NCBI GenBank assembly: GCA_017409405.1 | Contig: JAFQSU010000007.1 | Coordinates: 20,767-84,766, forward strand | DNA: 64,000 nucleotides | Source of the DNA: Oscillospiraceae bacterium | GTDB lineage: Bacteria > Bacillota > Clostridia > Oscillospirales > JAAYXM01 | Direction of reading: 5' to 3' | In this document: in pieces, positions 1-64,000 of the stretch | Numbering within the stretch: the first letter of the stretch is position 1 | Layout of the letters: each line of letters opens with the position of its first letter | Program-made: the position numbers and the translations under genes | The notes under the pieces: generated by a model | Databases searched by the model: none | Told to the model about the DNA's origin: nothing | Seen by the model: the letters and a program-made list of their open reading frames with translations, nothing else

Positions 1-10
1 GCTCGACTCA

Positions 11-1159
11 ATGACACAGGCAAAACGTGAGGAGGAAGACGACTTCCTCAAAGGCTTTTACTCGGTCGCAGATCGCCCCAAAGAGGAAACGCCCACAAGT
101 GCGTACTTACAAACAATCCGCCAGAACATGCAGACCGCCTACAAGCCCGGCGATTGGCTGAGAAGCACCATGACGAAGCCTAACCTGTGGAACGCCAAAA
201 ACACAGACCTCTCTCCGCAGAAGGTCAATTACGCTTCAAACATAAACGCACGCACGGGAGAAAACCGTGATGAATACGACTCCCGTATCCGACAGCAATA
301 TGCGGCAAGAAGGCAGGCAGAGGAAGATGCGAAAAGTATTCTGTCAACACAACAAAAACAAGTGCCAACGGTATATTTACATGCCAAACAACAAGTACCA
401 ACAGTATATTTCCACGCAACCCCCGAACCACTTCAATCCGGCACGGAAGACGACTTCAAGAGCTTCAGTCATTTGAGCGAAGGTGGAGTTATCAATGCCG
501 CAAATCAAAAAGCTGACGAAATTATTAATGATGCGTTTAGGTTAAAACGAAACTGGTTTTATGACAGCTATACGGACGGGACATCTCCATACGATGTAAG
601 CGAATTGAAAAATGCCGAATACAAAGTAAAAAAAGCAGAAAGCCTTTCCGAACTTGAGACCCTTGCAAGAAATATTATATCCAAAGGAATTGAGTATAAA
701 ATTGGGGTTTTGAGCGGAGAAAAGCCCATATCAAAAAAAGATTTGGGAACTATTTTAAGCGAGATCCCCAAACAACTCTTTGAAGATTATGTCGAAGAGC
801 AAGTCATAAAAACTCGTGGGGTTGATGATTTGATCAACTCGGTTGCTCCTAAAATAACACTGCAAGGACTTAAGAATGCACAAGATTATTACGAGTATAT
901 AAATGAAAGTAATTCTAAGTATCTTGTCAAAGGAAAACGAGAGCGTGAATTGTTCGTTTCTCGTCTTCGTGATGAGCTTGACAAAATCGAAAAGACTGAG
1001 AAATTCGGTTTTCTGCCACAGGAAGACAGTAATAATTTTAAAAAAGTACTCATAGATAGATTGAAAAATATCATATTTTTAAATGAAAATTATGAGTATC
1101 AGATGCAAAATGCGAATGAAAAATGGCAACAAATTAAAAGCAGCTATACAAGAAAATGA
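11..1159 (+). CDS. hypothetical protein (frame is open to the window edge; may be 5'-truncated)
   Basis: 382-aa ORF with no family recognised. Nt 2-10 are in frame without a stop. GC drops sharply after about nt 480. A hairpin terminator follows. Confidence 0.5.
   Translation: MTQAKREEEDDFLKGFYSVADRPKEETPTSAYLQTIRQNMQTAYKPGDWLRSTMTKPNLWNAKNTDLSPQKVNYASNINARTGENRDEYDSRIRQQYAARRQAEEDAKSILSTQQKQVPTVYLHAKQQVPTVYFHATPEPLQSGTEDDFKSFSHLSEGGVINAANQKADEIINDAFRLKRNWFYDSYTDGTSPYDVSELKNAEYKVKKAESLSELETLARNIISKGIEYKIGVLSGEKPISKKDLGTILSEIPKQLFEDYVEEQVIKTRGVDDLINSVAPKITLQGLKNAQDYYEYINESNSKYLVKGKRERELFVSRLRDELDKIEKTEKFGFLPQEDSNNFKKVLIDRLKNIIFLNENYEYQMQNANEKWQQIKSSYTRK
359..424 (+). repeat. imperfect 2 x 33-bp in-frame tandem duplication inside the first ORF
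   Basis: caagtgccaacggtatatttacatgccaaacaa / caagtaccaacagtatatttccacgcaacc, encoding QVPTVYLHAKQ / QVPTVYFHAT. Confidence 0.8.
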
Positions 1160-1189
1160 GGTAACTCCCCCATAACGCAGCCTTGCAAG

Positions 1190-1230
1190 CAACCACCTCT
1201 GTTGTATTTGCAGAGGTGGTTGTTTTCTTG
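1190..1230 (+). terminator. rho-independent terminator of the first ORF
   Basis: 12-bp perfect stem CAACCACCTCTG / CAGAGGTGGTTG with an 8-nt loop, followed by TTTTCTT. Confidence 0.8.
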
Positions 1231-1257
1231 CATATTTTATATATTTTCTGACTTGTA

Positions 1258-1986
1258 TTATTCAGAAGAAGTGTTTATTGGATTGCAAACCTTTTCATAA
1301 TAATTACTCAATTCTATAAAGGAATATATGTAGGAATATAAAATTAAAATTGTACTTGAAAATACAGCGTTCAGAATAGAACTTATAATATGGAAAGAAA
1401 TAACGTCAAAAATTGACTCCGCTATTGTTGTTAAGACAGTAATTGCCGTTGTAATAATCAAATTAATCAAAAAAATCTTTACATACAGCCAAATATTTTT
1501 TCCTGCCCGAACAGTGAAGTCCTCCGAGTTTTTAAGAAATGCGTCAAGAGCTCTGCATTCATCCTTTATTATGCGAATAACAGCAAACTTGATGACTATA
1601 GACAATATCATAATTACAAAGTTATAAATTGACTTTGCCGACGTAAAGTGCGAATTATAATATGGAGGAAAAACTACGGAAAAAACAAACGTCACCAGCC
1701 CCGTTGCTGCTATATATATAACGGCTAACAAAAGAAATGTCCTCAGATTTTTCTTAAAACACTCTATGGGATTTTTTTTATATATTGTAGCAAAACACGG
1801 TATCCACACGAAAAACAATTCTAACAACGAAAAGGTAACTTTGTAAAACAACGGCAAATAAAACTCACTTATTTGTACAGCATACGAAATCAAATAGAGA
1901 ACAACTGCCGATATTATCACCGGAATATATTTTTTTATATCAACAACCATCGTTCGGAATGAATTTTTTACAATTTGCCATGCCAT
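1258..1986 (-). CDS. multi-pass integral membrane protein, unknown family
   Basis: ORF 1258..2103 trimmed to the ATG at 1986 (MAWQIVKN...), which lies 9 nt after AAGGAG. Several long hydrophobic segments, very AT-rich. Own TTGACA-17-TATACT promoter. Confidence 0.6.
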   Translation of the reverse strand: MAWQIVKNSFRTMVVDIKKYIPVIISAVVLYLISYAVQISEFYLPLFYKVTFSLLELFFVWIPCFATIYKKNPIECFKKNLRTFLLLAVIYIAATGLVTFVFSVVFPPYYNSHFTSAKSIYNFVIMILSIVIKFAVIRIIKDECRALDAFLKNSEDFTVRAGKNIWLYVKIFLINLIITTAITVLTTIAESIFDVISFHIISSILNAVFSSTILILYSYIYSFIELSNYYEKVCNPINTSSE

Positions 1987-2010
1987 AAGTCTCATCTCCT
2001 TATAATTAAG

Positions 2011-2039
2011 AGTATACGGCGGCAAAAAGCATTTGTCAA
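2011..2039 (-). promoter_or_regulatory. sigma-A-type promoter for the membrane protein gene
   Basis: Minus strand TTGACA (2039-2034), 17-nt spacer, TATACT (2016-2011). Confidence 0.6.
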
Positions 2040-2105
2040 CAACAAGACACGTAAAGCAGGCTTTGTGGGAGCCCTTTCTTTGTGCGATAACGAAGAATCT
2101 CAATA

Positions 2106-2140
2106 CAGCAAAAAACGTTCAGGAAATTTTCCTGAACGTT
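2106..2140 (-). terminator. rho-independent terminator after jag (symmetric; could act on both strands)
   Basis: AACGTTCAGGA / TCCTGAACGTT stem flanked by an A-run and a T-run, starting 6 nt after the jag stop. Confidence 0.8.
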
Positions 2141-2146
2141 TTTCTT

Positions 2147-2893
2147 TTAATATCTTCTTCTCGGGGGACGGGCATCGGGACCTGTGTAGTTTATAACTAC
2201 GCGGCGGTTAGGCTCGACACCGACGGATGATGTGGAGATGTTCTCCATATCCTGAAGTGCGACATGAACGATGTGGCGCTCATAAGCGTTCATCGGCTCA
2301 AGTGCCTTATTTCTCTTATACTTGATTGCCTGATTTGCTGCGCGCTGTGCAAACTTTTCAAGAGATTCTTCTCTCTTTGCACGGTAGTTTTCAGCGTCAA
2401 GCATTATTCTTGTCTTGCCCTCGCTCTTTCTGTTTACGACGAGGTTTGTAAGATGCTGGAGCGCATCAAGGGTTTCACCGCGGCGACCGATTATTCCGCC
2501 GAGATGCTCACCGACGATTTCAAGAGAAAGTGTGCCTTCCTCTCCTTCCTTCTGCTCGACATGGGCATCAGTGCAGATGTAGCTAAGAACCTTTGTAAGA
2601 AACTCTGCCGCATCGCCCTCTGCAGGCTTTCCGGAAGCCTTCTTCTTTCCCTTTACGGGTGCGGCCTCCTTCTTCGGCTTTTCCTTCTTCTCGGGAGCCT
2701 TCGGAACCTCACCGTTCTCGCCGAGAACAGTCATAAGGATTTTTGCCGGAGCTGAACCGATACCGAGAAAGCCGGATTTCGGATTTTCAAGAACTTCAAC
2801 CGTAACGTCTTCACGCTCAACACCGAGTTCAAGAAGACCCTTTTCTATTGCACTGTCTATTGTTTTTGCGCAAATCTCAATGCTGTTTGCCAT
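2147..2893 (-). CDS. jag: Jag/KhpB RNA-binding protein (Jag_N, KH, R3H)
   Basis: N-terminal Jag_N-like MANSIEICAKTIDSAIEKGLLELGV..., Lys-rich linker, C-terminal KH/R3H region (GRRGETLDALQHL..., NAYERHIVH). Conserved position next to yidC. Confidence 0.9.
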   Translation of the reverse strand: MANSIEICAKTIDSAIEKGLLELGVEREDVTVEVLENPKSGFLGIGSAPAKILMTVLGENGEVPKAPEKKEKPKKEAAPVKGKKKASGKPAEGDAAEFLTKVLSYICTDAHVEQKEGEEGTLSLEIVGEHLGGIIGRRGETLDALQHLTNLVVNRKSEGKTRIMLDAENYRAKREESLEKFAQRAANQAIKYKRNKALEPMNAYERHIVHVALQDMENISTSSVGVEPNRRVVINYTGPDARPPRRRY

Positions 2894-2900
2894 TATCTAC

Positions 2901-3761
2901 TCATTCCTCCTGAGATTTATTTGCTTTGTTTTTATAGTATGCTGTGAGAAGCGGCTCCTGTATAGCCGAAAGAATGTTGCTTATAATCCAGTAAAGACCG
3001 AGACCTGCAGGAACCATGAACGCAATCCATACAGACATGAGCGGCATCATAAGATTCATCATGCCGTTTGTTGCGGCTGCCTGCTCTGTCATTGGCTTGC
3101 CCTGACCCTTTCTGATAAACAGATTGGATATCCAAGCCGTAACTCCTGAAAGAACGGGAATTACCCAAAGCGGAGTTATGTACTTGAAGTTCGGGATAGC
3201 GGCAAGGTCAATACCGAGGAAGGTAAAGTCAACGTTTGCGATATTCGGAGCGATTTCTGCAACAATTTCGCGGAAACTTGCGATGTACGATGCAACACTT
3301 ATCTGGAGCATATAGTTTGACCCTGAAGCAACACCCTGCGGAATGCCGGCAGCACCGGCTGTACGGAAAGCATCGGCAAGAGCGTTAATCTGGTCGGGTG
3401 TTATGTCGAAAATATAAGTGAGCGGCTGACGGAGAACGGAATAGAGACCGAACATAATCGGGAGCGTAATGAGCATCGGAAGACATCCGCCGAACATTGA
3501 AACGCCTTCCTTTTTATAAAGCTTCTGTACCTCTATTGAATAGCGTTCTTTGTCGTCCTTGTACTTCTTTTCAAGCTCGGCAAGCTTCGGCTGAATGCGC
3601 TGCATTTCCATCATGCCTTTTTTGCTCTTCATCTGGAAGGGCAGCATAACAAGCTTTGCGAGAACCGTGAAAAGAATAATTGCGAGACCGTAGTTGCCTA
3701 AAAGATAGTAACATTGCTTTAAAAGCCAACCGAACGGCTCAACTATCAATGCAGTATACAT
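2901..3761 (-). CDS. yidC: membrane protein insertase YidC/SpoIIIJ
   Basis: 286 aa, multi-TM, YidC/Oxa1-like sequence. Synteny rnpA-yidD-yidC-jag. Confidence 0.93.
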   Translation of the reverse strand: MYTALIVEPFGWLLKQCYYLLGNYGLAIILFTVLAKLVMLPFQMKSKKGMMEMQRIQPKLAELEKKYKDDKERYSIEVQKLYKKEGVSMFGGCLPMLITLPIMFGLYSVLRQPLTYIFDITPDQINALADAFRTAGAAGIPQGVASGSNYMLQISVASYIASFREIVAEIAPNIANVDFTFLGIDLAAIPNFKYITPLWVIPVLSGVTAWISNLFIRKGQGKPMTEQAAATNGMMNLMMPLMSVWIAFMVPAGLGLYWIISNILSAIQEPLLTAYYKNKANKSQEE

Positions 3762-3786
3762 AGGTTACCCCTTTCGTAAACCCTGC

Positions 3787-3999
3787 TTAAGGAACAGGGT
3801 CATATCCGCTTTTTTTAGAAAACGGGTGGCAGCGTAAAATCCTGCGAAGAGCAAGAAACCCACCCTTTGCGCAGCCGTATTTTTCAATCGCTTCAAGTGC
3901 GTACTGCGAGCAAGTCGGAGTAAACCGACAGCAGGACGGCTTATTGGGCGATACGGCGCGTCTGTAAAGCTTGATTAAAAATATGAAAAGACTCTTCAT
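3787..3999 (-). CDS. yidD: membrane protein insertion efficiency factor YidD
   Basis: 70 aa, conserved [15 protein letters not shown] and RCHPF motifs. Confidence 0.93.
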
Positions 4000-4343
4000 T
4001 CCTGCTCCTCCGAAAGCAACCCCAATCTTGCGGAAAGCTCGAGCAGGTTCTTTTCAATCTCACGAAAAGAAGCCTTTGCGGCACGGACACGAGAAACAAT
4101 GATGATATCATAGCCCGGCAGAAAGCTTTTTTCGTTTATCCGATACGCCTCGCGGATGCGGCGGCGCACGCGATTGCGTACAACGGCCTTGCCGACCTTT
4201 GTACTGACCGTAATACCTATACGGTTTGAGGGTTTTTTGTTTTTCCTCGCATAAAGCGCGAGGACAGGCGAAACAGAGCTTTTGCCCCGTTTATAGATAA
4301 GCCTGAAATCCTTGTTTTTTTTGACAGACACCGTGTTTTTCAT
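3996..4343 (-). CDS. rnpA: ribonuclease P protein component
   Basis: 115 aa basic protein with RNR-type motif ([13 protein letters not shown]). 4-nt overlap with yidD, downstream of rpmH. Confidence 0.93.
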
Positions 4344-4462
4344 AAAATTTCTCCAATAAAAAGAAAAAGCCCGGACGGGAAGAAGCTTCCTGCGGCGTCG
4401 TGAGCTAAATCTTTTTGCGGAGCGGAAACATCTTTTTTCCTTCCGCTCCGTGTTATTCTGAC

Positions 4463-4597
4463 TTAGTGGGTAAGCCTGTTTCTGCCCTTAGCGCGACGTG
4501 CTGATAAAACCTTGCGGCCGTTACGTGTTGCCATTCTCTTACGGAAACCGTGAACCTTAGAGCAATGAAGCTTTTTCGGCTGATAAGTACGTACCAT
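4463..4597 (-). CDS. rpmH: 50S ribosomal protein L34
   Basis: Hand translation of the minus strand gives [49 protein letters not shown] lies 8 nt upstream. Too short for the ORF track, whose 70-aa ORF here is in another frame. Confidence 0.95.
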
Positions 4598-4663
4598 TTC
4601 TTTACACCTCCGATATAAAAATTCATGCGGAAAACCGCACCATTCGATACAGTGTCATCAAAC

Positions 4664-4693
4664 ATTATAAAATAAACAGGTGCAAAATGTCAA
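4664..4693 (-). promoter_or_regulatory. candidate rpmH promoter, divergent from dnaA
   Basis: Minus strand TTGACA, 18-nt spacer, TATAAT. Confidence 0.5.
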
Positions 4694-4775
4694 CAGTTTT
4701 TTTGTTTTTTTATAAAAAAGCAGGATTGAGCCTTAAATTTTTTCTATATATATAAATATATATATGTAAATTCTG

Positions 4776-4804
4776 TTTACAAAAATTCATTTTTCTGCTA
4801 TAAT
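4776..4804 (+). promoter_or_regulatory. candidate dnaA promoter
   Basis: TTTACA (4776-4781), 17-nt spacer, TATAAT (4799-4804). Preceded by a pure A/T tract tatatatataaatatatatat. Confidence 0.6.
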
Positions 4805-4839
4805 CATTACAGTAAAAATATAGTGGGGGAATTTGACTT

Positions 4840-6147
4840 ATGAACAACGCTGCCGATATCTGGAAGAGCGTTTTACGTATTCTCAGAGAACAGTTTGAAA
4901 TGAGTGAAATCACGCTTCAGACGTGGTTTGAAGACATCCGTGCTTCCGAGCTTCGTGACAACATCCTCGTCCTTGTCACTCCTGCGGAATTTAAAAAGAA
5001 TGTCATTCTCACTCATCACACACAAAAAATCAACGATGCTCTTTTTGCTCTGTTTTCCGTTCCGATGAGCTTTGAGCTTTACACAACCGAAGAGTTTGAG
5101 GGCTCTCTTGCGCCGATAATTCCCGACTTTTCAAATTATGAAGAATATTCTTTTGAAAAGTTCATTGTCGGCTCTTCAAACAAGTTTGCCCATGCCGCCG
5201 CAAAGGCCGTTGCCTCCGCTCCCGGCAAAACCTATAATCCGCTTCTCATTCACGGCGGCTCGGGACTTGGCAAAACCCATCTTCTCTACGCCATTGCAGG
5301 CACAATCAAAAAGAACAACCCTAAAGCAAAAATCACTTATATCAAAAGCGAGGATTTCACAAACGAGCTTGTTTCCTCCATCCAGAGCGGCACCTTACCT
5401 CAGTTTCGTGAAAAATACCGAAGCTCAGACATTCTCCTTGTTGACGATATCCAGTTCATAGCCGGCAAGGAAAGCACGCAGGAAGAGTTTTTCCATACCT
5501 TCAATGCCCTTCATGAGGCACACCGTCAGATAGTTCTCACGTCTGACCGTCCGCCCAAGGAAATGGCAAAGCTTGAAGAACGTCTCAAAACCCGTTTTGA
5601 ATGGGGTCTTCTTGCTGATATCGAACCGCCTGATTTTGAAACAAGAATGGCAATCGTCAGCTTAAAGGCACAGCTTATAGGTCTTAACCTTACCACAGAG
5701 CAGAAGGAGCTTATCGCAAATAACGTAACGGCAAATGTCCGTCAGCTTGAGGGCGCCGTACATAAGCTTCTTGCCTACCGTGACCTTCTTCAGGACGTTG
5801 ACGGGCTTCAGGCGGCAGAACGTGCCATACGCGATATTTTCGCCGAAAACCCGTGGATTAACCCGACCCCTGAATTTATTATCAAGGCGGTTGCGAAATA
5901 CTTTGAAATCGACCCCGAAGAAATCATCGGCAAGGACCGCTCTTCAAAAATGGTTGAGCCGAGAAAAATTGCGATGTATATGGTGCGCGACATGACTCAC
6001 GAATCCTATCCCAAGATGGGAAAGGTCTTCAACCGTGACCACGCAACCGTTAAATACTCCGTCGATTCTCTTGAAGAACAGCTCAAGACCGATGCGGTGC
6101 TTCGTGAAAAAATTCAGGACGTTAAAAACTCGGTTCTTACACCGTAG
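4840..6147 (+). CDS. dnaA: chromosomal replication initiator DnaA
   Basis: 435 aa. Walker A GGSGLGKTHL, DDIQF box, C-terminal DNA-binding domain (DHATVKYS). Confidence 0.98.
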   Translation: MNNAADIWKSVLRILREQFEMSEITLQTWFEDIRASELRDNILVLVTPAEFKKNVILTHHTQKINDALFALFSVPMSFELYTTEEFEGSLAPIIPDFSNYEEYSFEKFIVGSSNKFAHAAAKAVASAPGKTYNPLLIHGGSGLGKTHLLYAIAGTIKKNNPKAKITYIKSEDFTNELVSSIQSGTLPQFREKYRSSDILLVDDIQFIAGKESTQEEFFHTFNALHEAHRQIVLTSDRPPKEMAKLEERLKTRFEWGLLADIEPPDFETRMAIVSLKAQLIGLNLTTEQKELIANNVTANVRQLEGAVHKLLAYRDLLQDVDGLQAAERAIRDIFAENPWINPTPEFIIKAVAKYFEIDPEEIIGKDRSSKMVEPRKIAMYMVRDMTHESYPKMGKVFNRDHATVKYSVDSLEEQLKTDAVLREKIQDVKNSVLTP

Positions 6148-6367
6148 AGAAGTTAACAGTTATCCTGTTGAATACACAGTGAAAACCTGTTGAAAAATAT
6201 TTATCAACAAATATCCTGTCAATAACCCAAAATTTATCAACAGCTTCCTTTGGACGGATTTTTCCTTATTTTTCAACGCTTAAACATAGTTTTCCACAAA
6301 TTCCACAGGCTCTACTACTATTACTAAATTATTATTATATTCTTTTTAAATAAAAAATATTCCTGTT
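6148..6367 (+). other. oriC segment: DnaA-box cluster, GC clamp, trinucleotide repeats and AT-rich unwinding element
   Basis: Same-orientation DnaA-box variants: TTATCCTGT 6160, TTATCAACA 6201, ATATCCTGT 6211, TTATCAACA 6234, TTTTCCACA 6290, AATTCCACA 6299. These are followed by GGCTC and then in-phase TAC TAC TAT TAC TAA ATT ATT ATT, with A/T-rich sequence to 6367. Confidence 0.7.
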
Positions 6368-6385
6368 ATGAAAGGAAAGTTGAAA

Positions 6386-7495
6386 ATGAAATTTGTCTGT
6401 GAAAAATCTCACCTCATCTCAGCTATTGCAAAAACCTCATGGGCAGTAGCGGCAAAAAGCTCAGTTCCCGTTATGGAGGGTATCCTCATCAACTGCGGTG
6501 CAGAGCTCACTCTCACGGGATATGACCTCTCTACCGGTATCCGTGTTACTGTTCCTGCCGATATTCAGGAGCAGGGCGTTATCGTAGTAAACGCCAAAAT
6601 CTTTTCCGATATCATAAGACTTCTTCCGGACGAGCCGGTCACGTTTTCTACCGACGAAAACATGTTTGCAACCGTTACATGCAAAAACGTCCGTCATGAT
6701 GTAGTATGCCTTTCGGCAAAGGACTTCCCCTCACTTCCCGATATTGAGAAAAAATATTTCCTTTCTCTCCGCCAGGGAGATCTTAAAAAGATGATTTCTC
6801 AGACTATTTTCGCTATAAGCGGTGATGAATCCAAGCCCGTTCATACAGGCTCTCTCTTTGATGTCAACGGGGATAAGCTCACCGTTGTTTCGGTTGACGG
6901 CTTCCGTCTTTCCTACAGAAACGCAGAAATTGAAAACGAAAGCGAAGAAAAAGAATTTAGCTTCGTTGTTCCCGGTTCAACTCTCAAAGAGGTTGAAAAG
7001 CTCTGCAGTGAGTCTGACGAGCCTGCATCAATCTGCGTCGGTAAAAAGCATATTATCTTCAACCTCGGCGATTCAATGATTATTTCAAGAATCCTTGAGG
7101 GCGACTTCCTGAATTATAAAAACGCTGTTCCTAAAAGCGGTTCATTTAAGGTTCGTGTAAACCGCCGTGACCTTATAACTACCATTGAGCGTGTTTCCAT
7201 TCTCATAAGCGAAAGAATAAAAAACCCGATTCATTTAAACTTTACCGAAAAAACTCTTTTCATAAGCTGTCGCACACCTGTCGGCAGCTCAAAGGATGAA
7301 TGTGCCCTTTTAAACCGCGGAGAAACTCTTGAAATCGGCTTTAACCACAAATACATTCTCGATGCTCTTCGCGCATGTCCCGATGATGAGGTTGATCTTG
7401 AGCTTAACACCCACGTTGCTCCGATTGTCATAACTCCTCCCGAGGGCAGTGACTATCTCCACCTTATTCTTCCGGTCCGTTTAAAGGCAGAATAA
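6386..7495 (+). CDS. dnaN: DNA polymerase III beta sliding clamp
   Basis: ORF 6368..7495 trimmed to the ATG at 6386 (MKFVCEK...) after GAAAGGAAAG. Typical three-domain length of 369 aa. Confidence 0.95.
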   Translation: MKFVCEKSHLISAIAKTSWAVAAKSSVPVMEGILINCGAELTLTGYDLSTGIRVTVPADIQEQGVIVVNAKIFSDIIRLLPDEPVTFSTDENMFATVTCKNVRHDVVCLSAKDFPSLPDIEKKYFLSLRQGDLKKMISQTIFAISGDESKPVHTGSLFDVNGDKLTVVSVDGFRLSYRNAEIENESEEKEFSFVVPGSTLKEVEKLCSESDEPASICVGKKHIIFNLGDSMIISRILEGDFLNYKNAVPKSGSFKVRVNRRDLITTIERVSILISERIKNPIHLNFTEKTLFISCRTPVGSSKDECALLNRGETLEIGFNHKYILDALRACPDDEVDLELNTHVAPIVITPPEGSDYLHLILPVRLKAE

Positions 7496-7496
7496 A

Positions 7497-8606
7497 ATGA
7501 TTATAAAAAAGCTCACTCTTAAAAATTTCAGAAATTACGATTTTGCCGAGCTTGAATTTTCAGATTCCCGTAACCTGTTTTTCGGAGAAAATGCGCAGGG
7601 AAAAACAAATCTTTTAGAGGCTGTTTTTTATCTGTCATGTCTTAAAACCTTTCGCGGCTCAAGGGACAGCGATGTTATAAAAACGGGCTGCAGTGAAGCT
7701 TCCATAAAAGGAATTTTTGACTGCTACGGAAGAAAAATTGAGGTCTTTTGCGAAATAACACGGACAGGACGTAAGCTTTTTGTAAACGGCATCCGTGAGA
7801 TGCGTCCGTCCGACCATATAGGCCTTATAAAAACAGTTTCCTTTTCCCCCGATGACCTTCAGCTCATAAAAGAAGGTCCGGCAGAAAGACGAAGATTTAT
7901 GAATATTTCCGTTTCACAGCTGCGCCCGGGATATATAAAAGCACTGCACGAGCACAACAAAATTATAGAAAACAAGCGAAAAATTTTAAAGATGGAAGAA
8001 GAAAGAGCTTCATATCTTGATTTTTACGATGTTTTAAACGAAAAGCTTGCAAAAGTTTCGGCATACCTCACTCTTGAAAGAGGAAGGTTTCTTAAAAATA
8101 TTGAAGAGACGGCAAACAGAGTAGAGGCTCAGATTTCCGGCGGTCGTGAAGAATTAAAAATAGTATATAATCACGACAGCGCCATAGAGGATGTTTTTGA
8201 TGAAGAAAACAAAGCAAGGATTTATGAGCATCTCAAAAAAAGAAAAGAAGCAGAGCTTGCATCCGGGATGTGCCTTGTCGGCTCTCATCGGGACGACTTC
8301 ACGGTCTATATAAACGGAAAGTCGGCACGCGATTTTGCATCTCAGGGTCAGATTCGCTCTGCCGTTCTTGCAATAAAGGTTGCAGAACATGAAATAACTG
8401 AAAAAGACTCGGGCGAAAAACCTATTTTTCTCCTTGATGATGTTTTAAGTGAGCTTGACCCCACGCGCCGAAGCTTCTTATTAAATGATATAGGGCGTGG
8501 ACAGACGATAATAACGGGGTGTGACCCCAGTATGTTTTCTGAGCTTTCTCACGGCAGAATATTTACAATTTCCGGCGGTGAAATAGCAAATAAAACAGAA
8601 AATTAA
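7497..8606 (+). CDS. recF: DNA replication/repair protein RecF
   Basis: 369 aa. Walker A GENAQGKTNLLEA and signature/Walker B region near LLDDVLSELD. Confidence 0.96.
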   Translation: MIIKKLTLKNFRNYDFAELEFSDSRNLFFGENAQGKTNLLEAVFYLSCLKTFRGSRDSDVIKTGCSEASIKGIFDCYGRKIEVFCEITRTGRKLFVNGIREMRPSDHIGLIKTVSFSPDDLQLIKEGPAERRRFMNISVSQLRPGYIKALHEHNKIIENKRKILKMEEERASYLDFYDVLNEKLAKVSAYLTLERGRFLKNIEETANRVEAQISGGREELKIVYNHDSAIEDVFDEENKARIYEHLKKRKEAELASGMCLVGSHRDDFTVYINGKSARDFASQGQIRSAVLAIKVAEHEITEKDSGEKPIFLLDDVLSELDPTRRSFLLNDIGRGQTIITGCDPSMFSELSHGRIFTISGGEIANKTEN

Positions 8607-8617
8607 AGGAGGAATTT

Positions 8618-8878
8618 ATGTTTCTTCACATAGGACGAGGCAGTCTTATTCCAAAATCGTGTATCATCGGGGTTTTTGACCTTGAAATCACGTCTCAGTC
8701 AAAACGGACAAAAAGCTTTCTTGCTAAAAAGGAAAAGGCAAACCACGTTATAAACGTGTGCGACGATATTCCGCGTTCATTCATCGTCTGCCGTGACGGC
8801 AACCGTGAGCGCGTATATATTTCTCAGATATCTCCGCAGACGCTCCAGAAGCGCTGTGACGATCTGATACAGGAATAA
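8618..8878 (+). CDS. remB: DUF370 protein (RemB/YaaB-like)
   Basis: 86 aa. MFLHIGRGSLIPKSCIIGVFD and YISQISPQTLQKR resemble B. subtilis YaaB. Conserved recF-yaaB-gyrB position. Confidence 0.7.
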   Translation: MFLHIGRGSLIPKSCIIGVFDLEITSQSKRTKSFLAKKEKANHVINVCDDIPRSFIVCRDGNRERVYISQISPQTLQKRCDDLIQE

Positions 8879-8905
8879 TCAATAAAAACCGGAGGTTTAA
8901 AATAA

Positions 8906-10840
<1,935 letters not shown>

Positions 10841-10894
10841 ATTTCGATGAAGGCAAATTACTCAAAATATATTTCACAGTGAGGTAAATCACCT

Positions 10895-13405
10895 ATGAGT
10901 AAACAAAAAAGAGAAGAAAAACCGCTCAATCATCTTGATATAGAAAAGATTATTGACGTTGAATTAAATTCTGAAATGAAGCGAGCCTACATTGACTATT
11001 CAATGTCGGTCATTGTCGGTCGTGCGCTTCCCGATGTCCGTGACGGCTTAAAGCCCGTTCACCGCCGTATTCTTTATACCATGTACGAGGACGGTCTTAC
11101 TCCAGACAAGGCATACAGAAAGTCTGCCACAACCGTCGGTGACGTGCTCGGTCGCTATCATCCGCACGGCGACTCGTCGGTTTACGATGCGATGGTACGT
11201 ATGGCACAGCCGTTTTCTCTGCGCTACACCATGGTGGATGGCCACGGTAACTTCGGCTCTGTTGACGGCGACCCTGCCGCTGCATACCGCTATACCGAAG
11301 CACGTCTTTCAAAAATTGCGCTTGAAATGCTTGCCGACATCGACAAAGAAACAGTTGATTTTCAGGCAAACTTTGACGGATATCATCAGGAGCCGTCTGT
11401 CCTTCCGTCACGTATCCCCCACCTCTTAGTCAACGGAAGCAACGGTATTGCCGTCGGTATGACGACAAATATTCCTCCGCACAACCTCGGCGAGGTTATC
11501 GACGCCGTTATTGAGGTTATAGACAACCCCGAAGCAACGCTTGCTGACCTTATGGAGCATATCAAGGGTCCTGATTTTCCGACCGCAGGTGTTATTATGG
11601 GCATGGCAGGCATCAGGGCTGCATATTCCACGGGTAAGGGTCACCTTAAAGTGCGTGCAAAGACGGAGATTGAGGAGTTTGACAACGGCCGTTTCCGCAT
11701 TGTCGCAACCGAGCTTCCCTATATGGTAAACAAAGCCCGTCTTATAGAGCACATTGCCGACCTTGTAAAGAATAAAACAATAGAGGGCATCACACATATT
11801 CAGGATGAATCAAGCCGTGAGGGCATCCGTGTCGTTATTGAGCTTTCCCGTACCGCAAATCCGCAGGTTGTGCTCAACATGCTCTTCAAGCATACGCAGA
11901 TGCAGTCAACCTTCGGCGTTATCTTGCTTGCTCTTGTTGACAATAAGCCGAAAACCCTTTCTCTGCGCGATATCCTTGACCAGTATATAAAGTTCCAGAA
12001 GGATGTTATCCGCAGAAGAACGGCATACGAGCTTAAAAAGGCAGAGGCTCGCGCTCATATACTTGAGGGACTGCGAATTGCACTTGACCACATTGATGAA
12101 ATAATCAGAATTATCAGAACAAGCTATAACGATGCAAAGCAGCGCCTTATGGATACCTTCGGCATGAGTGAGGTTCAGGCTCAGGCTGTTCTTGACATGC
12201 GCCTTGCCCGTCTTCAGGGTCTTGAGCGTGAAAAGATTGATAATGAGTATAACGAGCTTATGAAGAAGATTGCATACTGCAAAGAGGTTCTTGAATCCGA
12301 TGCTTTAGTTGCAGGCATCTTAAAGGACGAGCTTTGCGTTATCAAGGAAAAGTACGGAGACCCGAGACGTACCGAGATTGTTCCGGTTGATGACGAAATT
12401 GACATTGAAGACCTCATTCCCGTTGAGGACTGTGCATACACTCTCACTCACCGCGGCTACATAAAGCGTATGCCCGTTTCGGTATACCGCTCACAGAACC
12501 GCGGCGGCAGAGGTGTTTCTGCAATGAAGCAGAAGGAAGAGGACTTCGTGGAAACAATGTTCACCGCATCAAGCCACGACTGGGTGCTGTTCTTTACCAC
12601 ACGCGGCAGAATGTACCGCATGAAGGGCTATCAGGTGCCTGAATCCGGTCGTACTGCAGTCGGCATGAACATAGTAAACCTCATAGCATTCGAGCCGGAT
12701 GAAAAGGTAACGGCAATGCTTTCGATAAAAGAATTTGACGATGAGCATTATCTTGTCATGGCGACAAGAAACGGTGTCGTAAAGCGTATTGCACTGTCCC
12801 GTGTCGATTCTGCACGTAAGGCAGGTGTCCGTGCAATAGGTCTTGACGATGACGACGAACTCATCTCGGTCATGCTTGCAGACGAAAAGAGCGAAATTTT
12901 CCTTGCGACAAGAAACGGTATGGCAATCAAGTTTGCCGCAACCGATATCCGTGCTACCGGCAGAGAAGCCGGTGGTGTTTACGGCATTGAGCTTCGTGAC
13001 GGAGACTATCTCATCGGCGCCGCAACGGTCAAGGAGGGTAAGGATGTTCTTACCGTTACCGAAAAGGGCTTCGGCAAGCGCACCGAGGTCGAGGAATACC
13101 GTCTGCAGAACCGCTACGGCAAGGGAATCATGAACTATAACATCGGCGAAAAGACCGGCGAGATTGCAAGCGTAATTATGGTTGATGACAACGATGATGT
13201 TATGATAATCTCCGACGACGGTGTTATAATAAGAATGCCGGCAAGAGATATAAGCCGCTTCGGACGAGTAACAAAGGGTGTTATCCTTATGCGCCTCGGA
13301 GAGAATGTAAAGGTAATTTCCGTTGCCGCCGCACCTCATGAAGAGGAAGAAGAGGCAGAGGAAGCGGTTGAAGCAACCGCAGAAGAAAGCGTAAGCGAAG
13401 AGTAA
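10895..13405 (+). CDS. gyrA: DNA gyrase subunit A
   Basis: 836 aa. QRDR region [17 protein letters not shown], catalytic [11 protein letters not shown]-terminal beta-pinwheel repeats and an acidic tail. Confidence 0.98.
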
Positions 13406-13408
13406 AAA

Positions 13409-13530
13409 GGCTTCCCCTCAAGGGGAAGCTGTCACGAAGTGACTGATGAGGTGTAGATTGCGGAGTAATCGTTATTTTTCCACCTCATCCGCCTCGTTCC
13501 TCGGCACCTTCCCCTCAAGGGGAAGGCTGA
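13409..13530. repeat. about 120-bp composite palindromic element (family A), arms ending in CTTCCCCTCAAGGGGAAG hairpins
   Basis: Hairpins at 13411-13428 and 13507-13526. Inner GTCACgaaGTGAC hairpin at 13431-13443. GATGAGGTG (13445) pairs with CACCTCATC (13481). The 3' end runs into the rnhA SD. A related hairpin plus SD sits at 47657-47690. Confidence 0.8.
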
Positions 13531-13545
13531 GAAAGGACTTATACT

Positions 13546-13986
13546 ATGAAAAAAGTCACAATATATACCGACGGTGCTTGCAGCGGCAACCCCGGTCCCG
13601 GCGGTTGGGGTGCGATTTTGGAGTATAACGGAACGGAAAAAGAGCTTTCCGGCGGTGAGGAGATGACCACCAACAACCGCATGGAGCTTACGGGCGTTAT
13701 ATCTGCGCTCCGTGCTCTGCGTGAGCCGTGTGAGGTTTCCCTGTATACCGACAGCAAGTACATTGTTGACGGCATCAATCAGGGCTGGGCAGAAAAATGG
13801 CGCTCAAACGGCTGGATGCGCAACAAAAAAGAAAAAGCCCTCAACCCGGATTTATGGGAAGAGCTTTTAAATCTTATAAAAACACATCAGGTTACATTCA
13901 TCTGGGTTAAAGGTCACGCCGCAAACCCGAAGAATAACCGCTGTGACGAACTCGCAGTAGCAGAGAGCAAGAGGTTTTCTGCATAG
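13546..13986 (+). CDS. rnhA: ribonuclease HI
   Basis: 146 aa. [27 protein letters not shown] and [14 protein letters not shown] motifs. Confidence 0.95.
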
Positions 13987-14021
13987 CAATAAAAACATTA
14001 CATCAAGGAGATGAAACGCAA

Positions 14022-15191
14022 ATGATATACGCGGACAATTCGGCTACAACAAAGGTAAAGCCGGAGGTTCTCGAAAAAATGCTCCCCTTCCTGCAGGGAC
14101 AGTACGGCAACCCGTCAAGTCTCTATGCTTTTGCATATGACTCAAAGCGTGCCGTCGAAAATGCCCGTGAAGAGGTGGCAAAGGTTATAGGTGCAAAGGC
14201 AAGAGAAATCTTCTTCACAAGCTGCGGAAGTGAATCCAACAACTGGGTTATAAAGGGCGTTGCATCAAAGTACAGGGACAAGGGCAATCATATTATTACC
14301 TCATGTATAGAGCATCCGGCAATAATTCAGACCTGCAAATATCTCGAAAAGCAGGGCTTTCGTGTGACATATCTTCCGGTAGATGAGTACGGTTCTGTCT
14401 CTCCCGAAGACGTGAGAAAAGCGATATGTGAAGACACCATACTTATTTCCGTGATGATGGCAAACAACGAGATAGGAACAATACAGCCAATCCGTGAAAT
14501 CGGAGAAATAGCAAAGGAAAAGGACATCCTTTTCCATACCGACGCCGTTCAGGCATTCGGTCATATTCCGATAAACGTCGATGAGCTTAATATAGATTTC
14601 CTCTCACTTTCGGGACATAAGATAGGCACGCCGAAAGGAATCGGTGCGCTGTACATCAGAACAGGCATCAAGATAGACAACCTTATCCACGGCGGCGGTC
14701 AGGAAAAAAACCGCCGTGCAGGAACGGAAAACGTACCGTATATAGTCGGTCTCGGAGAGGCGGCAAGGCTTGCAAACGAGAATATGGCAAAAAACATCGA
14801 AAAGCTCACGGCAATGCGCACGGCACTTGTTGAGCGGGTTTTAAAAATCCCGTACACAAAGCTCACGGGGCATCCGACAAACAGACTCCCCGGACTTTGC
14901 AGTATTATAATAGAAGGCATTGAGGGTGAGGCACTGCTTCTCAATATGTATAATGAGGGCATCTGCGCAAGCTCGGGCTCTGCCTGCTCGTCAGGCTCGC
15001 TTGACCCGTCGCACGTCCTGCTTTCAATAGGGCTTCCGCATCATATTGCACACGGCTCTCTCCGTCTCTCTCTCGGTGAGGACAATGAACCGGGCGATGA
15101 GATAAAGATTGCAGAAGCCGTAGAAAAGGTAGCGGCAAGGCTTCGTGCCATGTCCCCCGTCTGGGAAAACGGAAAGCCGATGTGGGAATGA
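14022..15191 (+). CDS. nifS: cysteine desulfurase NifS/IscS class
   Basis: 389 aa. PLP lysine context SGHKIGTPKG and active-site loop SSGSACSS. Confidence 0.93.
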   Translation: MIYADNSATTKVKPEVLEKMLPFLQGQYGNPSSLYAFAYDSKRAVENAREEVAKVIGAKAREIFFTSCGSESNNWVIKGVASKYRDKGNHIITSCIEHPAIIQTCKYLEKQGFRVTYLPVDEYGSVSPEDVRKAICEDTILISVMMANNEIGTIQPIREIGEIAKEKDILFHTDAVQAFGHIPINVDELNIDFLSLSGHKIGTPKGIGALYIRTGIKIDNLIHGGGQEKNRRAGTENVPYIVGLGEAARLANENMAKNIEKLTAMRTALVERVLKIPYTKLTGHPTNRLPGLCSIIIEGIEGEALLLNMYNEGICASSGSACSSGSLDPSHVLLSIGLPHHIAHGSLRLSLGEDNEPGDEIKIAEAVEKVAARLRAMSPVWENGKPMWE

Positions 15192-15344
15192 TATAAATGG
15201 AAAATTGATAATGGAAAATTGATAATTAAGGAGAAATCGCTTTGCGATTTCAAGTCAAATTGTTTTGATAAAATCAAAACACCATAACTTTCCATTTTCA
15301 ACTTTCAATTTTCCATTAAATAAACGACGAAGGAGTTTTTTATA
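15192..15344 (+). repeat. about 150-bp structured palindromic element (family B), copy 1, ending in the nifU SD
   Basis: Left arm 2 x AATGGAAAATTGAT (15196-15223). Right arm ...CTTTCAATTTTCCATT (to 15317). Inner hairpins at 15233-15251 and 15262-15280. Tail ACGACGAAGGAGTTTTTT then ATG. Second copy at 45867-46014. Confidence 0.85.
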
Positions 15345-15779
15345 ATGTACAGCGAAAAAGTTTTAGACCATTTTTCAAATCCGCGCAATGTGGGAGAGCT
15401 TGAGGGTGCAAACGCCGTCGGTCAGGTCGGAAACCCCAAGTGCGGAGATATTATGAAAATGTATATGAAGATAGAAAACGATGTTGTTGTAGACGTCACG
15501 TTTAAGACCTTCGGCTGCGGCGCAGCTGTTGCAACAAGCTCTATGGCAACGGAAATGGTAAAGGGCAAGACCGTAGAAGAAGCTCTGAAGCTTACAAACC
15601 GCGCAGTTGCAGAGGCTCTTGACGGTCTTCCGCCGGAAAAGCTTCACTGCTCCGTTCTTGCAGAAGAAGCAATTCAGTCGGCTATCGCAGATTATTACAA
15701 GCGTCAGGGTAAAGACCCGAAGGACTACGGCATAAACGTCTGTGACGGCAACTGTGAGCATTGCCACGCACATAAATAG
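15345..15779 (+). CDS. nifU: Fe-S cluster assembly scaffold NifU/IscU
   Basis: 144 aa. Conserved Cys ligands (NPKCGD, FGCGAA, LHCS). Confidence 0.94.
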   Translation: MYSEKVLDHFSNPRNVGELEGANAVGQVGNPKCGDIMKMYMKIENDVVVDVTFKTFGCGAAVATSSMATEMVKGKTVEEALKLTNRAVAEALDGLPPEKLHCSVLAEEAIQSAIADYYKRQGKDPKDYGINVCDGNCEHCHAHK

Positions 15780-15792
15780 AAGCATAGAGAAT

Positions 15793-15830
15793 GGGGGACA
15801 CGACAAGAACGTGTCTCCCATAAAATTTGA
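15793..15830 (+). terminator. candidate nifU terminator
   Basis: GGGGGACACG-acaagaa-CGTGTCTCCC stem (1 mismatch) followed by A/T-rich sequence with T-runs. Confidence 0.55.
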
Positions 15831-15848
15831 TATTTTTTAAAAATGGTA

Positions 15849-15877
15849 TTGCTAATGTTCGTGTTTTGGAATATAAT
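15849..15877 (+). promoter_or_regulatory. candidate promoter of the R-M operon
   Basis: TTGCTA (15849-15854), 17-nt spacer, TATAAT (15872-15877). Confidence 0.6.
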
Positions 15878-15900
15878 CATTTCATAAGGAAGTGATTGAA

Positions 15901-16974
15901 ATGTTAGCATATATGACGGCAAACGAGGCAGCTGAAAAATGGAACATATCTCATAGAAGAGTTTTGACTCTTTGCAAAGAAAATCGCATTGCTGATATTG
16001 CTATGCTCGGAAACATGTGGATTATACCAATTGATGCAATAAAACCGGAAGACGCAAGGAGCCTTCGTTATAATAAAGGTGACGAGAAAGCTGTTAAACC
16101 TTTTTTGAAATGGGCTGGAGGAAAAGGGCAACTTATTAAAGAAATTGAAGCTTATTATCCTTTTAAAGACGGAAATATCACAAAATATGCAGAGCCTTTT
16201 GTTGGTGGCGGCGCAGTTTTATTTGACATTCTCAGCAAATATGAATTGAAAGAAGTTTATATAAGCGATATCAATGCTGAGCTTATGAATACTTATTTTA
16301 TTGTTCGCGACAATATAGATGCCTTGATTGAAAAACTACATGAAATGCAAAACAGTTTTATACCGTTAGAAGTAGAAAAGCGGAAAGCATATTATATGCA
16401 AAAGAGAATGCTGTTTAATAAGTTAAAAGAGAACACAAATGAAAAGAGTAATATTGAAAAAGCGGCAACAATGATATTTTTGAACAAAACCTGCTTTAAT
16501 GGTCTTTTTCGAGTAAATAAAAAAGGACTATTCAATGTTCCTATGGGATCTTATAAAAACCCCTTGATTTGCGATGAGAAAAACCTCAGAGCAGTATCGG
16601 AAAAATTACAAAAAATCACAATTGTTTGCGGAGATTACAGGGAGTCAGCAGACTTTATTGACAAAAACACATTTGTATATTTTGATCCACCATACAGACC
16701 GATTACGGAAACCGCAAGTTTTACTGCATATACAGAAAGTTTATTTAAGGATGAAGAACAGATTGAACTTGCGAAATTCGTTGATGAAATGCACAAAAAA
16801 GGAGCAAAAATAGTTGTTAGCAGTTCTGATCCGAAAAATACAAACAAAGAAGATGATTTCTTTGATAATATTTATGCTGCCCATAATATAAAACGCGTTG
16901 AAGCTACAAGAATGATTAACTGTAACAGTAAGGCAAGAGGAAAAATTACGGAATTGCTTATTTCTAATTTTTAA
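15901..16974 (+). CDS. Dam-family DNA (adenine-N6) methyltransferase with N-terminal HTH domain
   Basis: The track ORF starts at GTG 15892; ATG 15901 lies 8 nt after AAGGAAG, and ATG 15913 is also possible. Excisionase-like HTH MTANEAAEKWNISHRRVLTLCKENRI. Dam motifs KWAGGKGQL, EPFVGGGAV, FDPPY. Confidence 0.88.
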   Translation: MLAYMTANEAAEKWNISHRRVLTLCKENRIADIAMLGNMWIIPIDAIKPEDARSLRYNKGDEKAVKPFLKWAGGKGQLIKEIEAYYPFKDGNITKYAEPFVGGGAVLFDILSKYELKEVYISDINAELMNTYFIVRDNIDALIEKLHEMQNSFIPLEVEKRKAYYMQKRMLFNKLKENTNEKSNIEKAATMIFLNKTCFNGLFRVNKKGLFNVPMGSYKNPLICDEKNLRAVSEKLQKITIVCGDYRESADFIDKNTFVYFDPPYRPITETASFTAYTESLFKDEEQIELAKFVDEMHKKGAKIVVSSSDPKNTNKEDDFFDNIYAAHNIKRVEATRMINCNSKARGKITELLISNF

Positions 16975-16987
16975 GGAGAATTGAGTT

Positions 16988-17518
16988 ATGATAAAAAACG
17001 GCAAAGGTGGAGGAAATACCAAAACAGGTCTGGTTTTTGAAGGAAAGACAGATTTATCAACATTTCTTTCTATGCAAAAAGGGTATCAAGTAATCGAAGA
17101 TAAGGTATTTTACCAAGACGAACTGGTCGCAAGGATTTTTAAAAAGCACGACTTTTATAAGAAATTTCTTAAAGAGCTTGAGATAGATTGGACAAAGATT
17201 ATATCAAAGCAATTATTGCCGGACGACAGTATTTTTGTAATAATAAAGAACACATTATATATTATAGAGTGCAAGTTTCAGCAAGTGGCAGGCTCGGTTG
17301 ATGAAAAATTACAAACGTGTGATTTTAAGAAAAAACAGTATCAAAAGTTACTCTCAAAAGCAAATATAGATGTGGAATATATGTATTTGTTAAGTGATTG
17401 GTTTAGAGATGCTCGTTATAAAGACGTATTAGATTATATACATAGTGTCAGATGCCACTATTATTTTGAATATATTCCGCTGTATAAATTTGGATTGCCG
17501 GTTCCGGAAGAAGAATGA
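16988..17518 (+). CDS. putative type II restriction endonuclease, PD-(D/E)xK fold
   Basis: 176 aa, sandwiched between two methyltransferase genes. P78-D79...E94-C-K96 (LLPDDSIFVIIKNTLYIIECK). AAGGAG RBS. Family not recognised. Confidence 0.6.
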   Translation: MIKNGKGGGNTKTGLVFEGKTDLSTFLSMQKGYQVIEDKVFYQDELVARIFKKHDFYKKFLKELEIDWTKIISKQLLPDDSIFVIIKNTLYIIECKFQQVAGSVDEKLQTCDFKKKQYQKLLSKANIDVEYMYLLSDWFRDARYKDVLDYIHSVRCHYYFEYIPLYKFGLPVPEEE

Positions 17519-18264
17519 AAATGAAGAAAATAATTAGATGGGAGCCGGAAAACTTTGAATTGGAAATGACTACACATTGGTCTTTTCCAAAACGAGGAGA
17601 CTGGGCGACACACGATGCCAAATGGCGTGGAAATTGGTCACCTTATATACCGAGGAATATCATTTTGAGATATTCACATGAAGGAGATATGATTCTTGAC
17701 CAATTTGCCGGAGGCGGAACAACCCTTGTCGAAGCAAAGCTTTTAAACAGAGATATAATTGGTGTAGATATAAACGATGTTGCGATAGAACGATGTAAGG
17801 AAAAAACAACATTTGATTATCAGTCGGCGACCGGAAAGGTATACATAAAAAAGGGAGATGCAAGAAAGCTTGACTTTATTCCCAATGAAAGCATTGATCT
17901 TATATGCACACATCCGCCGTACGCAGATATTATCAAGTACAGCGAAGAAATCAATGGAGACTTATCTCAGTTAAAAGTTAAAGAGTTCGTTGAAGAAATG
18001 AAAAAAGTGGCAGCGGAAAGTTATCGCGTCTTAAAAAAGGACAAGTTTTGTGCCATCCTTATGGGAGACACACGGCAAAAAGGGCATATGATACCAATGT
18101 CGTTTGATGTAATGCGTGTTTTCCAAGAAGCCGGATTTAAACTGAAAGAAATTATTATTAAAGAGCAACACAATTGTAAGGCGACGGGATATTGGAAAAC
18201 TAACAGCGTAAAGTACAACTTTTTATTGATAGCGCATGAATATTTGTTCATCTTTAGAAAATAA
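17515..18264 (+). CDS. SAM-dependent DNA methyltransferase (motif I before motif IV; HPPY)
   Basis: 249 aa. 4-nt ATGA overlap with the nuclease gene. LDQFAGGGTTLVEAKLLNRDIIGVDIN (SAM site) at aa 61-87 and CTHPPYAD at aa 131-138. Confidence 0.8.
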   Translation: MKMKKIIRWEPENFELEMTTHWSFPKRGDWATHDAKWRGNWSPYIPRNIILRYSHEGDMILDQFAGGGTTLVEAKLLNRDIIGVDINDVAIERCKEKTTFDYQSATGKVYIKKGDARKLDFIPNESIDLICTHPPYADIIKYSEEINGDLSQLKVKEFVEEMKKVAAESYRVLKKDKFCAILMGDTRQKGHMIPMSFDVMRVFQEAGFKLKEIIIKEQHNCKATGYWKTNSVKYNFLLIAHEYLFIFRK

Positions 18265-18284
18265 TTTTTTACTCAATATTTATG

Positions 18285-18323
18285 AAAAAACCGATAAAAG
18301 TAAATGACTTTTATCGGTTTTTT
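18285..18323. terminator. bidirectional terminator between the R-M operon and the XRE gene
   Basis: AAAAAACCGATAAAAGT-aaatg-ACTTTTATCGGTTTTTT. Confidence 0.85.
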
Positions 18324-18327
18324 CTAT

Positions 18328-18936
18328 CTAAGACTTGCGCATCTTTTTGATTCTTGACCAGAGAAGAATAATAATCTGCCCGGGTATACCGAGGGTATAT
18401 ATAAGACGGACGTTTATTGAGAAGAGAACAACAAGCGAAATATGGATTGCCGAAAGCGTGCTCCACATAAGAAGTGAGATGATAAGAAAATTGAGTCGTG
18501 TATTAAACCATACAGAGTTAAGAACAAGCCACAATATAAAGGTCGGAGGAACCGCCCAGAGAAAAACGAGCCAATGATGGTTATGTGTATATTCGCGGAA
18601 CATATCTCCCGTAACAAATATAATAAGAGCGATAAGCCAGATAAGCGTTATTGACATCGCCGTGATAAATCCGCGGTTTGCGCGGAGAATGCCGCCTACA
18701 TCACGGGGCTTCGGCTTTGTCGTATGCTCGGCTTCAAGAAGATAATCAACCGAAACCGAAAAAATATCTGCAATCTGCTTGAGCACGGAAATATCGGGAA
18801 CAGATTCGCCACGTTCCCATTTTGACACAGCCTTATCCGAGTAATTCAACCTCTCTGCGAGGTCAAACTGAGTCATCTCGGCACCCTTTCGCAAAGCCGC
18901 TATATTTTCTGCTATAATGAGCTTCAATTTTTCCAT
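18328..18936 (-). CDS. XRE-family HTH regulator with C-terminal transmembrane domain
   Basis: 202 aa. N-terminal Cro/C1 HTH (MTQFDLAERLNYSDKAVSKWERGESVPDISVLKQIADIF) followed by about four hydrophobic helices. Confidence 0.85.
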   Translation of the reverse strand: MEKLKLIIAENIAALRKGAEMTQFDLAERLNYSDKAVSKWERGESVPDISVLKQIADIFSVSVDYLLEAEHTTKPKPRDVGGILRANRGFITAMSITLIWLIALIIFVTGDMFREYTHNHHWLVFLWAVPPTFILWLVLNSVWFNTRLNFLIISLLMWSTLSAIHISLVVLFSINVRLIYTLGIPGQIIILLWSRIKKMRKS

Positions 18937-19098
18937 AAAATGTCCTCATCTGAAAAAACTTGTTACTTTTCTTAAATTGTAGCATATTTTCAATGGGAAA
19001 ACAACGAATATTTTGTAAATTCTACCGTGAGTAGAAAATAAAAATTACATCTCTACACATACAAAAGTACAAATAGCGTGCAAAAAAGCGACAGGGGA

Positions 19099-19126
19099 TT
19101 GAAAAAAAAGAATAATGTGGTAGAAT
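19099..19126 (+). promoter_or_regulatory. candidate degV promoter
   Basis: TTGAAA, 16-nt spacer, TGgTAGAAT (extended -10). Confidence 0.5.
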
Positions 19127-19158
19127 ACTAACATAACACAAGCAGGAGGAAAAACACA

Positions 19159-20019
19159 ATGAATGATTATGTTATAATTACGGACTCGGCATGTGACATT
19201 GCTGCTGATATACTTTCTGACTGGGGAGTTAAGAGCTTAAGCCTGACGCTTCGCTTTTCCGATGAGGATAAGGAATACGGAAACGATGAGATATCTGCAA
19301 AAGAGTTTTATCAAAGGATGCGCGACGGTGCGCATGCACAGACCTCTGCAATAAACATCGAGGGATTTAAGGAAGTCTTTCGCCGTGAGCTTTCAGAGGG
19401 AAGGGATGTTCTTTACCTCGGCTTTTCTTCGGGACTGAGCAACACGTATAACGCAGGAAGACTTGCGGCAGAAGAGCTGCACGAAGAATTCCCCGACCGT
19501 CGTGTAATAGCGGTAGATACTCTCTGCGCTTCCGCAGGCGAGGGGCTTATCGTATATCTCGCGGCAGAAAAGCAGAAGTCGGGTGCGACTATTGAGGAGA
19601 CGGCAAGATTTGTCACCGAAAACCGTTTAAGTCTGTGCCATTGGTTTACGGTAGACGACCTCAAATACCTAAAGCGCGGCGGCAGAGTAAGCCCGACGGC
19701 GGCGTTTGTCGGCGGAGTGCTCAACATAAAGCCTGTCATGCATGTTGACGATGCAGGAAAGCTTGTTCCCGTTTCCAAGGTACGCGGAAGACGTGCCGCT
19801 CTCCGTGAGATAGCAGCACAGTATGAAAAGCTTGCACTTGATAAAAACGGAATTGTTTTCATCTCCCACGGCGACTGCATGGACGATGTAAACGAAATAA
19901 AAGCACTTCTTGAAGAAAAGGGCGGAGAGGTTAAAATAATAACGTATGTCGGCCCCGTCATAGGGGCTCATTCCGGTCCCGGCACACTCGCAGTTTTCTT
20001 TATGGGAAAGAACAGATAA
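19159..20019 (+). CDS. DegV family fatty-acid-binding protein
   Basis: 286 aa. Typical DegV N-terminus (IITDSACDI), with SSGLSNTY and GPGTLAVFF motifs. Confidence 0.92.
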   Translation: MNDYVIITDSACDIAADILSDWGVKSLSLTLRFSDEDKEYGNDEISAKEFYQRMRDGAHAQTSAINIEGFKEVFRRELSEGRDVLYLGFSSGLSNTYNAGRLAAEELHEEFPDRRVIAVDTLCASAGEGLIVYLAAEKQKSGATIEETARFVTENRLSLCHWFTVDDLKYLKRGGRVSPTAAFVGGVLNIKPVMHVDDAGKLVPVSKVRGRRAALREIAAQYEKLALDKNGIVFISHGDCMDDVNEIKALLEEKGGEVKIITYVGPVIGAHSGPGTLAVFFMGKNR

Positions 20020-20029
20020 TAAGAAGATA

Positions 20030-30298: not shown

Positions 30299-30575
30299 TA
30301 TGTTTTTGCAAGAATGTAATAAAAAGTTAATAAAAACGGCTATTATCGACGTGTTTTTTTATAAAACCAAAACTTTTAAAAACGGTCGGTCGTGTAAAAT
30401 TACGGCTCGGTTTTAGCACTCGGACGCTCGGTTTGTTAATTTCAAGTGGTCGGTCGTGCTGTTTTTTGCACCGTTCCGGTCTCTTTTTATGCAAATTTTG
30501 GGTTTTTATAAAAAAAGCCTTGCGCCGCGTATCGACAAAGGTGTATAATCAATAAAACGGAAAGGCGGTGAGCAT

Positions 30576-31409
30576 ATGAAAAGAAACGAGCTTAAAAGCT
30601 GTGCGGTTATAAATGACCTCACGGGGTTTGGGCGTTGTGCGCTTAACGTCACGCTTCCCGTGATGAGTGCGCTGGGTGTTCGTGTGCTTGCCGTGCCGAC
30701 TGCCGTGCTTTCAAACCACACTGCGTTTGATGAGTATTATTTTTCAGACCTTACCGACGGCATGCCCCTTTTTTTTGAAAACTGGGAAAAGCTCGGTCTT
30801 TCCCATGACGGTATATACACGGGCTTTCTCGGTTCGGAGAAGCAGGTTGATATCATTCTTGATTTTATAAAAAAGTCAAAGACGGAAAAGACCCACCTTT
30901 TTGTTGACCCCATAATGGGCGACGACGGCAAGCTTTACTCTACATACACAGAAGAGCTTGTTCTTAAGATGCGCTCTCTTGTCCATGATGCGGATATAAT
31001 CACGCCGAATCTTACCGAGGCTTGTCTGCTTGCCGGCGTTTCTTACGATAAGATGCAAAATGCAACGGATGATGAAATATTTGCCCTTGCAAAACGCCTT
31101 TGCAGTCTTGGTGCAAGGTGTACCGTAATAACGGGTATCTTTCGCGGCAGGCGTGTGCTCAACTTTGTTTACGATGCGGTGCGAGGGGAAAAATTCATAT
31201 CCTCCTCGAAGTACATAGCAGGTCAGTTCTGCGGAACGGGTGACCTCTTTGCAACGCTCCTGTTCGGCTATGTTATGCGCGGCTGCTCACTGCGGCGTGC
31301 TATAAGGCGCACCTCACGTTTTATCTGCCGCGCGGTACGGCTGTCAGAGCGGCTTGGAGTTTCCCCCACCGACGGAGTTGCATTTGAACCGATTTTAAAA
31401 TATGTATAA
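30576..31409 (+). CDS. pdxK: pyridoxal/pyridoxamine kinase
   Basis: 277 aa, ribokinase-like fold. N-terminal INDLTGFGRCALNVTLPVMSALG, and the GTGD anion hole near the C-terminus. Confidence 0.88.
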   Translation: MKRNELKSCAVINDLTGFGRCALNVTLPVMSALGVRVLAVPTAVLSNHTAFDEYYFSDLTDGMPLFFENWEKLGLSHDGIYTGFLGSEKQVDIILDFIKKSKTEKTHLFVDPIMGDDGKLYSTYTEELVLKMRSLVHDADIITPNLTEACLLAGVSYDKMQNATDDEIFALAKRLCSLGARCTVITGIFRGRRVLNFVYDAVRGEKFISSSKYIAGQFCGTGDLFATLLFGYVMRGCSLRRAIRRTSRFICRAVRLSERLGVSPTDGVAFEPILKYV

Positions 31410-31443
31410 AAGGCTTCTCGGAAAACGGGAAGCCTTTCCGTTT
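31410..31443 (+). terminator. rho-independent terminator
   Basis: AAGGCTTC-tcggaaaacgg-GAAGCCTT followed by TCCGTTT. Confidence 0.6.
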
Positions 31444-31470
31444 GACATAATAGTTACAATATGTTACAAT
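31442..31470 (+). promoter_or_regulatory. candidate promoter of the SLH protein gene
   Basis: TTGACA, 17-nt spacer, TACAAT (extended TGtTACAAT). Confidence 0.6.
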
Positions 31471-31509
31471 CAATAACACATATTAACAAAGTGGGGAATA
31501 AAATATAAT

Positions 31510-32592
31510 ATGAAGAAAAGATTTTTTTGTCTTCTGCTTATACTGTGCATGACCTGCAGCTTTTCGCAGGCGTTTGCGGCAGACGTTCCGACAGAAGCAG
31601 AAGCGTATCAGAAGATTTCCGCAATGAAAGCCAAATACCCGGAGGGCACTCCGTGGTCATACCGCAACTATTATTCGTGGAAGGGCGGCACCTACGGCGG
31701 TGCAAGCTCGTGTATGGGCTTTGCCATGCTTTTGTCCGATGCGGCGTTCGGGTCGCTTCCTGCAAGAAACATCAACAACACAAAAAGCACGCCCATTACG
31801 ATAGGCGTTCTGCGTGTGGGCGACATTCTCCGTCTGCCCGGTCACAGCGTTGTTGTGCTCGAAAAGCATTCTGACCATATTATAATAGCTGAAGGAAACT
31901 ACGAGCGCCGTGTCCACTGGGGCAGAAAAATAACTGCCGCACAGGTGGCGAGGGCGAACTACTACACCACCCGTTACCCCGTCGGGTATACCGCACCTGC
32001 GGCAAAGGCACCCGAGCCCGAAAGGGTTGAAATCACCTCGGGCGGTGTTACGTACAAGGTCTCCGATATCGCAAAGCACTGGGCGCGAGAGCATATAAAA
32101 GAATGCGTGTCAAGCGGACTTTTAGGCGTTTCGGGAACTGCCGACAACGCATATTTCAAGCCCGATGATAACGCAAACCGCGCGCAGATTGTAACGGCAC
32201 TTTACCGTGCCAAGGGCTCCCCTGCTCCGAAGTATGAGAACTCCTTCACGGATATTGGCGAGGACTGGTACCGTGACGCCGTTTCGTGGGCATCTGAAAG
32301 CGGCATTGTTTCGGGCGTGACCGAGACGAGCTTTGCACCCGATGCAGATGTCACCCGTGAACAGATTGCCGTTATTCTCTACCGCTTTTCGGGAAAAAAG
32401 TCCGAGACCTCGGACTTTTCGGCATACGCAGACGGCGAAAGCGTTTCGGAGTATGCGAAAGAAGCACTCTCCTGGGCTGTGGAAAACAGCATAATCTCCG
32501 GCAAGAACGGCTTGCTTGTTCCGCAGGGCAAGACAACAAGAGCCGAGCTTGCAACCATGATAGTCCGATTTTCCATGGCAATGATAAAGTAA
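31510..32592 (+). CDS. secreted protein: N-terminal Cys/His (transglutaminase/papain-like) domain + three SLH domains
   Basis: Signal peptide MKKRFFCLLLILCMTCSFSQAFA. SSCMGFAMLLSDAAFGSLPAR...GHSVVVLEKHSDH. Three C-terminal SLH repeats (HWAREHIKECV..., DWYRDAVSWASE..., SEYAKEALSWAVE...). Confidence 0.8.
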   Translation: MKKRFFCLLLILCMTCSFSQAFAADVPTEAEAYQKISAMKAKYPEGTPWSYRNYYSWKGGTYGGASSCMGFAMLLSDAAFGSLPARNINNTKSTPITIGVLRVGDILRLPGHSVVVLEKHSDHIIIAEGNYERRVHWGRKITAAQVARANYYTTRYPVGYTAPAAKAPEPERVEITSGGVTYKVSDIAKHWAREHIKECVSSGLLGVSGTADNAYFKPDDNANRAQIVTALYRAKGSPAPKYENSFTDIGEDWYRDAVSWASESGIVSGVTETSFAPDADVTREQIAVILYRFSGKKSETSDFSAYADGESVSEYAKEALSWAVENSIISGKNGLLVPQGKTTRAELATMIVRFSMAMIK

Positions 32593-32596
32593 ATTA

Positions 32597-32637
32597 AGGC
32601 GTGCGGCAAAATTCATTTGCCGCACGCCTGTTTTTTG
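32597..32637 (+). terminator. rho-independent terminator
   Basis: AGGCGTGCGGCAAA / TTTGCCGCACGCCT stem followed by GTTTTTT. Confidence 0.9.
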
Positions 32638-32662
32638 AACGTACCGGAGGACAACAGAACCC

Positions 32663-32695
32663 AAGCAAAAGGAGTAAGCCCGTCGAGCTTACTCC
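32663..32695 (-). terminator. terminator of the small minus-strand gene
   Basis: Minus strand GGAGTAAGC-tcgacgg-GCTTACTCC followed by TTTTGCTT. Confidence 0.7.
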
Positions 32696-32723
32696 AGTAT
32701 ACATATTGTATCACAGTTTTAAA

Positions 32724-32768
32724 TTAACTTTGTGCCAACTTTTTTCCACCCCTAAAATCGAAAATTTC
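32724..32768 (-). repeat. 45-bp repeat (family E), copy A
   Basis: The reverse complement, gaaattttcgattttaggggtggaaaaaagttggcacaaagttaa, matches 41196-41239 at about 41/46 positions. Confidence 0.8.
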
Positions 32769-33006
32769 AGTTAACAACCCCTACGGCACCGCCACCGTCC
32801 TCGGCAAAGAGCAGGAGTGCGGTGTCGGACAGAAACGCCTGTGCCCGAATCCTTTTGGGGTGCTCGCAAATCTCCGAAAAGGCGTGCTCTGCAAGTGCGT
32901 GCACTATCTCATGCGACGGTCGCCCTCCGTGATATCCGAGAGCCTCGAGCTCTCCGAGTGTAAAGGTTGCCGCAACCGTACCGTTCTTAATCCGTATAGC
33001 CTTCAT
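32767..33006 (-). CDS. hypothetical small protein (79 aa)
   Basis: AAGAGGT SD 8 nt upstream and its own terminator. The N-terminus MKAIRIKNGTVAATFTLGELEALG weakly recalls MecA-type adaptors; not assignable. Confidence 0.5.
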   Translation of the reverse strand: MKAIRIKNGTVAATFTLGELEALGYHGGRPSHEIVHALAEHAFSEICEHPKRIRAQAFLSDTALLLFAEDGGGAVGVVN

Positions 33007-33107
33007 ATGTATGTACCTCTTTATAAAGTTTTTGTAAACATATTATATTACAGGCAAACGTGTTTTTAAATGCAAAACTTTTACCAGTTGGGAAGCACGT
33101 CAAAGTA

Positions 33108-33136
33108 TTGACATTTGTCTCTAAATACGATAAAAT
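33108..33136 (+). promoter_or_regulatory. candidate hisS-aspS promoter
   Basis: TTGACA, 17-nt spacer, TAAAAT. Confidence 0.65.
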
Positions 33137-33189
33137 TTTTTAGATATATAAGTATATTATTTTAATATGATAAAAGGCAGAGTGATTTC

Positions 33190-34452
33190 ATGGAAAAGAT
33201 TACTGCGCCGCGCGGAACAAAGGACGTTCTTCCCGAAGAGTCCCGTGCATGGCAAATACTTGAAGAAAAGCTTCGCGGTCTTGCTCACCGCTTCGGATTT
33301 CGGGAAATCCGCTTCCCCACCTTTGAAGATGTTGCGCTTTTTGACCGCGGCGTCGGCGACACAACCGATGTTGTTCAGAAGGAGATGTACGACTTTTACG
33401 ACAAGGGCGACCGCCACATTGCGCTCCGTCCCGAGGGTACGGCAAGCGTTGTCCGAAGCTTTATAGAAAATTCGCTTCATGCAAAGGGGCTTCCGCTCAA
33501 GGTGTATTACATTGCACCGAACTTCAGATACGAAAAGCCGCAGGCAGGAAGACTCCGTGAGCATCATCAGTTCGGCGTTGAGTGCTTCGGTGCGGCAGAT
33601 GCATCTGCAGATGCAGAGGTCATCTCCCTCGGCGCTACCCTTCTCCGTGAGCTTGGCATAACCGATACCGAGCTTCATCTCAACTCATGCGGCTGTAAGG
33701 AATGCCGCAAGGGCTACCATGCCGCTCTCAAGGAGTATTTCGAGGGCAAGAAGGACGAGCTGTGCGACACCTGCAACGACCGCCTTTCACGCAACCCGAT
33801 GAGAATACTCGACTGCAAGAGCGAAATATGCAAGCGCATCTCCGCAGACGCTCCGAAAATTCCGGACTTCCTCTGCGATTCTTGCCGTGAGCATTTTGAA
33901 AAGCTTAAATCCTGCCTTGATGAGATAGGCATAAAATACACGCTTGACCCCATGCTCGTCCGCGGTCTTGACTATTACACAAACACCGTCTTTGAGTTCG
34001 TTTCGGGCAAGCTCGGCGCACAGTCTACTGTGCTCGGCGGCGGCAGATATGACGGTCTTGTCGAGAGTCTTGGCGGTCCTGCCACTCCGGGTCTGGGCTT
34101 TGGCTGCGGCATAGAGCGACTTATGCTTACGCTTGAAGCTGAGGGCAAGCTTGAAAATTCACGCCTTGTTCCCGACGTTTTTGTGGCACATGCCGATGCT
34201 GAGGCTGAAATGTTTGCACACAAGCTCACATACGAGCTTCGTTCACTCGGCGTTTGGGCAGAGCGCGACACTACGGGTCGTTCGCTCAAGGCACAGATGA
34301 AATATGCCGGCAAAATCGGGGCAAAATACTCAGTGGTAATCGGCGGCAACGAGATTGCCGAAGCAAAAATAAACGTAAAGAACATGGACAACGGCGAAGT
34401 CTTTGAATGCAAGCTTTCCGCCGAAGCCATAAAAGACCTGATCGGAGGCTAA
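33190..34452 (+). CDS. hisS: histidine--tRNA ligase
   Basis: 420 aa, class II motifs (RPEGTA, FRYEKPQAGRLREHHQFG, GGGRYDGL). Confidence 0.97.
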   Translation: MEKITAPRGTKDVLPEESRAWQILEEKLRGLAHRFGFREIRFPTFEDVALFDRGVGDTTDVVQKEMYDFYDKGDRHIALRPEGTASVVRSFIENSLHAKGLPLKVYYIAPNFRYEKPQAGRLREHHQFGVECFGAADASADAEVISLGATLLRELGITDTELHLNSCGCKECRKGYHAALKEYFEGKKDELCDTCNDRLSRNPMRILDCKSEICKRISADAPKIPDFLCDSCREHFEKLKSCLDEIGIKYTLDPMLVRGLDYYTNTVFEFVSGKLGAQSTVLGGGRYDGLVESLGGPATPGLGFGCGIERLMLTLEAEGKLENSRLVPDVFVAHADAEAEMFAHKLTYELRSLGVWAERDTTGRSLKAQMKYAGKIGAKYSVVIGGNEIAEAKINVKNMDNGEVFECKLSAEAIKDLIGG

Positions 34453-34457
34453 GATAT

Positions 34458-36248
34458 ATGGAAAACATTACAGGAATGAAGAGAACCAAATACTGCGGAG
34501 ACTTCCGTGCAGAGCATATAGGCGAGGCGGCAACCGTCTGCGGCTGGGTACAGCGTATGCGCAACCTCGGCGGTCTTATATTCATCGACCTGCGCGACAG
34601 AAGCGGCATTGTTCAGTGTACGTTTGACGAAGCAGAAAATGCAGAGCTCTTCAAAAAGGCGTTTACCGTAAGAAGCGAGTTTGTTCTCTCGGTGCGCGGC
34701 ACTGTCCGCAGCCGTGGCGAGGGTGCGATTACCGACCGCATTCCGACGGGTGCTGTTGAAATTCTTGCAGAGGATATGCGTATACTCTCAAAGGCACAGA
34801 CGCCCCCGTTTGAAATAGTTGAGGACAGCGACGTAAACGACGTTCTCCGTCTGAAGTACCGCTACCTCGACCTTCGCCGTCCCGACATGCAGAGAAAGAT
34901 AGCTCTCCGTCACCGCATTACGAAGATTGCACGTGACTATTATGACGAAAACGGCTTTTATGAAATAGAGACCCCGATTCTTACAAAATCAACTCCCGAG
35001 GGCGCACGTGACTATCTTGTTCCGTCACGCGTTCACCCCGGAAAGTTCTATGCTCTTCCCCAGTCACCCCAGCAGTATAAGCAGCTTCTTATGCTTGCCG
35101 GCTTTGACAGATACATGCAGATTGCACGCTGCTTCCGCGACGAGGACCTTCGTGCAGACCGTCAACCGGAGTTTACGCAGATTGACCTTGAAATGTCCTT
35201 TGCCGATGTAGACGATGTCATTTCGGTAAACGAGGGCTTTGTTGCAACGCTCTGGGAAAAGATTTTAGGCAAAAAGATTTCTCTTCCGCTTCCGCGTATG
35301 ACTTATGCCGAGGCTATGGAGCGCTTTGGCTCGGACAAGCCCGACACACGCTTCGGCTTTGAGCTTCAGGACATTTCCGATATTGCAAAAACATGTGAGT
35401 TCAAGGTTTTCTCGGGTGCTGTTGAGGCAGGCGGAAGTGTCCGCATGATTAAGGTAGACGGCGGCGCAAAATTTGCAAGAAAAGAGATTGACGGTCTTGC
35501 CGAGTGGGTAAAGACCTACCGCGCAAAGGGTCTTGCATGGTTAAAGCTTGCAGATGACGGCACAATGTCAAGTAGCTTTGCCAAGTTCCTCACAGAGGAC
35601 GAGGTCAAGGCAATCATCGACCGTGCAGATGCGAAAAACGGCGACGTTATCTTTGTTGTCGCAGACGGAAACGACGAGATTGTAAAGGCGGCTCTCGGTG
35701 CACTTCGCTGTGAGTGTGCAAAGAGACTCGACGTCATAGATCCCGATCGCTTCGATATATTCTGGATTGTAGAGTTTCCGCTGTTTGAGTACGACGAGGA
35801 AGAAGACCGCTATGTTGCAAAGCACCACCCGTTCACCGCTCCGATGGACGAGGACGTGGATACCATGATGACAAACCCGGCAGCGGCAAGAGCAAAGGCA
35901 TACGACCTTGTCATCAACGGCAACGAAGCAGGCGGCGGTTCAATCCGTATTCACTCCTCCGACCTTCAGGAGAAGATGTTTGAGGCTCTCGGCTTTTCAA
36001 AAGAGGCGGCAAATGACCGTTTCGGTCACATGATAGAGGCGTTCTCCTACGGCGCACCGCCCCACGGCGGTCTTGCCTTCGGTCTTGACAGACTTGTCAT
36101 GCTTCTTGCCGGTACTGATTCCATCCGTGATGTAATCGCCTTCCCCAAGGTTCAGAACGCATCCGAAATCATGATGGCATCCCCCGACTTTGTAGAAGAT
36201 ATCCAGCTTACCGACCTGCATATTGCAGTAACGGGAAGCGAGGAGTAA
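34458..36248 (+). CDS. aspS: aspartate--tRNA ligase
   Basis: Track ORF trimmed to MENITGMKRTKYCG after GGAGG. OB fold, FRDEDLRADRQPEFTQ, GGGSIRIH, GLDRLVM. Confidence 0.97.
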   Translation: MENITGMKRTKYCGDFRAEHIGEAATVCGWVQRMRNLGGLIFIDLRDRSGIVQCTFDEAENAELFKKAFTVRSEFVLSVRGTVRSRGEGAITDRIPTGAVEILAEDMRILSKAQTPPFEIVEDSDVNDVLRLKYRYLDLRRPDMQRKIALRHRITKIARDYYDENGFYEIETPILTKSTPEGARDYLVPSRVHPGKFYALPQSPQQYKQLLMLAGFDRYMQIARCFRDEDLRADRQPEFTQIDLEMSFADVDDVISVNEGFVATLWEKILGKKISLPLPRMTYAEAMERFGSDKPDTRFGFELQDISDIAKTCEFKVFSGAVEAGGSVRMIKVDGGAKFARKEIDGLAEWVKTYRAKGLAWLKLADDGTMSSSFAKFLTEDEVKAIIDRADAKNGDVIFVVADGNDEIVKAALGALRCECAKRLDVIDPDRFDIFWIVEFPLFEYDEEEDRYVAKHHPFTAPMDEDVDTMMTNPAAARAKAYDLVINGNEAGGGSIRIHSSDLQEKMFEALGFSKEAANDRFGHMIEAFSYGAPPHGGLAFGLDRLVMLLAGTDSIRDVIAFPKVQNASEIMMASPDFVEDIQLTDLHIAVTGSEE

Positions 36249-36333
36249 GAAATTTATAAATTATTCACACAAACACCGCACATTTCTGATATTGTAAATA
36301 CAGTATATATGTTTGCATAGGAGTAATGAGCAG

Positions 36334-37257
36334 ATGATTAAAATCAACAACCTTTCCAAACGCTACGGTCCGAAAGAGGCGGTTAAGGGCATATCGTTTG
36401 AGGTAAAAAAGGGCGAAATCGTAGGATTTCTCGGCCCTAACGGCGCAGGAAAGTCCACGACCATGAACATTCTCACGGGCTATCTGTCCGCAACCGGCGG
36501 AAGCGCAAAAATTGCAGGCTTTGATGTTCTTGACGATGCGATAGAGGCACGCCGCCATGTCGGATATCTCCCCGAACAGCCGCCGCTTTACTTTGACATG
36601 ACGGTTGACGAATATTTAAACTTCGTATACGAGCTCAAAGCGGCAAAACAGCCGCGCAAGGCACACCTTGACCGCATATGCGAGCTTGTGGGCATCTCTC
36701 ATGTCCGCCACAGAATAATCAAAAACCTCTCAAAGGGATATAAGCAGCGTGTCGGCTTTGCTCAGGCGCTTATCGGCGACCCCGATGTTCTCATCCTTGA
36801 CGAGCCGACGGAGGGTCTTGACCCGAATCAGAGAGTAGAAATAAGAAACCTGATTACCGGCCTCGGCCGCGAACGCACCGTTATCCTCTCGACACATATT
36901 ATCCCCGAGGTAGTTGACGTGTGTGAGCGTGTAGTCGTTATAAACGAAGGCGTTATCGTCGCGGACGATACGGTTGAAAACCTCGTTCACGACCTTGACG
37001 GTGAAAGCAGGTTCATAGCCGAGATTGAGGGAGAAAGCGATAAAATCATCCCGATTCTCGCCGCAATTGAGGGCGTTGTTGACGTCACCTCCGACGGCAA
37101 AGCATATACGCTTACCGCCGAAGAAGGTGCAGACATCCGTAAGGCTGTGTTCTATGCCGCTGCACAGAACGACCTTCCGCTTCTCTCGTTTGCACCTGTT
37201 GATATATCTCTCGAGGCGGTATTCGCCCGTCTTACCAAGAAAGGGGGAGAGCGCTGA
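36334..37257 (+). CDS. ABC transporter ATP-binding protein (GldA-like)
   Basis: Trimmed to MIKINNLSKRYG. Walker A GPNGAGKST, signature LSKGYKQR, Walker B LILDEPT. Confidence 0.93.
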   Translation: MIKINNLSKRYGPKEAVKGISFEVKKGEIVGFLGPNGAGKSTTMNILTGYLSATGGSAKIAGFDVLDDAIEARRHVGYLPEQPPLYFDMTVDEYLNFVYELKAAKQPRKAHLDRICELVGISHVRHRIIKNLSKGYKQRVGFAQALIGDPDVLILDEPTEGLDPNQRVEIRNLITGLGRERTVILSTHIIPEVVDVCERVVVINEGVIVADDTVENLVHDLDGESRFIAEIEGESDKIIPILAAIEGVVDVTSDGKAYTLTAEEGADIRKAVFYAAAQNDLPLLSFAPVDISLEAVFARLTKKGGER

Positions 37258-37961
37258 TGAAAGCCATATTCAAGCGAGAGTTCCGCTCATACTTCACAAA
37301 CGGTATCGGCTGTGTATACTGTGCCGTATTTGTGTTTGTTATGAACTTCCTTTATTACTTAAACAGCATAACGCAGTATCAGAGCAATTTTCTTTACATT
37401 TTCAACATCATGCTCATTGCCATGATATTTCTTATTCCGATTATGACCATGCGTATATGGAGTGAGGAAAAAAAGCAGAAGACCGACCAGCTTCTCCTTA
37501 CCGCACCCGTAAACACCATGGACATAGTTCTCGGCAAGTTCTTTGCCGCAATGTGCGTTTTTCTCGTGTCTCTTGCATTCACGCTGGTATATCCTCTGAT
37601 GTCCGCACTTTACGGCACTCCCGAGGTCGCCATAACGCTCGGCAACTACATTGCCATTATCCTTGCGGCAGGCGCATATATTGCCATTTCGCAGTTTATG
37701 TCCTCGCTTACGGAGAGTCAGATTATTTCTGCCCTGCTCTCAATAGTAACACTTTCCCTGTTCTTCTTCCTCAATCTCATTTTTGAGAGCACGGATATTG
37801 ACGTAATTTCACGCATCGCATCATTTTTGTCAATTATAACGAGATATGTCAACTTCTATAAAGGGCTGTTTACATTCTCGGATGTTGTTTATTTTGTAAG
37901 CCTCACGGTGCTTTTCCTCTTCTTCACCTCTCGCGTGATAGAGAAGCGCCGCTGGAGCTGA
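37257..37961 (+). CDS. ABC-2 type transporter permease (GldF-like)
   Basis: 234 aa, about six TM segments, 1-nt overlap with the ATPase gene. Confidence 0.85.
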   Translation: MKAIFKREFRSYFTNGIGCVYCAVFVFVMNFLYYLNSITQYQSNFLYIFNIMLIAMIFLIPIMTMRIWSEEKKQKTDQLLLTAPVNTMDIVLGKFFAAMCVFLVSLAFTLVYPLMSALYGTPEVAITLGNYIAIILAAGAYIAISQFMSSLTESQIISALLSIVTLSLFFFLNLIFESTDIDVISRIASFLSIITRYVNFYKGLFTFSDVVYFVSLTVLFLFFTSRVIEKRRWS

Positions 37962-39416
37962 TTGGAGGTGTCGGAATTGAAGTTTGATTTTAACGCAAGA
38001 AAATTCAAATACGGTTCGGCATCGCTGGTTTACGTTGCCCTTTTCGTGGCAATCGTTGTGGTTTTCAACATATTTGCACAGTTTCTTACCGACCGCTTCT
38101 CCCTAAAGCTTGACATGACTGAATCCGGTCAGTATTCTCTCTCCAAGGACACAAAGGAGATGCTTTCGGAAATTGATGAAGATATAAACATCTACATTCT
38201 TTCCACTCAGGCAGCTATGGAGAATAATCTTCAGGCAAAAAATGCTCTTGAGATGATTCAGAGATACAATACAGAGTCCGGCGGAAAGATAAAATATCAG
38301 TTTATCGACCCGAACAAGAATCCGCAGTTCTTTGAAAAATACACCAAGGCACGCAACGCCAAGGCACGCGCTCTTGTAATAGAAGGCCCCGAGCGTTATA
38401 CGGTTGTTGAAAGTGCAGAGTTTGCATATACTCTGGGCGAGAACAACACAAGTAAGGTGTATTACCAGAGCGAAGAAATGCTTTCCTCCGCCATTCTTTA
38501 CGTTTCAAGCAAAGAGGTTTCTGCCGCAGGCTTTGTAACCGGCCATAACGAAGGTGAGGTCGCAGCTCTCGAAACAATCTTTGAGGGCAACAACTTTGAA
38601 ACAAGCGAGGTTGACCTTCTCTCCGGCATTCCGGCAAGCATAAACAACCTTGTCATCGCAGCTCCCAAGGCAGACTTTACCGCAGAGGAGATTGCGGCAC
38701 TTGATAAATACCTCGGAATCGACGGAAACAATCTGTATGTCTTCTGGGGCATGCAGACACCCACGCTCCCCGTGCTTGAACGCTATCTTTCCGAGTGGGG
38801 CTTTGAGTTTCCGCCGTACCTCGTATGCGATGAAAGCAAGGCATACATGACACCGGCATTCCCCGTTGCCGAAACGGTCAAAAACGACCTTATAGACGAG
38901 AAAATGCAGGGCGAGCTCATGCCTATCTTCCCACGCACCCGTGCAATAAAGGTCACCTTTACCGAAAAGAGCTACATGCGTGTCGTTCCGCTTATGCAGA
39001 CGCAGAAGACATCGTATGCAAAGCTTCTTTCCACCGAAAAGCCGATAGAGGTTCTCACCCGTGAGAGCGGAGATGTTGCGGGTCCGCATACCGTTTGTGC
39101 AATCGGTGAGCGCGCACTCGGAAGCTCCGGTCAGGACGGAATTGCAAGAGTTATAGCCTTCGGTACCGAGGGCTTCGCCGACGAAGAGGTTGTCGGCATC
39201 CAGCGTGCATACAACAACACCTTCCTTTCTCAGGTTGTGACATATGCAAACCCCGACACACGCACCATGGCAATAAGACCGAAGATAGTTTCAAACTATG
39301 ACCTCAATATAACCGAGGGTCAGGCAAGACTCTTCAACGTACTTCTCGTATATATACTCCCTGTTCTCATTCTCGCCTTCGGCGTAATTGTGTTTATCAG
39401 AAGAAAGAACAGATAA
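37962..39416 (+). CDS. GldG-like ABC-transporter-associated protein
   Basis: 484 aa. N- and C-terminal TM anchors with a large extracytoplasmic domain. Non-ATG start: TTG 37962 or TTG 37977 after TGGAGG. Confidence 0.75.
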   Translation: MEVSELKFDFNARKFKYGSASLVYVALFVAIVVVFNIFAQFLTDRFSLKLDMTESGQYSLSKDTKEMLSEIDEDINIYILSTQAAMENNLQAKNALEMIQRYNTESGGKIKYQFIDPNKNPQFFEKYTKARNAKARALVIEGPERYTVVESAEFAYTLGENNTSKVYYQSEEMLSSAILYVSSKEVSAAGFVTGHNEGEVAALETIFEGNNFETSEVDLLSGIPASINNLVIAAPKADFTAEEIAALDKYLGIDGNNLYVFWGMQTPTLPVLERYLSEWGFEFPPYLVCDESKAYMTPAFPVAETVKNDLIDEKMQGELMPIFPRTRAIKVTFTEKSYMRVVPLMQTQKTSYAKLLSTEKPIEVLTRESGDVAGPHTVCAIGERALGSSGQDGIARVIAFGTEGFADEEVVGIQRAYNNTFLSQVVTYANPDTRTMAIRPKIVSNYDLNITEGQARLFNVLLVYILPVLILAFGVIVFIRRKNR

Positions 39417-39429
39417 AGGAGAAAATCCT

Positions 39430-40872
39430 ATGAAACAGTTTAAACCCGTTATAATATGTGCAGTTGTGCTCCTTGTAGTGGCTGCCCTCGCATTCGGTGC
39501 AATAAAGCTTTTCCCCGAGATAAGCGACACCACCGACAACCCCGTAAACGACGGCCCTGCAACGAGCGGACTGAACAAAATTGTTGACCGCTCATCTCAG
39601 GACGTAAAAAGTGTTGAGATAACGACTGACGGCGGCGAAAGCTTTGCTATCGACTATTCAAAGGACAGCATCGGCGCACAGACTGCAACGATGCGCGGTG
39701 CAGATGCAAGGCTTGCATACAGCGAGAGCGAAATGACAACGCTTTCGGGCTTTGTGGGGCTGCTTGTAGCTCTTGAAGAAGTTGGTACGGGCGAGGATTC
39801 GCTGTTCGGCTTTGATAAGCCGCAGAGAACTATAAAGGTCACCTTCAATGACGGAGAGACCGTAACACTTCTTATAGGAAGCGAAACTCCGCTCGGCACA
39901 GGCGTGTATATCCGCCGTACCGACCGCGACACGGTCTATACCGTCGGCGGAAGCACGACCGACATTCTTATGATGACCAAATCCGACTACCGCGACATAG
40001 AGCTCTTTGATACAATTTCGTCCGCAGACCTTCTTACAAGCGTCACGGTTTCCCGTCCGGGAAAGCCCGACCTTACCGTTTTGAGAAAAGAAGATGCCGA
40101 CGAGAAGAAGGAAATGACGCAGGCAGAGGCGGCTCTTGCGACGGATTATGAGATAGTCTCTCCGATAAAGCGCGACGCAAACCCCGACACAATCAACTCC
40201 GCACTTCTTGACAAGGTCATTGCGATAAAGGCAGCAGCTCTTGTTGAGGACTATCCGAAGGACCTTGCAAAATACGGACTCTCAAAGCCCGTAAAGCTTA
40301 GCTTCAAAACCTCAGAGGGCGGCGATGTAACGCTTCTTATCGGTGATAAGGCTCCCGACGGCGGCAGATATGTAATGCCCGACGGTGTTCCTACGGTTAT
40401 TGCGACAGAGGAAGACTGTGACTTCACGGCTATAAGCCATGCGGATATCGCAACACGCCTGCTCTGGTACTTCGCTTCCGAGGACGTTTCCGAGGTCTTA
40501 TATGAGCTTCCCGGCGGTGCACGCCACACCCTCAAGCTCACGGCGGACGATAAATCGCTCAAGGGCGTTTATGACGGCAAGGAAATGACGGGCAAAAATG
40601 CCACAAACCTCTTCCTCCGCACAATCCGCTTCACGCTTTCGGGTGAGTACACAAGCGACATGAAGTACGGAGAAAGTGCCGTGAAGATTACTGCAAAGCT
40701 CAGCACAGGCAAGACAACAACGCTTGAGCTTTGTGAGATAAATGAACGTCAGTACGCCGCCATTATAGACGGCAAGGCTCCGCAGTTCTACGTCAGCGTG
40801 GGCGAGGTTAAAGAGCTTATCGAGTCCTTTGACATTCTCGCACGCGGCGAAGACATCCCCGATATGTTTTAG
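39430..40872 (+). CDS. DUF4340-like membrane-anchored protein
   Basis: Trimmed to MKQFKPVIICAVVLL after AAGGAG. Single N-terminal TM. Usual partner of GldG-like proteins. Confidence 0.7.
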   Translation: MKQFKPVIICAVVLLVVAALAFGAIKLFPEISDTTDNPVNDGPATSGLNKIVDRSSQDVKSVEITTDGGESFAIDYSKDSIGAQTATMRGADARLAYSESEMTTLSGFVGLLVALEEVGTGEDSLFGFDKPQRTIKVTFNDGETVTLLIGSETPLGTGVYIRRTDRDTVYTVGGSTTDILMMTKSDYRDIELFDTISSADLLTSVTVSRPGKPDLTVLRKEDADEKKEMTQAEAALATDYEIVSPIKRDANPDTINSALLDKVIAIKAAALVEDYPKDLAKYGLSKPVKLSFKTSEGGDVTLLIGDKAPDGGRYVMPDGVPTVIATEEDCDFTAISHADIATRLLWYFASEDVSEVLYELPGGARHTLKLTADDKSLKGVYDGKEMTGKNATNLFLRTIRFTLSGEYTSDMKYGESAVKITAKLSTGKTTTLELCEINERQYAAIIDGKAPQFYVSVGEVKELIESFDILARGEDIPDMF

Positions 40873-40891
40873 AAATAATAAGATATGGGAC

Positions 40892-40917
40892 AGAGACTAT
40901 CCTTTCGGACAGTCTCT
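40892..40917. repeat. mini-hairpin made of MITE-end-like sequences (AGAGACTATCC-tttc-GGACAGTCTCT)
   Basis: Lies directly 5' of MITE copy 2. Its 3' half equals the MITE right terminus GGACAGTCTCT. Confidence 0.7.
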
Positions 40918-40918
40918 C

Positions 40919-41140
40919 AGACTGTCGAAAAAGGCGCGAGAACATAAGCGGAGAAAAAATAAAAGAGAGTTTCTTCGCAAAACAAACATTGACCAAAAGC
41001 AAATGCACGCATATTTAAAATCCCTTGAAGTGTCGAACTTCAAGGGATTTTCCGCTTATTTTGCCCGAAGGCATCCCTCGGAGTATACATATACACCTTC
41101 GGGTTCCATTCGGACAATCTCACACCTTTTTGGACAGTCT
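40919..41140 (+). mobile_element. MITE-like non-autonomous element, copy 2 (222 bp)
   Basis: Same TIRs and central hairpin (41022-41046) as copy 1. Confidence 0.75.
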
Positions 41141-41195
41141 CTGTTTTTCTGTGCATTTTAATGTAGCACAGCGGAAAAATCTACCCGTCACTCAC

Positions 41196-41239
41196 GAAAT
41201 TTTCAATTTTTAGGGTGGAAAAAGTTGGCACAAAGTTAA
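41196..41239 (+). repeat. 45-bp repeat (family E), copy B
   Basis: gaaattttcaatttttagggtggaaaaagttggcacaaagttaa, inverted relative to 32724-32768. Confidence 0.8.
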
Positions 41240-41296
41240 GACAACCCCCGGGGCTTGGGGTCGCAAAACCCCAATCGGTTTAACCGGATTTTCTCG

Positions 41297-41325
41297 TTGA
41301 CAAACGGGTGTGAAAGTGGTATACT
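41297..41325 (+). promoter_or_regulatory. pyr operon promoter
   Basis: TTGACA (41297-41302), 17-nt spacer, TGgTATACT (extended -10; hexamer 41320-41325). Confidence 0.7.
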
Positions 41326-41424
41326 GATTAAAATAAAATCTTTAACGACGGTACCGTGATGCCGGCAAGATTTGTAATACTTTAAAAATGCAGGGCGAGT
41401 CCTTGTATGTTTTTGTGTGCGTAC

Positions 41425-41452
41425 ATCTTGCCTTCATGGGCAAGATTTTTTG
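41425..41452 (+). terminator. leader terminator (attenuator) 19 nt upstream of pyrC
   Basis: ATCTTGCC-ttcatg-GGCAAGAT followed by TTTTTT. An upstream GGCAAGAT (41364-41371) can pair with the 5' arm as an antiterminator. Confidence 0.7.
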
Positions 41453-41470
41453 TTGTGTGAGGTCATCTGA

Positions 41471-42682
41471 ATGTTTGGTTTTTTTAAGAAGAATACCGTT
41501 AAAAGCTTCATAGCAAAAGAGGCTGCAGCGTCCTGCCATACCTTGGCAAAGACGTTTATTCCCTCTTTCTCTTCAAAATATGCTGTTTTTCCCGGCTTTT
41601 GTGATGTGCATGTGCATTTCCGTGAGCCGGGCTTTTCTTATAAGGAAACTATCTTCACCGGCTCCCGTGCCGCGGCAAGGGGCGGATATACCGCCGTCTG
41701 CACGATGCCGAATCTCTCCCCCGTGCCCGACAGCGCAGAAAACATCACCGCACAGCTTAAAATCATTGAGCGTGATGCGTGCATAGACGTTTTCCCCTAC
41801 GGCGCAATCACCGTCGGTCAGAAGGGCGAAGCGCTCTCGGACATGGATGCACTTGCACCTCTTGCCGTTGCATTTTCCGACGACGGGCGCAGTGTACAAA
41901 ACGATGATATGATGCGTGCGGCAATGCAAAAGGCAAAAGAGCTTGATAAAATTCTTGTCGCTCACTGTGAAGACGTGAGAGAGCTTAAGCCGGGCGGCTG
42001 CATCCACGCCGGGGCATATGCCGCAGCCCACGGGTATGTCGGTATAAATTCCGAGAGTGAATGGCGACAGGTTGAGCGAGACCTTAAACTTGTGCGTGAA
42101 ATCGGCTGTAAATACCACGTCTGCCACGTTTCCACGGCAGAAACCGTTGAGCTTATCAGACAGGCAAAGCGTGAGGGGCTTGACGTGACGTGCGAAACGG
42201 GTCCCCACTATCTTGTCATGTGCGATGAGGACATCGGCGAGGACGGAAGATTTAAGATGAATCCCCCGATACGCGCATCCCGTGACCGTGATGCACTTGT
42301 CGCAGGCATCATCGACGGCACGGTTGACATGATTGCGACCGACCACGCCCCACATTCGGCAGAAGAAAAGGCAAAGGGTCTCTCGGGCAGCGCTTTCGGC
42401 GTTGTCGGGCTTGAAACGGCTTTCCCCGTGCTTTACACACACCTTGTAAAGAAAAAAATAATTACCCTCGAAAAGCTTGTTGAGCTTATGTCGTCTGCAC
42501 CGAGAAAGCGCTTTAACATCCCTGCCGGAGATGACTTTACCGTATGGGATTTAAACGCAAAGTTTACCGTAAACCCCGACGATTTTCTCTCTCTCGGACG
42601 TGCTACCCCGTTTGAGGGCGAAACACTTTTTGGAAAATGCTTACTTACCGTTCATCACGGCAAGCCGGTTTATAAAATATAG
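41471..42682 (+). CDS. pyrC: dihydroorotase
   Basis: 403 aa. Metal ligands DVHVHFREPG, CEDV, DHAPH. Confidence 0.95.
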   Translation: MFGFFKKNTVKSFIAKEAAASCHTLAKTFIPSFSSKYAVFPGFCDVHVHFREPGFSYKETIFTGSRAAARGGYTAVCTMPNLSPVPDSAENITAQLKIIERDACIDVFPYGAITVGQKGEALSDMDALAPLAVAFSDDGRSVQNDDMMRAAMQKAKELDKILVAHCEDVRELKPGGCIHAGAYAAAHGYVGINSESEWRQVERDLKLVREIGCKYHVCHVSTAETVELIRQAKREGLDVTCETGPHYLVMCDEDIGEDGRFKMNPPIRASRDRDALVAGIIDGTVDMIATDHAPHSAEEKAKGLSGSAFGVVGLETAFPVLYTHLVKKKIITLEKLVELMSSAPRKRFNIPAGDDFTVWDLNAKFTVNPDDFLSLGRATPFEGETLFGKCLLTVHHGKPVYKI

Positions 42683-42694
42683 GAGGCAAAAACA

Positions 42695-45600
42695 ATGGCA
42701 AAACGTACAGACATCAAAAAAATTCTCATTATCGGCTCGGGTCCTATCGTAATCGGTCAGGCCGCAGAGTTTGACTATGCAGGCACACAGGCATGCCTTG
42801 CGCTCAAGGAAGAGGGCTACGAGGTTATCCTCTGCAACTCCAACCCTGCCACGATAATGACCGACACCACCATTGCGGACAAGGTTTACATGGAGCCGCT
42901 CACACTTGAATACATCGCAAAGATTCTCCGCCACGAGCGTCCCGATGCCATTGTTCCGGGTATCGGCGGTCAGACGGGACTCAACCTTGCAATGCAGCTT
43001 GAAAAGAAGGGCGTTCTCAAGGAATGCGGCGTTGAGCTTCTCGGCACATCAAGCGAGAGTATCGAGCGTGCCGAAGACCGTGAGCTTTTCAAGGAGCTTT
43101 GTGAGTCCATCGGTGAGCCTACCATCCCGTCGGAAATTACCTACTCGCTCGACGAGGCAAAGGCGGCGGCTGAAAGAATCGGTTACCCCGTTGTTCTCCG
43201 TCCTGCGTTTACGCTCGGCGGTACGGGCGGCGGCTTTGCATATAACGAGGAAGAGCTTGTTGAGGTTGGTCTCAATGCGTTCAAGCTCTCCCCTGTTCAT
43301 CAGGTTCTTATCGAAAAGAGCGTCCGCGGATATAAGGAGATTGAGTTTGAGGTTATGCGTGACTCTGCTGATCACGCAATCACCATCTGCGGTATGGAAA
43401 ATATAGACCCTGTCGGCGTTCATACGGGTGACTCTCTCGTTGTCGCTCCCATCATGACACTTTCCGATGCAGACAAGAAGATGCTCAACGACAGCGCAAT
43501 CAAGCTCATCCGTGAGCTTAAGATAGAGGGCGGCTGCAATGTTCAGTTCGCGCTCAACCCCGATTCAAGCGAGTACTACCTCATTGAGGTCAACCCCCGT
43601 GTCTCCCGTTCCTCCGCTCTCGCTTCAAAGGCAAGCGGATACCCCATTGCACGAGTAACCGCAAAAATCGCTGTCGGCATGGAGCTTTCCGACATTGCAA
43701 TAGCAAACACAACGGCTGAGTTTGAGCCGAGCCTCGACTATGTCATCGCAAAGCTTCCGAGATTCCCGTTTGATAAGTTCGCAACTGCTCCCAACACCCT
43801 CGGCACACAGATGAAGGCAACGGGTGAGGTTATGGGCATCGGCTCTAGCCTTGAAGAGTGCCTGCTCAAGTCTGTCCGTTCACTTGAAACGGGTGCTGAC
43901 CACTTCTGGCTGCCGAAGTTTGACGGAAAATCCCTTCCGGAGCTTCTTGACTATATCCGCGAATTTAAGGATGACAACATCTTTGCTATCGCCGAAGCCT
44001 TCCGCCTCGGCTGTGACACAGACACGCTGTTTGACATAACAAAAATAACACGCTACTTCCTTGAATCGGTTAAAAGAATTGTTGACGAGGAAACCGTTGT
44101 TGAAAAGAACTGCGGCGATGTTGAAACACTGAAAGCCGCAAAGAAGATGGGCTTTTCCGACAAGTTCATTGCCCGTCTGTGGAACATGAAGGAAATTGAC
44201 ATTTACAATCTTCGCAAAGAGAAAAACATCTTCCCGATATACCGTATGGTCGATACCTGCCACACGGGTGCATACATCCCGTATTTCTATTCCTCATACA
44301 CGGGCGAGAACGCATCACGCCTTACCGACAAAAAGAAAATCGTTGTTCTCGGTGCAGGTCCCATACGTATCGGTCAGGGCGTTGAGTTTGACTACTCAAC
44401 TGTCCATGCCGTAACCACAATCAAAAACTCGGGCTATGAGGCCATCATTATAAACAACAACCCCGAAACGGTTTCAACCGACTACACAACCGCCGATAAG
44501 CTCTACTTTGAACCGCTGACAACCGAAGATGTTATGAACATCATTGAGTTTGAAAAGCCCGAGGGCGTTATAGCCTCTCTCGGCGGACAAACTGCAATCA
44601 ACCTTGCCGAGCCGCTCATGTCACGCGGCGTAAAAATCATCGGTACGGACTGCGAAGCTATTGAACGTGCCGAAAACCGCGACAGCTTTGAAAAAATCCT
44701 CCGTGAGCTCGGTATTCCTCAGCCTAAGGGTCATGCCGTAACAAACATAGAAGACGGCATCCGCTCTGCCGCAGAGATAGGCTACCCTGTCCTCGTCCGC
44801 CCCAGCTTCGTTCTCGGCGGCCGTGCAATGCAGATTGTCTCAAACGAGGATCAGCTTCGCCACTACCTCAAAACGGCGGTTGAAATTGACGAGGACAAGC
44901 CCGTGCTTGTCGATAAATACATTCAGGGAAAAGAGGTTGAGGTTGACGCTATCTGCGACGGACGTGACGTGTTCGTTCCGGGCATTATGGAGCTTGTCGA
45001 GAGAACGGGCGTTCACTCCGGCGACTCAATAAGTGTATATCCGACCTTCTCGATTTCCGATAAGGTACGCGGAATCATTCTGCAGTACGCAAAAAAGCTC
45101 GGTCTCGGCATAGGAATTGTCGGTCTTTACAACATCCAGTTCATTGTCGATAAGGATGACAACGTATTTATCATTGAGGTAAATCCGCGCTCGTCAAGAA
45201 CCGTCCCGTTCCTTTCAAAGGCAACAGGCTACTCGCTTGCCGATATCGCAACAGAGGTTATCCTCGGAAAATCTCTCAAGGAGCAGGGCATATTTGATAT
45301 ATATCCGCCTGAGAAAAAGCGCTGGTATGTAAAGGTTCCGGTATTCTCCTTCAACAAAATCCGCGGTCTTGACGCTTACCTCTCCCCCGAGATGAAGTCA
45401 ACCGGTGAGGCTATCGGCTATGACGACAAGCTCAACCGCGCACTCTATAAGGCACTTCAGGCATCGGGAATGCATCTCCAGAACTACGGTACGGTGTTTG
45501 CAACGATTGCCGATAAGGACAAGGAAGAAGCACTTCCCCTCATCCGCCGCTTCTACAACCTCGGCTTCAATATTGAAGCGACTGAGGGCACTGCAAAATT

Positions 45601-45868
45601 CCTTAAGGAAAACGGCATCCGCACGCATATCCTCAAAAAACTTTCCGACGGCAGTGAGGAGATTGCCGATGCACTTCGTCAGGGACATATAGCATACGTC
45701 ATCAATACGCGCGACATTGCATCGAGCGGTACGGAGAGCGACGGTCATCAGATCCGCCGCCTTGCGACGGACAACAACGTCACAATCTTCACGGCACTTG
45801 ATACCGTCCGGGTACTCCTTGATGTTCTTGAAGAAACAACGCTCACAATTTCTACAATTGATGCTTAA
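42695..45868 (+). CDS. carB: carbamoyl-phosphate synthase large subunit
   Basis: 1057 aa. Duplicated ATP-grasp halves and a C-terminal MGS-like domain. Confidence 0.98.
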   Translation: MAKRTDIKKILIIGSGPIVIGQAAEFDYAGTQACLALKEEGYEVILCNSNPATIMTDTTIADKVYMEPLTLEYIAKILRHERPDAIVPGIGGQTGLNLAMQLEKKGVLKECGVELLGTSSESIERAEDRELFKELCESIGEPTIPSEITYSLDEAKAAAERIGYPVVLRPAFTLGGTGGGFAYNEEELVEVGLNAFKLSPVHQVLIEKSVRGYKEIEFEVMRDSADHAITICGMENIDPVGVHTGDSLVVAPIMTLSDADKKMLNDSAIKLIRELKIEGGCNVQFALNPDSSEYYLIEVNPRVSRSSALASKASGYPIARVTAKIAVGMELSDIAIANTTAEFEPSLDYVIAKLPRFPFDKFATAPNTLGTQMKATGEVMGIGSSLEECLLKSVRSLETGADHFWLPKFDGKSLPELLDYIREFKDDNIFAIAEAFRLGCDTDTLFDITKITRYFLESVKRIVDEETVVEKNCGDVETLKAAKKMGFSDKFIARLWNMKEIDIYNLRKEKNIFPIYRMVDTCHTGAYIPYFYSSYTGENASRLTDKKKIVVLGAGPIRIGQGVEFDYSTVHAVTTIKNSGYEAIIINNNPETVSTDYTTADKLYFEPLTTEDVMNIIEFEKPEGVIASLGGQTAINLAEPLMSRGVKIIGTDCEAIERAENRDSFEKILRELGIPQPKGHAVTNIEDGIRSAAEIGYPVLVRPSFVLGGRAMQIVSNEDQLRHYLKTAVEIDEDKPVLVDKYIQGKEVEVDAICDGRDVFVPGIMELVERTGVHSGDSISVYPTFSISDKVRGIILQYAKKLGLGIGIVGLYNIQFIVDKDDNVFIIEVNPRSSRTVPFLSKATGYSLADIATEVILGKSLKEQGIFDIYPPEKKRWYVKVPVFSFNKIRGLDAYLSPEMKSTGEAIGYDDKLNRALYKALQASGMHLQNYGTVFATIADKDKEEALPLIRRFYNLGFNIEATEGTAKFLKENGIRTHILKKLSDGSEEIADALRQGHIAYVINTRDIASSGTESDGHQIRRLATDNNVTIFTALDTVRVLLDVLEETTLTISTIDA

Positions 45869-46014
45869 TAAATGGAAAATTGATAATGGAAAATGGAAAA
45901 TTAAGGAGAAATCGCTCGGCGATTTCGATTAAAATGTTTTGTGGATACAAAACACCTGAACTTTCAATTTTCAACTTTCAATTTTCAATTAAAAAAACGA
46001 CGAAGGAGTTTTTT
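45867..46014 (+). repeat. family B structured palindromic element, copy 2, ending in the pyrK SD
   Basis: Aligns along its whole length with 15192-15344. Inner hairpins at 45908-45926 and 45936-45953. Same tail ACGACGAAGGAGTTTTTT then ATG. Confidence 0.85.
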
Positions 46015-46746
46015 ATGACTCAATCAGTTTTTACGATAAAATCAAATATCGCACTTACAGAAAGTGTTTACAAAATGACGCTTTCGGGCGACTGCTCCGA
46101 ATGTCGCCCCGGCGGATTTGTCAACATTCAGCTTACGGGAAGGTTTTTGCGCCGTCCCATCTCCGTCTGTGATGCATATGAAAACACACTTGTTATCATA
46201 TACAAGGTTGTTGGCAAGGGTACGGAGCAGATGTCACGCATGCAGCCCGGAGAGGCTCTTGATATCCTCACGGGGCTTGGCAACGGCTATGACCTTTCAA
46301 AGGGAGGAAGCCACCCTCTCCTTATCGGCGGCGGTGTTGGCGTGCCGCCTATGTACATGCTTGCAAAAGAGCTTATTGCCGGAGGTGCGGAAGTCTCCGT
46401 CATTCTCGGCTTCAATACGAAGGAAGAGATTTTTTACGAGAATGAGTTCCGTGCCCTCGGCGCGGACGTAACCGTCACAACCGTTGACGGCAGCTACGGA
46501 GTACAGGGTTTTGTCACCGATGCGGCAAAGGGTATGGAATACACACACGTTTTCACCTGCGGTCCCGAGCCGATGCTTCGCGCAGTGTACAAAAGCATAA
46601 AGGGCGACGGTCAGTTCAGCTTTGAAGAACGCATGGGCTGTGGATTCGGTGCATGCATGGGCTGCTCATGCAAGACCGTTACGGGGTATAAGCGCATATG
46701 CAAGGACGGACCCGTTCTCCGGAAGGAGGAGATTTTATGGGATTAA
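46015..46746 (+). CDS. pyrK: dihydroorotate dehydrogenase electron-transfer subunit
   Basis: Track ORF (45880) trimmed to MTQSVFTIK after GAAGGAG. FAD/NAD domain and a C-terminal 2Fe-2S Cys cluster (CGFGACMGCSC). Confidence 0.93.
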   Translation: MTQSVFTIKSNIALTESVYKMTLSGDCSECRPGGFVNIQLTGRFLRRPISVCDAYENTLVIIYKVVGKGTEQMSRMQPGEALDILTGLGNGYDLSKGGSHPLLIGGGVGVPPMYMLAKELIAGGAEVSVILGFNTKEEIFYENEFRALGADVTVTTVDGSYGVQGFVTDAAKGMEYTHVFTCGPEPMLRAVYKSIKGDGQFSFEERMGCGFGACMGCSCKTVTGYKRICKDGPVLRKEEILWD

Positions 46747-47642
46747 ATGTTAACCTTTGCGGAATTGAGCTTGATAATCCGGTCATTCCGGCAAGCGGAA
46801 CCTTCGGCTACGGCTACGAGTTTGCCGAAATTTATGACATAAACGTTCTCGGCACGTTTTCGTTTAAGGGAACAACAAAGGACGCAAGATTCGGAAATCC
46901 GACCCCGAGAATCGCCGAGTGTGCCGAGGGCATGATTAACGCTGTGGGTCTCCAGAATCCGGGTGTTGACAAGGTAATATCGGAAGAGCTTCCGAAGCTC
47001 TCTAAGTGCTTTAATAAAAAGGTTATGGCAAATGTTTCGGGCTTTTCCGTTGAGGACTACGCATATACCTGTGCAAGGCTTGATAAGGAAGAGCAGGTCG
47101 GCTGGCTTGAAGTGAATGTAAGCTGTCCCAATGTACACGGCGGCGGCATGAGCTTCGGCACTGACCCGTCTGCCGCCGCAGAGGTCACCCGTGCGGTAAA
47201 GGCGGTCACGACAAAGCCCGTCATCATAAAGCTTTCACCGAATGTTACCGACATCGTTTCAATCGCCAAGGCGTGTGAAGAAGCCGGCGCTGACGGTATA
47301 AGCCTTATAAACACCCTTCTCGGCATGAGAATCGACCTTAAAAAGAGAGCACCCGTAATCGCAAACAAAATGGGTGGGTTTTCCGGCCGCGCAATTTTCC
47401 CCGTTGCCGTGAGAATGGTATATCAGGTTGCAAATGCAGTTGATATCCCCGTTATCGGCATGGGCGGTGTTTCAAGTGCTGAGGATGTTATAGAGATGAT
47501 GATGGCAGGCGCTTGTGCCGTCGAGGTAGGTGCGGCAAACCTTATCAACCCAACCGCCTGCCGTGATATCATAGCTGACCTTCCGAGGGTTATGAAAAAA
47601 TACGGAATAGAAAATCTGAGTGATATTATACGTTGCGTATAA
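46737..47642 (+). CDS. pyrD: dihydroorotate dehydrogenase B catalytic subunit
   Basis: Trimmed to MGLNVNLCGIELDNPVIPASGTFG after GGAGGAG. Overlaps the pyrK end by 10 nt. Confidence 0.95.
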   Translation: MGLNVNLCGIELDNPVIPASGTFGYGYEFAEIYDINVLGTFSFKGTTKDARFGNPTPRIAECAEGMINAVGLQNPGVDKVISEELPKLSKCFNKKVMANVSGFSVEDYAYTCARLDKEEQVGWLEVNVSCPNVHGGGMSFGTDPSAAAEVTRAVKAVTTKPVIIKLSPNVTDIVSIAKACEEAGADGISLINTLLGMRIDLKKRAPVIANKMGGFSGRAIFPVAVRMVYQVANAVDIPVIGMGGVSSAEDVIEMMMAGACAVEVGAANLINPTACRDIIADLPRVMKKYGIENLSDIIRCV

Positions 47643-47656
47643 TTTGCGGATATGAA

Positions 47657-47690
47657 GGCTTCCCCTTGAGGGGAAGGCTCAAGAAAGGAG
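47657..47690 (+). repeat. family A hairpin + SD module upstream of pyrF
   Basis: GGCTTCCCCTTGAGGGGAAGGCTCAAGAAAGGAG; compare 13505-13538 upstream of rnhA. Confidence 0.75.
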
Positions 47691-47699
47691 ATTTTAACT

Positions 47700-48398
47700 A
47701 TGGGAAAAGACGTAATTGTAGCATGCGATTTTAAAAGCGCAGAGGATACCTTTGCTTTTCTTGACAAATTCACGGGAAGAAAGCCGTTTGTCAAAATCGG
47801 TATGGAGCTTTTTTATGCCGAGGGACCGAGCATTGTCCGTGAGATAAAGGCGCGCGGACACAAGATTTTCCTCGACCTGAAGCTTCACGATATCCCGAAC
47901 ACCGTAAAAAAGGCAATGTCGGTGCTCAGAAATCTTGACGTTGACATTACAAACCTGCATGCCGCAGGCACAAAGAGTATGATGGAGGCGGCAATCGAGG
48001 GACTCACCCGTCCCGACGGCACACGTCCGCTTCTTATTGCCGTAACACAGCTTACCTCAACGGACCAGGAAGCGATGGAGCGCGACCTGCTTATAAAAGA
48101 GCCGATTGACAAGGTTGTAATGCATTATGCAAAGACTGCAAAGGATGCAGGTCTTGACGGTGTTGTATGCTCACCGCTTGAAGCTGAGAAGGTACACGAT
48201 ACATGCGGCAAAACATTTCTTACGGTTACCCCCGGAGTCCGCTTTGCCGACGGTGATATCGGTGACCAGAAGCGTGTTATGACACCTGCCGAGGCAAAGA
48301 AAATCGGTTCTGACTATATAGTTGTCGGACGTCCGATAACCGCGGCGGATGACCCCGTTGCGGCATACGAGAGATGTGTCAGTGACTTTGTCGATTAA
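47700..48398 (+). CDS. pyrF: orotidine 5'-phosphate decarboxylase
   Basis: 232 aa. Motifs DLKLHDIPNT and VVGRPIT. Confidence 0.96.
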   Translation: MGKDVIVACDFKSAEDTFAFLDKFTGRKPFVKIGMELFYAEGPSIVREIKARGHKIFLDLKLHDIPNTVKKAMSVLRNLDVDITNLHAAGTKSMMEAAIEGLTRPDGTRPLLIAVTQLTSTDQEAMERDLLIKEPIDKVVMHYAKTAKDAGLDGVVCSPLEAEKVHDTCGKTFLTVTPGVRFADGDIGDQKRVMTPAEAKKIGSDYIVVGRPITAADDPVAAYERCVSDFVD

Positions 48399-48414
48399 AC
48401 CGACAAAGTGAACG

Positions 48415-48511
48415 CTGTCACCCTGAGCTTGTCGAAGGGTCCCCTACGGGTGAGGTAGAGATTCTTCGACTGCGCCTGACACGTTGTGTCAGGCTTCGCT
48501 CAGAATGACAG
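48415..48511. repeat. 97-bp palindromic element (family C)
   Basis: TIRs CTGTCACCCTGAGC / GCTCAGAATGACAG. Nested GTCGAAG/CTTCGAC and a GCCTGACAC-gtt-GTGTCAGGC hairpin. A half copy lies at 60119-60172. Confidence 0.8.
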
Positions 48512-48548
48512 ATTGAAAAAGGTTTCAATATATTAAGGAGGAATAATC

Positions 48549-49184
48549 ATGCAAAAGCTTATTGCTAAGGATTTACTTAAAATAAAGGCGGTTTTCTTCC
48601 GTCCGGACGAGCCGTTCACATGGGCAAGCGGTATCAAAAGCCCTGTTTACTGCGATAACCGCCTCACTCTTACCGCACCCGAGGTAAGAAACGATGTCGA
48701 AAACGGTCTTGTTTCACTTATCCGTGAACATTACCCCGAAGCAGAAGTGCTTATGGGCACATCAACTGCAGGTATTGCTCACGCCGCTATCTGCGGTCAC
48801 ATCATGGGTCTTCCGATGGGTTATGTCCGTTCCGGTGCAAAGGACCACGGCAGAAACAATCAGATAGAGGGTCGCCTTCTTTCCGGTCAGAAGGTCGTTG
48901 TTGTCGAAGACCTCATCTCCACGGGCGGAAGCTGTATCGAGGTTGTAAATGTTCTCCGTGAGGCAGGTGCAGAGGTTTTAGGCATCGTCAGCATCTTTAC
49001 CTACGGCATGCAGAAGGGTCTTGACCGTCTTGCGGCGGCAGAGGTCAAAAACGTCTCTCTCACAAACTTTGACGTTATTGCCGAAGTTGCGGCAGAAGAA
49101 AAGTATATTAAGCCCGAGGACGTTGCACGTCTTATAAAGTTCCGCAACAATCCGTCGGATGAGAGCTGGATAGCAAACGCATAA
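48549..49184 (+). CDS. pyrE: orotate phosphoribosyltransferase
   Basis: 211 aa. PRPP-binding motif VVVVEDLISTGGS. Confidence 0.96.
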   Translation: MQKLIAKDLLKIKAVFFRPDEPFTWASGIKSPVYCDNRLTLTAPEVRNDVENGLVSLIREHYPEAEVLMGTSTAGIAHAAICGHIMGLPMGYVRSGAKDHGRNNQIEGRLLSGQKVVVVEDLISTGGSCIEVVNVLREAGAEVLGIVSIFTYGMQKGLDRLAAAEVKNVSLTNFDVIAEVAAEEKYIKPEDVARLIKFRNNPSDESWIANA

Positions 49185-49194
49185 GCGTTTGCAG

Positions 49195-49371
49195 TTATAT
49201 AAATCCCAAAAGGGATTTGTGATATGCCCTTCGGGCGTGATATATTGCTTCGCAATGTGATATGCCTTCGGGCGTGAGGGGATTTATATAATATCACTTG
49301 ATGCGAAAGCATCAAATATCACAATTCACGAAGTGAATTATATCACATCGAGCGAAAGCGAGATATATCAC
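49195..49371. repeat. array of seven 7-mer-anchored mini-hairpins (3 x GTGATAT, then 4 x ATATCAC)
   Basis: GTGATAT at 49219, 49237 and 49257. ATATCAC at 49291, 49316, 49340 and 49365 (24-25-bp period). Each interval is its own small hairpin. Outer inverted repeat TATATAAATCCC (49195) / GGGGATTTATATA (49278). Confidence 0.85.
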
Positions 49372-49404
49372 TTTGATCAGTTGGCTTATAAAGGAGATAA
49401 AGAT

Positions 49405-50487
49405 ATGAGAAGTCTTATAGATATACTTGACCTTACGGTAGAAGAAATTGAAGAGCTTATGCACGTTGCATGCGACATCATCGCAAATCCGTGGAAGTAT
49501 TCGGAAATGTGCCGCGGCAAAAAGCTTGCAACACTCTTCTTTGAGCCGTCCACACGCACACGCCTGTCCTTTGAGGCGGCTATGCTTGAGCTTGGCGGAA
49601 GTGTGCTCGGCTTTTCCGAAGCATCGACCTCATCTGCCGCAAAGGGCGAGAGTGTTGCCGATACCGCAAAGGTCATGAGCTCATATTGCGACATCATCGC
49701 AATGCGCCACCCCAAGGAGGGCGCACCGTATGTTGCGGCAAGAAACGCAACAGTCCCCGTCATCAATGGCGGTGACGGCGGTCACTGCCACCCCACACAG
49801 ACACTTACAGACCTTCTCACGATATACCGTGAAAAGGGGCATCTTGATAACATAACCGTGGGATTTTGCGGAGACCTCAAATTCGGCAGAACCGTACATT
49901 CTCTTATTCATGCGCTTTCGAGATATGCAGGGATAAAGGTTATTCTCATCTCCCCCGAGGAGCTCAAGGTTCCGAGCTATGTCAAAAAGGAAAACGCTTT
50001 CGAGTATGAGGAAACAACCTCGCTTGAAGAAGCTATGCCGAAGCTCGACGTCCTTTATATGACACGCATCCAGAAGGAACGCTTTGAAACCGATGCCGAA
50101 TACGAAAGATTAAAGGACAGCTACATACTCACTCCCGAAAAGCTCGTTTCCGCAAAGAGTGATATGTGTATTCTCCACCCCCTGCCGAGAGTAAACGAAA
50201 TCAGCGTTGCCGTTGACTCCGACCCCCGTGCATGCTACTTCAGACAGGTTGCAAACGGAAAGTATATCCGTATGGCACTCATCTTAAAGCTTCTTGAAGA
50301 GGCAAGACGTGACGGAAACTCCGCACTTGAAGACGAAGGCTTTATCAAGGGCGAGCACCGTTGCTTTAATCCGAGATGCATAACCTCGTGCGAGCAGGAA
50401 ATTGAGCATATGTTCAAGGTTTCGCATTCCGGCGCACACCGCTGCGTATATTGCGAAGCAAAGGCGCGTAATCTTGATAATAATTAA
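49405..50487 (+). CDS. pyrB: aspartate carbamoyltransferase catalytic chain fused to a PyrI-type zinc domain
   Basis: Track ORF (49333) trimmed to [10 protein letters not shown] after AAGGAG. STRTR, HPTQ and HPLP motifs. About 55 extra C-terminal aa with CFNPRC...x21...CVYC. Confidence 0.9.
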
Positions 50488-50496
50488 ATATGTACG

Positions 50497-50530
50497 AAAA
50501 GGCCGATGTGTATTGCATCGGCTTTTTTTG
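50497..50530 (+). terminator. pyr operon terminator
   Basis: GCCGATG-tgtattg-CATCGGC followed by TTTTTTT. Confidence 0.85.
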
Positions 50531-50602
50531 TCACATATTCCCCCTCTTGTAATAATATAAAAAACGTGATATTATATAAAAATAAAGGTGGGGATATCGC
50601 GT

Positions 50603-52117
50603 ATGTTATCAAAAGTATACACAATGGGTCTCAACGGGGCACGAGGCTTTGTTGTTACCGTTGAAAGTACCGTTTCCGGCGGCATGGTTTCGTTTGAAAT
50701 TATCGGCTTGCCCGATACGGCGGTAAAAGAATCGCGCGACAGAGTAAAGGCTACGGCAAGAGGTCTCGGCATAAAGTTTCCTCAATCAAAAATCACCGTA
50801 AATCTTGCTCCGGCAGGAACGAAGAAGGAAGGCGCAATTTACGACCTTCCGATACTTCTGTCAATTCTTTCGGCAGCCGAAAAGATAAAAGCAATAGATC
50901 CTGACTGCGCCTTTATAGGAGAGCTCTCGCTCGGCGGCGAGCTTCGCCCTGCACACGGTGTCCTCACAATGGCTCTTGCGGCAAAGGCAGCAGGCATAAA
51001 AACGTTGTTCGTGCCGAAAGCCAACGCACGCGAAGCCGCTCTTGCAGGCGAAGAGCTTAAGGTCTTCGGCGCGGCATCGGCAGAAGAGGTCATCCGTCAT
51101 ATAAACGGCGAAATGGCGCTTTCCCGTGAGGAGTGCCGCATACCGGATAAAAGCAATACGGCAAAAGCTCTTGACTTTGCGGATGTAAGGGGTCAGGAAA
51201 ACGTAAAACGTGCGCTTGAAATCGCCGCAGCGGGCGGTCACAACATACTGATGATTGGACCTCCCGGCTCGGGTAAAAGCATGCTTGCCTCGCGTATACC
51301 GTCAATCCTTCCGGATATGACCCACGAAGAAGCGCTTGAGGCGACAGAGCTTCATTCCATAGTAGGGCTGCTCTCGTCGGAAAATCCGCTTCTTACCGAA
51401 AGACCGTTCCGCTCACCCCATCACAGCTCATCGGCAACAAGTCTTTCAGGCGGAGGAACGTCACTTCGCCCCGGCGAGCTTTCGCTTGCACACAATGGCG
51501 TTCTTTTCCTTGATGAGCTTCCGGAATTCCGGCGTGATGCGCTTGAGGTTCTCCGCCAGCCCATGGAAACGGGCGAGGTTGTGATTTCAAGGGCGGCAGG
51601 CACCGCTGTATATCCGGCGGCATTCATGCTTGTGTGTGCCATGAATCCATGCAAGTGCGGATGGTACGGCTATGAAGGCAACGGGCATACATGCTCGTGC
51701 TCCGAGCAGGCTGTTGAAAAATATATAGGAAAGATTTCCGGTCCGCTTATGGACAGAATTGATATTCATATAAATGTTGCAAGCGTTACCTATGACGACA
51801 TGTCGTCCGATGCCCCGGCAGAGCCGTCGGCGGCAATACGGGAAAGAGTAAACCGTGCAAGAGAGCGTGCCCGTCGCCGTGGTGTTGTGTGCAACGCACG
51901 GCTTTCGCCGACAAAGCTGCATGAGGTGGCGGTTCTCGATGACGGGGCGAAGCTTTTGCTGAAAAATGCATTTGACGCACTCGGGCTCACGGGCAGGTCG
52001 TATGACAAGATTCTCAAAATCGGTCTTACCATAGCCGATATGGCAGAATCCGATATAATAATGCCCGAACATATTGCAGAAGCTATACAGTACCGCTCAC
52101 TTGACCGTGAAGAATAA
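50603..52117 (+). CDS. comM: YifB/ComM family Mg-chelatase-like ATPase
   Basis: Trimmed to MLSKVYTMGLNG. Lon-like N-domain, AAA+ Walker A GPPGSGKS, FLDELPEF, Cys cluster, C-terminal domain. Confidence 0.92.
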   Translation: MLSKVYTMGLNGARGFVVTVESTVSGGMVSFEIIGLPDTAVKESRDRVKATARGLGIKFPQSKITVNLAPAGTKKEGAIYDLPILLSILSAAEKIKAIDPDCAFIGELSLGGELRPAHGVLTMALAAKAAGIKTLFVPKANAREAALAGEELKVFGAASAEEVIRHINGEMALSREECRIPDKSNTAKALDFADVRGQENVKRALEIAAAGGHNILMIGPPGSGKSMLASRIPSILPDMTHEEALEATELHSIVGLLSSENPLLTERPFRSPHHSSSATSLSGGGTSLRPGELSLAHNGVLFLDELPEFRRDALEVLRQPMETGEVVISRAAGTAVYPAAFMLVCAMNPCKCGWYGYEGNGHTCSCSEQAVEKYIGKISGPLMDRIDIHINVASVTYDDMSSDAPAEPSAAIRERVNRARERARRRGVVCNARLSPTKLHEVAVLDDGAKLLLKNAFDALGLTGRSYDKILKIGLTIADMAESDIIMPEHIAEAIQYRSLDREE

Positions 52118-52144
52118 AGCGGATGTGTGTTAGGAGGAGATAAT

Positions 52145-53095
52145 ATGACCAGAAGAATACTTGGGGTTGTGCTCGCTCTTGTGATGACCCTGTCACTTGC
52201 GTCTTGTGCACCGGATGCGGAGGACTATATTTCCGGCACGAGCTTTGACCCCATCGAATACGACACGGGGGCTGTTGCAAGGTATGAAAACCAGCTCTAC
52301 GGAATCATTCTTGAATACCCCGAAAAATACCAGCGCATAGGCAACTTTGACCTTGACGGGTATGTCACGTTTGAGGGCGACGGAGTTGTCGTAAGCGTAT
52401 ATGTTCCGGACACCGAAAATAACGACATTCTCACTGCTGAAGCATATGTTGACGAGGTGCTGGAGCTTCCGAAAACCGAGGGCTCAGGCGTTACCAAATA
52501 CGGAAAGTGCAACGGCTATAAGGTGCTCAAGCGCGAGGACGGAAAAATCACAATTGATTTTATCGTGAAGGGCGTTGATGCGTTCTACCGCTTTGCATAT
52601 TCCCAGTCCGAGGAAGATTTCACGGAGGAAAATGCAACTTTCCAGCAGATAATGGGCTCAATCCGCATAGACGACGGTGTTTACAACATGCTCAACCGCA
52701 TGGCATCAAGATATAAGGTGCTTCTTGAGTACGCCACATCCATGCAGTATATAACGGATGCAAACTATGCAAACCACTGCCTGAACAACTTTGCTTCCTC
52801 CGGCGATGTCCGTCACAAGGAAGAGGCACTTTCCACCTCTGCCGCAATCCGTGAGGAAATTGAAAAAATCATTTCCCACGAGCGTGAAGAGGATGAACAG
52901 TATGAGGAAATGTGGAACGAGATAGTAGCGTCTGCCGAGAAAATCCTCGAATCGTGCAAAAAGGCAGAGGAATGCGTAAAGACCGGTGATTATGAGGGCG
53001 CACAGAAAATAGCAAGAACTGATTTTTCATACGACCTGTCTGACGATGCTTCGAGATTCCTTGCAACAATAAACGCAGAAATTGCTGAATATTAA
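52145..53095 (+). CDS. hypothetical lipoprotein
   Basis: Trimmed to MTRRILGVVLALVMTLSLASC (lipobox LASC) after AGGAGG. No family recognised. Confidence 0.7.
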   Translation: MTRRILGVVLALVMTLSLASCAPDAEDYISGTSFDPIEYDTGAVARYENQLYGIILEYPEKYQRIGNFDLDGYVTFEGDGVVVSVYVPDTENNDILTAEAYVDEVLELPKTEGSGVTKYGKCNGYKVLKREDGKITIDFIVKGVDAFYRFAYSQSEEDFTEENATFQQIMGSIRIDDGVYNMLNRMASRYKVLLEYATSMQYITDANYANHCLNNFASSGDVRHKEEALSTSAAIREEIEKIISHEREEDEQYEEMWNEIVASAEKILESCKKAEECVKTGDYEGAQKIARTDFSYDLSDDASRFLATINAEIAEY

Positions 53096-53096
53096 G

Positions 53097-53124
53097 AAAA
53101 AACCGCCGAAAGGCGGTTTTTTGT
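53097..53124 (+). terminator. rho-independent terminator
   Basis: AACCGCC-gaaa-GGCGGTT followed by TTTTT. Confidence 0.9.
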
Positions 53125-53217
53125 GTTCTGATTTACAATTTTTTATTCTTTACAAGAAGTTTATAATGTGTTACAATTGTATTACTAATGTAAATTTGGG
53201 GGAGGTTTACGTTAATT

Positions 53218-55098
53218 ATGAAGCTTAACGTAAAATTCTGGTACTACATTTTAATAGATATCATGTGCTTTGCCGTGTCTTTTTTTGCCGCGGCTCTTCT
53301 TCGCTTTGATATGAGCTATGGAGAGGCTATGGGCTTTCTGCTGTCGGCAAGCCCCGTTTATTATGCGGTTCTTGCCGTGTCGGTCTTCGGCTTCGGCTTC
53401 TTTTTCGGCACATACAGAACGCTTTACGTCAACATTTCATTCCGTGATGTTTTGCGCCAGCTCAAGCTTGTTGCATGCTCTGTTATCCTCGCATATGTCT
53501 GTCACCATTTTTTCAGATATGCGATATCCATGAGTATAACCTGCATGTTCGGCTTTCTGTATTTTTTCACGACTCTTGCCGTGCGCTGTGTTGAGCATGT
53601 TTACAAGATGCTTGTGCTTGCAAAAAAAGCATCCGGCGCAGAGGTTTCAAGAGTTCTCGTTGTGGGCGCAGGACATGCGGGCAGCATGCTCATTCACATG
53701 CTCACCACCCGTCCCGACATGTGCCTGCTTCCGGTTGCGGTTGTCGATGACGACAATGCAAAGCAAAATATGACCATCTCCGGCATCCGCGTCCTCGGAA
53801 AGACGAGAGATATTACAAAAATAGCAAAGGACTGCCGCGCGGATGAGATTATCATAGCAATCCCGTCGGCGACCTCGGTACAGCTCAAGGCAATTTTTGA
53901 AAACTGTAAGGGCTGCGAAATCCCTGTCAAATCCTTCGGAAGTCTTATGGATTTTCACGAGTTTATGTCAGGCTCGCGCAAATCCCTTAAAAACCTGTCA
54001 ATCGAAGACCTGCTTTTCCGCGACTCCGTAAAACCCGACATGAGCGCTGTGTCCGACTACATAAACGGCAAAAGCGTGCTCGTTACCGGCGGCGCAGGCA
54101 GCATCGGCTCTGAAATCTGCCGCCAGGTGCTGGAGTACGGCTGTCGCTACCTCGTGATTATGGACATTAACGAAAACGGGCTGTTCTTTTTGCAGAACGA
54201 CCTTCTTGCCTCTTATCCTCAGGAACGCTTCTGCGTCCGTGTCGGAAGCGTAAGGGATAAGGTTCGCATGGACTATCTCTTCAAAAGCCATAAGTTTGAC
54301 ATAGTTTTCCATGCGGCGGCGCACAAGCACGTTCCTCTTATGGAGGACAATGTCTTCGAGGCTGTGAAAAACAACGTTTTCGGCACGAAAAACACTATTG
54401 AGTGCTGCATAGAAAACGGCACCGAAAAGTTTGTTCTCATATCCACCGACAAGGCAGTAAACCCGACCAACATCATGGGCGCGACAAAGCGTGCCGCCGA
54501 GCTCCTCGTTCAGCGGTATAACGGTCGCGGCTGTGAGCTTGCGGCTGTCCGATTCGGAAACGTTTTAGGCTCAAACGGAAGCGTTATACCGATTTTCAGA
54601 CGCCAGATAGAAGCCGGCGGTCCCGTTACCGTCACCCACCGCAATATAATGCGTTATTTCATGACCATCCCCGAGGCCGTTTCTCTCGTTCTCAATGCCG
54701 GCGTAAGTGCGCGTGGCGGTGAGGTTTTCGTCCTCGACATGGGCGAGCCGGTCGGAATATATGACCTTGCCTGCAATATGATTGAGCTTGCAGGACTCAA
54801 GCTTGACCGTGACATAAAGATAGAGTTCACGGGTCTCCGCCCGGGCGAGAAGATGTTTGAAGAGCTCAAGCTCGACAACGAGCAGTGTACACGCACGGCG
54901 CACGACAAAATCTTCATCATGCATGCGGCAACGCCCACGGACAAGGTTGACGGCGACATAGAAAACCTCGATGAGCTTCTCTCCCGTGACAGCTCAGAGG
55001 AAGAGCTGCGCTCTGCAATCTTCGATACGATTTCGATTGATTTTGAAGAAAGTGCAAGACACGGCTCGGACATAAGTGAATTTTCTGAGATAAAATAG
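53218..55098 (+). CDS. capD: membrane-bound polysaccharide biosynthesis protein CapD/PglF-like (nucleotide-sugar 4,6-dehydratase)
   Basis: 626 aa. N-terminal TM helices, two Rossmann regions (VVGAGHAG; VTGGAGSIGSE), STDKAVNP motif. Confidence 0.9.
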   Translation: MKLNVKFWYYILIDIMCFAVSFFAAALLRFDMSYGEAMGFLLSASPVYYAVLAVSVFGFGFFFGTYRTLYVNISFRDVLRQLKLVACSVILAYVCHHFFRYAISMSITCMFGFLYFFTTLAVRCVEHVYKMLVLAKKASGAEVSRVLVVGAGHAGSMLIHMLTTRPDMCLLPVAVVDDDNAKQNMTISGIRVLGKTRDITKIAKDCRADEIIIAIPSATSVQLKAIFENCKGCEIPVKSFGSLMDFHEFMSGSRKSLKNLSIEDLLFRDSVKPDMSAVSDYINGKSVLVTGGAGSIGSEICRQVLEYGCRYLVIMDINENGLFFLQNDLLASYPQERFCVRVGSVRDKVRMDYLFKSHKFDIVFHAAAHKHVPLMEDNVFEAVKNNVFGTKNTIECCIENGTEKFVLISTDKAVNPTNIMGATKRAAELLVQRYNGRGCELAAVRFGNVLGSNGSVIPIFRRQIEAGGPVTVTHRNIMRYFMTIPEAVSLVLNAGVSARGGEVFVLDMGEPVGIYDLACNMIELAGLKLDRDIKIEFTGLRPGEKMFEELKLDNEQCTRTAHDKIFIMHAATPTDKVDGDIENLDELLSRDSSEEELRSAIFDTISIDFEESARHGSDISEFSEIK

Positions 55099-55178
55099 CA
55101 TAAAACACTTGATTTTTGAGACTTTTATGGTATACTTAAGATGACTCTTTTTCACCGGCAAAGGAAGGTAATATTTAA

Positions 55179-55907
55179 ATGGAACTTGATTTAAAAAAGA
55201 CCATATCGGTGCTTTTTGCAAAGATATGGCTTATTGTAGCGGTTACTGCCGTAAGCGGCGTACTGTTTCTTATAACAAATCTGTTTTTCGTGACACCGAT
55301 GTACACGTCACAGGCTCTTCTGTATGTTTCCAACATGTCAGAGCGTAAGTCGTCGATCGTTACCACGAGCGACGTTACCGTTTCCCGTGAGCTTGTTGAC
55401 ACCTTCGTTGTTATCCTCAACAGCCGTACCGTTCTCGATAAGGTTGCAGAGCAGTCCGGTCTTGACTATTCTTCCACACAGATAAAGAACATGATATCGG
55501 CACAGTCCGTTTCATCCACCGAGGTTTTCAAAATCTCGGTCACCCACTCCAACCCCGTTGAAGCACAGATTATAGCGGACACTATCCTGAAGGTTGCCCC
55601 GGGCGAAATCAAGCGTGTTATGAACGCCGGTGCCGTCTCCATCATTGACTATGCAACCCTTCCGCTTTCTCCGTCTTCCCCCAACATCCCGAAAAACACC
55701 ATTCTCGGCGCACTTCTCGGCGCAATGCTTACGGTGTTTGTCATTCTTCTCACTCAGGTATTTGATACACGAATCAAGGATGAATTTACTCTTGTTGAAA
55801 ACTTCGACCTTCCGATTATCGGCATGATTCCGTCGTTCAAGCTTGCAGAAAAAACCGTTACCGGCAGCAAGCGGAAGCCGCATCTCCGCAAAAGGAGGGT
55901 TAGATAA
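55179..55907 (+). CDS. Wzz/CpsC-type chain-length determinant (BY-kinase transmembrane modulator)
   Basis: 242 aa. Two TM segments flanking an extracellular domain, basic C-terminus. 1-nt overlap with the kinase gene. Confidence 0.88.
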   Translation: MELDLKKTISVLFAKIWLIVAVTAVSGVLFLITNLFFVTPMYTSQALLYVSNMSERKSSIVTTSDVTVSRELVDTFVVILNSRTVLDKVAEQSGLDYSSTQIKNMISAQSVSSTEVFKISVTHSNPVEAQIIADTILKVAPGEIKRVMNAGAVSIIDYATLPLSPSSPNIPKNTILGALLGAMLTVFVILLTQVFDTRIKDEFTLVENFDLPIIGMIPSFKLAEKTVTGSKRKPHLRKRRVR

Positions 55908-56674
55908 TGGCACTTTTCGATTTGAAACAGTTAAAGCTTAAGAAGAAAAAGAAAATAAGCACCTACGTTAAAAGTGAGCTGCTTACCGAAGACAGCCCGT
56001 TTATCATCACTGAAGCATATAAGGCGATGAGAACAAACCTCATGTTCATGCTCTCAGAGGACAAAAAGGTTGTCGCATTCACAAGCGCCATGGAAAACGA
56101 GGGAAAAACGACAACGTGTCTTAATGTCGGCATAGCTTTTGCTCAGGCAGGGCAGAAGATTCTCATAATAGATATGGATATGAGAAAGCCCCGTGCCCAC
56201 AGATACTTTGAAATCCCCTCTTCTCCCGGTCTTTCCGACCGTCTCGGCGGCTTCACCAAAGAGCTTCCGATATCAAAGACGGAGTATGAAAACCTCTATG
56301 TTCTTCCGGTAGGTACGATACCGCCGAGTCCGCCCGAGCTTCTCATGTCTGCGGCGTTTGACAAAATCATAGAAGAGCTTCGTGGTGAGTACGACTACAT
56401 CTTCATCGACACGCCTCCGATTCACGTCGTAACGGATATCGCGATAATCGCAAACAAGATAGACGGCGTCGTGTTTGTCGTCAGAGAGAACACCGTTTCT
56501 CTTGAAATTGTAAAACAGTCTATCGACAGCCTTGAGCGAGTCGGTGCAAAAATCCTCGGCTTTATACTCAACGACTCTATAGGCGACTCACTCTTTACAC
56601 AGTACAAATACAGACGTAAGTACCGCGCAAGATACGGCTACACATACGGCTACAGCCTTCCGCATAAGGAATAG
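55907..56674 (+). CDS. CpsD/CapB-type tyrosine-protein kinase
   Basis: 255 aa. Walker A ENEGKTT, Walker A' IIDMDMRKP, Walker B IFIDTPP, C-terminal Tyr cluster YKYRRKYRARYGYTYGY. Confidence 0.92.
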   Translation: MALFDLKQLKLKKKKKISTYVKSELLTEDSPFIITEAYKAMRTNLMFMLSEDKKVVAFTSAMENEGKTTTCLNVGIAFAQAGQKILIIDMDMRKPRAHRYFEIPSSPGLSDRLGGFTKELPISKTEYENLYVLPVGTIPPSPPELLMSAAFDKIIEELRGEYDYIFIDTPPIHVVTDIAIIANKIDGVVFVVRENTVSLEIVKQSIDSLERVGAKILGFILNDSIGDSLFTQYKYRRKYRARYGYTYGYSLPHKE

Positions 56675-56683
56675 GTGCTTGCC

Positions 56684-57373
56684 ATGTATGTTGATTTTCA
56701 CGCTCACATTCTGCCGTGCGCGGATCACGGCTCTGAAAGCCTTGAAATGTCTCTGCTTCAGCTTAAACACGCAAGAGAAGCCGGCGTTGACACAATCGTT
56801 GCAACCCCTCATTTCTATCCCGGGGAGGACACGGTTGATGCGTTTTTGGAGCGCCGTGAGAAGGCGTATAACGAGCTTGTTTCTGCAGGCACGGGTGAGG
56901 TTAAAATCGTCCGCGCGGCAGAGGTCCAGCTTGCGACTGACATTGAAAAGCTCGAGGGCTTAGAAAAGCTCTGTATAGAGGGTACGAACTACATTCTGCT
57001 TGAATTTCCGGCTGAGCCGTGGCCATACTGGATTTACGACTCCGTGACGGAAATCATAAGAAACCGACGGCTTCGCCCGATATGCGCGCATATCGACAGA
57101 TATTCGCATCTCGGCCGTGATAAGATTTTAAGGTTGAACGTCGATGTCCAGCTCAACGCAAGTGCTCTGCTGGATTCGCGCCGTCATAGGCACTACTATC
57201 TCGACCTTATCGCCGACGATGCCGTACATATTCTCGGAAGCGACGTTCACGGTGACGGGGCATACTCGTACAAGGACTTCACTTCGGCGATAAAGAAAAT
57301 CGGAAAGCTCATGCCGTATATGACGGCAAACGCACGGAAGATATTAAAGTCCGGCGAAAAAACAAAGTGGTAA
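56684..57373 (+). CDS. CpsB/CapC-type PHP-family protein-tyrosine phosphatase
   Basis: Trimmed to MYVDFHAHILPCADHGSES. PHP His motifs (TPHF, GSDVHG). Confidence 0.88.
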   Translation: MYVDFHAHILPCADHGSESLEMSLLQLKHAREAGVDTIVATPHFYPGEDTVDAFLERREKAYNELVSAGTGEVKIVRAAEVQLATDIEKLEGLEKLCIEGTNYILLEFPAEPWPYWIYDSVTEIIRNRRLRPICAHIDRYSHLGRDKILRLNVDVQLNASALLDSRRHRHYYLDLIADDAVHILGSDVHGDGAYSYKDFTSAIKKIGKLMPYMTANARKILKSGEKTKW

Positions 57374-57424
57374 TTTATTTACAAAATGTAAATACAATTA
57401 AATTTCAGGGAAGGTGTTTTAACT

Positions 57425-59416
57425 ATGAAAAGAACATTAAAAATCATGCTTGCAGTCGTTCTCTCGCTCGCAATGCTTATGAGCTTTGCCGCAGCAGCAG
57501 AAGACGTTGCAGCAACAGCAGAAGACACAATAGCAGCACATCACAAAGATCATGCTCTTGAGAGCTTTTCTGATGCTCCGGCAAAAGACAGCTGGAAGTA
57601 TCAGGGTCTCAACTGCGCTGTCAACAACGGCGTTATGACAGGTCATGAAAACAAAATCCGTCCCGATGACTCTCTCACACGCGCTGAGATGGTCACAATG
57701 ATGGTTCGCGTTCTCGGCGCTCATGCCAACAAGGCAGACATCGAGCATTACGTTGACGTTATCGCAGACCAGTGGTACTACGAGGCTATTCAGTCCGGTG
57801 TTGCCGCAAAAATCATCAACGGTACAGGCAACAAGATGATGCCGAATGACCCCATCACACGTGAGCAGACCTTTGCTATTCTTGCCCGTACATTCCTCTT
57901 TGCAAAGAAGCAGGCTGACTCTTCTGCAAGCTTTAAGGACGCAGCAGCGGTTTCTGCATGGGCTGCAGATGCAACAAACGCCCTTATTGATGCAGGCGTT
58001 GTAAAGGGTGACTCTACAAACACTCTCCGCCCGAAGTCAAACGTTTCCCGTGCAGAGTTTGCAACAATGCTCGACCGCATCGCTTGCCTCTTCACAAACC
58101 CGGGAGTTGGCGTTGCAGGTAAGACCGTTGAAGGAAGCCTCATCGTAAACGATGCAACAGTCGATCTTTCCGGCTCTGTTATCAAGGGCGACCTTATCAT
58201 CACCGATGCTGTCGGTACAGACGCTATTGACCTTTCAAACGTTACAGTTGAAGGCCGTATCGTCATCCGCGGCGGTGAGGTTACACTTAAAGAAGGCACA
58301 ACAGCGGCTGAAGTCACAGTCGGTAACCCGACAAACAACACAACCGTCAAGGCTGACGAGGGCGTAAAGGTTGACAAGGTCACCGTTGCAGAGAACAGTA
58401 ACGACGTTGAAATCGACGTTCCGGCAAAGGATGTTGTCATCAACTCCACAGAGTCCGAAGTTACAATCAAGCAGGACGCAGAAAACGTAACAGTCGGCGG
58501 TAGCGACAACACAGTTAAGGTTGAGAGCGGCGCTAAGGTTGAAAACGTTACAACCGGCGGTGACAACACAAAGGTTGAGGTTAACAAGGGCGCAAGCGTT
58601 GACAACGTAACAGTTAACGGTGCAGGCTCTGAGGTTTCCGGTAACGGTAACGTCGGAAATGCAACAATCAACGGCTCTGACTCCACAGTTTCCACACCGA
58701 ACACAAACGTTACAGATAACAGCCCGAGCACAGGCGACAAGCCGTCGGGTGACGATAAGCCGTCGGGCGACGATAATAAGCCCTCGGACGACAAGCCGAG
58801 CAACAAGCCCACAAGCGGAACACTTGCAGGCGGCGGCTCTTCCTCTGATGTAGATATTGATGAAACAGGCACATACATCACATACCGTTACCAGGGCGGC
58901 GAGCTTCGCAAGCTCGATGCAAAGGTTAACGCTTCGACAAAAACTGTTGAGTTCGACTTCACAGATGCATATGATTCTCTCTGGAACGAGCTTCAGGTAG
59001 ACATCATTCTTGATGACATCGTTTTTGAACAGCTCTTCGTACAGGCAGACTCCGTACTTGCTTGCACAGCAAACGGCTTCTCCGGCGTAAGCTTCAACAC
59101 TTACACAGAGACTCCGGCAGGTGTCGATCTTGCAGACATCCTTGCAGATATGGTAACTACAACAAATTATGAGCCGATTCAGATTACAGGCTCTGAAAGC
59201 TTTGACTTTGTTACACTCTTTGATCAGATGAACACGGCATGGATTCACTACGGTCAGTGGGCAGAAAGCCTCTACAACGGCCGCGGCATTACCATGAGCT
59301 ATGCAGCCAACGGTAACGACAAAGAGATTATAGCTAACTTTGCAGGTAAAATCGGAACAGAAGATTACACTGTAACAATGAAGATTTTCGATGTAAACGC
59401 AGCTATGCAGCCGTAA
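57425..59416 (+). CDS. S-layer-like surface protein: signal peptide, three N-terminal SLH domains, beta-helix-like repeats, PSGDDK linker, C-terminal domain
   Basis: 663 aa. SLH repeats (DSWKYQGLNCAV..., DQWYYEAIQSGV..., SAWAADATNALI...). Repetitive V-x-V/N-x-T segments. Linker KPSGDDKPSGDDNKPSDDKPSNKP. Confidence 0.85.
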   Translation: MKRTLKIMLAVVLSLAMLMSFAAAAEDVAATAEDTIAAHHKDHALESFSDAPAKDSWKYQGLNCAVNNGVMTGHENKIRPDDSLTRAEMVTMMVRVLGAHANKADIEHYVDVIADQWYYEAIQSGVAAKIINGTGNKMMPNDPITREQTFAILARTFLFAKKQADSSASFKDAAAVSAWAADATNALIDAGVVKGDSTNTLRPKSNVSRAEFATMLDRIACLFTNPGVGVAGKTVEGSLIVNDATVDLSGSVIKGDLIITDAVGTDAIDLSNVTVEGRIVIRGGEVTLKEGTTAAEVTVGNPTNNTTVKADEGVKVDKVTVAENSNDVEIDVPAKDVVINSTESEVTIKQDAENVTVGGSDNTVKVESGAKVENVTTGGDNTKVEVNKGASVDNVTVNGAGSEVSGNGNVGNATINGSDSTVSTPNTNVTDNSPSTGDKPSGDDKPSGDDNKPSDDKPSNKPTSGTLAGGGSSSDVDIDETGTYITYRYQGGELRKLDAKVNASTKTVEFDFTDAYDSLWNELQVDIILDDIVFEQLFVQADSVLACTANGFSGVSFNTYTETPAGVDLADILADMVTTTNYEPIQITGSESFDFVTLFDQMNTAWIHYGQWAESLYNGRGITMSYAANGNDKEIIANFAGKIGTEDYTVTMKIFDVNAAMQP

Positions 59417-59445
59417 ATAATTTAATCTTTCAGTGCTTATTCATA

Positions 59446-59473
59446 CAAGCGTCCGTCTTACGGCGGACGCTTG
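59446..59473 (+). terminator. hairpin after the S-layer-like gene (no U-tract)
   Basis: CAAGCGTCCG-tcttacgg-CGGACGCTTG. Confidence 0.4.
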
Positions 59474-59504
59474 CGTGGTATAAGGCAAAAAGGGAGAAGG
59501 CTTT

Positions 59505-60110
59505 ATGAAAAGTAAAACAAAAAAAAGGCTCATTATATGGGCAGTCGTAATTATTCTGCTTGCCGTTCTGGGCTTTTCCGCATATAAGTTCGCGTTGAGA
59601 TTTATCGGAAGAAAAGCGGTTGACGTTATTATCACAAATCAGATTAACTCCATGCTCGATTCGGGAGAGGTAACTCTTGAAGAGCTTGAAGAAATAATTA
59701 CTGAGGACGAAACGGAAGCGGTTCCCGTTTCCGATGAAACGGGTGAGAAGGAAAAAACGACTGATTCAACGGTAACCGCACCGCAAAAGACAGAGCAAAA
59801 AACGGGAAAAAAGACAGAAACGACGAAACCTGCCTCAACTCAGACGAGAAAAGATATAGTAGACCGCACCAAATTCAAGGTGACGAAGGATATTTCCGAT
59901 GAGGACACAGAGGCGGTGGCAAAGCTTATAGGCTCACGTCTTTCGGCATCTGATATAAAGTATCTTTCGGGGCTTCTTGCCGGTGGAGTTACAGGTGAAG
60001 AAATCTCTGCTGCGGCACGTCTTGCTTATTCGCGCTTTACCGCTGAGGAGATTACTCAGGTGAAAATGTACTGGCACAGATATAAAAATAAAATTAAACG
60101 CGCACCGTAA
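59505..60110 (+). CDS. hypothetical membrane-anchored protein
   Basis: 201 aa. N-terminal TM (LIIWAVVIILLAVLGF), an acidic/Thr-Lys-rich middle, GGGAGAAGG SD. Confidence 0.6.
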   Translation: MKSKTKKRLIIWAVVIILLAVLGFSAYKFALRFIGRKAVDVIITNQINSMLDSGEVTLEELEEIITEDETEAVPVSDETGEKEKTTDSTVTAPQKTEQKTGKKTETTKPASTQTRKDIVDRTKFKVTKDISDEDTEAVAKLIGSRLSASDIKYLSGLLAGGVTGEEISAAARLAYSRFTAEEITQVKMYWHRYKNKIKRAP

Positions 60111-60118
60111 AGCTCCAC

Positions 60119-60172
60119 TGTCCTCCTGAGCGAAGCGAAGCGGAATCGAAGGATCCCCTACGAGCGAGGGAT
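60119..60172 (+). repeat. family C half-copy
   Basis: CTGTCCTCCTGAGC...TCGAAGGATCCCCTACGAGCGAGG, compared with CTGTCACCCTGAGC...TCGAAGGGTCCCCTACGGGTGAGG at 48415. Confidence 0.7.
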
Positions 60173-60206
60173 AAAGTAAATTCACACCAATCCGGAGATG
60201 ATACAA

Positions 60207-61595
60207 ATGACTTATGATGTTGCAATAATCGGCGCAGGTCCGGCAGGAATATTCACTGCGCTTGAAATGGTCAGAAAAAACAGCAAAAAGAAAATAGTAA
60301 TCGTCGAAAAGGGTCGCTCCATCAAGGAACGCAAATGCCCGAAGACCGCAACACGGGGCTGTGTGAACTGCAAGCCGTACTGTAACATAACAACCGGCTT
60401 TTCGGGCGCAGGCGCATTTTCTGACGGAAAGCTGTCGCTCTCTCCCGATGTCGGCGGAATGCTCCCCGAGCTTATAGGCTACGAATATGCCGCCGAGATG
60501 ATAAACTACACAGATAAGATATATCTTGAGTTCGGCGCCGATGATAAGGTCGAGGGAATCGGAAACTCCGAAGAGGTAAAAAACATCCGACTGAAAGCCA
60601 TTCAGGCAGGACTTCGCCTTGTTGACTGCCCGATACGCCACCTCGGCACCGAAAAGGCACAGCAGCTTTATCTTGCAATTGAAGAATACCTTCAAAAAAA
60701 CGGCGTTGAGATAATGTTCGGCTGGCAGTGTACCGATATAATAATAGAGGGCAAGGCTTGCCGTGGCGCATATATCGAGAAAAACGGCGAAAACCGTGAA
60801 ATCCGCGCAGAGCATACCGTAGTCGCAACGGGCAGACGCGGTGCAAGCTGGCTTGAAAACGTGTGTACCGAGCACGACATAGCACATCAGCCGGGTACGG
60901 TTGACATCGGAGTGCGTGTTGAGGTACGCAACGAGGTTATGGAGCGTGTCAACGAGGTGCTGTATGAGTCCAAGCTCATCGGCTATCCCAAGCCTTTTAA
61001 AAACAAGGTACGCACCTTCTGCCAGAACCCCGGCGGCTTTGTCAGCCAGGAAAATTACGATAACGACCTCGCCGTTGTAAACGGTCATTCGTATAAAGAG
61101 CTCAAATCCGATAACACAAACCTTGCCATTCTTTGCTCACACAACTTCAACGAGCCGTTCAACCAGCCCATTCTGTATGCACAGAAGGTCGGTGAGCTTA
61201 CCAATATGCTCGGGGCAGGTCACATTCTTGTCCAGCGCTACGGCGACATTCTCGACGGCAAGAGAACATGGGCAAAAGAGCTTGCACAGTCAAATGTAAG
61301 ACCCACGCTTCCCGATGCCGTGGCAGGTGATATTACGGCGGCGATGCCGTACCGCGCAATGATAAGCATAATAAACTTCATCGCCGCAGTTGACCATGTT
61401 GTTCCGGGCTTTGCGTCGGATGAAACGCTTCTGTACTCACCGGAGCTCAAGTTCTATTCAAACCGTGTCAAAATGGACAGCGACCTCAACACAAGCATTG
61501 AAGGTCTTCACTGTCTCGGTGACTCGAGCGGATGGACACGCGGACTTATGATGGCATCAATTATGGGTGTTATCATGGGACAAAAGCTTCTGTAA
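60207..61595 (+). CDS. FAD-dependent oxidoreductase (COG2509-like)
   Basis: Trimmed to MTYDVAIIGAGPAGIFTALEM (GxGxxG). Confidence 0.85.
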   Translation: MTYDVAIIGAGPAGIFTALEMVRKNSKKKIVIVEKGRSIKERKCPKTATRGCVNCKPYCNITTGFSGAGAFSDGKLSLSPDVGGMLPELIGYEYAAEMINYTDKIYLEFGADDKVEGIGNSEEVKNIRLKAIQAGLRLVDCPIRHLGTEKAQQLYLAIEEYLQKNGVEIMFGWQCTDIIIEGKACRGAYIEKNGENREIRAEHTVVATGRRGASWLENVCTEHDIAHQPGTVDIGVRVEVRNEVMERVNEVLYESKLIGYPKPFKNKVRTFCQNPGGFVSQENYDNDLAVVNGHSYKELKSDNTNLAILCSHNFNEPFNQPILYAQKVGELTNMLGAGHILVQRYGDILDGKRTWAKELAQSNVRPTLPDAVAGDITAAMPYRAMISIINFIAAVDHVVPGFASDETLLYSPELKFYSNRVKMDSDLNTSIEGLHCLGDSSGWTRGLMMASIMGVIMGQKLL

Positions 61596-61599
61596 CCGA

Positions 61600-61642
61600 A
61601 TAAAAAATGGGATGTAAAAATGACTTTTTACATCCCATTTTC
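61600..61642. terminator. bidirectional terminator
   Basis: AAAAAATGGGATGTAAAAA-tgac-TTTTTACATCCCATTTT. Confidence 0.9.
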
Positions 61643-61651
61643 ATATATTTC

Positions 61652-62746
61652 CTATTTCAGTGCGAGACTGTTGTTCATAAGCGATGTGCTGTACAGAAAC
61701 AGAACATCATCTGCCCTGTCAAAGTCTACAAAGCTTTGAAGTATTGAGCTTTGAATATATCTTATATCCACAAGCGTTATTTTTGAATAGCCCTCGCACA
61801 GCAGAGGAACAAGAGAGCCTGCAAACGAATCGCGGAAAACAACAAGCTCACGCTCCTTTTCGGCATTCGGGTTTTCTATTGTAAGCAGTGAGCAGTTGCC
61901 CGAAAGGAACATCTCATACGGGTCACGCCCGTGCGCCTTGTCCATGTCATACATTGCCGCAGGCTTTGCGCTACCCGTATCATAGCTTGTAACAATACAG
62001 TCTGAGATAATGTCGTTTGTGAGATACTTTATCGTATCGGGTGCGACCCTCTTTGCCGCCTGACCTGCATACACACCGTAAAACGGAACATCGAGTATGT
62101 TTTCAGTATAGTTTTCAGATATCTCCGCCTGCATAGCATCTGCAATCGCCTTTGCGGTATCGCCGATACATTCCTGCCGCCAGTGCGAGTCGGTGGTATA
62201 ATAGTCATCTATTGTAAGTGTCGGAAAAACATCTATATATTCTGCATAGTGCATTTTGCCTTGCATATATGATGTGAGCTTGTCATAATCAAGCTTTAAG
62301 GTATCGAGAAAATAATTCTTGTCGGGGACAAGCGACAGATAAACGGATGCACCCGAGTCCTTGAGATAGCTTTCAAAAATGCTTGAAAATCGCTCTGCCG
62401 CATGGTCGAGCATCGGAAGGTTCAGCGGATATTCAAGCTTTGAAAGGTGTCCGTTCTGTGAAAAGAGCTTGTTGTTGTCGGAAAGCTTAAAGATAAATTC
62501 CGAGCTGTACGCCTTTATTCCACGGAAGATATCGCGGAAAGGAAAGGTATCAGTGGAATATTCTTCAAACTTCTCTGAAAAATCGCCCGAAAACACGCTT
62601 TCGGTGCTGATATCGGGAAACGCCGCAAGCACACGCCTTTCGCTTTCCGAAAAGTCACTTTTCGGAAGAAAGATACACAGCAGGGAAAACGTGAGAACCA
62701 GAGCGGCGAGAAGGGAACAGGTAATTTTGTTTTTCATCTGATGCAC
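61652..62746 (-). CDS. DHHW-family / AlgX-DltD-like protein, partner of the MBOAT acyltransferase
   Basis: 364 aa. N-terminal TM anchor, YYTTDSHW motif. Immediately downstream of the MBOAT gene. Confidence 0.8.
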   Translation of the reverse strand: MHQMKNKITCSLLAALVLTFSLLCIFLPKSDFSESERRVLAAFPDISTESVFSGDFSEKFEEYSTDTFPFRDIFRGIKAYSSEFIFKLSDNNKLFSQNGHLSKLEYPLNLPMLDHAAERFSSIFESYLKDSGASVYLSLVPDKNYFLDTLKLDYDKLTSYMQGKMHYAEYIDVFPTLTIDDYYTTDSHWRQECIGDTAKAIADAMQAEISENYTENILDVPFYGVYAGQAAKRVAPDTIKYLTNDIISDCIVTSYDTGSAKPAAMYDMDKAHGRDPYEMFLSGNCSLLTIENPNAEKERELVVFRDSFAGSLVPLLCEGYSKITLVDIRYIQSSILQSFVDFDRADDVLFLYSTSLMNNSLALK

Positions 62747-62825
62747 CTCCTAAGCCGAGGGGAGATGAACCCCTCAAGCCTTAAACTTGTTAAATTTTTA
62801 TTCTTTAAATTTGTCTTCCCTCGGC

Positions 62826-64000
62826 TTAAAACCTGAAATACAAAAACGGATTAAAAGAGCCGTCGGCAAGGTATGCCGTCATTATAACGAGCAAAACGGC
62901 AAGGAAGACCGGCTCGGCAAGCTGTACTGATTTGCCGAAACGTGTTTCCGTCATGAGCTTTTTCGGAAGCGGTGTAGCCCCGATAAGGCTTATAACAAGG
63001 AGCAAGGCATACGATTTTATATAGTAAACAAACTCTGCATTGATAAGCGGAGCATCGCCTGAACCGAACATTGCACCGATATATGAGACGGCCTCACTCA
63101 TATCGGTTGCATTGAAAATAACAAAGCTTATGAGGATGATAAATACCGTGTAGATTCGTGAAAGAACGGCAGAACGCTCGAGGTATTTTCCGTAAATAAG
63201 CTTTTCTGCAACGAGAAAGACTGCAAAATACAGACCCCACACAACAAACGTCCACGCCGCACCGTGCCAGAAGCCCGTAAGAAGCCATACGGTGAGAATG
63301 TTGACAAGCCACCGTGATATCTTCACGCGGTTTCCGCCCATGGGAATGTAAACGTAGTCACGAAACCACGAGCCGAGCGAGATGTGCCATCTGCGCCAGA
63401 ACTCCGAAGCGCTTTTTGAAATGAAGGGATAATTGAAGTTTTCCATAAAGTCAAAGCCCAAAAGCTTTCCGAGCCCTCGAGCCATGTCTGAGTAGCCCGA
63501 AAAATCGAAGTATACATGGAGTGCAAAGGCAATCGAATACAGCCAGAAAAAGGCAACTGACTTATCGCCTGAGGCACGGAAAATGTCACACAGCTCGCCG
63601 AGCTGATTTGCAAGAAGAATCTTCTTTGCAAGACCGAGCACGAAAAGCCTTACGCCGTGAGCCGCCTTCTCAAATGAATGGGTACGGCATGTAAGCTGAT
63701 GCTCAACATCGCTGTATCTGACAATCGGACCTGCAATGAGCTGTGGAAACATCGTGATGTAGGCGGCGAGGGTTATCGGGTTTCTCTGCGCCTTTACGTC
63801 ACCGCGGTATACGTCGATTGTGTAGCTTAGTATCTGAAAGGTATAAAAGCTTATGCCAATCGGAAGAGCGATGCCGAGAAGCGGAACCGAAAGCCCCGTT
63901 GCGGCATTGAAGTTTTCGATAAAAAAGTCGGCATATTTAAAGTAAGCAAGAGCAGAAAGGTCGATAATTACCGACAGAGCAAGAAACAACTTGGCTTTTC
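62826..64000 (-). CDS. MBOAT family O-acyltransferase (AlgI/DltB-like), N-terminus beyond the window
   Basis: Frame stays open to nt 64000. Multi-TM, with conserved WRRWHISL and FWHG motifs. Confidence 0.88.
   Translation of the reverse strand, partial: KAKLFLALSVIIDLSALAYFKYADFFIENFNAATGLSVPLLGIALPIGISFYTFQILSYTIDVYRGDVKAQRNPITLAAYITMFPQLIAGPIVRYSDVEHQLTCRTHSFEKAAHGVRLFVLGLAKKILLANQLGELCDIFRASGDKSVAFFWLYSIAFALHVYFDFSGYSDMARGLGKLLGFDFMENFNYPFISKSASEFWRRWHISLGSWFRDYVYIPMGGNRVKISRWLVNILTVWLLTGFWHGAAWTFVVWGLYFAVFLVAEKLIYGKYLERSAVLSRIYTVFIILISFVIFNATDMSEAVSYIGAMFGSGDAPLINAEFVYYIKSYALLLVISLIGATPLPKKLMTETRFGKSVQLAEPVFLAVLLVIMTAYLADGSFNPFLYFRF

Follow-up and report, generated by a model that had tools for sequence, protein, structure and literature searches.

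Two related elements fill the nifS-nifU and carB-pyrK spacers

The DNA analysed here is a stretch of 64,000 nucleotides from an Oscillospiraceae bacterium, hereafter called the window. It contains the gene pairs nifS-nifU and carB-pyrK, whose products were confirmed by NCBIfam as NifS, NifU, CarB and PyrK, and in both pairs the entire spacer is occupied by a palindromic element (Table 1). The initial annotation had described the two stretches as full-length matches that start at the upstream stop codon. This was borne out by an end-to-end alignment of 15192-15344 with 45867-46014, which gave 92% column identity. Copy 1 begins directly after the nifS TGA, and position 45867, at which copy 2 had been taken to start, falls on the second base of the TAA of carB.

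Table 1 Coordinates of the two element copies, their parts and the associated genes and sites in the window
Feature	Position	Strand	Basis or remark
Native gyrB-gyrA spacer, 54 nt, empty site of the third insertion locus	10841..10894	+	filled in L438
nifS	14022..15191	+	NCBIfam
Element copy 1, entire nifS-nifU spacer	15192..15344	+	92% to copy 2; z = -5.4
Copy 1 left arm, AAT + GGAAAAT TGATAAT GGAAAAT TGATAAT (heptamer array)	15196..15226	+	sequence reading
Copy 1 inner hairpin 1, GAAATCGC-TTT-GCGATTTC	15233..15251	+	folding
Copy 1 inner hairpin 2, TGTTTTGAT-AAA-ATCAAAACA, then conserved CC	15261..15281	+	folding; covariation
Copy 1 right arm, ACTTTCC ATTTTCA ACTTTCA ATTTTCC ATT	15287..15317	+	sequence, folding
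Copy 1 tail, A-rich run, AAGGAG (15330-15335), T6, ATA	15318..15344	+	nifU ATG at 15345
nifU	15345-15779		NCBIfam
pyr operon promoter-like site (TTGACA-17-TATACT) and leader terminator, upstream of pyrC	41297..41446	+	prediction
carB	42695-45868		NCBIfam
Element copy 2, entire carB-pyrK spacer	45867..46014	+	alignment; z = -4.2
Copy 2 left arm, AAT + GGAAAAT TGATAAT GGAAAAT GGAAAAT	45871..45901	+	sequence reading
Copy 2 inner hairpin 1, GAAATCGC-TCG-GCGATTTC	45908..45926	+	folding
Copy 2 inner hairpin 2, TGTTTTGT-GGAT-ACAAAACA	45935..45954	+	folding; covariation
Copy 2 right arm, ACTTTCA ATTTTCA ACTTTCA ATTTTCA ATT	45960..45990	+	sequence, alignment, folding
Copy 2 tail, A7, CGACG, AAGGAG (46003-46008), T6	45991..46014	+	pyrK ATG at 46015
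pyrK	46015-46746		NCBIfam

Both copies have terminal inverted repeats, the arms being 30-nt inverted heptamer arrays. The tandem units of the left arm and the complementary right arm described earlier are present in the sequence: copy 1 contains two exact tandem 14-mers (15196-15223), and the outer 13 bp of its right arm pair perfectly with the left arm. The right arm of copy 2 differs from that of copy 1 by two uncompensated C-to-A changes, and its outer stem comprises 9 bp compared to 13 bp in copy 1. Between the arms each copy carries the two expected inner hairpins, which are seen in the sequence as well as in the predicted folds. The differences noted between the copies were likewise recovered: hairpin 1 has the loop TTT in copy 1 and TCG in copy 2, the loop of hairpin 2 is larger in copy 1 and smaller in copy 2, and copy 1 has A-T where copy 2 has T-A at the seventh pair of hairpin 2.

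The two tails are identical as far as the T-run, copy 1 having an extra ATA before the ATG, so that nifU and pyrK indeed have one Shine-Dalgarno (SD) tail in common. The 19-mer AACGACGAAGGAGTTTTTT of this tail occurs exactly twice in the window versus 0.06 occurrences expected from shuffled sequences. In a scan of the window the exact 13-mer arm sequence AATGGAAAATTGA was confined to the two elements; with up to two mismatches it gave 12 matches versus 3.7 expected, a number reached by none of 100 shuffles. Elements of the family are non-coding, 125-155 nt long and without a conserved reading frame, copy 1 having an in-frame TAA and copy 2 being open. The idea that the 7-nt period serves to place stop codons in all three frames of both orientations fails for the window copies.

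The location of both copies inside operons was also confirmed. A sense-strand terminator, i.e. a G+C-rich hairpin directly followed by a T-run, was sought in both spacers and none was predicted; the sole terminator-like score belongs to hairpin 1 of copy 2 on the - strand. Together with the predicted promoter-like site and leader terminator upstream of pyrC, this makes co-transcription a reasonable inference and would place copy 2 inside a polycistronic transcript.

Filled and empty alleles at nifS-nifU and gyrB-gyrA

The contigs with identical proteins that were used for comparison are ENA metagenome assemblies, and those labelled XIEF21 presumably represent ruminant gut samples. Among contigs encoding the identical NifU, the nifS-nifU spacer is filled in the window, L002, L004 and L006, and empty in L003, L005 and L007, which carry an unrelated spacer of 62 nt with its own SD (GTAAGGAGATATATATATG). 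The nifS genes of filled and empty strains are 98.9-99.6% identical. The last sense codon of nifS is GAA in the filled strains, GCG in the empty strains and GCA in the relative L104. NifS consequently has a C-terminal Ala in the empty strains and in L104, where it ends in MWA* as in the empty allele, and this agreement marks the filled allele as derived. The distribution of filled and empty strains is at odds with the nifS phylogeny, the empty L005 being nearer to the window than the filled L004. The strain polymorphisms inside copy 1 are located outside the stems. As sister strains with about 99% identical flanks carry a different native spacer, the element is dispensable and strain-variable as well as derived.

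A third locus of this species is the gyrB-gyrA spacer. The window, L435 and L436 have its empty form, and the filled form occurs in L438, a scaffold from another strain of the species with an N-gap 60 nt into gyrA. Here 113 nt, comprising a heptamer-armed hairpin and the tail ATAAAAAACCGGAGGTTTTTTAAAACT followed by the ATG, take the place of the native 54-nt spacer. The gyrB genes of L438 and the window differ at 16 positions, six of which fall in the last 22 nt, so the imported tract seems to extend into gyrB. Judged from this clustering, the 3' differences indicate homologous import from a diverged relative. Recombination of this kind makes whole spacers look 'replaced' without any special insertion chemistry, and a more exotic insertion mechanism behind the spacer replacement is contradicted by the clustered gyrB differences.

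Copies in a related species, in phages and in metagenomes

A related species (L107, 79% PyrK identity) carries copies in the carB-pyrK and pyrD-pyrF spacers. Their layout and hairpin 2 (GTTTTG..CAAAACACC) are as in the window, whereas GCAGAAT/GCAAAAT units take the place of GGAAAAT/TGATAAT in both arms. In the phage contig L086 a copy separates the scaffold gene from the major-capsid gene; its arms are of the window type and its tail, AAACGACGAAGGAGTT, is identical. In 79 relatives of the capsid gene of L086 the element is absent and a short native leader is found. In phage L020 two copies flank the scaffold gene, while in most of its relatives the site is empty and the scaffold stop codon abuts the capsid start codon. 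Other units, namely TGACAAT, GGAGAAT, TAAGAAT and TGACAGT, occur in several L020 relatives, and members with other heptamer types were found in L356, L357, L358, L360-362, L366, L367 and L369.

Multiple dispersed copies are thus present, as this species has three loci, L107 has two and phages have at least two apiece; insertion polymorphism is seen at nifS-nifU, gyrB-gyrA and the phage capsid-gene junctions. Members of the close family lie in spacers of co-directional genes, typically beginning no more than about 10 nt from the upstream stop codon and extending as far as the next SD or start codon. Across 2.7 Mb of fetched sequence the arm unit is mostly K-G-A-N-A-A-T, its type varying between genomes, and the core consists of one or two hairpins with mostly 3-nt loops.

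The arm pattern alone retrieved 92 contigs from IMG/VR and at least 120 metagenome contigs, a wider heptamer-armed class that is partly defined by the search pattern, which itself imposed the unit. Among the matches listed, all 27 viral and all 22 metagenomic elements are intergenic and none is spanned by an open reading frame. In phages, elements of the wider class fit closely into the gap between one gene's stop codon and the start codon that follows; about half of the metagenome members among the matches listed lie between convergent genes, with a flank GC content of 38-69%.

More specific searches gave little beyond these members. The 64-kb window holds two copies, and no copies were detected in about 8 kb beyond its left end or in 58 kb from three related species. 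A pattern of right arm plus tail had L086 as its sole match in IMG/VR and was without a match in the metagenome collection. A scan of genome contigs with AAGGAGAAATCGCNNNGCGATTTC gave one chance match in a Caulobacteraceae MAG, and patterns for the junction and for hairpin 2 matched only phage coding sequences or unrelated sequences in IMG/VR. BLAST against cultured phages and plasmids returned arm-only matches in human-faecal 'Bacteriophage sp.' entries and one chance match in a Gloeothece plasmid. Literature searches by sequence strings and keywords yielded nothing relevant to the repeat. An apparent N-terminally extended PyrK (P0001) proved to be an assembly chimera, and a look-up of window positions 60198-61595 returned no record.

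Origin of the SD tail

The initial annotation held that the element supplies the ribosome-binding site of the downstream gene. The tail AAACGACGAAGGAGTT is found at three non-orthologous loci, namely in front of nifU, pyrK and the L086 capsid gene, as is CGACGAAGGAG, and the tail AAAAAACCGGAGGTTTTTT with CCGGAGG at two, L107 pyrK and L438 gyrA. At nifU, gyrA and in L086 the empty relatives have a different native SD, and in L438 the native gyrA SD region is displaced by the element together with its CCGGAGG tail. At these three loci the claim therefore stands.

At pyrK it is ambiguous, since the leader of L105, a related species without the palindrome, differs from the pyrK tail of the window by no more than a few substitutions and one base in length, and may be either a remnant of that tail or its source. 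The tail of the pyrD-pyrF copy (L107B) equals the native pyrF leader as in the window, phage L357 retains the native TGAAAGGATGATTTTATTATG junction, and in both cases the SD is native. L109 and L110 have a CCGGAGG leader behind an unrelated element. The explanation that the pyrK tail is simply a native leader is weakened by the recurrence of the tails at non-orthologous loci; such an origin is possible for L107B and L357. Taken together, the comparisons are mixed but mostly favour the view that the SD belongs to the element in the window subfamily.

Insertion sites and neighbouring repeats

L105 (empty) and L107 (filled) form one clean filled/empty pair, in which AATT becomes AAT...ATT. As these bases are indistinguishable from the element's own ends, the pair is compatible with an AATT target and no proof of it. 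No insertion junction is readable at nifU, at gyrA or in L086, where filled and empty alleles have entirely different spacers. A target-site duplication was sought at the filled/empty loci and none was found. In the search for a parent IS or transposase, the loci that were fetched contained arm pairs at distances of 350-4000 nt, which enclosed several ordinary open reading frames and no single transposase, and no candidate protein adjoins the elements in these loci. The family cannot be filed as a classical MITE, as neither a target duplication nor a parent IS turned up in these searches, or as a REPIN, as there is no REP head.

The genome and its relatives are rich in further small palindromic repeat families, some of them in the same spacers. 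In relatives the carB-pyrK spacer holds at least four unrelated elements, or none; in L004 the nifU terminator carries an insertion of a GAGGGGAAGG...GATGAGGTG repeat family; and a distinct MITE-like pair of 226 bp in the window has terminal inverted repeats of 17 bp.

Folding and covariation

Both window copies are predicted to fold into a long outer stem around the two hairpins, with energies of -40.8 kcal/mol (z = -5.4) for copy 1 and -36.7 kcal/mol (z = -4.2) for copy 2; none of 200 shuffles folded as well. Among seven family members hairpin 2 is 94.8% paired and five of its nine pairs have changed on both sides, which none of 500 shuffles reached; the arms are 89.7% paired with six of 17 pairs changed on both sides, a result that is marginal versus shuffles (pair counts exclude a MAFFT alignment with hairpin 2 out of register in some rows). 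Arm units have been swapped wholesale between members and are still complementary.

Such data could reflect a selected cis-acting RNA module, in which a co-transcribed three-way junction serves as an intercistronic processing or stabilising site. RNase III or RNase Y might cleave it, or 3' exonucleases might be halted by it; it could also insulate translation by presenting its SD in a hairpin of A-run and U-run; and under this reading it would have spread because the expression of the downstream gene is tuned. Besides the strong fold and the covariation in hairpin 2 and arms, such a module would account for the placement of the close family between the stop and the next start codon of co-directional genes, for its position just 5' of the major-capsid gene in two phage groups, for the consensus SD in the tail and for copy 1 polymorphisms that spare the stems.

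The compensatory changes had indeed been taken by the initial annotation as selection on the structure itself. The covariation is real but does not demonstrate selection on RNA structure, and a strand-specific RNA signature in the form of G-U pairs, a preferred sense fold or a fixed orientation is absent. None of the 43 pairs of copy 1 and none of the 38 pairs of copy 2 is a G-U pair. The antisense strand folds equally well or better in four of five members, so that the energies reveal no sense-strand preference, and the two copies of phage L020 have oppositely oriented cores within one co-directional operon. Furthermore, the arm changes of copy 2 are uncompensated, and the L438 copy is barely folded (z = -1.6). 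Hairpin loops are mostly 3 nt long and closed by C-G, with GCGAAGC recurrent. Loops of this type are typical of DNA palindromes. A DNA palindrome would give the same covariation as RNA helices, and templated repair can keep its arms complementary without selection on RNA. Moreover, sister strains do without the element. It belongs to no curated RNA family: a search with Rfam 15 gave no match at the elements at gathering thresholds, and the best matches of a permissive search (E ≥ 0.39) were far below threshold. We therefore regard a selected RNA module as unlikely.

The unit pattern K-G-A-N-A-A-T is preserved on both arms even at the cost of mismatches (L357, L438). Perfect pairing thus seems to matter less than recognition of the unit or than processes acting on the array (slippage, conversion, templated repair).

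Discussion

In our view the elements probably constitute a new family of MITE/ERIC-like palindromic intergenic repeats, common to Oscillospiraceae and phages, whose alleles spread by recombination. The element looks like a tolerated mobile repeat rather than a dedicated regulatory RNA. A full member consists of a left arm formed by an array of 7-nt units, mostly K-G-A-N-A-A-T, a core of one or two short hairpins, a right arm formed by the inverted array and, in the window subfamily, a tail in which an A-run, a consensus SD and a T-run lead up to the ATG of the next gene. The core hairpins have 3-nt loops closed by C-G in most members, hairpin 2 of both window copies being the exception, and are separated by an A/T-rich linker, with a short GG/CC helix closing the junction.

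The family is dispersed over chromosomes of rumen and gut Oscillospiraceae and over tailed phages and probably behaves as a selfish or neutral DNA palindrome. A filled chromosomal spacer represents a dispensable allele that is probably swapped between strains via homologous recombination. The presence of the element in essential operons is probably tolerated because it is without a sense-strand terminator and brings a strong SD where the native initiation region is displaced. The complementarity of the arms would be maintained by DNA-level processes such as slippage and templated repair, and any effect at the RNA level, for instance as a 3'-end-protecting or processing hairpin, would be secondary. 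Three observations speak against a neutral reading. The structure is conserved while the sequence turns over, which would also fit selection on structure; the position of the element immediately before the major-capsid gene in two groups of phages (L086; L020 and relatives) hints at a use; and pure neutrality does not account for a heptamer pattern that is conserved among widely differing genomes.

These observations leave some room for the speculative view, to which we give little weight, that the element is a portable intercistronic junction which is exchanged between tailed phages and their Oscillospiraceae hosts and retained for determining how the next gene is processed and translated. 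Its parts may be the heptamer-array arms, the triloop hairpins and the SD between A-run and T-run, and the genes affected may include the one for the major capsid protein in phages and, in hosts, those for GyrA, NifU and PyrK. The element may further be part of a wider undescribed class of K-G-A-N-A-A-T-armed hairpins in human-gut and other metagenomes, and this class may be recognised by a conserved factor.

Protein binding could also be the primary function, the inverted 7-nt units being the putative site of a host or phage protein and the palindrome being secondary. Candidates would be a transposase or recombinase for which the units serve as subterminal repeats and, alternatively, a protein of the nucleoid or a regulator. 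The retention of K-G-A-N-A-A-T on both arms despite mismatches in L357 and L438 fits this idea, as does its occurrence in genomes with 38-69% flank GC among the matches listed. However, the unit type differs even between close relatives (GGAAAAT, TGACAAT, GCAGAAT, TAAGAAT), the fetched loci show no candidate protein adjoining the elements, and much of the wider class was retrieved with a pattern that imposed the unit, which together render this explanation improbable.

Very improbable in our opinion is a DNA cassette of promoters and terminators, in which the heptamer arrays read as TTGANA-17-GANAAT, i.e. as inward-facing sigma-70-like promoters on both arms, and the inner hairpins with the T-rich linker act as terminators, so that transcription would be re-initiated or punctuated. 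The arms of L357 and L355 do contain promoter-like matches of 9-10/12 on both strands (5-6 versus 0.6-1.1 in shuffles), hairpin 1 and the linker are terminator-like in the same scans, and about half of the metagenome class members among the matches listed lie between convergent genes. Nevertheless, the window copies are weak in this respect (TGGAAA-17-GATAAT, 9/12) and have no sense-strand terminator, the L107 arms (GCAGAAT) lack TTG, a promoter-like look is common in AT-rich repeats, and a strong terminator would harm the pyr, nif or gyr operon in which it lay. A single duplication or gene conversion event that involved just two spacers of this genome, suggested by the presence of only two window copies with a common leader sequence up to the ATG, is scarcely credible in view of the homologues in other species, at another locus of this species and in phages, and of a copy 1 right end that is nearer to phage L086 than to copy 2 (ATTTTCCATT...TAAAC).

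As a palindromic intergenic repeat the family can be compared to several known systems. ERIC/IRU sequences are imperfect palindromes of about 127 bp in transcribed intergenic regions of enterobacteria, for which effects on mRNA stability have been proposed. They resemble the present family in size, in being non-coding imperfect palindromes inside operons that are co-transcribed (here presumably), in their presence or absence between strains and in having no known transposase. Their sequence is unrelated and they belong to another phylum, and the 7-nt-unit arms, the SD tail within the copied unit and the occurrence in phages distinguish the elements described here. The Correia elements (CREE) of Neisseria are MITEs of 100-155 bp with inverted-repeat ends and strain-variable copies. 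They adjoin genes and are co-transcribed, their ends can read as promoter elements, and their hairpin is an RNase III substrate. Size, inverted-repeat and promoter-like ends, gene-adjacent position and strain-variable copies are similar here, whereas the TA target duplication, the 26-bp terminal inverted repeats and the IHF site of Correia elements were not seen. To our knowledge, no SD tail has been described for Correia elements.

REP/REPIN sequences are mobilised by RAYT transposases and have been proposed to stabilise mRNA 3' ends. Like them, the present elements are short extragenic palindromes with hairpin doublets, located between genes and inside operons, but they have no GTAG/CGTC head, their ends consist of AAT and K-G-A-N-A-A-T units and their arms are heptamer arrays. 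Furthermore, no RAYT gene was seen and the copy number is apparently low (64 kb plus about 8 kb). In phage T7, RNase III processing hairpins such as R0.3 and R1.1 are located between genes. Both systems place intercistronic hairpins in polycistronic phage mRNAs just 5' of the SD of the next gene. The T7 sites are fixed and non-repeated and have a defined internal loop, whereas the present element occurs as a dispersed repeat and is absent from close relatives. The STRR sequences of cyanobacteria are reportedly heptanucleotide arrays with nested small dispersed repeats. They share with our family the intergenic arrays of 7-nt units and the nested small hairpin-forming repeats, while their unit sequences and phylum are different; we know of no inverted-array architecture or SD tail in STRR.

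For the reading of genomes two cautions arise. A 'replaced spacer' can stem from recombination with a diverged allele, which should be considered before insertion junctions are interpreted, and identical ribosome-binding contexts in front of unrelated genes can be repeat-borne, which is of relevance for annotation. With these elements the small palindromic intergenic repeats known from bacteria gain an undescribed family, which comes from a gut and rumen clade that has received little study and is found also in phages. The natural filled and empty alleles in three housekeeping operons, gyrB-gyrA, nifS-nifU and carB-pyrK, offer a direct test of the effects of such a repeat on operon mRNA and translation.

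Palindromic inserts in operon spacers

The carB-pyrK spacer was compared across related species whose PyrK is 77–81% identical to that of the window (L104, L105/L106, L107, L108, L109/L110, L111–L113 and L114). Among these relatives the spacer harbours palindromic inserts of at least five kinds, 95–200 nt in length, and in some of the species it carries no insert and measures 13 or 46 nt. The carB-pyrK spacer is a hot spot for palindromic inserts.

Operon spacers of the relatives are also occupied by a further palindromic repeat family (GCCTTCCCCTTGAGGGGAAGG ... CTGATGAGGTG ... CACCTCATCC ...), which is distinct from the heptamer-armed main element. L004, a strain of the window species, has a copy whose insertion point is the nifU terminator hairpin; in the window the family is represented only by short GGGGAAGG hairpins. 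In strain L438 of the same species (scaffold about 1786–1885) an N-run 60 nt into gyrA is followed by a repetition of the gyrA start. The sample probably contains both gyrB-gyrA spacer alleles, so the filled one, read from an N-gapped scaffold, is provisional.

Positions of repeats and associated features (L numbers, compared sequences)
Feature	Sequence	Position	Strand	Remark
GCGAAGC	L107	hairpin 2
GCGAAGC	L118	about 1295-1310
GCGAAGC	L357	about 2170-2185
GCGAAGC	L004	about 1500
Promoter-like match	L357	1391-1419, 2050-2078	+
Promoter-like match	L357	1500-1472, 2160-2132	-
Promoter-like match	L355	1486-1514
Promoter-like match	window	15198-15226
GCCTTCCCCTTGAGGGGAAGG family	L004	1470-1690
GCCTTCCCCTTGAGGGGAAGG family	L104	9852-10000
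GCCTTCCCCTTGAGGGGAAGG family	L105	2897-3054
GCCTTCCCCTTGAGGGGAAGG family	L111	9801-10000
GGGGAAGG hairpins	window	about 47655-47685 and 13410-13429
Heptamer-armed sites	L061 (IMG/VR 3300007142_000090)	826-960, 2068-2166, 2655-2760, 3307-3467
Heptamer-armed, extreme	L188	4463-4630
~226-bp repeat	window	20062-20287, 40918-41141
33-nt hairpin repeat	window	20029-20061, 20316-20348
Restriction-modification island	window	15892-18264		directly 3' of nifU
Gut-1 RNA (Rfam RF01706)	window	49192-49268	+	67.4 bits, E = 2.7e-11

Heptamer arms and inner hairpins

Since 6 + 17 = 3 × 7 + 2, arrays of TGANAAT can be read as TTGANA-17-GANAAT, which yields inward-facing sigma-70-like promoter matches in both arms. 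The arms of L357 and L355 contain 5–6 such matches versus about 1 in shuffles; in the window copies the match is weak. Loops of the inner hairpins are mostly 3 nt long and C-G closed, and the heptamer GCGAAGC, a DNA mini-hairpin of unusual stability, recurs in such hairpins of several repeat families.

In the phage-like contig L061, every gap between genes carries TGAAAGT/TGAAAAT heptamer arms around a conserved A/T-rich loop. TATATTTG, present in this loop, fits the Bacteroidetes -7 promoter motif TAnnTTTG. In six metagenome contigs (L135, L193, L211, L212, L230, L233) the arms are AT-rich and of the AATTGAAAAT type, whereas the cores are G+C-rich; the flanks have 62–69% GC, and the genes on either side are mostly convergent. 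L188 has about 13 tandem AATTGAA units opposite a degenerate right arm (TTTGCGA/TTTTCAA units).

Other elements of the window

The two copies of the ~226-bp repeat (89–97% identity), which is unrelated to the main element, end in 17-bp terminal inverted repeats (CAGACTGTCGAAAAAGG ... CCTTTTTGGACAGTCTC), and the repeat looks like a MITE. The 33-nt hairpin repeat lies on both sides of copy 1. The Gut-1 RNA is located just 3' of ORF 48549–49184. The restriction-modification island encodes a Dam-family methyltransferase, a PDDEXK protein and an N6/N4 methyltransferase. It is absent from strain L003, which is empty at nifS-nifU, and from L004, which carries the main element there. Presence of the island is independent of the palindromic element.

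Follow-up and report, generated by a model that had tools for sequence, protein, structure and literature searches.

A low-GC methyltransferase–nuclease–methyltransferase island near the origin of an Oscillospiraceae genome: a probable self-regulated GATC restriction-modification cassette

A compact island of three genes, which encode two DNA methyltransferases (M1 and M2) on either side of a small nuclease (R), lies close to the replication origin of an Oscillospiraceae bacterium, in the 64,000-nucleotide stretch analysed here (hereafter the window). The reading that best fits its features, with a probability of roughly 0.68, is that of an ordinary two-methylase Type II restriction-modification cassette acting on GATC and self-regulated by a putative HTH of M1. 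Its main features are the following, in window coordinates.

15779..18315, + strand: inserted island, a low-GC accessory cassette of 2,537 bp
15791..15821, + strand: left boundary hairpin, ATGGGGGACACG / CGTGTCTCCCAT, an inverted repeat with 12-nt arms that are 92% complementary
15849..15877, + strand: island promoter, TTGCTA-17-TATAAT, the best promoter-like match of the region (10/12)
15858..15877, + strand: putative operator, TTCGTGTTTTGGAATATAAT, a palindromic TTC-N8-GAA overlapping the spacer and the -10 element
15901..16974, + strand: M1, Dam/DpnM-family N6-adenine DNA methyltransferase of 357 aa with an FDPPY motif
16988..17518, + strand: R, PD-(D/E)XK nuclease of 176 aa, candidate restriction endonuclease
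17219..17224 (P78-D79), 17267..17269 (E94) and 17273..17275 (K96), + strand: catalytic residues of R, PD...ExK
17515..18264, + strand: M2, N6/N4-type DNA methyltransferase of 249 aa
18284..18324, both strands: right boundary hairpin, from RNA folding

The accessory nature of the island follows from another strain of this species, where 22 bp carrying one terminator hairpin are found in its place (empty-site contig L089). The flanks of this contig are 97.6-99.2% identical to those of the window by BLASTN, the match ending at 15778 and restarting at 18316. An empty-site comparison of this kind had been called for in the earlier note, and its outcome is that the block is not universal at this locus. 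The GC content is 0.32-0.37 within the block and rises to 0.44-0.52 on either side; no other 2-kb block in the entire window is as low in GC as 16001-18000. Both the low GC and the conspecific empty site point to mobility, and the cassette was probably acquired horizontally. The origin is marked by dnaA (4840-6147), followed by dnaN, recF, gyrB and gyrA. The three + strand open reading frames (15892/15901-16974, 16988-17518 and 17515-18264) are tightly packed, with a 13-nt gap between M1 and R (16975-16987) and a 4-nt ATGA overlap between R and M2 (17515-17518), through which M2 is predicted to be translationally coupled to R. At least 15 independent metagenomic contigs carry all three in intact and identical form. 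The description given in the earlier note, namely an AT-rich, origin-proximal block of three packed co-directional genes with this gap and this overlap, is thus fully borne out by composition and coordinates. The XRE gene next to the island had been considered as its controller protein. It is kept at the empty site too, and is therefore a host gene outside the island, which rules out this role.

A hairpin had also been proposed at each end of the block, and both fold strongly. The left one reaches a dG of -20.5 kcal/mol as RNA (z -5.5) and probably terminates nifU and insulates the island. For the right one the dG is -22.6 kcal/mol when the + strand is folded and -22.4 for the - strand (z -7.3 to about -7.5); it is a bidirectional terminator common to the island and to the convergent host XRE gene. 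A simple terminator scan called neither of these two hairpins.

M1 is clearly a methyltransferase of the Dam/D12 class, as the earlier note had it for a methyltransferase in first position. It matches PF02086 (E 2.4e-59) and TIGR00571 (285 bits for a cutoff of 115), and its best match in the PDB is DpnM (2dpm, E 8.5e-51), E. coli Dam coming next. The residues K9, N120, L122, R124, P134 and Y138, which make GATC contacts in E. coli Dam, are kept in M1 in the DpnM alignment. The catalytic D12 domain (about nt 16111-16917) is preceded by a putative N-terminal HTH (about nt 15910-16041), recognized by HTH_17 with an E-value of 3e-4 and a score of 21.4 bits, which is under the gathering score of 27, and by HTH_59 (E 2e-3). 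Of 59 Dam homologues, 33 have this N-terminal extension of about 65 aa. For M1, translation most likely begins at the ATG at 15901, which has an AAGGAAG ribosome-binding site 8 nt upstream and is the one chosen by gene callers on identical contigs.

The promoter that the earlier note had assigned to the island is present as the top match of the region, within AT-rich DNA where promoter-like matches are plentiful (24 found, 11.9 expected). Its -35 to -10 block is conserved across unrelated genomes and the neighbouring 5'UTR is not. The putative operator, a conserved palindrome with the consensus form TTC-N8-GAATATAAT, overlaps the promoter. The motif TTC-N8-GAA[TG]ATAAT is found 40-59 nt upstream of M1 in 32 of the 33 loci where Dam carries the HTH, and in none of 47 other loci (26 with an HTH-less Dam, 21 without Dam), stray matches amounting to one in 785 kb. 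This covariation of the operator with the Dam HTH suggests an SsoII-like autoregulation by the methylase, and the island appears from these motifs to be regulated through the HTH fused to M1, with the putative operator as its target. In SsoII and Ecl18kI, the methyltransferase's N-terminal DNA-binding domain regulates transcription (PMC2760811, PMC3978073). The island resembles them in the putative N-terminal HTH region of about 65 aa, in the promoter palindrome as a candidate operator and in the lack of a separate C protein. However, SsoII and Ecl18kI have C5-cytosine methylases and divergent R and M genes, whereas the island has a Dam-class methylase heading a unidirectional M-R-M operon, and its putative operator overlaps the -10 element.

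The middle gene had been read as a nuclease, much smaller than DpnII and MboI and of a family that was not recognised. R indeed matches PF20472 (PDDEXK_11) above the cutoff (34.6 bits versus 23.7, over profile positions 10-81 of 145 only), with the PD...ExK core aligned; this is a Pfam family devoid of functional annotation, which 81 of 89 diverse R relatives also match. The catalytic residues are at least 90% conserved in these 89 representatives, which share 37-63% identity. The AF2 model of R is of high confidence (pLDDT 90.9, pTM 0.86) and places the PD...(D/E)xK motif on strands E80-84 and E89-96. Foldseek retrieves only generic PD-(D/E)XK nucleases, including the arenavirus endonuclease, BstEII, MunI and XisH, the best restriction enzymes being BstEII (TM 0.45) and MunI (TM 0.41); for two R models compared with the PDB, nothing was found at E <= 1e-3. 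Taken together, the profile match and the predicted fold argue that R is a member of the PD-(D/E)XK superfamily. A sequence comparison with the PDB gave noise only (S100-A3, E 0.6), no NCBIfam profile matches R, and none of the PADLOC restriction-endonuclease models does, the only PADLOC match being a weak one to CARF_PDDEXK (E 0.02). The tblastn searches returned no match in phage genomes and, among plasmids, only two N. gonorrhoeae chromosomes mis-filed as such. The database names of R relatives are all 'hypothetical' or 'PD-(D/E)XK nuclease superfamily protein', and literature searches on PF20472, HPPY methylase motifs and R. bromii with GATC yielded nothing about the R family.

The difference in size is large, since the DpnII and MboI nucleases have about 280-290 aa, and R has no match to PF04556, the only one of its 89 relatives to match this family doing so at E 1e-3. 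R had been considered as a truncated DpnII, since LYIIECKFQQVAGSVDEKL resembles IYGIETNFYGSGGSKLNET of DpnII by eye. With hhalign, the catalytic regions of the two are aligned, with an E-value of 0.18 for a shallow profile and 0.015 with 89 sequences, at a probability of 3% or less, which is not significant, and in HMMER a reversed-sequence control gives the same range of E-values as R versus DpnII. A truncated DpnII is thus not supported, and by these searches R stands outside the DpnII/MboI family.

A link of R to GATC is suggested by the company it keeps. A census was made of R-family loci in 80 genomes from many phyla. A Dam-, DpnA- or M2-type methylase is found within 3 kb of R in 77 of these loci, and in each of the 3 others the contig ends no more than about 230 nt from R. 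The most frequent architectures are Dam(HTH)-R-M2 (n=19), as in the window, DpnA-R (n=13), Dam(HTH)-R (n=9) and Dam-R-DpnA (n=7). A DpnA-type methylase, similar to DpnA/MboIC, stands in place of M2 in 24 sister loci, some of them with a DpnII endonuclease. In all, a bona fide DpnII endonuclease (PF04556, 372 bits) adjoins an intact R in 8 of the 80 loci, in either gene order, which ties the methylase module to GATC. The analogy with MboI and DpnII drawn in the earlier note comes out strengthened. Like DpnII (dpnM-dpnA-dpnB) and MboI, the island combines a first methylase of the Dam/DpnM class, a second methylase and one nuclease in a compact operon, in the same M-R-M order as MboI; the putative N-terminal HTH of M1 comes in addition. 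R and M2 would then share the GATC specificity. In the window, GATC is strongly depleted, with an observed/expected ratio of 0.16 (29 versus 184); this figure and the Dam contact residues kept in M1 lend the GATC reading indirect support. This depletion of the host reflects a lineage-level pressure, and not the specificity of an island that varies between strains.

The second methylase also departs from those of DpnII and MboI. In M2, motif I (FAGGG, aa 64-68) precedes motif IV (HPPY, aa 133-136), and the protein is thus circularly permuted relative to DpnA and MboIC, which are beta-class methylases with a DPPY motif and motif IV before motif I. PF01555 matches M2 in two pieces in reversed order, and the same reversal is seen with its PDB matches, which are beta-class N6A/N4C methylases. 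Together with the full-length match to PADLOC MTase_II (PDLC03376, 483 bits), the PF01555 match confirms the methyltransferase that the earlier note had placed in third position. HPPY is an unusual catalytic motif for a methylase; it is kept in all 32 M2-type homologues, every one of which is encoded downstream of R.

A working scheme can be drawn from these elements. A single promoter would drive M1, R and M2. M1 would methylate GATC at its adenine in double-stranded DNA, and R, presumably as a homodimer, would cut unmethylated GATC in incoming DNA. M2, in the position held by DpnA or MboIC in other versions of the cassette, would add further protection by methylation, possibly acting on the substrate in another form, for instance when single-stranded or hemimethylated. 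The HTH at the N-terminus of M1 would bind the palindromic operator across the -10 element. On entry into a naive cell the operon would therefore be open, translation of the methylase gene coming first, and it would be throttled as M1 accumulates.

The intact coexistence of R with DpnII in 8 loci raises the possibility that R is an accessory nuclease rather than a restriction enzyme. The locus would then be a GATC methylation module, in which R, as a nickase or as an enzyme that acts specifically on GATC in hemimethylated or single-stranded DNA, would complement DpnII-type restriction or work like MutH under the direction of Dam. Such a role would agree with the unusually high conservation of R across phyla and with its frequent linkage to DpnA-type methylases, which are active on single-stranded DNA. 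It is nevertheless unlikely, since R is the sole cassette nuclease in about 70 of the 80 loci, that of the window included, and since the host avoids GATC strongly, as a real restriction pressure would lead one to expect. The MutH-like version is further down-weighted, given that neither R nor its 89 relatives match the MutH family (PF02976) in Pfam, that MutH structures are missing from the top 50 Foldseek matches of R, and that a gene dependent on MutS/MutL would not be expected to spread freely among more than 12 phyla.

Less likely still is a working restriction-modification system directed at a site other than plain GATC, either longer or different, with M2 in charge of the second strand or of a second site. 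Asymmetric type IIS sites are typically served by two different methylases, and methylases of the Dam/D12 class are known with non-GATC sites, such as those of EcoRV, FokI and NlaIII. However, the closest relatives of M1 are GATC enzymes whose contact residues it keeps, the M1/M2/R module co-occurs with DpnII endonuclease and with DpnA/MboIC-like methylases, and R differs from type IIS enzymes in its small size and single domain.

The island can also be compared with a locus where the family member is frameshifted. At the leuS/drg (Dam-replacing) locus of N. gonorrhoeae, a copy of R with 51% identity has a DpnA-like methylase as neighbour. The neisserial leuS/dam/drg locus is described as a site of low-GC cassettes concerned with GATC methylation (PMC4269198). 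Its methylase and small nuclease are both frameshifted and unannotated, whereas the island has intact open reading frames, and the neighbour there is Drg, a methyl-dependent DpnI-like endonuclease (PF06044). GATC is unmethylated in N. gonorrhoeae (bioRxiv 10.1101/2022.11.07.515285). A decaying or domesticated relic, in which orphan methylases serve epigenetic regulation beside an inactive nuclease, would be in line with this frameshifted copy and with the common occurrence of orphan Dam methylases, and is very improbable for the island, whose three genes are intact and identical on all those contigs, tightly coupled and preceded by a conserved, putatively autoregulatory operator, with invariant catalytic residues in R.

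If the restriction-modification reading holds and R is a GATC endonuclease, a restriction-enzyme annotation could be given to thousands of genes now named 'PD-(D/E)XK superfamily' or 'hypothetical'. In gut Clostridia and many other phyla, this would help to account for the avoidance of GATC and for G6mATC methylomes. R would be a new GATC cutter, compact and with a novel variant of the fold, and the island a Dam-class addition to the few systems in which the methylase is its own transcriptional regulator. It is also predicted to form a barrier to the transformation of these Oscillospiraceae with DNA lacking Dam methylation. Should the GATC-cutter prediction fail, it would be an ordinary accessory restriction-modification island. 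A broader proposal, for which the odds look about even, is that R founds a family of miniature GATC endonucleases of Type IIP, distinct in structure, which has repeatedly displaced DpnII in Dam/DpnA cassettes and ranks with the most widespread and conserved restriction-enzyme families. Going one step beyond, R and DpnII may coexist because R has an activity that is not redundant, on GATC in hemimethylated or single-stranded DNA for example.

Clustering of the R family gives about 6,300 clusters at the 90% identity level and 877 at the 50% level. Across more than 12 phyla its members keep at least 67% identity; values of 70% or more across phyla are unusual for a restriction enzyme. Distant relatives of R also occur in algal giant viruses.

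The island that carries M1, R and M2 is accessory and strain-variable. Relatives of the locus were retrieved by an exact-protein look-up of NifU, which returned several contigs with the same locus and one, L089 from a conspecific strain, with an empty site; the nifU–degV synteny comparison proposed in the earlier note yielded the uninterrupted arrangement. On L089, a stretch of 22 nt with a single hairpin separates the nifU stop from that of the convergent XRE gene. The flanks of this contig are 97.6–99.2% identical to the window, with homology stopping at 15778 and restarting at 18316, and the insert therefore spans 15779–18315 (2,537 bp). The island brought its own hairpins and displaced the resident terminator; both XRE and degV belong to the host. 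No sign of an integrase, a transposase or a target-site duplication was seen, and the context of the cassette is unrelated in other genomes, for example 3' of ispG in Elusimicrobia.

The GC content is 0.32–0.37 within the island vs 0.44–0.52 outside, in agreement with the AT-richness initially judged by eye, and 16001–18000 is the 2-kb block of lowest GC in the 64-kb window. The locus is also origin-proximal, as the earlier note had it, since the window opens with jag/yidC, dnaA, dnaN, recF, gyrB and gyrA. The three packed ORFs, their spacing and their flanking signals were all found as that note described them, including the two hairpins, which are far more stable than shuffled controls, and the promoter attributed to the island itself, which is the top promoter-like match:

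15791–15821, + strand: left boundary hairpin (fold -20.5 kcal/mol, z -5.5)
15849–15877, + strand: promoter TTGCTA-17-TATAAT, the top promoter-like site, many such matches being expected in AT-rich DNA
15858–15877: putative operator, match to the palindromic motif TTC-N8-GAA[TG]ATAAT
15901–16974, + strand: M1, ATG start with an AAGGAAG ribosome-binding site, the start chosen on identical metagenome contigs (GTG 15892 being a possible alternative)
16988–17518, + strand: R, the nuclease, after a 13-nt gap
17515–18264, + strand: M2, with an ATGA overlap with the end of R
18284–18324, both strands: right boundary hairpin (fold -22.6 kcal/mol, z -7.3)

M1 is a Dam-family methylase (PF02086, E 2.4e-59; TIGR00571, 285 bits for a cutoff of 115). 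Among proteins of solved structure, DpnM, which is the Dam-class methylase of the DpnII system, comes closest (E 8.5e-51), and E. coli Dam is next. In this alignment, M1 keeps the positions that contact GATC in E. coli Dam (K9, N120, L122, R124, P134, Y138). About 65 additional N-terminal residues give a weak HTH_17/excisionase-like match, under the gathering score. M2 is a DNA methylase, matching the PADLOC Type II methylase model over its full length (483 bits). Its motif I (FAGGG) precedes motif IV (HPPY), a circular permutation relative to beta-class enzymes. The HPPY tetrapeptide (residues 133–136, window 17911–17922), preceded by T or A, replaces the usual D/N/S-PP-Y and is kept in 32/32 M2-type homologues; no description of such a catalytic tetrapeptide was found in a literature search.

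R is a predicted PD-(D/E)XK nuclease. Its match to PF20472, which covers part of the profile only, lies above the cutoff (34.6 vs 23.7 bits) and bears out the earlier designation of the middle gene as a nuclease. Residues P78, D79, E94 and K96 show at least 90% conservation among 89 representatives sharing 37–63% identity with R, and the AlphaFold model derived from this alignment is of high confidence (pLDDT 90.9, pTM 0.86). A Foldseek search of the PDB with this model gave no match at E <= 1e-3; the matches obtained are generic PD-(D/E)XK nucleases, with BstEII (TM 0.45) and MunI (TM 0.41) as the top restriction enzymes. The best BFVD matches are uncharacterised proteins of about 170–215 residues from algal giant viruses, such as A0A7S6NXM7 of Bathycoccus sp. 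RCC716 virus 1 (E 3.8e-10, 27% identity), G8DDE9 and A0A6G6XN47. DpnII has been classed as PD-(D/E)XK (PMC3424549); a closer relationship with R was considered, but the motif resemblance fell short of significance, and kinship is supported at the level of the superfamily only. No restriction-enzyme model for R exists in NCBIfam or PADLOC, and its relatives, including those of cultured Capnocytophaga, Riemerella, Treponema zioleckii and Ruminococcus bromii, are publicly named 'hypothetical' or 'PD-(D/E)XK nuclease superfamily protein'. The 90%-identity cluster with a 173-aa Capnocytophaga nuclease also holds 307–310-aa 'DNA adenine methylase' proteins, its representative included, probably a clustering or gene-calling artefact from the adjacent Dam gene.

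The family is large: clustering at 90% identity gives 6,321 clusters, and 877 representatives are left at 50%. Scanning one genome per species confirmed 485 relatives, and ORFs adjacent to the best 80, all at least 67% identical, were called and clustered. These 80 span Clostridia, Bacteroidota, Verrucomicrobia, Spirochaetes, Elusimicrobia, Saccharibacteria, Planctomycetes, Mycoplasma, Nitrospirota, Zixibacteria and others. Their loci are of the Dam(HTH)-R-M2 type of the window (19), DpnA-R (13), Dam(HTH)-R (9), Dam-R-DpnA (7) or minor architectures (the remainder). A methylase is absent at only three, in all of which R lies at a contig end. In eight of the 80, including that of R. bromii ATCC 27255, a genuine DpnII endonuclease lies directly beside R, on either side (PF04556, 372 bits). 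A further copy, 51% identical to R, was recognized at the leuS locus of Neisseria gonorrhoeae, a known Dam/Drg exchange site (PMC4269198), where the nuclease and a DpnA-like methylase follow the DpnI-like drg. On NZ_CP119140.1 (L007), a 2.17-Mb chromosome filed in PLSDB as a plasmid, they are:

4303–5004: DpnA-like methylase, frameshifted, unannotated
5001–5535: small-nuclease homologue, frameshifted, unannotated

GATC is strongly depleted in the window (29 observed vs 184 expected, O/E 0.16). Taken together, the neighbour census, the adjacent DpnII genes, the Neisseria locus and this depletion indicate that the methylases form a GATC module, in which R mostly stands in place of DpnII. The simplest reading is that R is a putative GATC restriction endonuclease analogous to DpnII, a specificity that we infer. 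With DpnII also present in 10% of the loci and R very strongly conserved across phyla, an accessory, non-redundant function of R is conceivable. Neither sequence nor fold gave any support to a MutH-like role. GGCC (28 vs 194, O/E 0.14), CTAG (1 vs 28, O/E 0.04) and CCGG (O/E 0.49) are strongly depleted besides GATC, which suggests long exposure of the host to HaeIII-like and HpaII/MspI-like restriction.

Gene families and comparative data support the restriction-modification reading of the earlier note, and the island is most likely a GATC-specific, strain-variable Type II system. It differs from the DpnII/MboI theme by its small nuclease of another family, its permuted second methylase and its putatively self-regulating HTH-Dam. 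As a type of system it is ordinary; its interest rests on an uncharacterised, extremely widespread nuclease family and on a clean covariation between operator and HTH. Upstream of M1 homologues from unrelated genomes, a near-invariant block extends from -35 to -10 (consensus cTTGCTATTATTCGAGATTTGGAATATAAT), the adjoining 5'UTR and flanks not being conserved. The palindromic core TTC-N8-GAA[TG]ATAAT occurs 40–59 nt upstream of M1 in 32/33 HTH-Dam loci, in 0/26 loci with an HTH-less Dam and in 0/21 loci without Dam, with one stray match in 785 kb. The covariation speaks for binding of the putative operator by the HTH of M1, which would repress the operon promoter. M.SsoII and M.Ecl18kI control their own systems in this way, by means of a DNA-binding domain at the N-terminus (PMC2760811, PMC3978073), a likeness that is predicted for M1.

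Some sister cassettes contain extra genes between or after Dam and R (L029, 5105–5980; L060, 5096–5983; L048, 2660–3523), encoding a DUF4357 protein, a NucS-like/DUF5655 protein and a 287-aa protein, so that other defence genes may use the cassette as a landing pad. Elsewhere in the window, positions 1–2100, beside jag/yidC, form the block of second-lowest GC (0.373), with a 382-aa ORF (11–1159, + strand) and a 281-aa multi-pass membrane ORF (1258–2103, - strand), and may be another accessory segment. Between degV and a HAD hydrolase gene, a 33-nt palindromic element is present twice (20029–20076 and 20303–20348; AGCAACACCCGATGC...GCATCGGGTGTTG), its copies forming inverted arms of 46 nt that are 91% complementary and flank a 226-nt segment. 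This pair resembles a repeat of the REP or MITE kind, and the spurious ORFs arising from its copies have the peptide NTRCIRHRVLL in common.

Follow-up and report, generated by a model that had tools for sequence, protein, structure and literature searches.

Short, hairpin-forming extragenic repeats, often located within operons, are exemplified by the REP/BIME elements of enterobacteria and the REPINs of Pseudomonas. REP/BIME elements occur singly or as clusters of alternating orientation, are present in tens to hundreds of copies per genome, and are known to protect upstream mRNA segments. Bacterial MITEs are small, non-coding, multi-copy elements with terminal inverted repeats, which lie between genes, are co-transcribed with their neighbours and vary in presence among strains. 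In the pyr operon of Bacillus, PyrR sites are found between cistrons. The initial description of REP, recounted in a review that also covers part of the MITE family properties (PMC3184786), was of an ‘intercistronic regulatory element’ affecting mRNA stability. The Gut-1 motif was described as a non-coding RNA gene, not a cis-regulatory element, and was originally reported from the ‘human gut only’ (Weinberg et al., 2010; PMC2864571).

The pyr operon described here, from the genome of an uncultured gut Oscillospiraceae near ‘Faecousia’, displays colonisation of the REP/BIME/MITE type, which has been known since 1982, by families that are new. The window, meaning the whole stretch of DNA that was analysed, is 64 kb long, and the relevant features are the following.

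13406-13545, plus strand: full family A composite in the gyrA-rnhA gap (blastn; recurs in the carB-pyrK gap of L212)
15194-15343, plus strand: family B copy between nifS and nifU, ending in the downstream gene's ribosome-binding site
20062-20287, no strand assigned: MITE copy 1 (blastn)
40918-41141, no strand assigned: MITE-like element, copy 2 (224-226 bp; blastn and inverted repeats)
41175-41239, plus strand: family E repeat, a longer element of which the truncated left end is present (blastn)
41297-41454, plus strand: pyr control region, non-repeat (promoter/terminator scan)
41471-42682: pyrC
42695-45868: carB
45869-46014, plus strand: family B element between carB and pyrK (blastn, fold)
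46015-46746: pyrK
46737-47642: pyrD
47655-47691, plus strand: family A in the pyrD-pyrF gap (blastn)
47700-48398: pyrF
48385-48409, plus strand: hairpin across the pyrF stop codon, ACTTTGTCG-ATTAAAC-CGACAAAGT
48415-48511, no strand assigned: family C element between pyrF and pyrE (fold, copies elsewhere)
48549-49184: pyrE
49173-49192, plus strand: hairpin across the pyrE stop codon, GCAAACGC-ATAA-GCGTTTGC
49194-49371, no strand assigned: Gut-1-type composite element between pyrE and pyrB (Rfam, inverted repeat, fold)
49405-50487: pyrB
50502-50530, plus strand: intrinsic terminator downstream of pyrB that ends the operon, GCCGATG...CATCGGC with a trailing T-run

From pyrC to pyrB, the gaps measure 12, 146, -10 (an overlap), 57, 150 and 220 nt. 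A TTG at 45880 was considered as the start of pyrK and rejected, the real start being 46015. The promoter (TTGACA-17-TATACT, 41297-41325; promoter scan) is followed by a leader with a PyrR-type attenuator (41335-41454), whose terminator hairpin (41425-41446) precedes a T-run. In L001 the leader is conserved at 78%; its score against Rfam PyrR RF00515 is 45.3 bits (E=7e-4), below the gathering score of 54. The attenuator hairpin and the hairpin after pyrB are the convincing terminator sites on the plus strand, and the terminator scan detected no sense-strand intrinsic terminator (GC-rich hairpin plus T-run) in the four gap elements. The operon retains its promoter, its attenuator and a single terminator 3' of pyrB.

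According to the original prediction, each of four gaps contains a structured repeat of its own kind, with a MITE and a family E repeat upstream of the promoter, and blastn, folding and Rfam bear this out. Families A, B and C and the heptamer-hairpin array are genuine repeats by blastn in the window, a copy in L203, Rfam and multi-copy alignment. The count of ‘five repeat types’ needs revision to six elements, with E a truncated end and A the solo end of a composite.

MITE copy 2 matches copy 1 at 95% over 226 nt (E=4e-97, blastn in the window). It is smaller than the roughly 500 bp that bounds MITEs, and has 17-nt terminal inverted repeats, CAGACTGTCGAAAAAGG (40918-40934) and CCTTTTTGGACAGTCTC (41125-41141), complementary at 15 of 17 positions. 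A perfect 15-bp hairpin lies inside it (41017-41051), and the region folds more stably than shuffled sequences (z = -7.4). It is inserted into the terminator hairpin (40890-40917) of the upstream DUF4340 gene, within the 3' arm; in strain L211 the MITE is absent and this hairpin is intact, and in strain L209 the MITE is inverted, next to other upstream genes, at a rearrangement breakpoint. The finding of two copies, 95% identical, in 64 kb also agrees with a MITE, as does presence or absence by strain (L211, L209). Its likeness to Correia/NEMIS (Neisseria), RUP, BOX (Streptococcus pneumoniae) and ERIC/IRU is one of properties. It differs from them in having no clear target-site duplication: GGACAGTCTCT stands at both borders of copy 2, though it is part of the element's right end, and no such duplication borders copy 1. 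Copy 1 together with the next 28 nt (to 20315) lies between a 33-nt hairpin (20029-20061) and the reverse complement of that hairpin (20316-20348). Next to copy 2, the family E repeat (41196-41239) has a minus-strand counterpart at 32724-32768 (91%, E=3e-8, blastn in the window), and a third copy just beyond the window (L203 12598-12657) extends it to 41175-41239. In strains L207 and L211, family E runs 660 nt further and is bounded by an 11-nt direct repeat, CACAAAGTTAA.

Family B in the carB-pyrK gap is a long, A/T-rich, imperfect hairpin with 36-nt arms (45871-45906, 45955-45990) made of GGAAAAT-like oligomers and two inner hairpins (fold against shuffles, z = -4.1). Its 3' end is its own ribosome-binding site, GAAGGAGTTTTTT, abutting the pyrK ATG. 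It matches the nifS-nifU copy (45869-46016 against 15194-15343; 88% over 150 nt, E=1e-35, blastn in the window), with homology extending to the downstream start codon, and a B-like hairpin is present in the dnaK-dnaJ gap. Family A in the pyrD-pyrF gap is a GC-rich 7-bp hairpin, CTTCCCC-TTGA-GGGGAAG (47659-47676), followed 3' by GGCTCAAGAAAGGAG, which contains a ribosome-binding site. Its fold is the least distinct from shuffles (z only -1.45). The hairpin (47658-47676) matches 13411-13429 and 13507-13525 at 19/19 positions each (blastn in the window). These two copies flank a composite of about 130 nt, ordered as A hairpin, GTCACGAAGTGAC, GATGAGGTG...CACCTCATC, and A hairpin with ribosome-binding site, of which the pyrD-pyrF copy is a solo end.

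Family C in the pyrF-pyrE gap is palindromic (z = -5.9): its arms, CTGTCACCCTGAGC and GCTCAGAATGACAG, enclose two inner hairpins. It is one of a wider ‘GTCAYYCTGAGCGAAGC...’ group, and 3' of it come a small hairpin (48512-48529) and then the ribosome-binding site. Repetition in the window is weak (17 nt, E=0.11, blastn), and the family is confirmed by a copy in L203 (12429-12466, E=4e-10) and a six-copy alignment from four genomes. Copies lie at 60111-60175, in L203 (where the copy spans 12395-12470), at two pyr junctions of L073, and in L157. In the adjacent pyrF-stop hairpin, the left arm is coding and the right arm was brought by the insertion, being missing from the empty allele of L207 and L211.

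The pyrE-pyrB gap (z = -6.0) holds three to four GTGATAT heptamers followed by four ATATCAC heptamers, with a small perfect hairpin between neighbouring heptamers. The left half (49192-49268, plus strand) matches Rfam Gut-1 (RF01706) end to end (model positions 1-77) at 67.4 bits, above the gathering score of 50 bits, and has a gut source, as in the original report. The right half (49286-49373) is the inverted ATATCAC-linker array with its hairpins, and its minus-strand Gut-1 score of 45 bits is below the threshold. A long-range helix joins TTATATAAATCCC (49195-49207) to GGGATTTATATAA (49279-49291). Rfam presents Gut-1 as an sRNA gene of three hairpins. In this operon the motif forms the left half of a quasi-palindromic element of about 180 nt, which is intra-operonic and missing from a conspecific strain. 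Its behaviour is that of a mobile composite repeat with concerted evolution of the heptamers, and not that of a stand-alone sRNA gene. Judged by their flanks, the original Gut-1 seeds are likewise half of such an element, and the same architecture is found in L088, L121, L006, L005 and L143. The native ribosome-binding site of pyrB (49391-49397) lies outside the element. The pyrE-stop hairpin belongs to the inserted segment, and the PyrE C-terminus changes from ..SWIK to ..SWIANA relative to the empty alleles of L206 and L001.

The pyr operon was compared across 80 related species, as well as conspecific strains whose flanking DNA is 96-99% identical. The same junctions are tight in the related species, with median gaps of 14 (carB-pyrK), -10 (pyrK-pyrD), -1 (pyrD-pyrF), 33 (pyrF-pyrE) and 0 nt (pyrE-pyrB). 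The window's spacer total of 573 nt exceeds that of all 44 related operons without gene-sized inserts. The nearest species, L001 and L213, have short, ancestral-looking sites with the same ribosome-binding site (the carB-pyrK gap is 14 nt in L001); family C is absent from L213, family A at pyrD-pyrF is absent from L001 and L212, and the sister species L212 has a nifS-nifU gap of only 34 nt. Among conspecific strains, family A is present at pyrD-pyrF in 5/5 examined. Strains L207, L208 and L211 lack C and carry an A hairpin in place of B; in L207 and L211 the carB-pyrK and pyrF-pyrE gaps are 45 and 19 nt. Strain L206 has C. Since these junctions are tight in the 80 species and conspecific strains lack B, C, the Gut-1 element or the MITE, the four gap elements are derived and appear dispensable. 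The pyr elements are recent insertions with rapid turnover, the carB-pyrK junction having B, A or nothing depending on the strain, and independent assemblies contain the same sequence, which excludes an assembly artefact. The proposal that dispersed repeats colonised the gaps is thus upheld by the empty sites in close relatives and conspecific strains.

A preference for intercistronic gaps, also proposed, is suggested rather than established. The repeats do occupy other co-directional junctions, and a family repeat is found in 10/27 co-directional gaps (>=45 nt) of the window versus 1/9 convergent or divergent ones. The expanded pyr junctions of relatives contain C-like (L073, L003) and B-like (L012) elements, small GC hairpins, and heptamer-hairpin arrays, the last recurring in about five lineages; this recurrence of Gut-1-type arrays is not significant (P~0.2) under a conservative null based on independent events and junction count.

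These observations probably reflect selfish small hairpin repeats that settled in the pyr gaps as secondary, dispensable and strain-variable insertions. The genome carries several unrelated, non-coding, dispersed hairpin repeats, and each permissive pyr junction would have gained one, presumably by transposition-like insertion, after which whole alleles may have passed between strains through homologous recombination. No clean target-site duplications were seen at the filled and empty alleles compared, which also differ in neighbouring codons, so that the primary insertion events are not directly visible; no transposase or RAYT gene occurs in the 64-kb window, and mobility is therefore deduced from polymorphism alone. 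Persistence would follow from an unbroken operon, as each element sits after a stop codon and before the next ribosome-binding site, which A and B supply and C and the Gut-1 element leave in place. With no sense-strand terminator and a ribosome-binding site kept or supplied, the operon should still work, and the elements may be neutral. A REP-type side effect can be expected, whereby stable hairpins placed at the 3' end of one cistron and immediately before the following ribosome-binding site would locally shield mRNA segments from exonucleases. In comparison with REP/BIME, the palindromic, extragenic families A, B and C have other sequences, only two to three copies each in about 73 kb, and no RAYT in the window.

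It is unlikely that the elements were instead kept as useful mRNA stabilisers or processing punctuation, setting half-lives or translation for the seven cistrons. Their strong predicted structure, their positions right after stop codons and right before ribosome-binding sites, the ribosome-binding sites carried by A and B, and the REP precedent agree with such a role. So does the Gut-1 element, which is 100% identical in L207, L209 and L211: 246 nt are identical in four strains, against about three differences expected from the roughly 1.3% divergence of their flanks. About five lineages have such arrays in their pyr junctions, which leaves room for some selected role as well, but the enrichment of arrays there does not reach significance with the conservative null. 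Retention for function, the other original suggestion, does not fit with B, C, Gut-1 and the MITE each being missing in some conspecific strains, nor with A standing in for B at carB-pyrK. Furthermore, 35/56 fully measurable related operons have no expanded junction, the families also occupy unrelated gaps, and no pyr-specific role was found for them.

Even less credible is a functional Gut-1 RNA at pyrE-pyrB, either an sRNA gene or a cis RNA controlling pyrB through alternative pairings. The element passes the Rfam gathering score and lies directly upstream of pyrB, and the 5' arm of its first hairpin pairs both locally and distally, with both partners co-varying across five arm sequences. 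However, it is missing in the conspecific strain L206 (41-nt gap) and in L213 and L001, and the promoter/terminator scan found neither a promoter nor a terminator of its own; inside an operon gap, it does not look like a stand-alone non-coding RNA gene. Related arrays also lie after tRNA genes, between convergent genes and at other pyr junctions, in either sense orientation, and their loop bias suits DNA mini-hairpins on the complement of the strand modelled by Rfam. Additional PyrR binding sites for segment-wise attenuation, as in the Bacillus subtilis pyr operon, would suit the PyrR-like leader attenuator (45.3 bits) but are largely refuted and extremely improbable, given that a permissive Rfam scan of 40800-49500 matches PyrR in the leader only and that the gap elements carry no sense-strand terminator.

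Within the favoured reading of selfish repeat insertion, we raise the tentative and rather doubtful idea that Gut-1 is the visible half of an undescribed mobile ‘heptamer-hairpin array’ class, not an sRNA gene. Variants with the heptamers TCGATAT, ATGTAAT and GTGAAGT fall under the Rfam threshold. The heptamer linkers are all alike within one element and differ between elements, even in one genome; in orthologous arrays all linkers change in concert and the half-arrays remain reverse-complementary, and the hairpins between linkers are unrelated in sequence. In the Gut-1 type, the short linkers are conserved and the stems of the hairpins variable, the reverse of REP. A C-G closing pair is found in 49/52 array hairpins, and on the strand opposite to the Gut-1 model the apex GCGNAGC occurs in 14/52 and CGNAG in 24/52, against 0/52 and 3/52 on the model strand. 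Similar in sequence to these apices are the d(GCGNAGC) DNA mini-hairpins, which are extraordinarily stable and known from phage and plasmid single-strand origins (PMC13037366; PMC3201870). If the idea holds, the linker pattern would point to templated unit addition or pairing between half-arrays, and the opposite-strand GCGNAGC bias would suggest that these elements act as single-stranded DNA and not as RNA.

The pyr operon comprises seven genes on the + strand, namely pyrC, carB, pyrK, pyrD, pyrF, pyrE and pyrB (Pfam). With the start codons of pyrK and pyrB corrected to 46015 and 49405, its junctions measure 12, 146, −10, 57, 150 and 220 nt in gene order. The original prediction had placed different structured repeats in four of these gaps and upstream of the promoter. 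It is confirmed by further copies of the repeats and by their folding, as the predicted folds are much more stable than those of shuffled controls (z between −4 and −7) for every element except the short A hairpin.

Upstream of the pyr promoter: MITE-like element (small, non-coding), 226 bp, with 17-nt terminal inverted repeats and 95% identity to 20062-20287
Adjoining the MITE: E repeat, about 65 nt, with copies at 32724-32768 and just beyond the window edge
41297-41325, + strand: near-consensus pyr promoter, just upstream of the leader
41335-41454, + strand: pyr leader, Rfam PyrR attenuator match of 45.3 bits (below the threshold of 54), with a clear terminator hairpin at its end
carB-pyrK gap: family B, matching the nifS-nifU gap at 88% identity over 150 nt
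pyrD-pyrF gap: family A hairpin, with two further copies in the gyrA-rnhA gap
pyrF-pyrE gap: family C, with weak repeat evidence inside the window, confirmed by further copies
pyrE-pyrB gap: array of GTGATAT heptamers with small hairpins between them, then an inverted ATATCAC heptamer array
50502-50530, + strand: the single intrinsic terminator 3' of pyrB

An assembly artefact is ruled out by identical sequence in independent samples. MITE, A and C gave no blastn matches in the loci of 80 relatives, which makes these families lineage-specific as judged by sequence; a literature search on the core sequence of C returned nothing relevant. Such elements call for caution in annotation, as gene callers run open reading frames (ORFs) into them: TTG 45880 for pyrK and GTG 49333 for pyrB are over-extensions, and the MITE holds a spurious 110-aa ORF.

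A 33-nt hairpin on one side and its exact reverse complement (loop inverted) on the other enclose MITE copy 1 and 28 additional nt; the whole (20029-20348) is a larger nested palindrome with a fold z of −15. In conspecific strains, 660 extra nt follow the E repeat (L207 2253-2912, after window position 41239); in strains L207 and L211 its ends are marked by CACAAAGTTAA, an 11-nt direct repeat, and it contains an ORF of 62 aa that belongs to no known family. Behind two other E copies come about 30 nt and then a terminator hairpin, an arrangement resembling a very small transcription unit. As for the genes, pyrC leads directly into carB (41471-45868) without an adjoining carA (small subunit), and neither carA nor pyrR was recognised among the window proteins scanned. 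PyrB (49405-50487) carries a C-terminal PyrI_C zinc-binding domain, which suggests a fusion of catalytic and regulatory parts; in many relatives the match covers only its residues 1-300.

The operon was compared among relatives, as first proposed, using a PyrF search with one genome per species. The 80 loci obtained, at most 92% identical in amino acids, all come from uncultured Oscillospiraceae, Faecousia or Acutalibacteraceae-type MAGs and keep the pyr gene order, with median junctions from pyrC to pyrB of 22, 14, −10, −1, 33 and 0 nt. No junction is expanded in 35 of the 56 fully measurable operons, and three or four are expanded in only 4. In the nearest species (L001), the junctions matching the four element-bearing gaps are 14, 18, 14 and 42 nt, and the ribosome-binding sites are those that closely follow the elements in the window; this identifies each element as an insertion between stop codon and ribosome-binding site. 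Judged by these mostly tight junctions, all four gap elements are derived. In carB-pyrK the sister species (L212) has a full A composite of about 130 nt, and its pyrF-pyrE gap holds another element; it lacks A in pyrD-pyrF and the Gut-1 element (the heptamer-hairpin array) in pyrE-pyrB, and has a nifS-nifU gap of only 34 nt.

Conspecific strains, identified via PyrE homologues of 99-100% identity and with flanking DNA 96-99% identical to the window, carry the elements present or absent in every combination. One of these strains, L207, is contig JAFQAY010000017.1 of the MAG GCA_017399805.1. In L207, L208 and L211 the carB-pyrK gap is 45 nt with a family A hairpin in place of B, and the pyrF-pyrE gap is empty (19 nt). 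Strain L206 has C but not the Gut-1 element; the gap there is 41 nt and similar to that of the nearest species, with the PyrE C-terminus ..SWIK in both. The MITE is absent from L211, where the terminator hairpin that it interrupts in the window is intact; in L209 it is inverted, with different genes upstream. On the basis of this polymorphism, the elements are dispensable and mobile; no transposase was found in the window. Adjacent codons also differ between filled and empty alleles, and one segment is 96% identical to the window versus 98.7% elsewhere, so homologous recombination probably carries alleles between strains.

Two readings had been offered for the repeats, namely retention because they are functional and preferential colonisation of intercistronic gaps. 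The former is unsupported, as B, C, the Gut-1 element and the MITE are each missing in some conspecific strains. As to the latter, colonisation of the gaps is supported by the tight junctions of relatives and by strain presence and absence, and a preference for intercistronic gaps is at most suggested by the tally below. No convincing sense-strand terminator was found in any of the four gap elements, and one promoter-like site (10 of 12 matches) lies at 48505-48534. A permissive Rfam scan found no PyrR site in any gap and no known RNA family apart from Gut-1 and the leader PyrR match. A and B bring their own ribosome-binding site at the end, conserved between copies as far as the start codon, and C and the Gut-1 element leave the existing one in place. 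We infer that insertions survive only between stop codon and ribosome-binding site, without a terminator and with the ribosome-binding site intact. As a side effect, the hairpins would probably change how mRNA decays locally, as the REP sequences of enterobacteria do. The pyr repeats add new members to a well-known class, that of small intergenic repeats.

As their recurrence in the nifS-nifU and gyrA-rnhA gaps indicates, the element families are not specific to pyr. A tally in the window found family repeats in 10 of the 27 co-directional gaps that span 45 nt or more, versus 1 of 9 other gaps, an excess that is only suggestive. Strongly structured gaps make up 22 of the 37 of at least 30 nt, many of them being ordinary terminators. 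In the heat-shock operon on the minus strand, the grpE-dnaK (28401-28618, 218 nt) and dnaK-dnaJ (26418-26567, 150 nt) junctions are likewise long and strongly structured (z = −6.2 and −7.9), and the latter holds a B-like long hairpin with arms of oligomer repeats. Elsewhere in the window, a low-GC stretch at 15901-18264 (34% in 16001-18000) encodes a D12-class adenine methyltransferase, a PD-(D/E)XK nuclease-domain protein and an N6/N4 methylase fragment, and is probably an acquired restriction-modification island. The window begins at the chromosomal origin region, as indicated by the stretch 4344-6147, where dnaA has a structured divergent spacer of 496 nt upstream, with rpmH-rnpA-yidD-yidC-jag on the other side.

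The array in the pyrE-pyrB gap proved to be Gut-1 (RF01706; 49192-49268, 67.4 bits), with an inverted unit on the other strand (49286-49373, 45 bits). Gut-1 was described as a candidate non-coding RNA from human-gut metagenomes only, with no function given (Weinberg et al., 2010; PMC2864571). Sequences flanking the original seeds, like metagenomic and genomic relatives, hold the same inverted ATATCAC array and long-range helix as the window element, and by this comparison the Rfam model covers only half of the array. The flanks of seed contigs BAAY01013587.1 and hgutS8_s8_175002 also hold UUUCCAUUUUCAAUUUUCAACUUUCAAUUU, which closely resembles a family B arm, so B-type and Gut-1 repeats accompany each other within one gut lineage.

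A strict chain-of-hairpins scanner missed the window's own array and a relaxed one gave 9 matches on shuffled sequence; arrays were accepted only if they had 4 or more units or showed clear hairpins. A metagenome scan for GTGATAT-N-GTGATAT-N-GTGATAT gave true hairpin arrays in about 10 of the 80 loci listed (of 120 matches), the others being ordinary tandem repeats. Arrays at pyr genes of related loci were located as follows.

pyrK-pyrD: array in L005 and L077
carB-pyrK: array in L006
carB-pyrK: array remnant in L011
Upstream of pyrK: array in L068, the contig ending within it
pyrF-pyrE: array in L038
Just 3' of pyrF: array in L029

Pyr junctions hold 8 of 10 arrays (P = 0.002 by base pairs, 0.04 by junction count) and 5 of 7 independent events (P = 0.03 and 0.2, respectively); given this last value, we claim no pyr enrichment. 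Other arrays lie between convergent genes or just downstream of tRNA genes. Outside operons, Gut-1-type arrays are often found shortly 3' of tRNA genes, at a distance of 30-40 nt in L005 (15273-15560), L121 (1405-1693) and L038 (11661-11964) and about 275 nt in L143 (3783-4703); one original seed sequence is likewise shortly downstream of a tRNA gene.

Heptamers are identical within one element and different between elements, even in one genome (GTGATAT, GTGAAAT, TCGATAT, ATGTAAT and GTGAAGT). The orthologous arrays of L005 and L077 have the first hairpin in common, yet every heptamer of one differs from those of the other by an identical pair of substitutions. In every case the right array reads as the reverse complement of the left one, and the hairpins are unrelated in sequence. 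Two partners exist for the 5' arm of the first hairpin, one local and one distal, and each of them co-varies across five different arm sequences; pairings were listed by hand, the MAFFT register having slipped in the long-range helix. Hairpins were counted in the window (49194-49371) and in arrays of L005, L006, L038, L088, L092, L097, L110, L157 and others: 49 of 52 have a C-G closing pair, and 24 of 52 have T-N-C triloops on the Rfam strand. Owing to this bias, GCGNAGC, a very stable DNA mini-hairpin motif (PMC13037366; PMC3201870), falls on the opposite strand, in 14 hairpins versus none on the Rfam strand.

The empty and filled alleles of natural strains document fast turnover of small structured repeats within an operon of core metabolism in an uncultured lineage of gut Clostridia. 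To our knowledge, no mechanism explains the combination of heptamer, arm and loop features in Gut-1. The main added value of the pyr repeat set is the light it sheds on this orphan Rfam family, which gains a host clade and a genomic behaviour, namely mobile, composite and dispensable, in light of which its annotation and study should change.

Follow-up and report, generated by a model that had tools for sequence, protein, structure and literature searches.

An array of heptamer-anchored hairpins in a pyrE-pyrB spacer belongs to the orphan Gut-1 family

The array of short hairpins that separates pyrE from pyrB in the window analysed here, a 64-kb stretch of DNA from an Oscillospiraceae genome, is a new instance of Gut-1, a family known since 2010 and still an orphan. 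It is not a pyrimidine-specific regulator, and that it lies in the pyr operon is incidental. In the explanation that we favour, and consider moderately probable, the block is a solo, passenger copy of Gut-1, the cis element of a tRNA-flank cassette, and was acquired horizontally. Gut-1 itself would be the non-coding, structure-constrained part of a small cassette family of gut Oscillospirales and Christensenellales, with a look-alike in Akkermansia. The most useful outcome of the analysis is a context for Gut-1, comprising its full architecture, its status as an accessory and exchangeable block, its position at tRNA ends and its association with an Avd-like gene.

Structure of the pyrE-pyrB spacer

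An earlier, sequence-only reading of this region had described three GTGATAT heptamers (F; plus strand, 49219, 49237 and 49257) followed by four copies of the complementary ATATCAC (R; 49291, 49316, 49340 and 49365), and all seven positions hold. The heptamer occurs 19 times in the 64-kb window, against 5.3 +/- 2.35 in shuffled sequence (none of 100 shuffles reaches 19), and seven of the 19 copies are packed within 153 nt. Twelve copies of GTGATAT lie outside 49219-49371 (e.g. 47563, 47620, 48253, 50159 and 50566), where about five are expected for the whole window; several of them fall within pyr genes and may reflect codon or composition bias. Within the array the heptamers are spaced 18-25 bp from centre to centre, and every interval between them is, as had been proposed, a hairpin, formed by a palindrome, perfect or nearly so, that runs up to the heptamers with zero linker (gcccTTCgggc, attgcTTCgcaat and gccTTCGggc in the left half; ttgatgcGAAAgcatcaa, aattcacGAAgtgaatt and atcgagcGAAAgcgagat in the right half). 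The last of these, hpC, had been described as a GC core; the hairpin is real, and its stem is more than a core, containing a tandem G.A.

The whole array spans 49192-49373, and its parts are all given here for the plus strand. Directly 5' of it lies P0, an 8-bp hairpin (GCAAACGC-ATAA-GCGTTTGC, 49173-49192) with no U-tract after it. The left module (49192-49268) opens with CAGTTATAT and contains hp0 (49201-49218), F1 (49219-49225), hp1 (49226-49236), F2 (49237-49243), hp2 (49244-49256) and F3 (49257-49263). It leads into hp3 (GCC-TTCG-GGC, 49264-49273), a degenerate heptamer GTGAG (49274-49278) and an inner repeat, GGGATTTATATA (49279-49290). The right module (49291-49371) is composed of R1 (49291-49297), hpA (49298-49315), R2 (49316-49322), hpB (49323-49339), R3 (49340-49346), hpC (49347-49364, with the tandem G.A and a GAAA loop) and R4 (49365-49371). 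The inner repeat pairs with TATATAAATCCC at 49196-49207; the outer inverted repeat noticed earlier thus exists, with both arms starting one position later than first given. Its AAATCCC has a second, local partner in GGGATTT at 49212-49218. When folded, the 226-nt region surpasses shuffled sequence on both strands (z = -4.2 and -5.6), in agreement with the claim of a structured spacer. On the minus strand, hp0 (49199-49217) weakly resembles CRISPR-DR25, a model of CRISPR direct repeats (22 bits, E = 0.27), and this is probably the generic resemblance of a hairpin with an AT tail.

The pyrE gene (48549-49184) terminates with a TAA (49182-49184) in the P0 loop, and pyrB (49405-50487, 360 aa) starts at the ATG at 49405, behind the ribosome-binding site AAAGGAG (49390-49407 with the start codon, plus strand). 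The same ATG is used in relatives with a 0-41 bp spacer, including those with an empty site, so that the open reading frame from the GTG at 49333 is, as had been suspected, a spurious 24-codon extension of pyrB produced by the array. A stop codon within the P0 loop was considered as a general rule and dropped, being found in pyrE and in locus L087 alone. The last ~45 residues of PyrB match the C-terminal zinc domain of the regulatory subunit of ATCase (PyrI_C), and PyrB homologues carry the same Pfam pair; by this domain content, the protein is therefore read as a catalytic chain fused to a regulatory-subunit fragment.

The array as a member of Gut-1

The left half of the array matches Rfam family RF01706 (Gut-1) at 67.4 bits, against a gathering threshold of 50, over model positions 1-77 of 77 (49192-49268, plus strand), and Gut-1 is the sole Rfam family above threshold in the 64-kb window. 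On the minus strand the right half also matches the model, at a sub-threshold 45 bits. Across elements, RF01706 exceeds its threshold on the left arm of every canonical copy tested, and the three hairpins joined by GUGAWAU linkers (hp0-hp2) are 99% paired, with double changes in 15 of 16 pairs over 44 elements. Weinberg et al. (2010; PMC2864571) based their description of the family on 43 sequences of human-gut metagenomes. The 77-nt motif was listed as an sRNA, confined to the human gut and presented without context; it was rated "RNA: Y, cis-reg: n" on the basis of covariation, and no function was proposed. The flanks printed in that alignment already hold the AUAUCAC-hairpin half and the outer repeat (PMC2864571), and the 77-nt motif is therefore the left module of a larger element, to which the Rfam model could be extended. 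A literature search found no later papers on Gut-1. The array at the pyrE-pyrB junction is a member of a family found at dozens of unrelated loci, and the search of relatives that had been suggested did yield dispersed hairpin arrays of the GTGATAT type.

Presence, absence and exchange at the pyr locus

In L126 the flanks are ~99.7% identical to those of the window through pyrE and pyrB, and the spacer is a 41-bp empty site with no array; its pyrE ends in SWIK* as against SWIANA* in the window. The short ancestral type of spacer is also present in L122 and L124, pyrE and pyrB overlap in L121, and, in general, most relatives with the same operon lack the element and have spacers of 0-41 bp. Conversely, L129, L130 and L131 have flanks that are only ~84% identical and carry the same element. 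Across the block 49149-49385 (not assigned to a strand), 235 of 237 nt are the same as in L131/L129, with one unit missing in L129. This level of identity amid ~84% flanks indicates that the block moved between species recently. L127 has a further copy, built to the same plan, whose heptamers are TCGATAT/ATATCGA and whose P0 carries a compensatory change (gcaaaGgc/gcCtttgc).

P0 is part of the block that is missing at the empty site. In the filled allele, 31 nt of the ancestral spacer have given way to the block, the pyrE stop codon among them, and the junctions show GGATA| on the left and a |GG microhomology on the right, with no target duplication. The combination of terminal inverted repeats, target-site duplication and clean empty site that defines a MITE is thus not seen, and the junctions look like the product of illegitimate or short-homology recombination, less like transposition. 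That the insertion is not clean, lacks a target duplication and has no adjacent recombinase or transposase counts against the explanation we favour. A second empty site, sought through the His_Phos gene of L059, was not found, upstream synteny not being kept there. In L124 an unrelated 180-bp insert (3134-3313) occupies the same spacer, opening with the ancestral tttcgcgaaagacagg and continuing with a hairpin and then a T-run; inserts therefore seem to be acquired readily at this junction.

These observations bear directly on the notion that the array is a built-in signal of the pyr operon, which the sequence-only reading had entertained. A cis-regulatory or processing RNA specific to this operon, such as an attenuator, a site for RNase cleavage or a signal for an internal pyrB start, would fit an element that lies inside the operon on the coding strand, is strongly structured and is kept at the locus in L127 and L129-L131. 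We nevertheless regard it as extremely improbable. The ~99.7% identical strain and most relatives do without the element, and the empty allele largely refutes a built-in role; absence from close relatives with the same operon was one of several conditions that the reading itself had set for its refutation. The same element recurs at dozens of unrelated loci, an Rfam search of 48000-50500 up to E = 10 gives no match of the PyrR type or to another known regulatory RNA, and P0 has no U-tract, hence no terminator to modulate. By the same observations the array is not a PyrR attenuator or pyr leader, being absent from conspecific and related operons alike. The reading was correct in placing the array inside the pyr operon just before pyrB; the functional tie to the operon is not supported, the element being dispersed and optional. 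A false lead is thereby removed, since the structure is an accessory insert, present or absent within one species, and no pyrimidine control element.

Returning to the favoured explanation, the window copy would have entered the pyrE-pyrB spacer by horizontal exchange, replacing 31 nt and supplying a new stop codon in the P0 loop. It would be tolerated there because P0 lacks a U-tract, so that transcription presumably runs on into pyrB, whose ribosome-binding site is intact. The pyr operon would thus carry the element as a passenger, whose effect there, if any, would be a secondary one on the processing or stability of the mRNA.

Architecture and conservation of the full element

Among species-representative genomes, a pattern scan listed 120 loci, the majority in metagenome-assembled genomes (MAGs) of gut and rumen Clostridia. 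A common plan can be read from 5' to 3': P0; CAACGAAAT or CAGTTATAT; hp0-F-hp1-F-hp2-F-hp3; a degenerate GTGAG; a repeat of the 3' strand of hp0, followed by ATWTC; R-hpA-R-hpB-R-hpC-R; and T. The conserved element amounts to ~180 nt, or ~200 nt counting P0. An equivalent of P0 precedes every element, usually as a terminator made of A-run, stem and T-run. Among ~34 listed copies read by eye, ~60% have both A and T runs (a bidirectional terminator), ~15% have the T-run only and ~25% have neither; the T-run is present at the ends of transcription units and absent in the pyr copy and several others. A covariance model of the whole element recovers at least 53 elements at 55-210 bits. Elements that are matched on both strands score no more than 68 bits on the opposite strand, and the element is therefore a pseudo-dyad, not a true palindrome.

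The covariation of the hairpins is marked. In a structural alignment of 44 elements, the seven array hairpins are 95.2% paired and show compensatory changes in 39 of 40 pairs, a figure that none of 500 shuffles reaches and from which slid controls likewise fall far short. In the same alignment the outer repeat reaches 86% pairing, where shuffles have 66%, and shows 106 double-change cells. The right module is the best-conserved part of the family. Complementarity between F and R is kept through five variants (GTGAAAT/ATTTCAC, GTGATAT/ATATCAC, TCGATAT/ATATCGA, ATGAAAT/ATTTCAT and, in Akkermansia, GTTATAT/ATATAAC), and different variants are mixed on single contigs in L050, L087 and L283. There are exceptions: in L043 all F copies read GTTATAT and R is still ATATCAC, and F/R complementarity or the unity of the modules breaks down in L087 copy 2, L013 and L105.

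Several loci carry clustered copies (L013, L050, L059, L087, L105 and L120). Among these, L013 (3322-3851), L105 (40-342) and L087 (2768-2905) display mosaic variants. In one form, elements in tandem have left heptamers of the ATGATGC type and a terminator inside; in another, additional hairpins part the left module from the right; a third consists of the left module alone, which the outer repeat closes. In the Akkermansia MAG of L007, tandem hairpin-heptamer arrays (5780-6900 and 2250-3440) flank a PF05635 gene and are of two types, GTGATAT/GTTATAT ... ATATAAC and GTGAAAT ... GAGATTGC; the design therefore reaches beyond the Firmicutes. A metagenome scan for the exact core of the window copy, GGATTTATATAATATCAC, gave chance matches only, plasmid and phage sequences yielded no BLAST match to the element, and the pattern scan of a viral collection contained one true element (L146) among the 120 matches listed.

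Attachment to tRNA and rRNA ends

Of the 46 elements with enough upstream sequence, 15 follow a tRNA gene of the same strand at a distance of 30-43 nt, and P0 fills the gap; 14 were counted in the census and L036, where the model match overlaps a tRNA-Leu gene, was added as the fifteenth. In the census these loci have 26 tRNA genes, and the anticodons at linked tRNAs cover Asn, Ala, Arg, Thr, Tyr, Gln, Leu, Trp, Gly, Glu, Pro and Ser. In L113 and L059, an element is located at the end of an rRNA operon. The habitual site of the cassette would be one nucleotide past the CCA end of a tRNA, or the end of an rRNA operon, and gene-less solo arrays would be common. Neither solo nor cassette copies have a transposase, integrase or recombinase beside them in the flanks, where the neighbours are ordinary genes.

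Two side observations concern mobility at these ends. In L276, L286, L294 and L297-L303 (~1-1230), differing mobile-looking genes (large serine recombinases, DUF2800/PDDEXK, DUF6273 and an IS1595 transposase beside an aminoglycoside-resistance-like gene) end just before the P0 A-run of one and the same cassette, and the tRNA-Pro/P0 junction looks like an integration hot spot. In L120 (5190-5260), a tRNA-like 3' fragment (…GGGTTCGAATCCC…) with no ARAGORN call follows the second Gut-1 copy and may be what is left of an attachment site.

Pairing with an Avd-like gene

At no fewer than nine of ~53 loci, a gene for a four-helix-bundle (4HB) protein of 115-119 aa lies 28-57 nt 3' of R4 on the same strand. 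It belongs to TIGR02436 ("four helix bundle protein") / PF05635 ("23S rRNA intervening sequence protein"), a family linked to Avd, a protein of diversity-generating retroelements (DGRs) (PMC10053308). The gene has its own extended -10 promoter, at whose -35 region the array ends, and is followed by a terminator in L014, L029, L070 and L109. A complete cassette would accordingly be ordered as P0 terminator, four F-joined hairpins, inner repeat, three hairpins with four R copies, promoter and Avd-like gene. Approached from the protein, the association has no exception: three exact 4HB proteins in public assemblies have a Gut-1 element (181-183 bits) 50 nt upstream in 28 of 28 places, which represent only two or three independent loci, and both 4HB loci of the viral collection have an element upstream, at 25 nt (L304) and about 50-52 nt. 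In Akkermansia the 4HB gene also sits between the analogous arrays. By contrast with these hairpin arrays, a PF05635 gene in L037 (1036-1500) is flanked by simple tandem repeats (attagaaatgagaa, ATTTCAC-attgctc units).

Downstream of tRNA-Pro in L277, of tRNA-Arg in L283 and of an inserted recombinase-bearing element in L276 (apparently itself at a tRNA-Pro locus), the upstream sequences are unrelated, and identity is 100% from the P0 A-run, one base past the tRNA CCA, for ~1 kb through the array, the promoter, the 4HB gene and a MazG-like gene, with divergence beyond. L283 has a second Gut-1 element, of another heptamer type, after the cassette. The clade of the protein tracks the heptamer type, with seven loci for ATTTCAC and three for ATATCAC, a link that involves two clades only and cannot be separated from co-inheritance.

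In the window, tblastn detects no 4HB gene anywhere in the 64 kb, which weighs against the explanation that we favour, and what follows the array is pyrB, not a TIGR02436/PF05635 gene within ~60 nt; the window copy is therefore a solo array. At the loci that do have an Avd-like gene, no reverse transcriptase is seen among the neighbouring ORFs read by eye or the precomputed Pfam calls of the looked-up places; of the parts of a DGR, these show the Avd-like gene alone.

Fold, strand and partner

A ladder in which the hairpins flank 7-bp F:R rungs is lower in energy than the hairpins alone in 41 of 44 elements, and a branched ladder of this kind, whose rungs join the hairpins into stacked four-way junctions, is plausible in these computed folds. 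The ladder put forward in the sequence-only reading thus remains plausible in view of its energy and of the complementary heptamers of the five variants; it is not obligatory, because left-only or split elements and elements with non-complementary heptamers exist. Minimum free energy structures use alternative pairings specific to the window, and energy does not separate the ladder from the outer stem or from hairpins alone.

With regard to the strand, one right-arm hairpin has a conserved tandem G.A in a ratio of 46 G.A to 2 C.T, and the orientation of the element relative to its neighbours is fixed; both speak for the top strand. Two other markers were set aside: the balance of G.T and A.C (28 vs 13 in the model-fitted alignment, 6 vs 4 by palindrome parsing) gives no decision, and stable RNA tetraloops do not discriminate, the loops falling into mirror classes (cTTCg, cTGCg and cTACg, i.e. 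cTNCg, on the left; cGAAg, cGCAg, cGAAAg and cGTTAg, i.e. cGNAg/cGNNAg, on the right). The earlier description of loops mirrored between the halves, and of a dyad of heptamer-anchored hairpins, stands, and these mirror classes make a constraint at the DNA level possible. G.U pairs make up only ~1.8% of stem cells, which is low for a functional RNA and counts against a simple RNA reading. Moreover, most arrays lie between a strong terminator and the next promoter, and little RNA would be expected from them. Matches to a promoter inside the array were of weak consensus only and were rejected. Chi or uptake sequences, CRP or cre half-sites, hammerhead and K-turn were likewise dropped on inspection of the sequence, their defining spacing or core being missing.

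The rating of Gut-1 as an RNA that is not cis-regulatory (PMC2864571) would suit an independent, trans-acting small RNA gene of the Rfam "sRNA" type, for instance a protein sponge presenting single-stranded heptamers between its hairpins. The strong hairpin covariation, the strand-specific tandem G.A and the terminators that follow some copies (L059, L120a and L087) agree with it, but the T-run of P0 abuts the element, with no promoter found between them and no room for one, the heptamers differ among elements on a single contig and provide no single binding motif, G.U pairs are scarce and the pyr copy is embedded in an mRNA. We consider such a gene distinctly unlikely. Recognition as double-stranded DNA, with the heptamers as protein-binding sites of an operator, iteron, centromere-like or uptake-like array, perhaps for the adjacent 4HB protein, is decidedly improbable. 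F and R are then one 7-bp site in two orientations, their complementarity is automatic and the identity of sites within an element is explained, and so might be the ending of arrays at the -35 region of the 4HB promoter and the correlation of protein clade with heptamer. Like the iteron-like block of the sequence-only reading, however, it leaves the covarying zero-linker palindromes unexplained, and it is at odds with the variable 18-25 bp spacing, with the mismatched GTTATAT and ATATCAC of L043 and with the strand-specific G.A.

In the explanation that we favour, the array would act as a single strand that is folded, the likeliest candidates being the transcript of the top strand and a displaced top DNA strand, with its hairpins stacked on the 7-bp F:R rungs. 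Our best guess for its partner is the Avd-like 4HB protein, as a putative binder that would recognise the folded strand. More generally, and as a tentative idea that we rate as possible but rather doubtful, Gut-1 arrays and stand-alone Avd-like proteins might form a two-component system, in which the cognate protein reads a branched RNA or single-stranded DNA by its shape and its element-specific heptamer and the pair installs itself after tRNA CCA or rRNA ends, solo arrays being extra targets or relics.

Comparison with known systems

With the published Gut-1 motif the window array shares a left half above threshold, three hairpins joined by GUGAWAU and a habitat in gut Clostridia. It differs in that the motif here makes up one half of a ~180-nt element, which also has a right arm that is conserved and a 5' terminator hairpin, is linked to tRNA genes and an Avd-like gene, and extends to MAGs from animal guts.

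The REP/BIME elements of enterobacteria and the BOX elements of pneumococcus are dispersed intergenic mosaics of short palindromic units, whose stems are conserved in sequence. Gut-1 resembles them in having palindromic units in both orientations, a position at the 3' ends of transcription units and a variable number of internal modules, and a selfish intergenic repeat of the REP, BIME, BOX or MITE type, devoid of host function and with hairpins that serve propagation only, would account for its clustered multi-copy distribution, its presence/absence polymorphism and cross-species identity, the variation in unit number, the left-only and right-only modules and the nested inverted repeats. We deem this unlikely. 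There is neither a target-site duplication nor a clean excision footprint, no transposase or RAYT-like gene is found nearby in the flanks read, and, unlike repeats that are similar by descent, Gut-1 copies differ in their stems and keep pairing, with conservation residing in the 7-nt junctions. The tight linkage to tRNA ends and to one gene family is a further difference.

Integron attC sites combine complementary 7-nt core sites with palindromes conserved in structure, are recognised as a folded single strand and accompany gene cassettes. A folded single-stranded recombination site of this kind, moving cassettes into tRNA 3' flanks, would have in its favour the conserved complementary heptamers, the structure-over-sequence palindromes, a GTGAAAT/ATTTCAC that by our own reading of the consensus is one base off GTTRRRY/RYYYAAC (6/7), the element-gene(s)-element layouts of L120, L059 and L283 and the identical cassette behind two different tRNAs. 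The c(GNA)g and GCGAAAGC loops, which form stable DNA mini-hairpins, may be added to this list. No IntI or other integrase or recombinase is consistently present in the flanks, however, the layout is one of 4+4 sites, not 2+2, the cassettes carry their own promoters and the pyr junctions resemble illegitimate recombination, all of which renders an attC-like site very improbable.

In type III toxin-antitoxin systems (ToxIN), short RNA repeats directly precede a small protein gene and the locus contains a terminator. The order of repeat array and small protein gene, with a terminator in the locus, is similar in Gut-1, whose repeats are not identical units, whose terminator precedes the array and whose protein is no ToxN-type RNase. 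The Avd protein of DGRs (PF22296/PF05635) is a small homologue with the same four-helix bundle, and in DGRs it acts together with a structured RNA; the difference here is that no reverse transcriptase, template or variable repeat occurs in the Gut-1 flanks read.

The 23S rRNA intervening sequences of Leptospira and Coxiella encode an S23p/PF05635 protein. They offer the same protein family beside a structured inverted-repeat element of stable-RNA operons, and differ in lying inside the 23S rRNA with the ORF between the repeats, whereas the Gut-1 array is found behind tRNA and rRNA operons and the gene comes after the array with its own promoter. The architecture, the placement at tRNA ends, the exchange between species and the near-obligate pairing with an Avd-like gene provide testable handles on two orphan families, Gut-1 and the TIGR02436/PF05635 proteins outside DGRs. 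If the two-component system were true, an orphan RNA motif and the large orphan PF05635 family would both acquire a function, and a link to the 23S intervening sequences besides.
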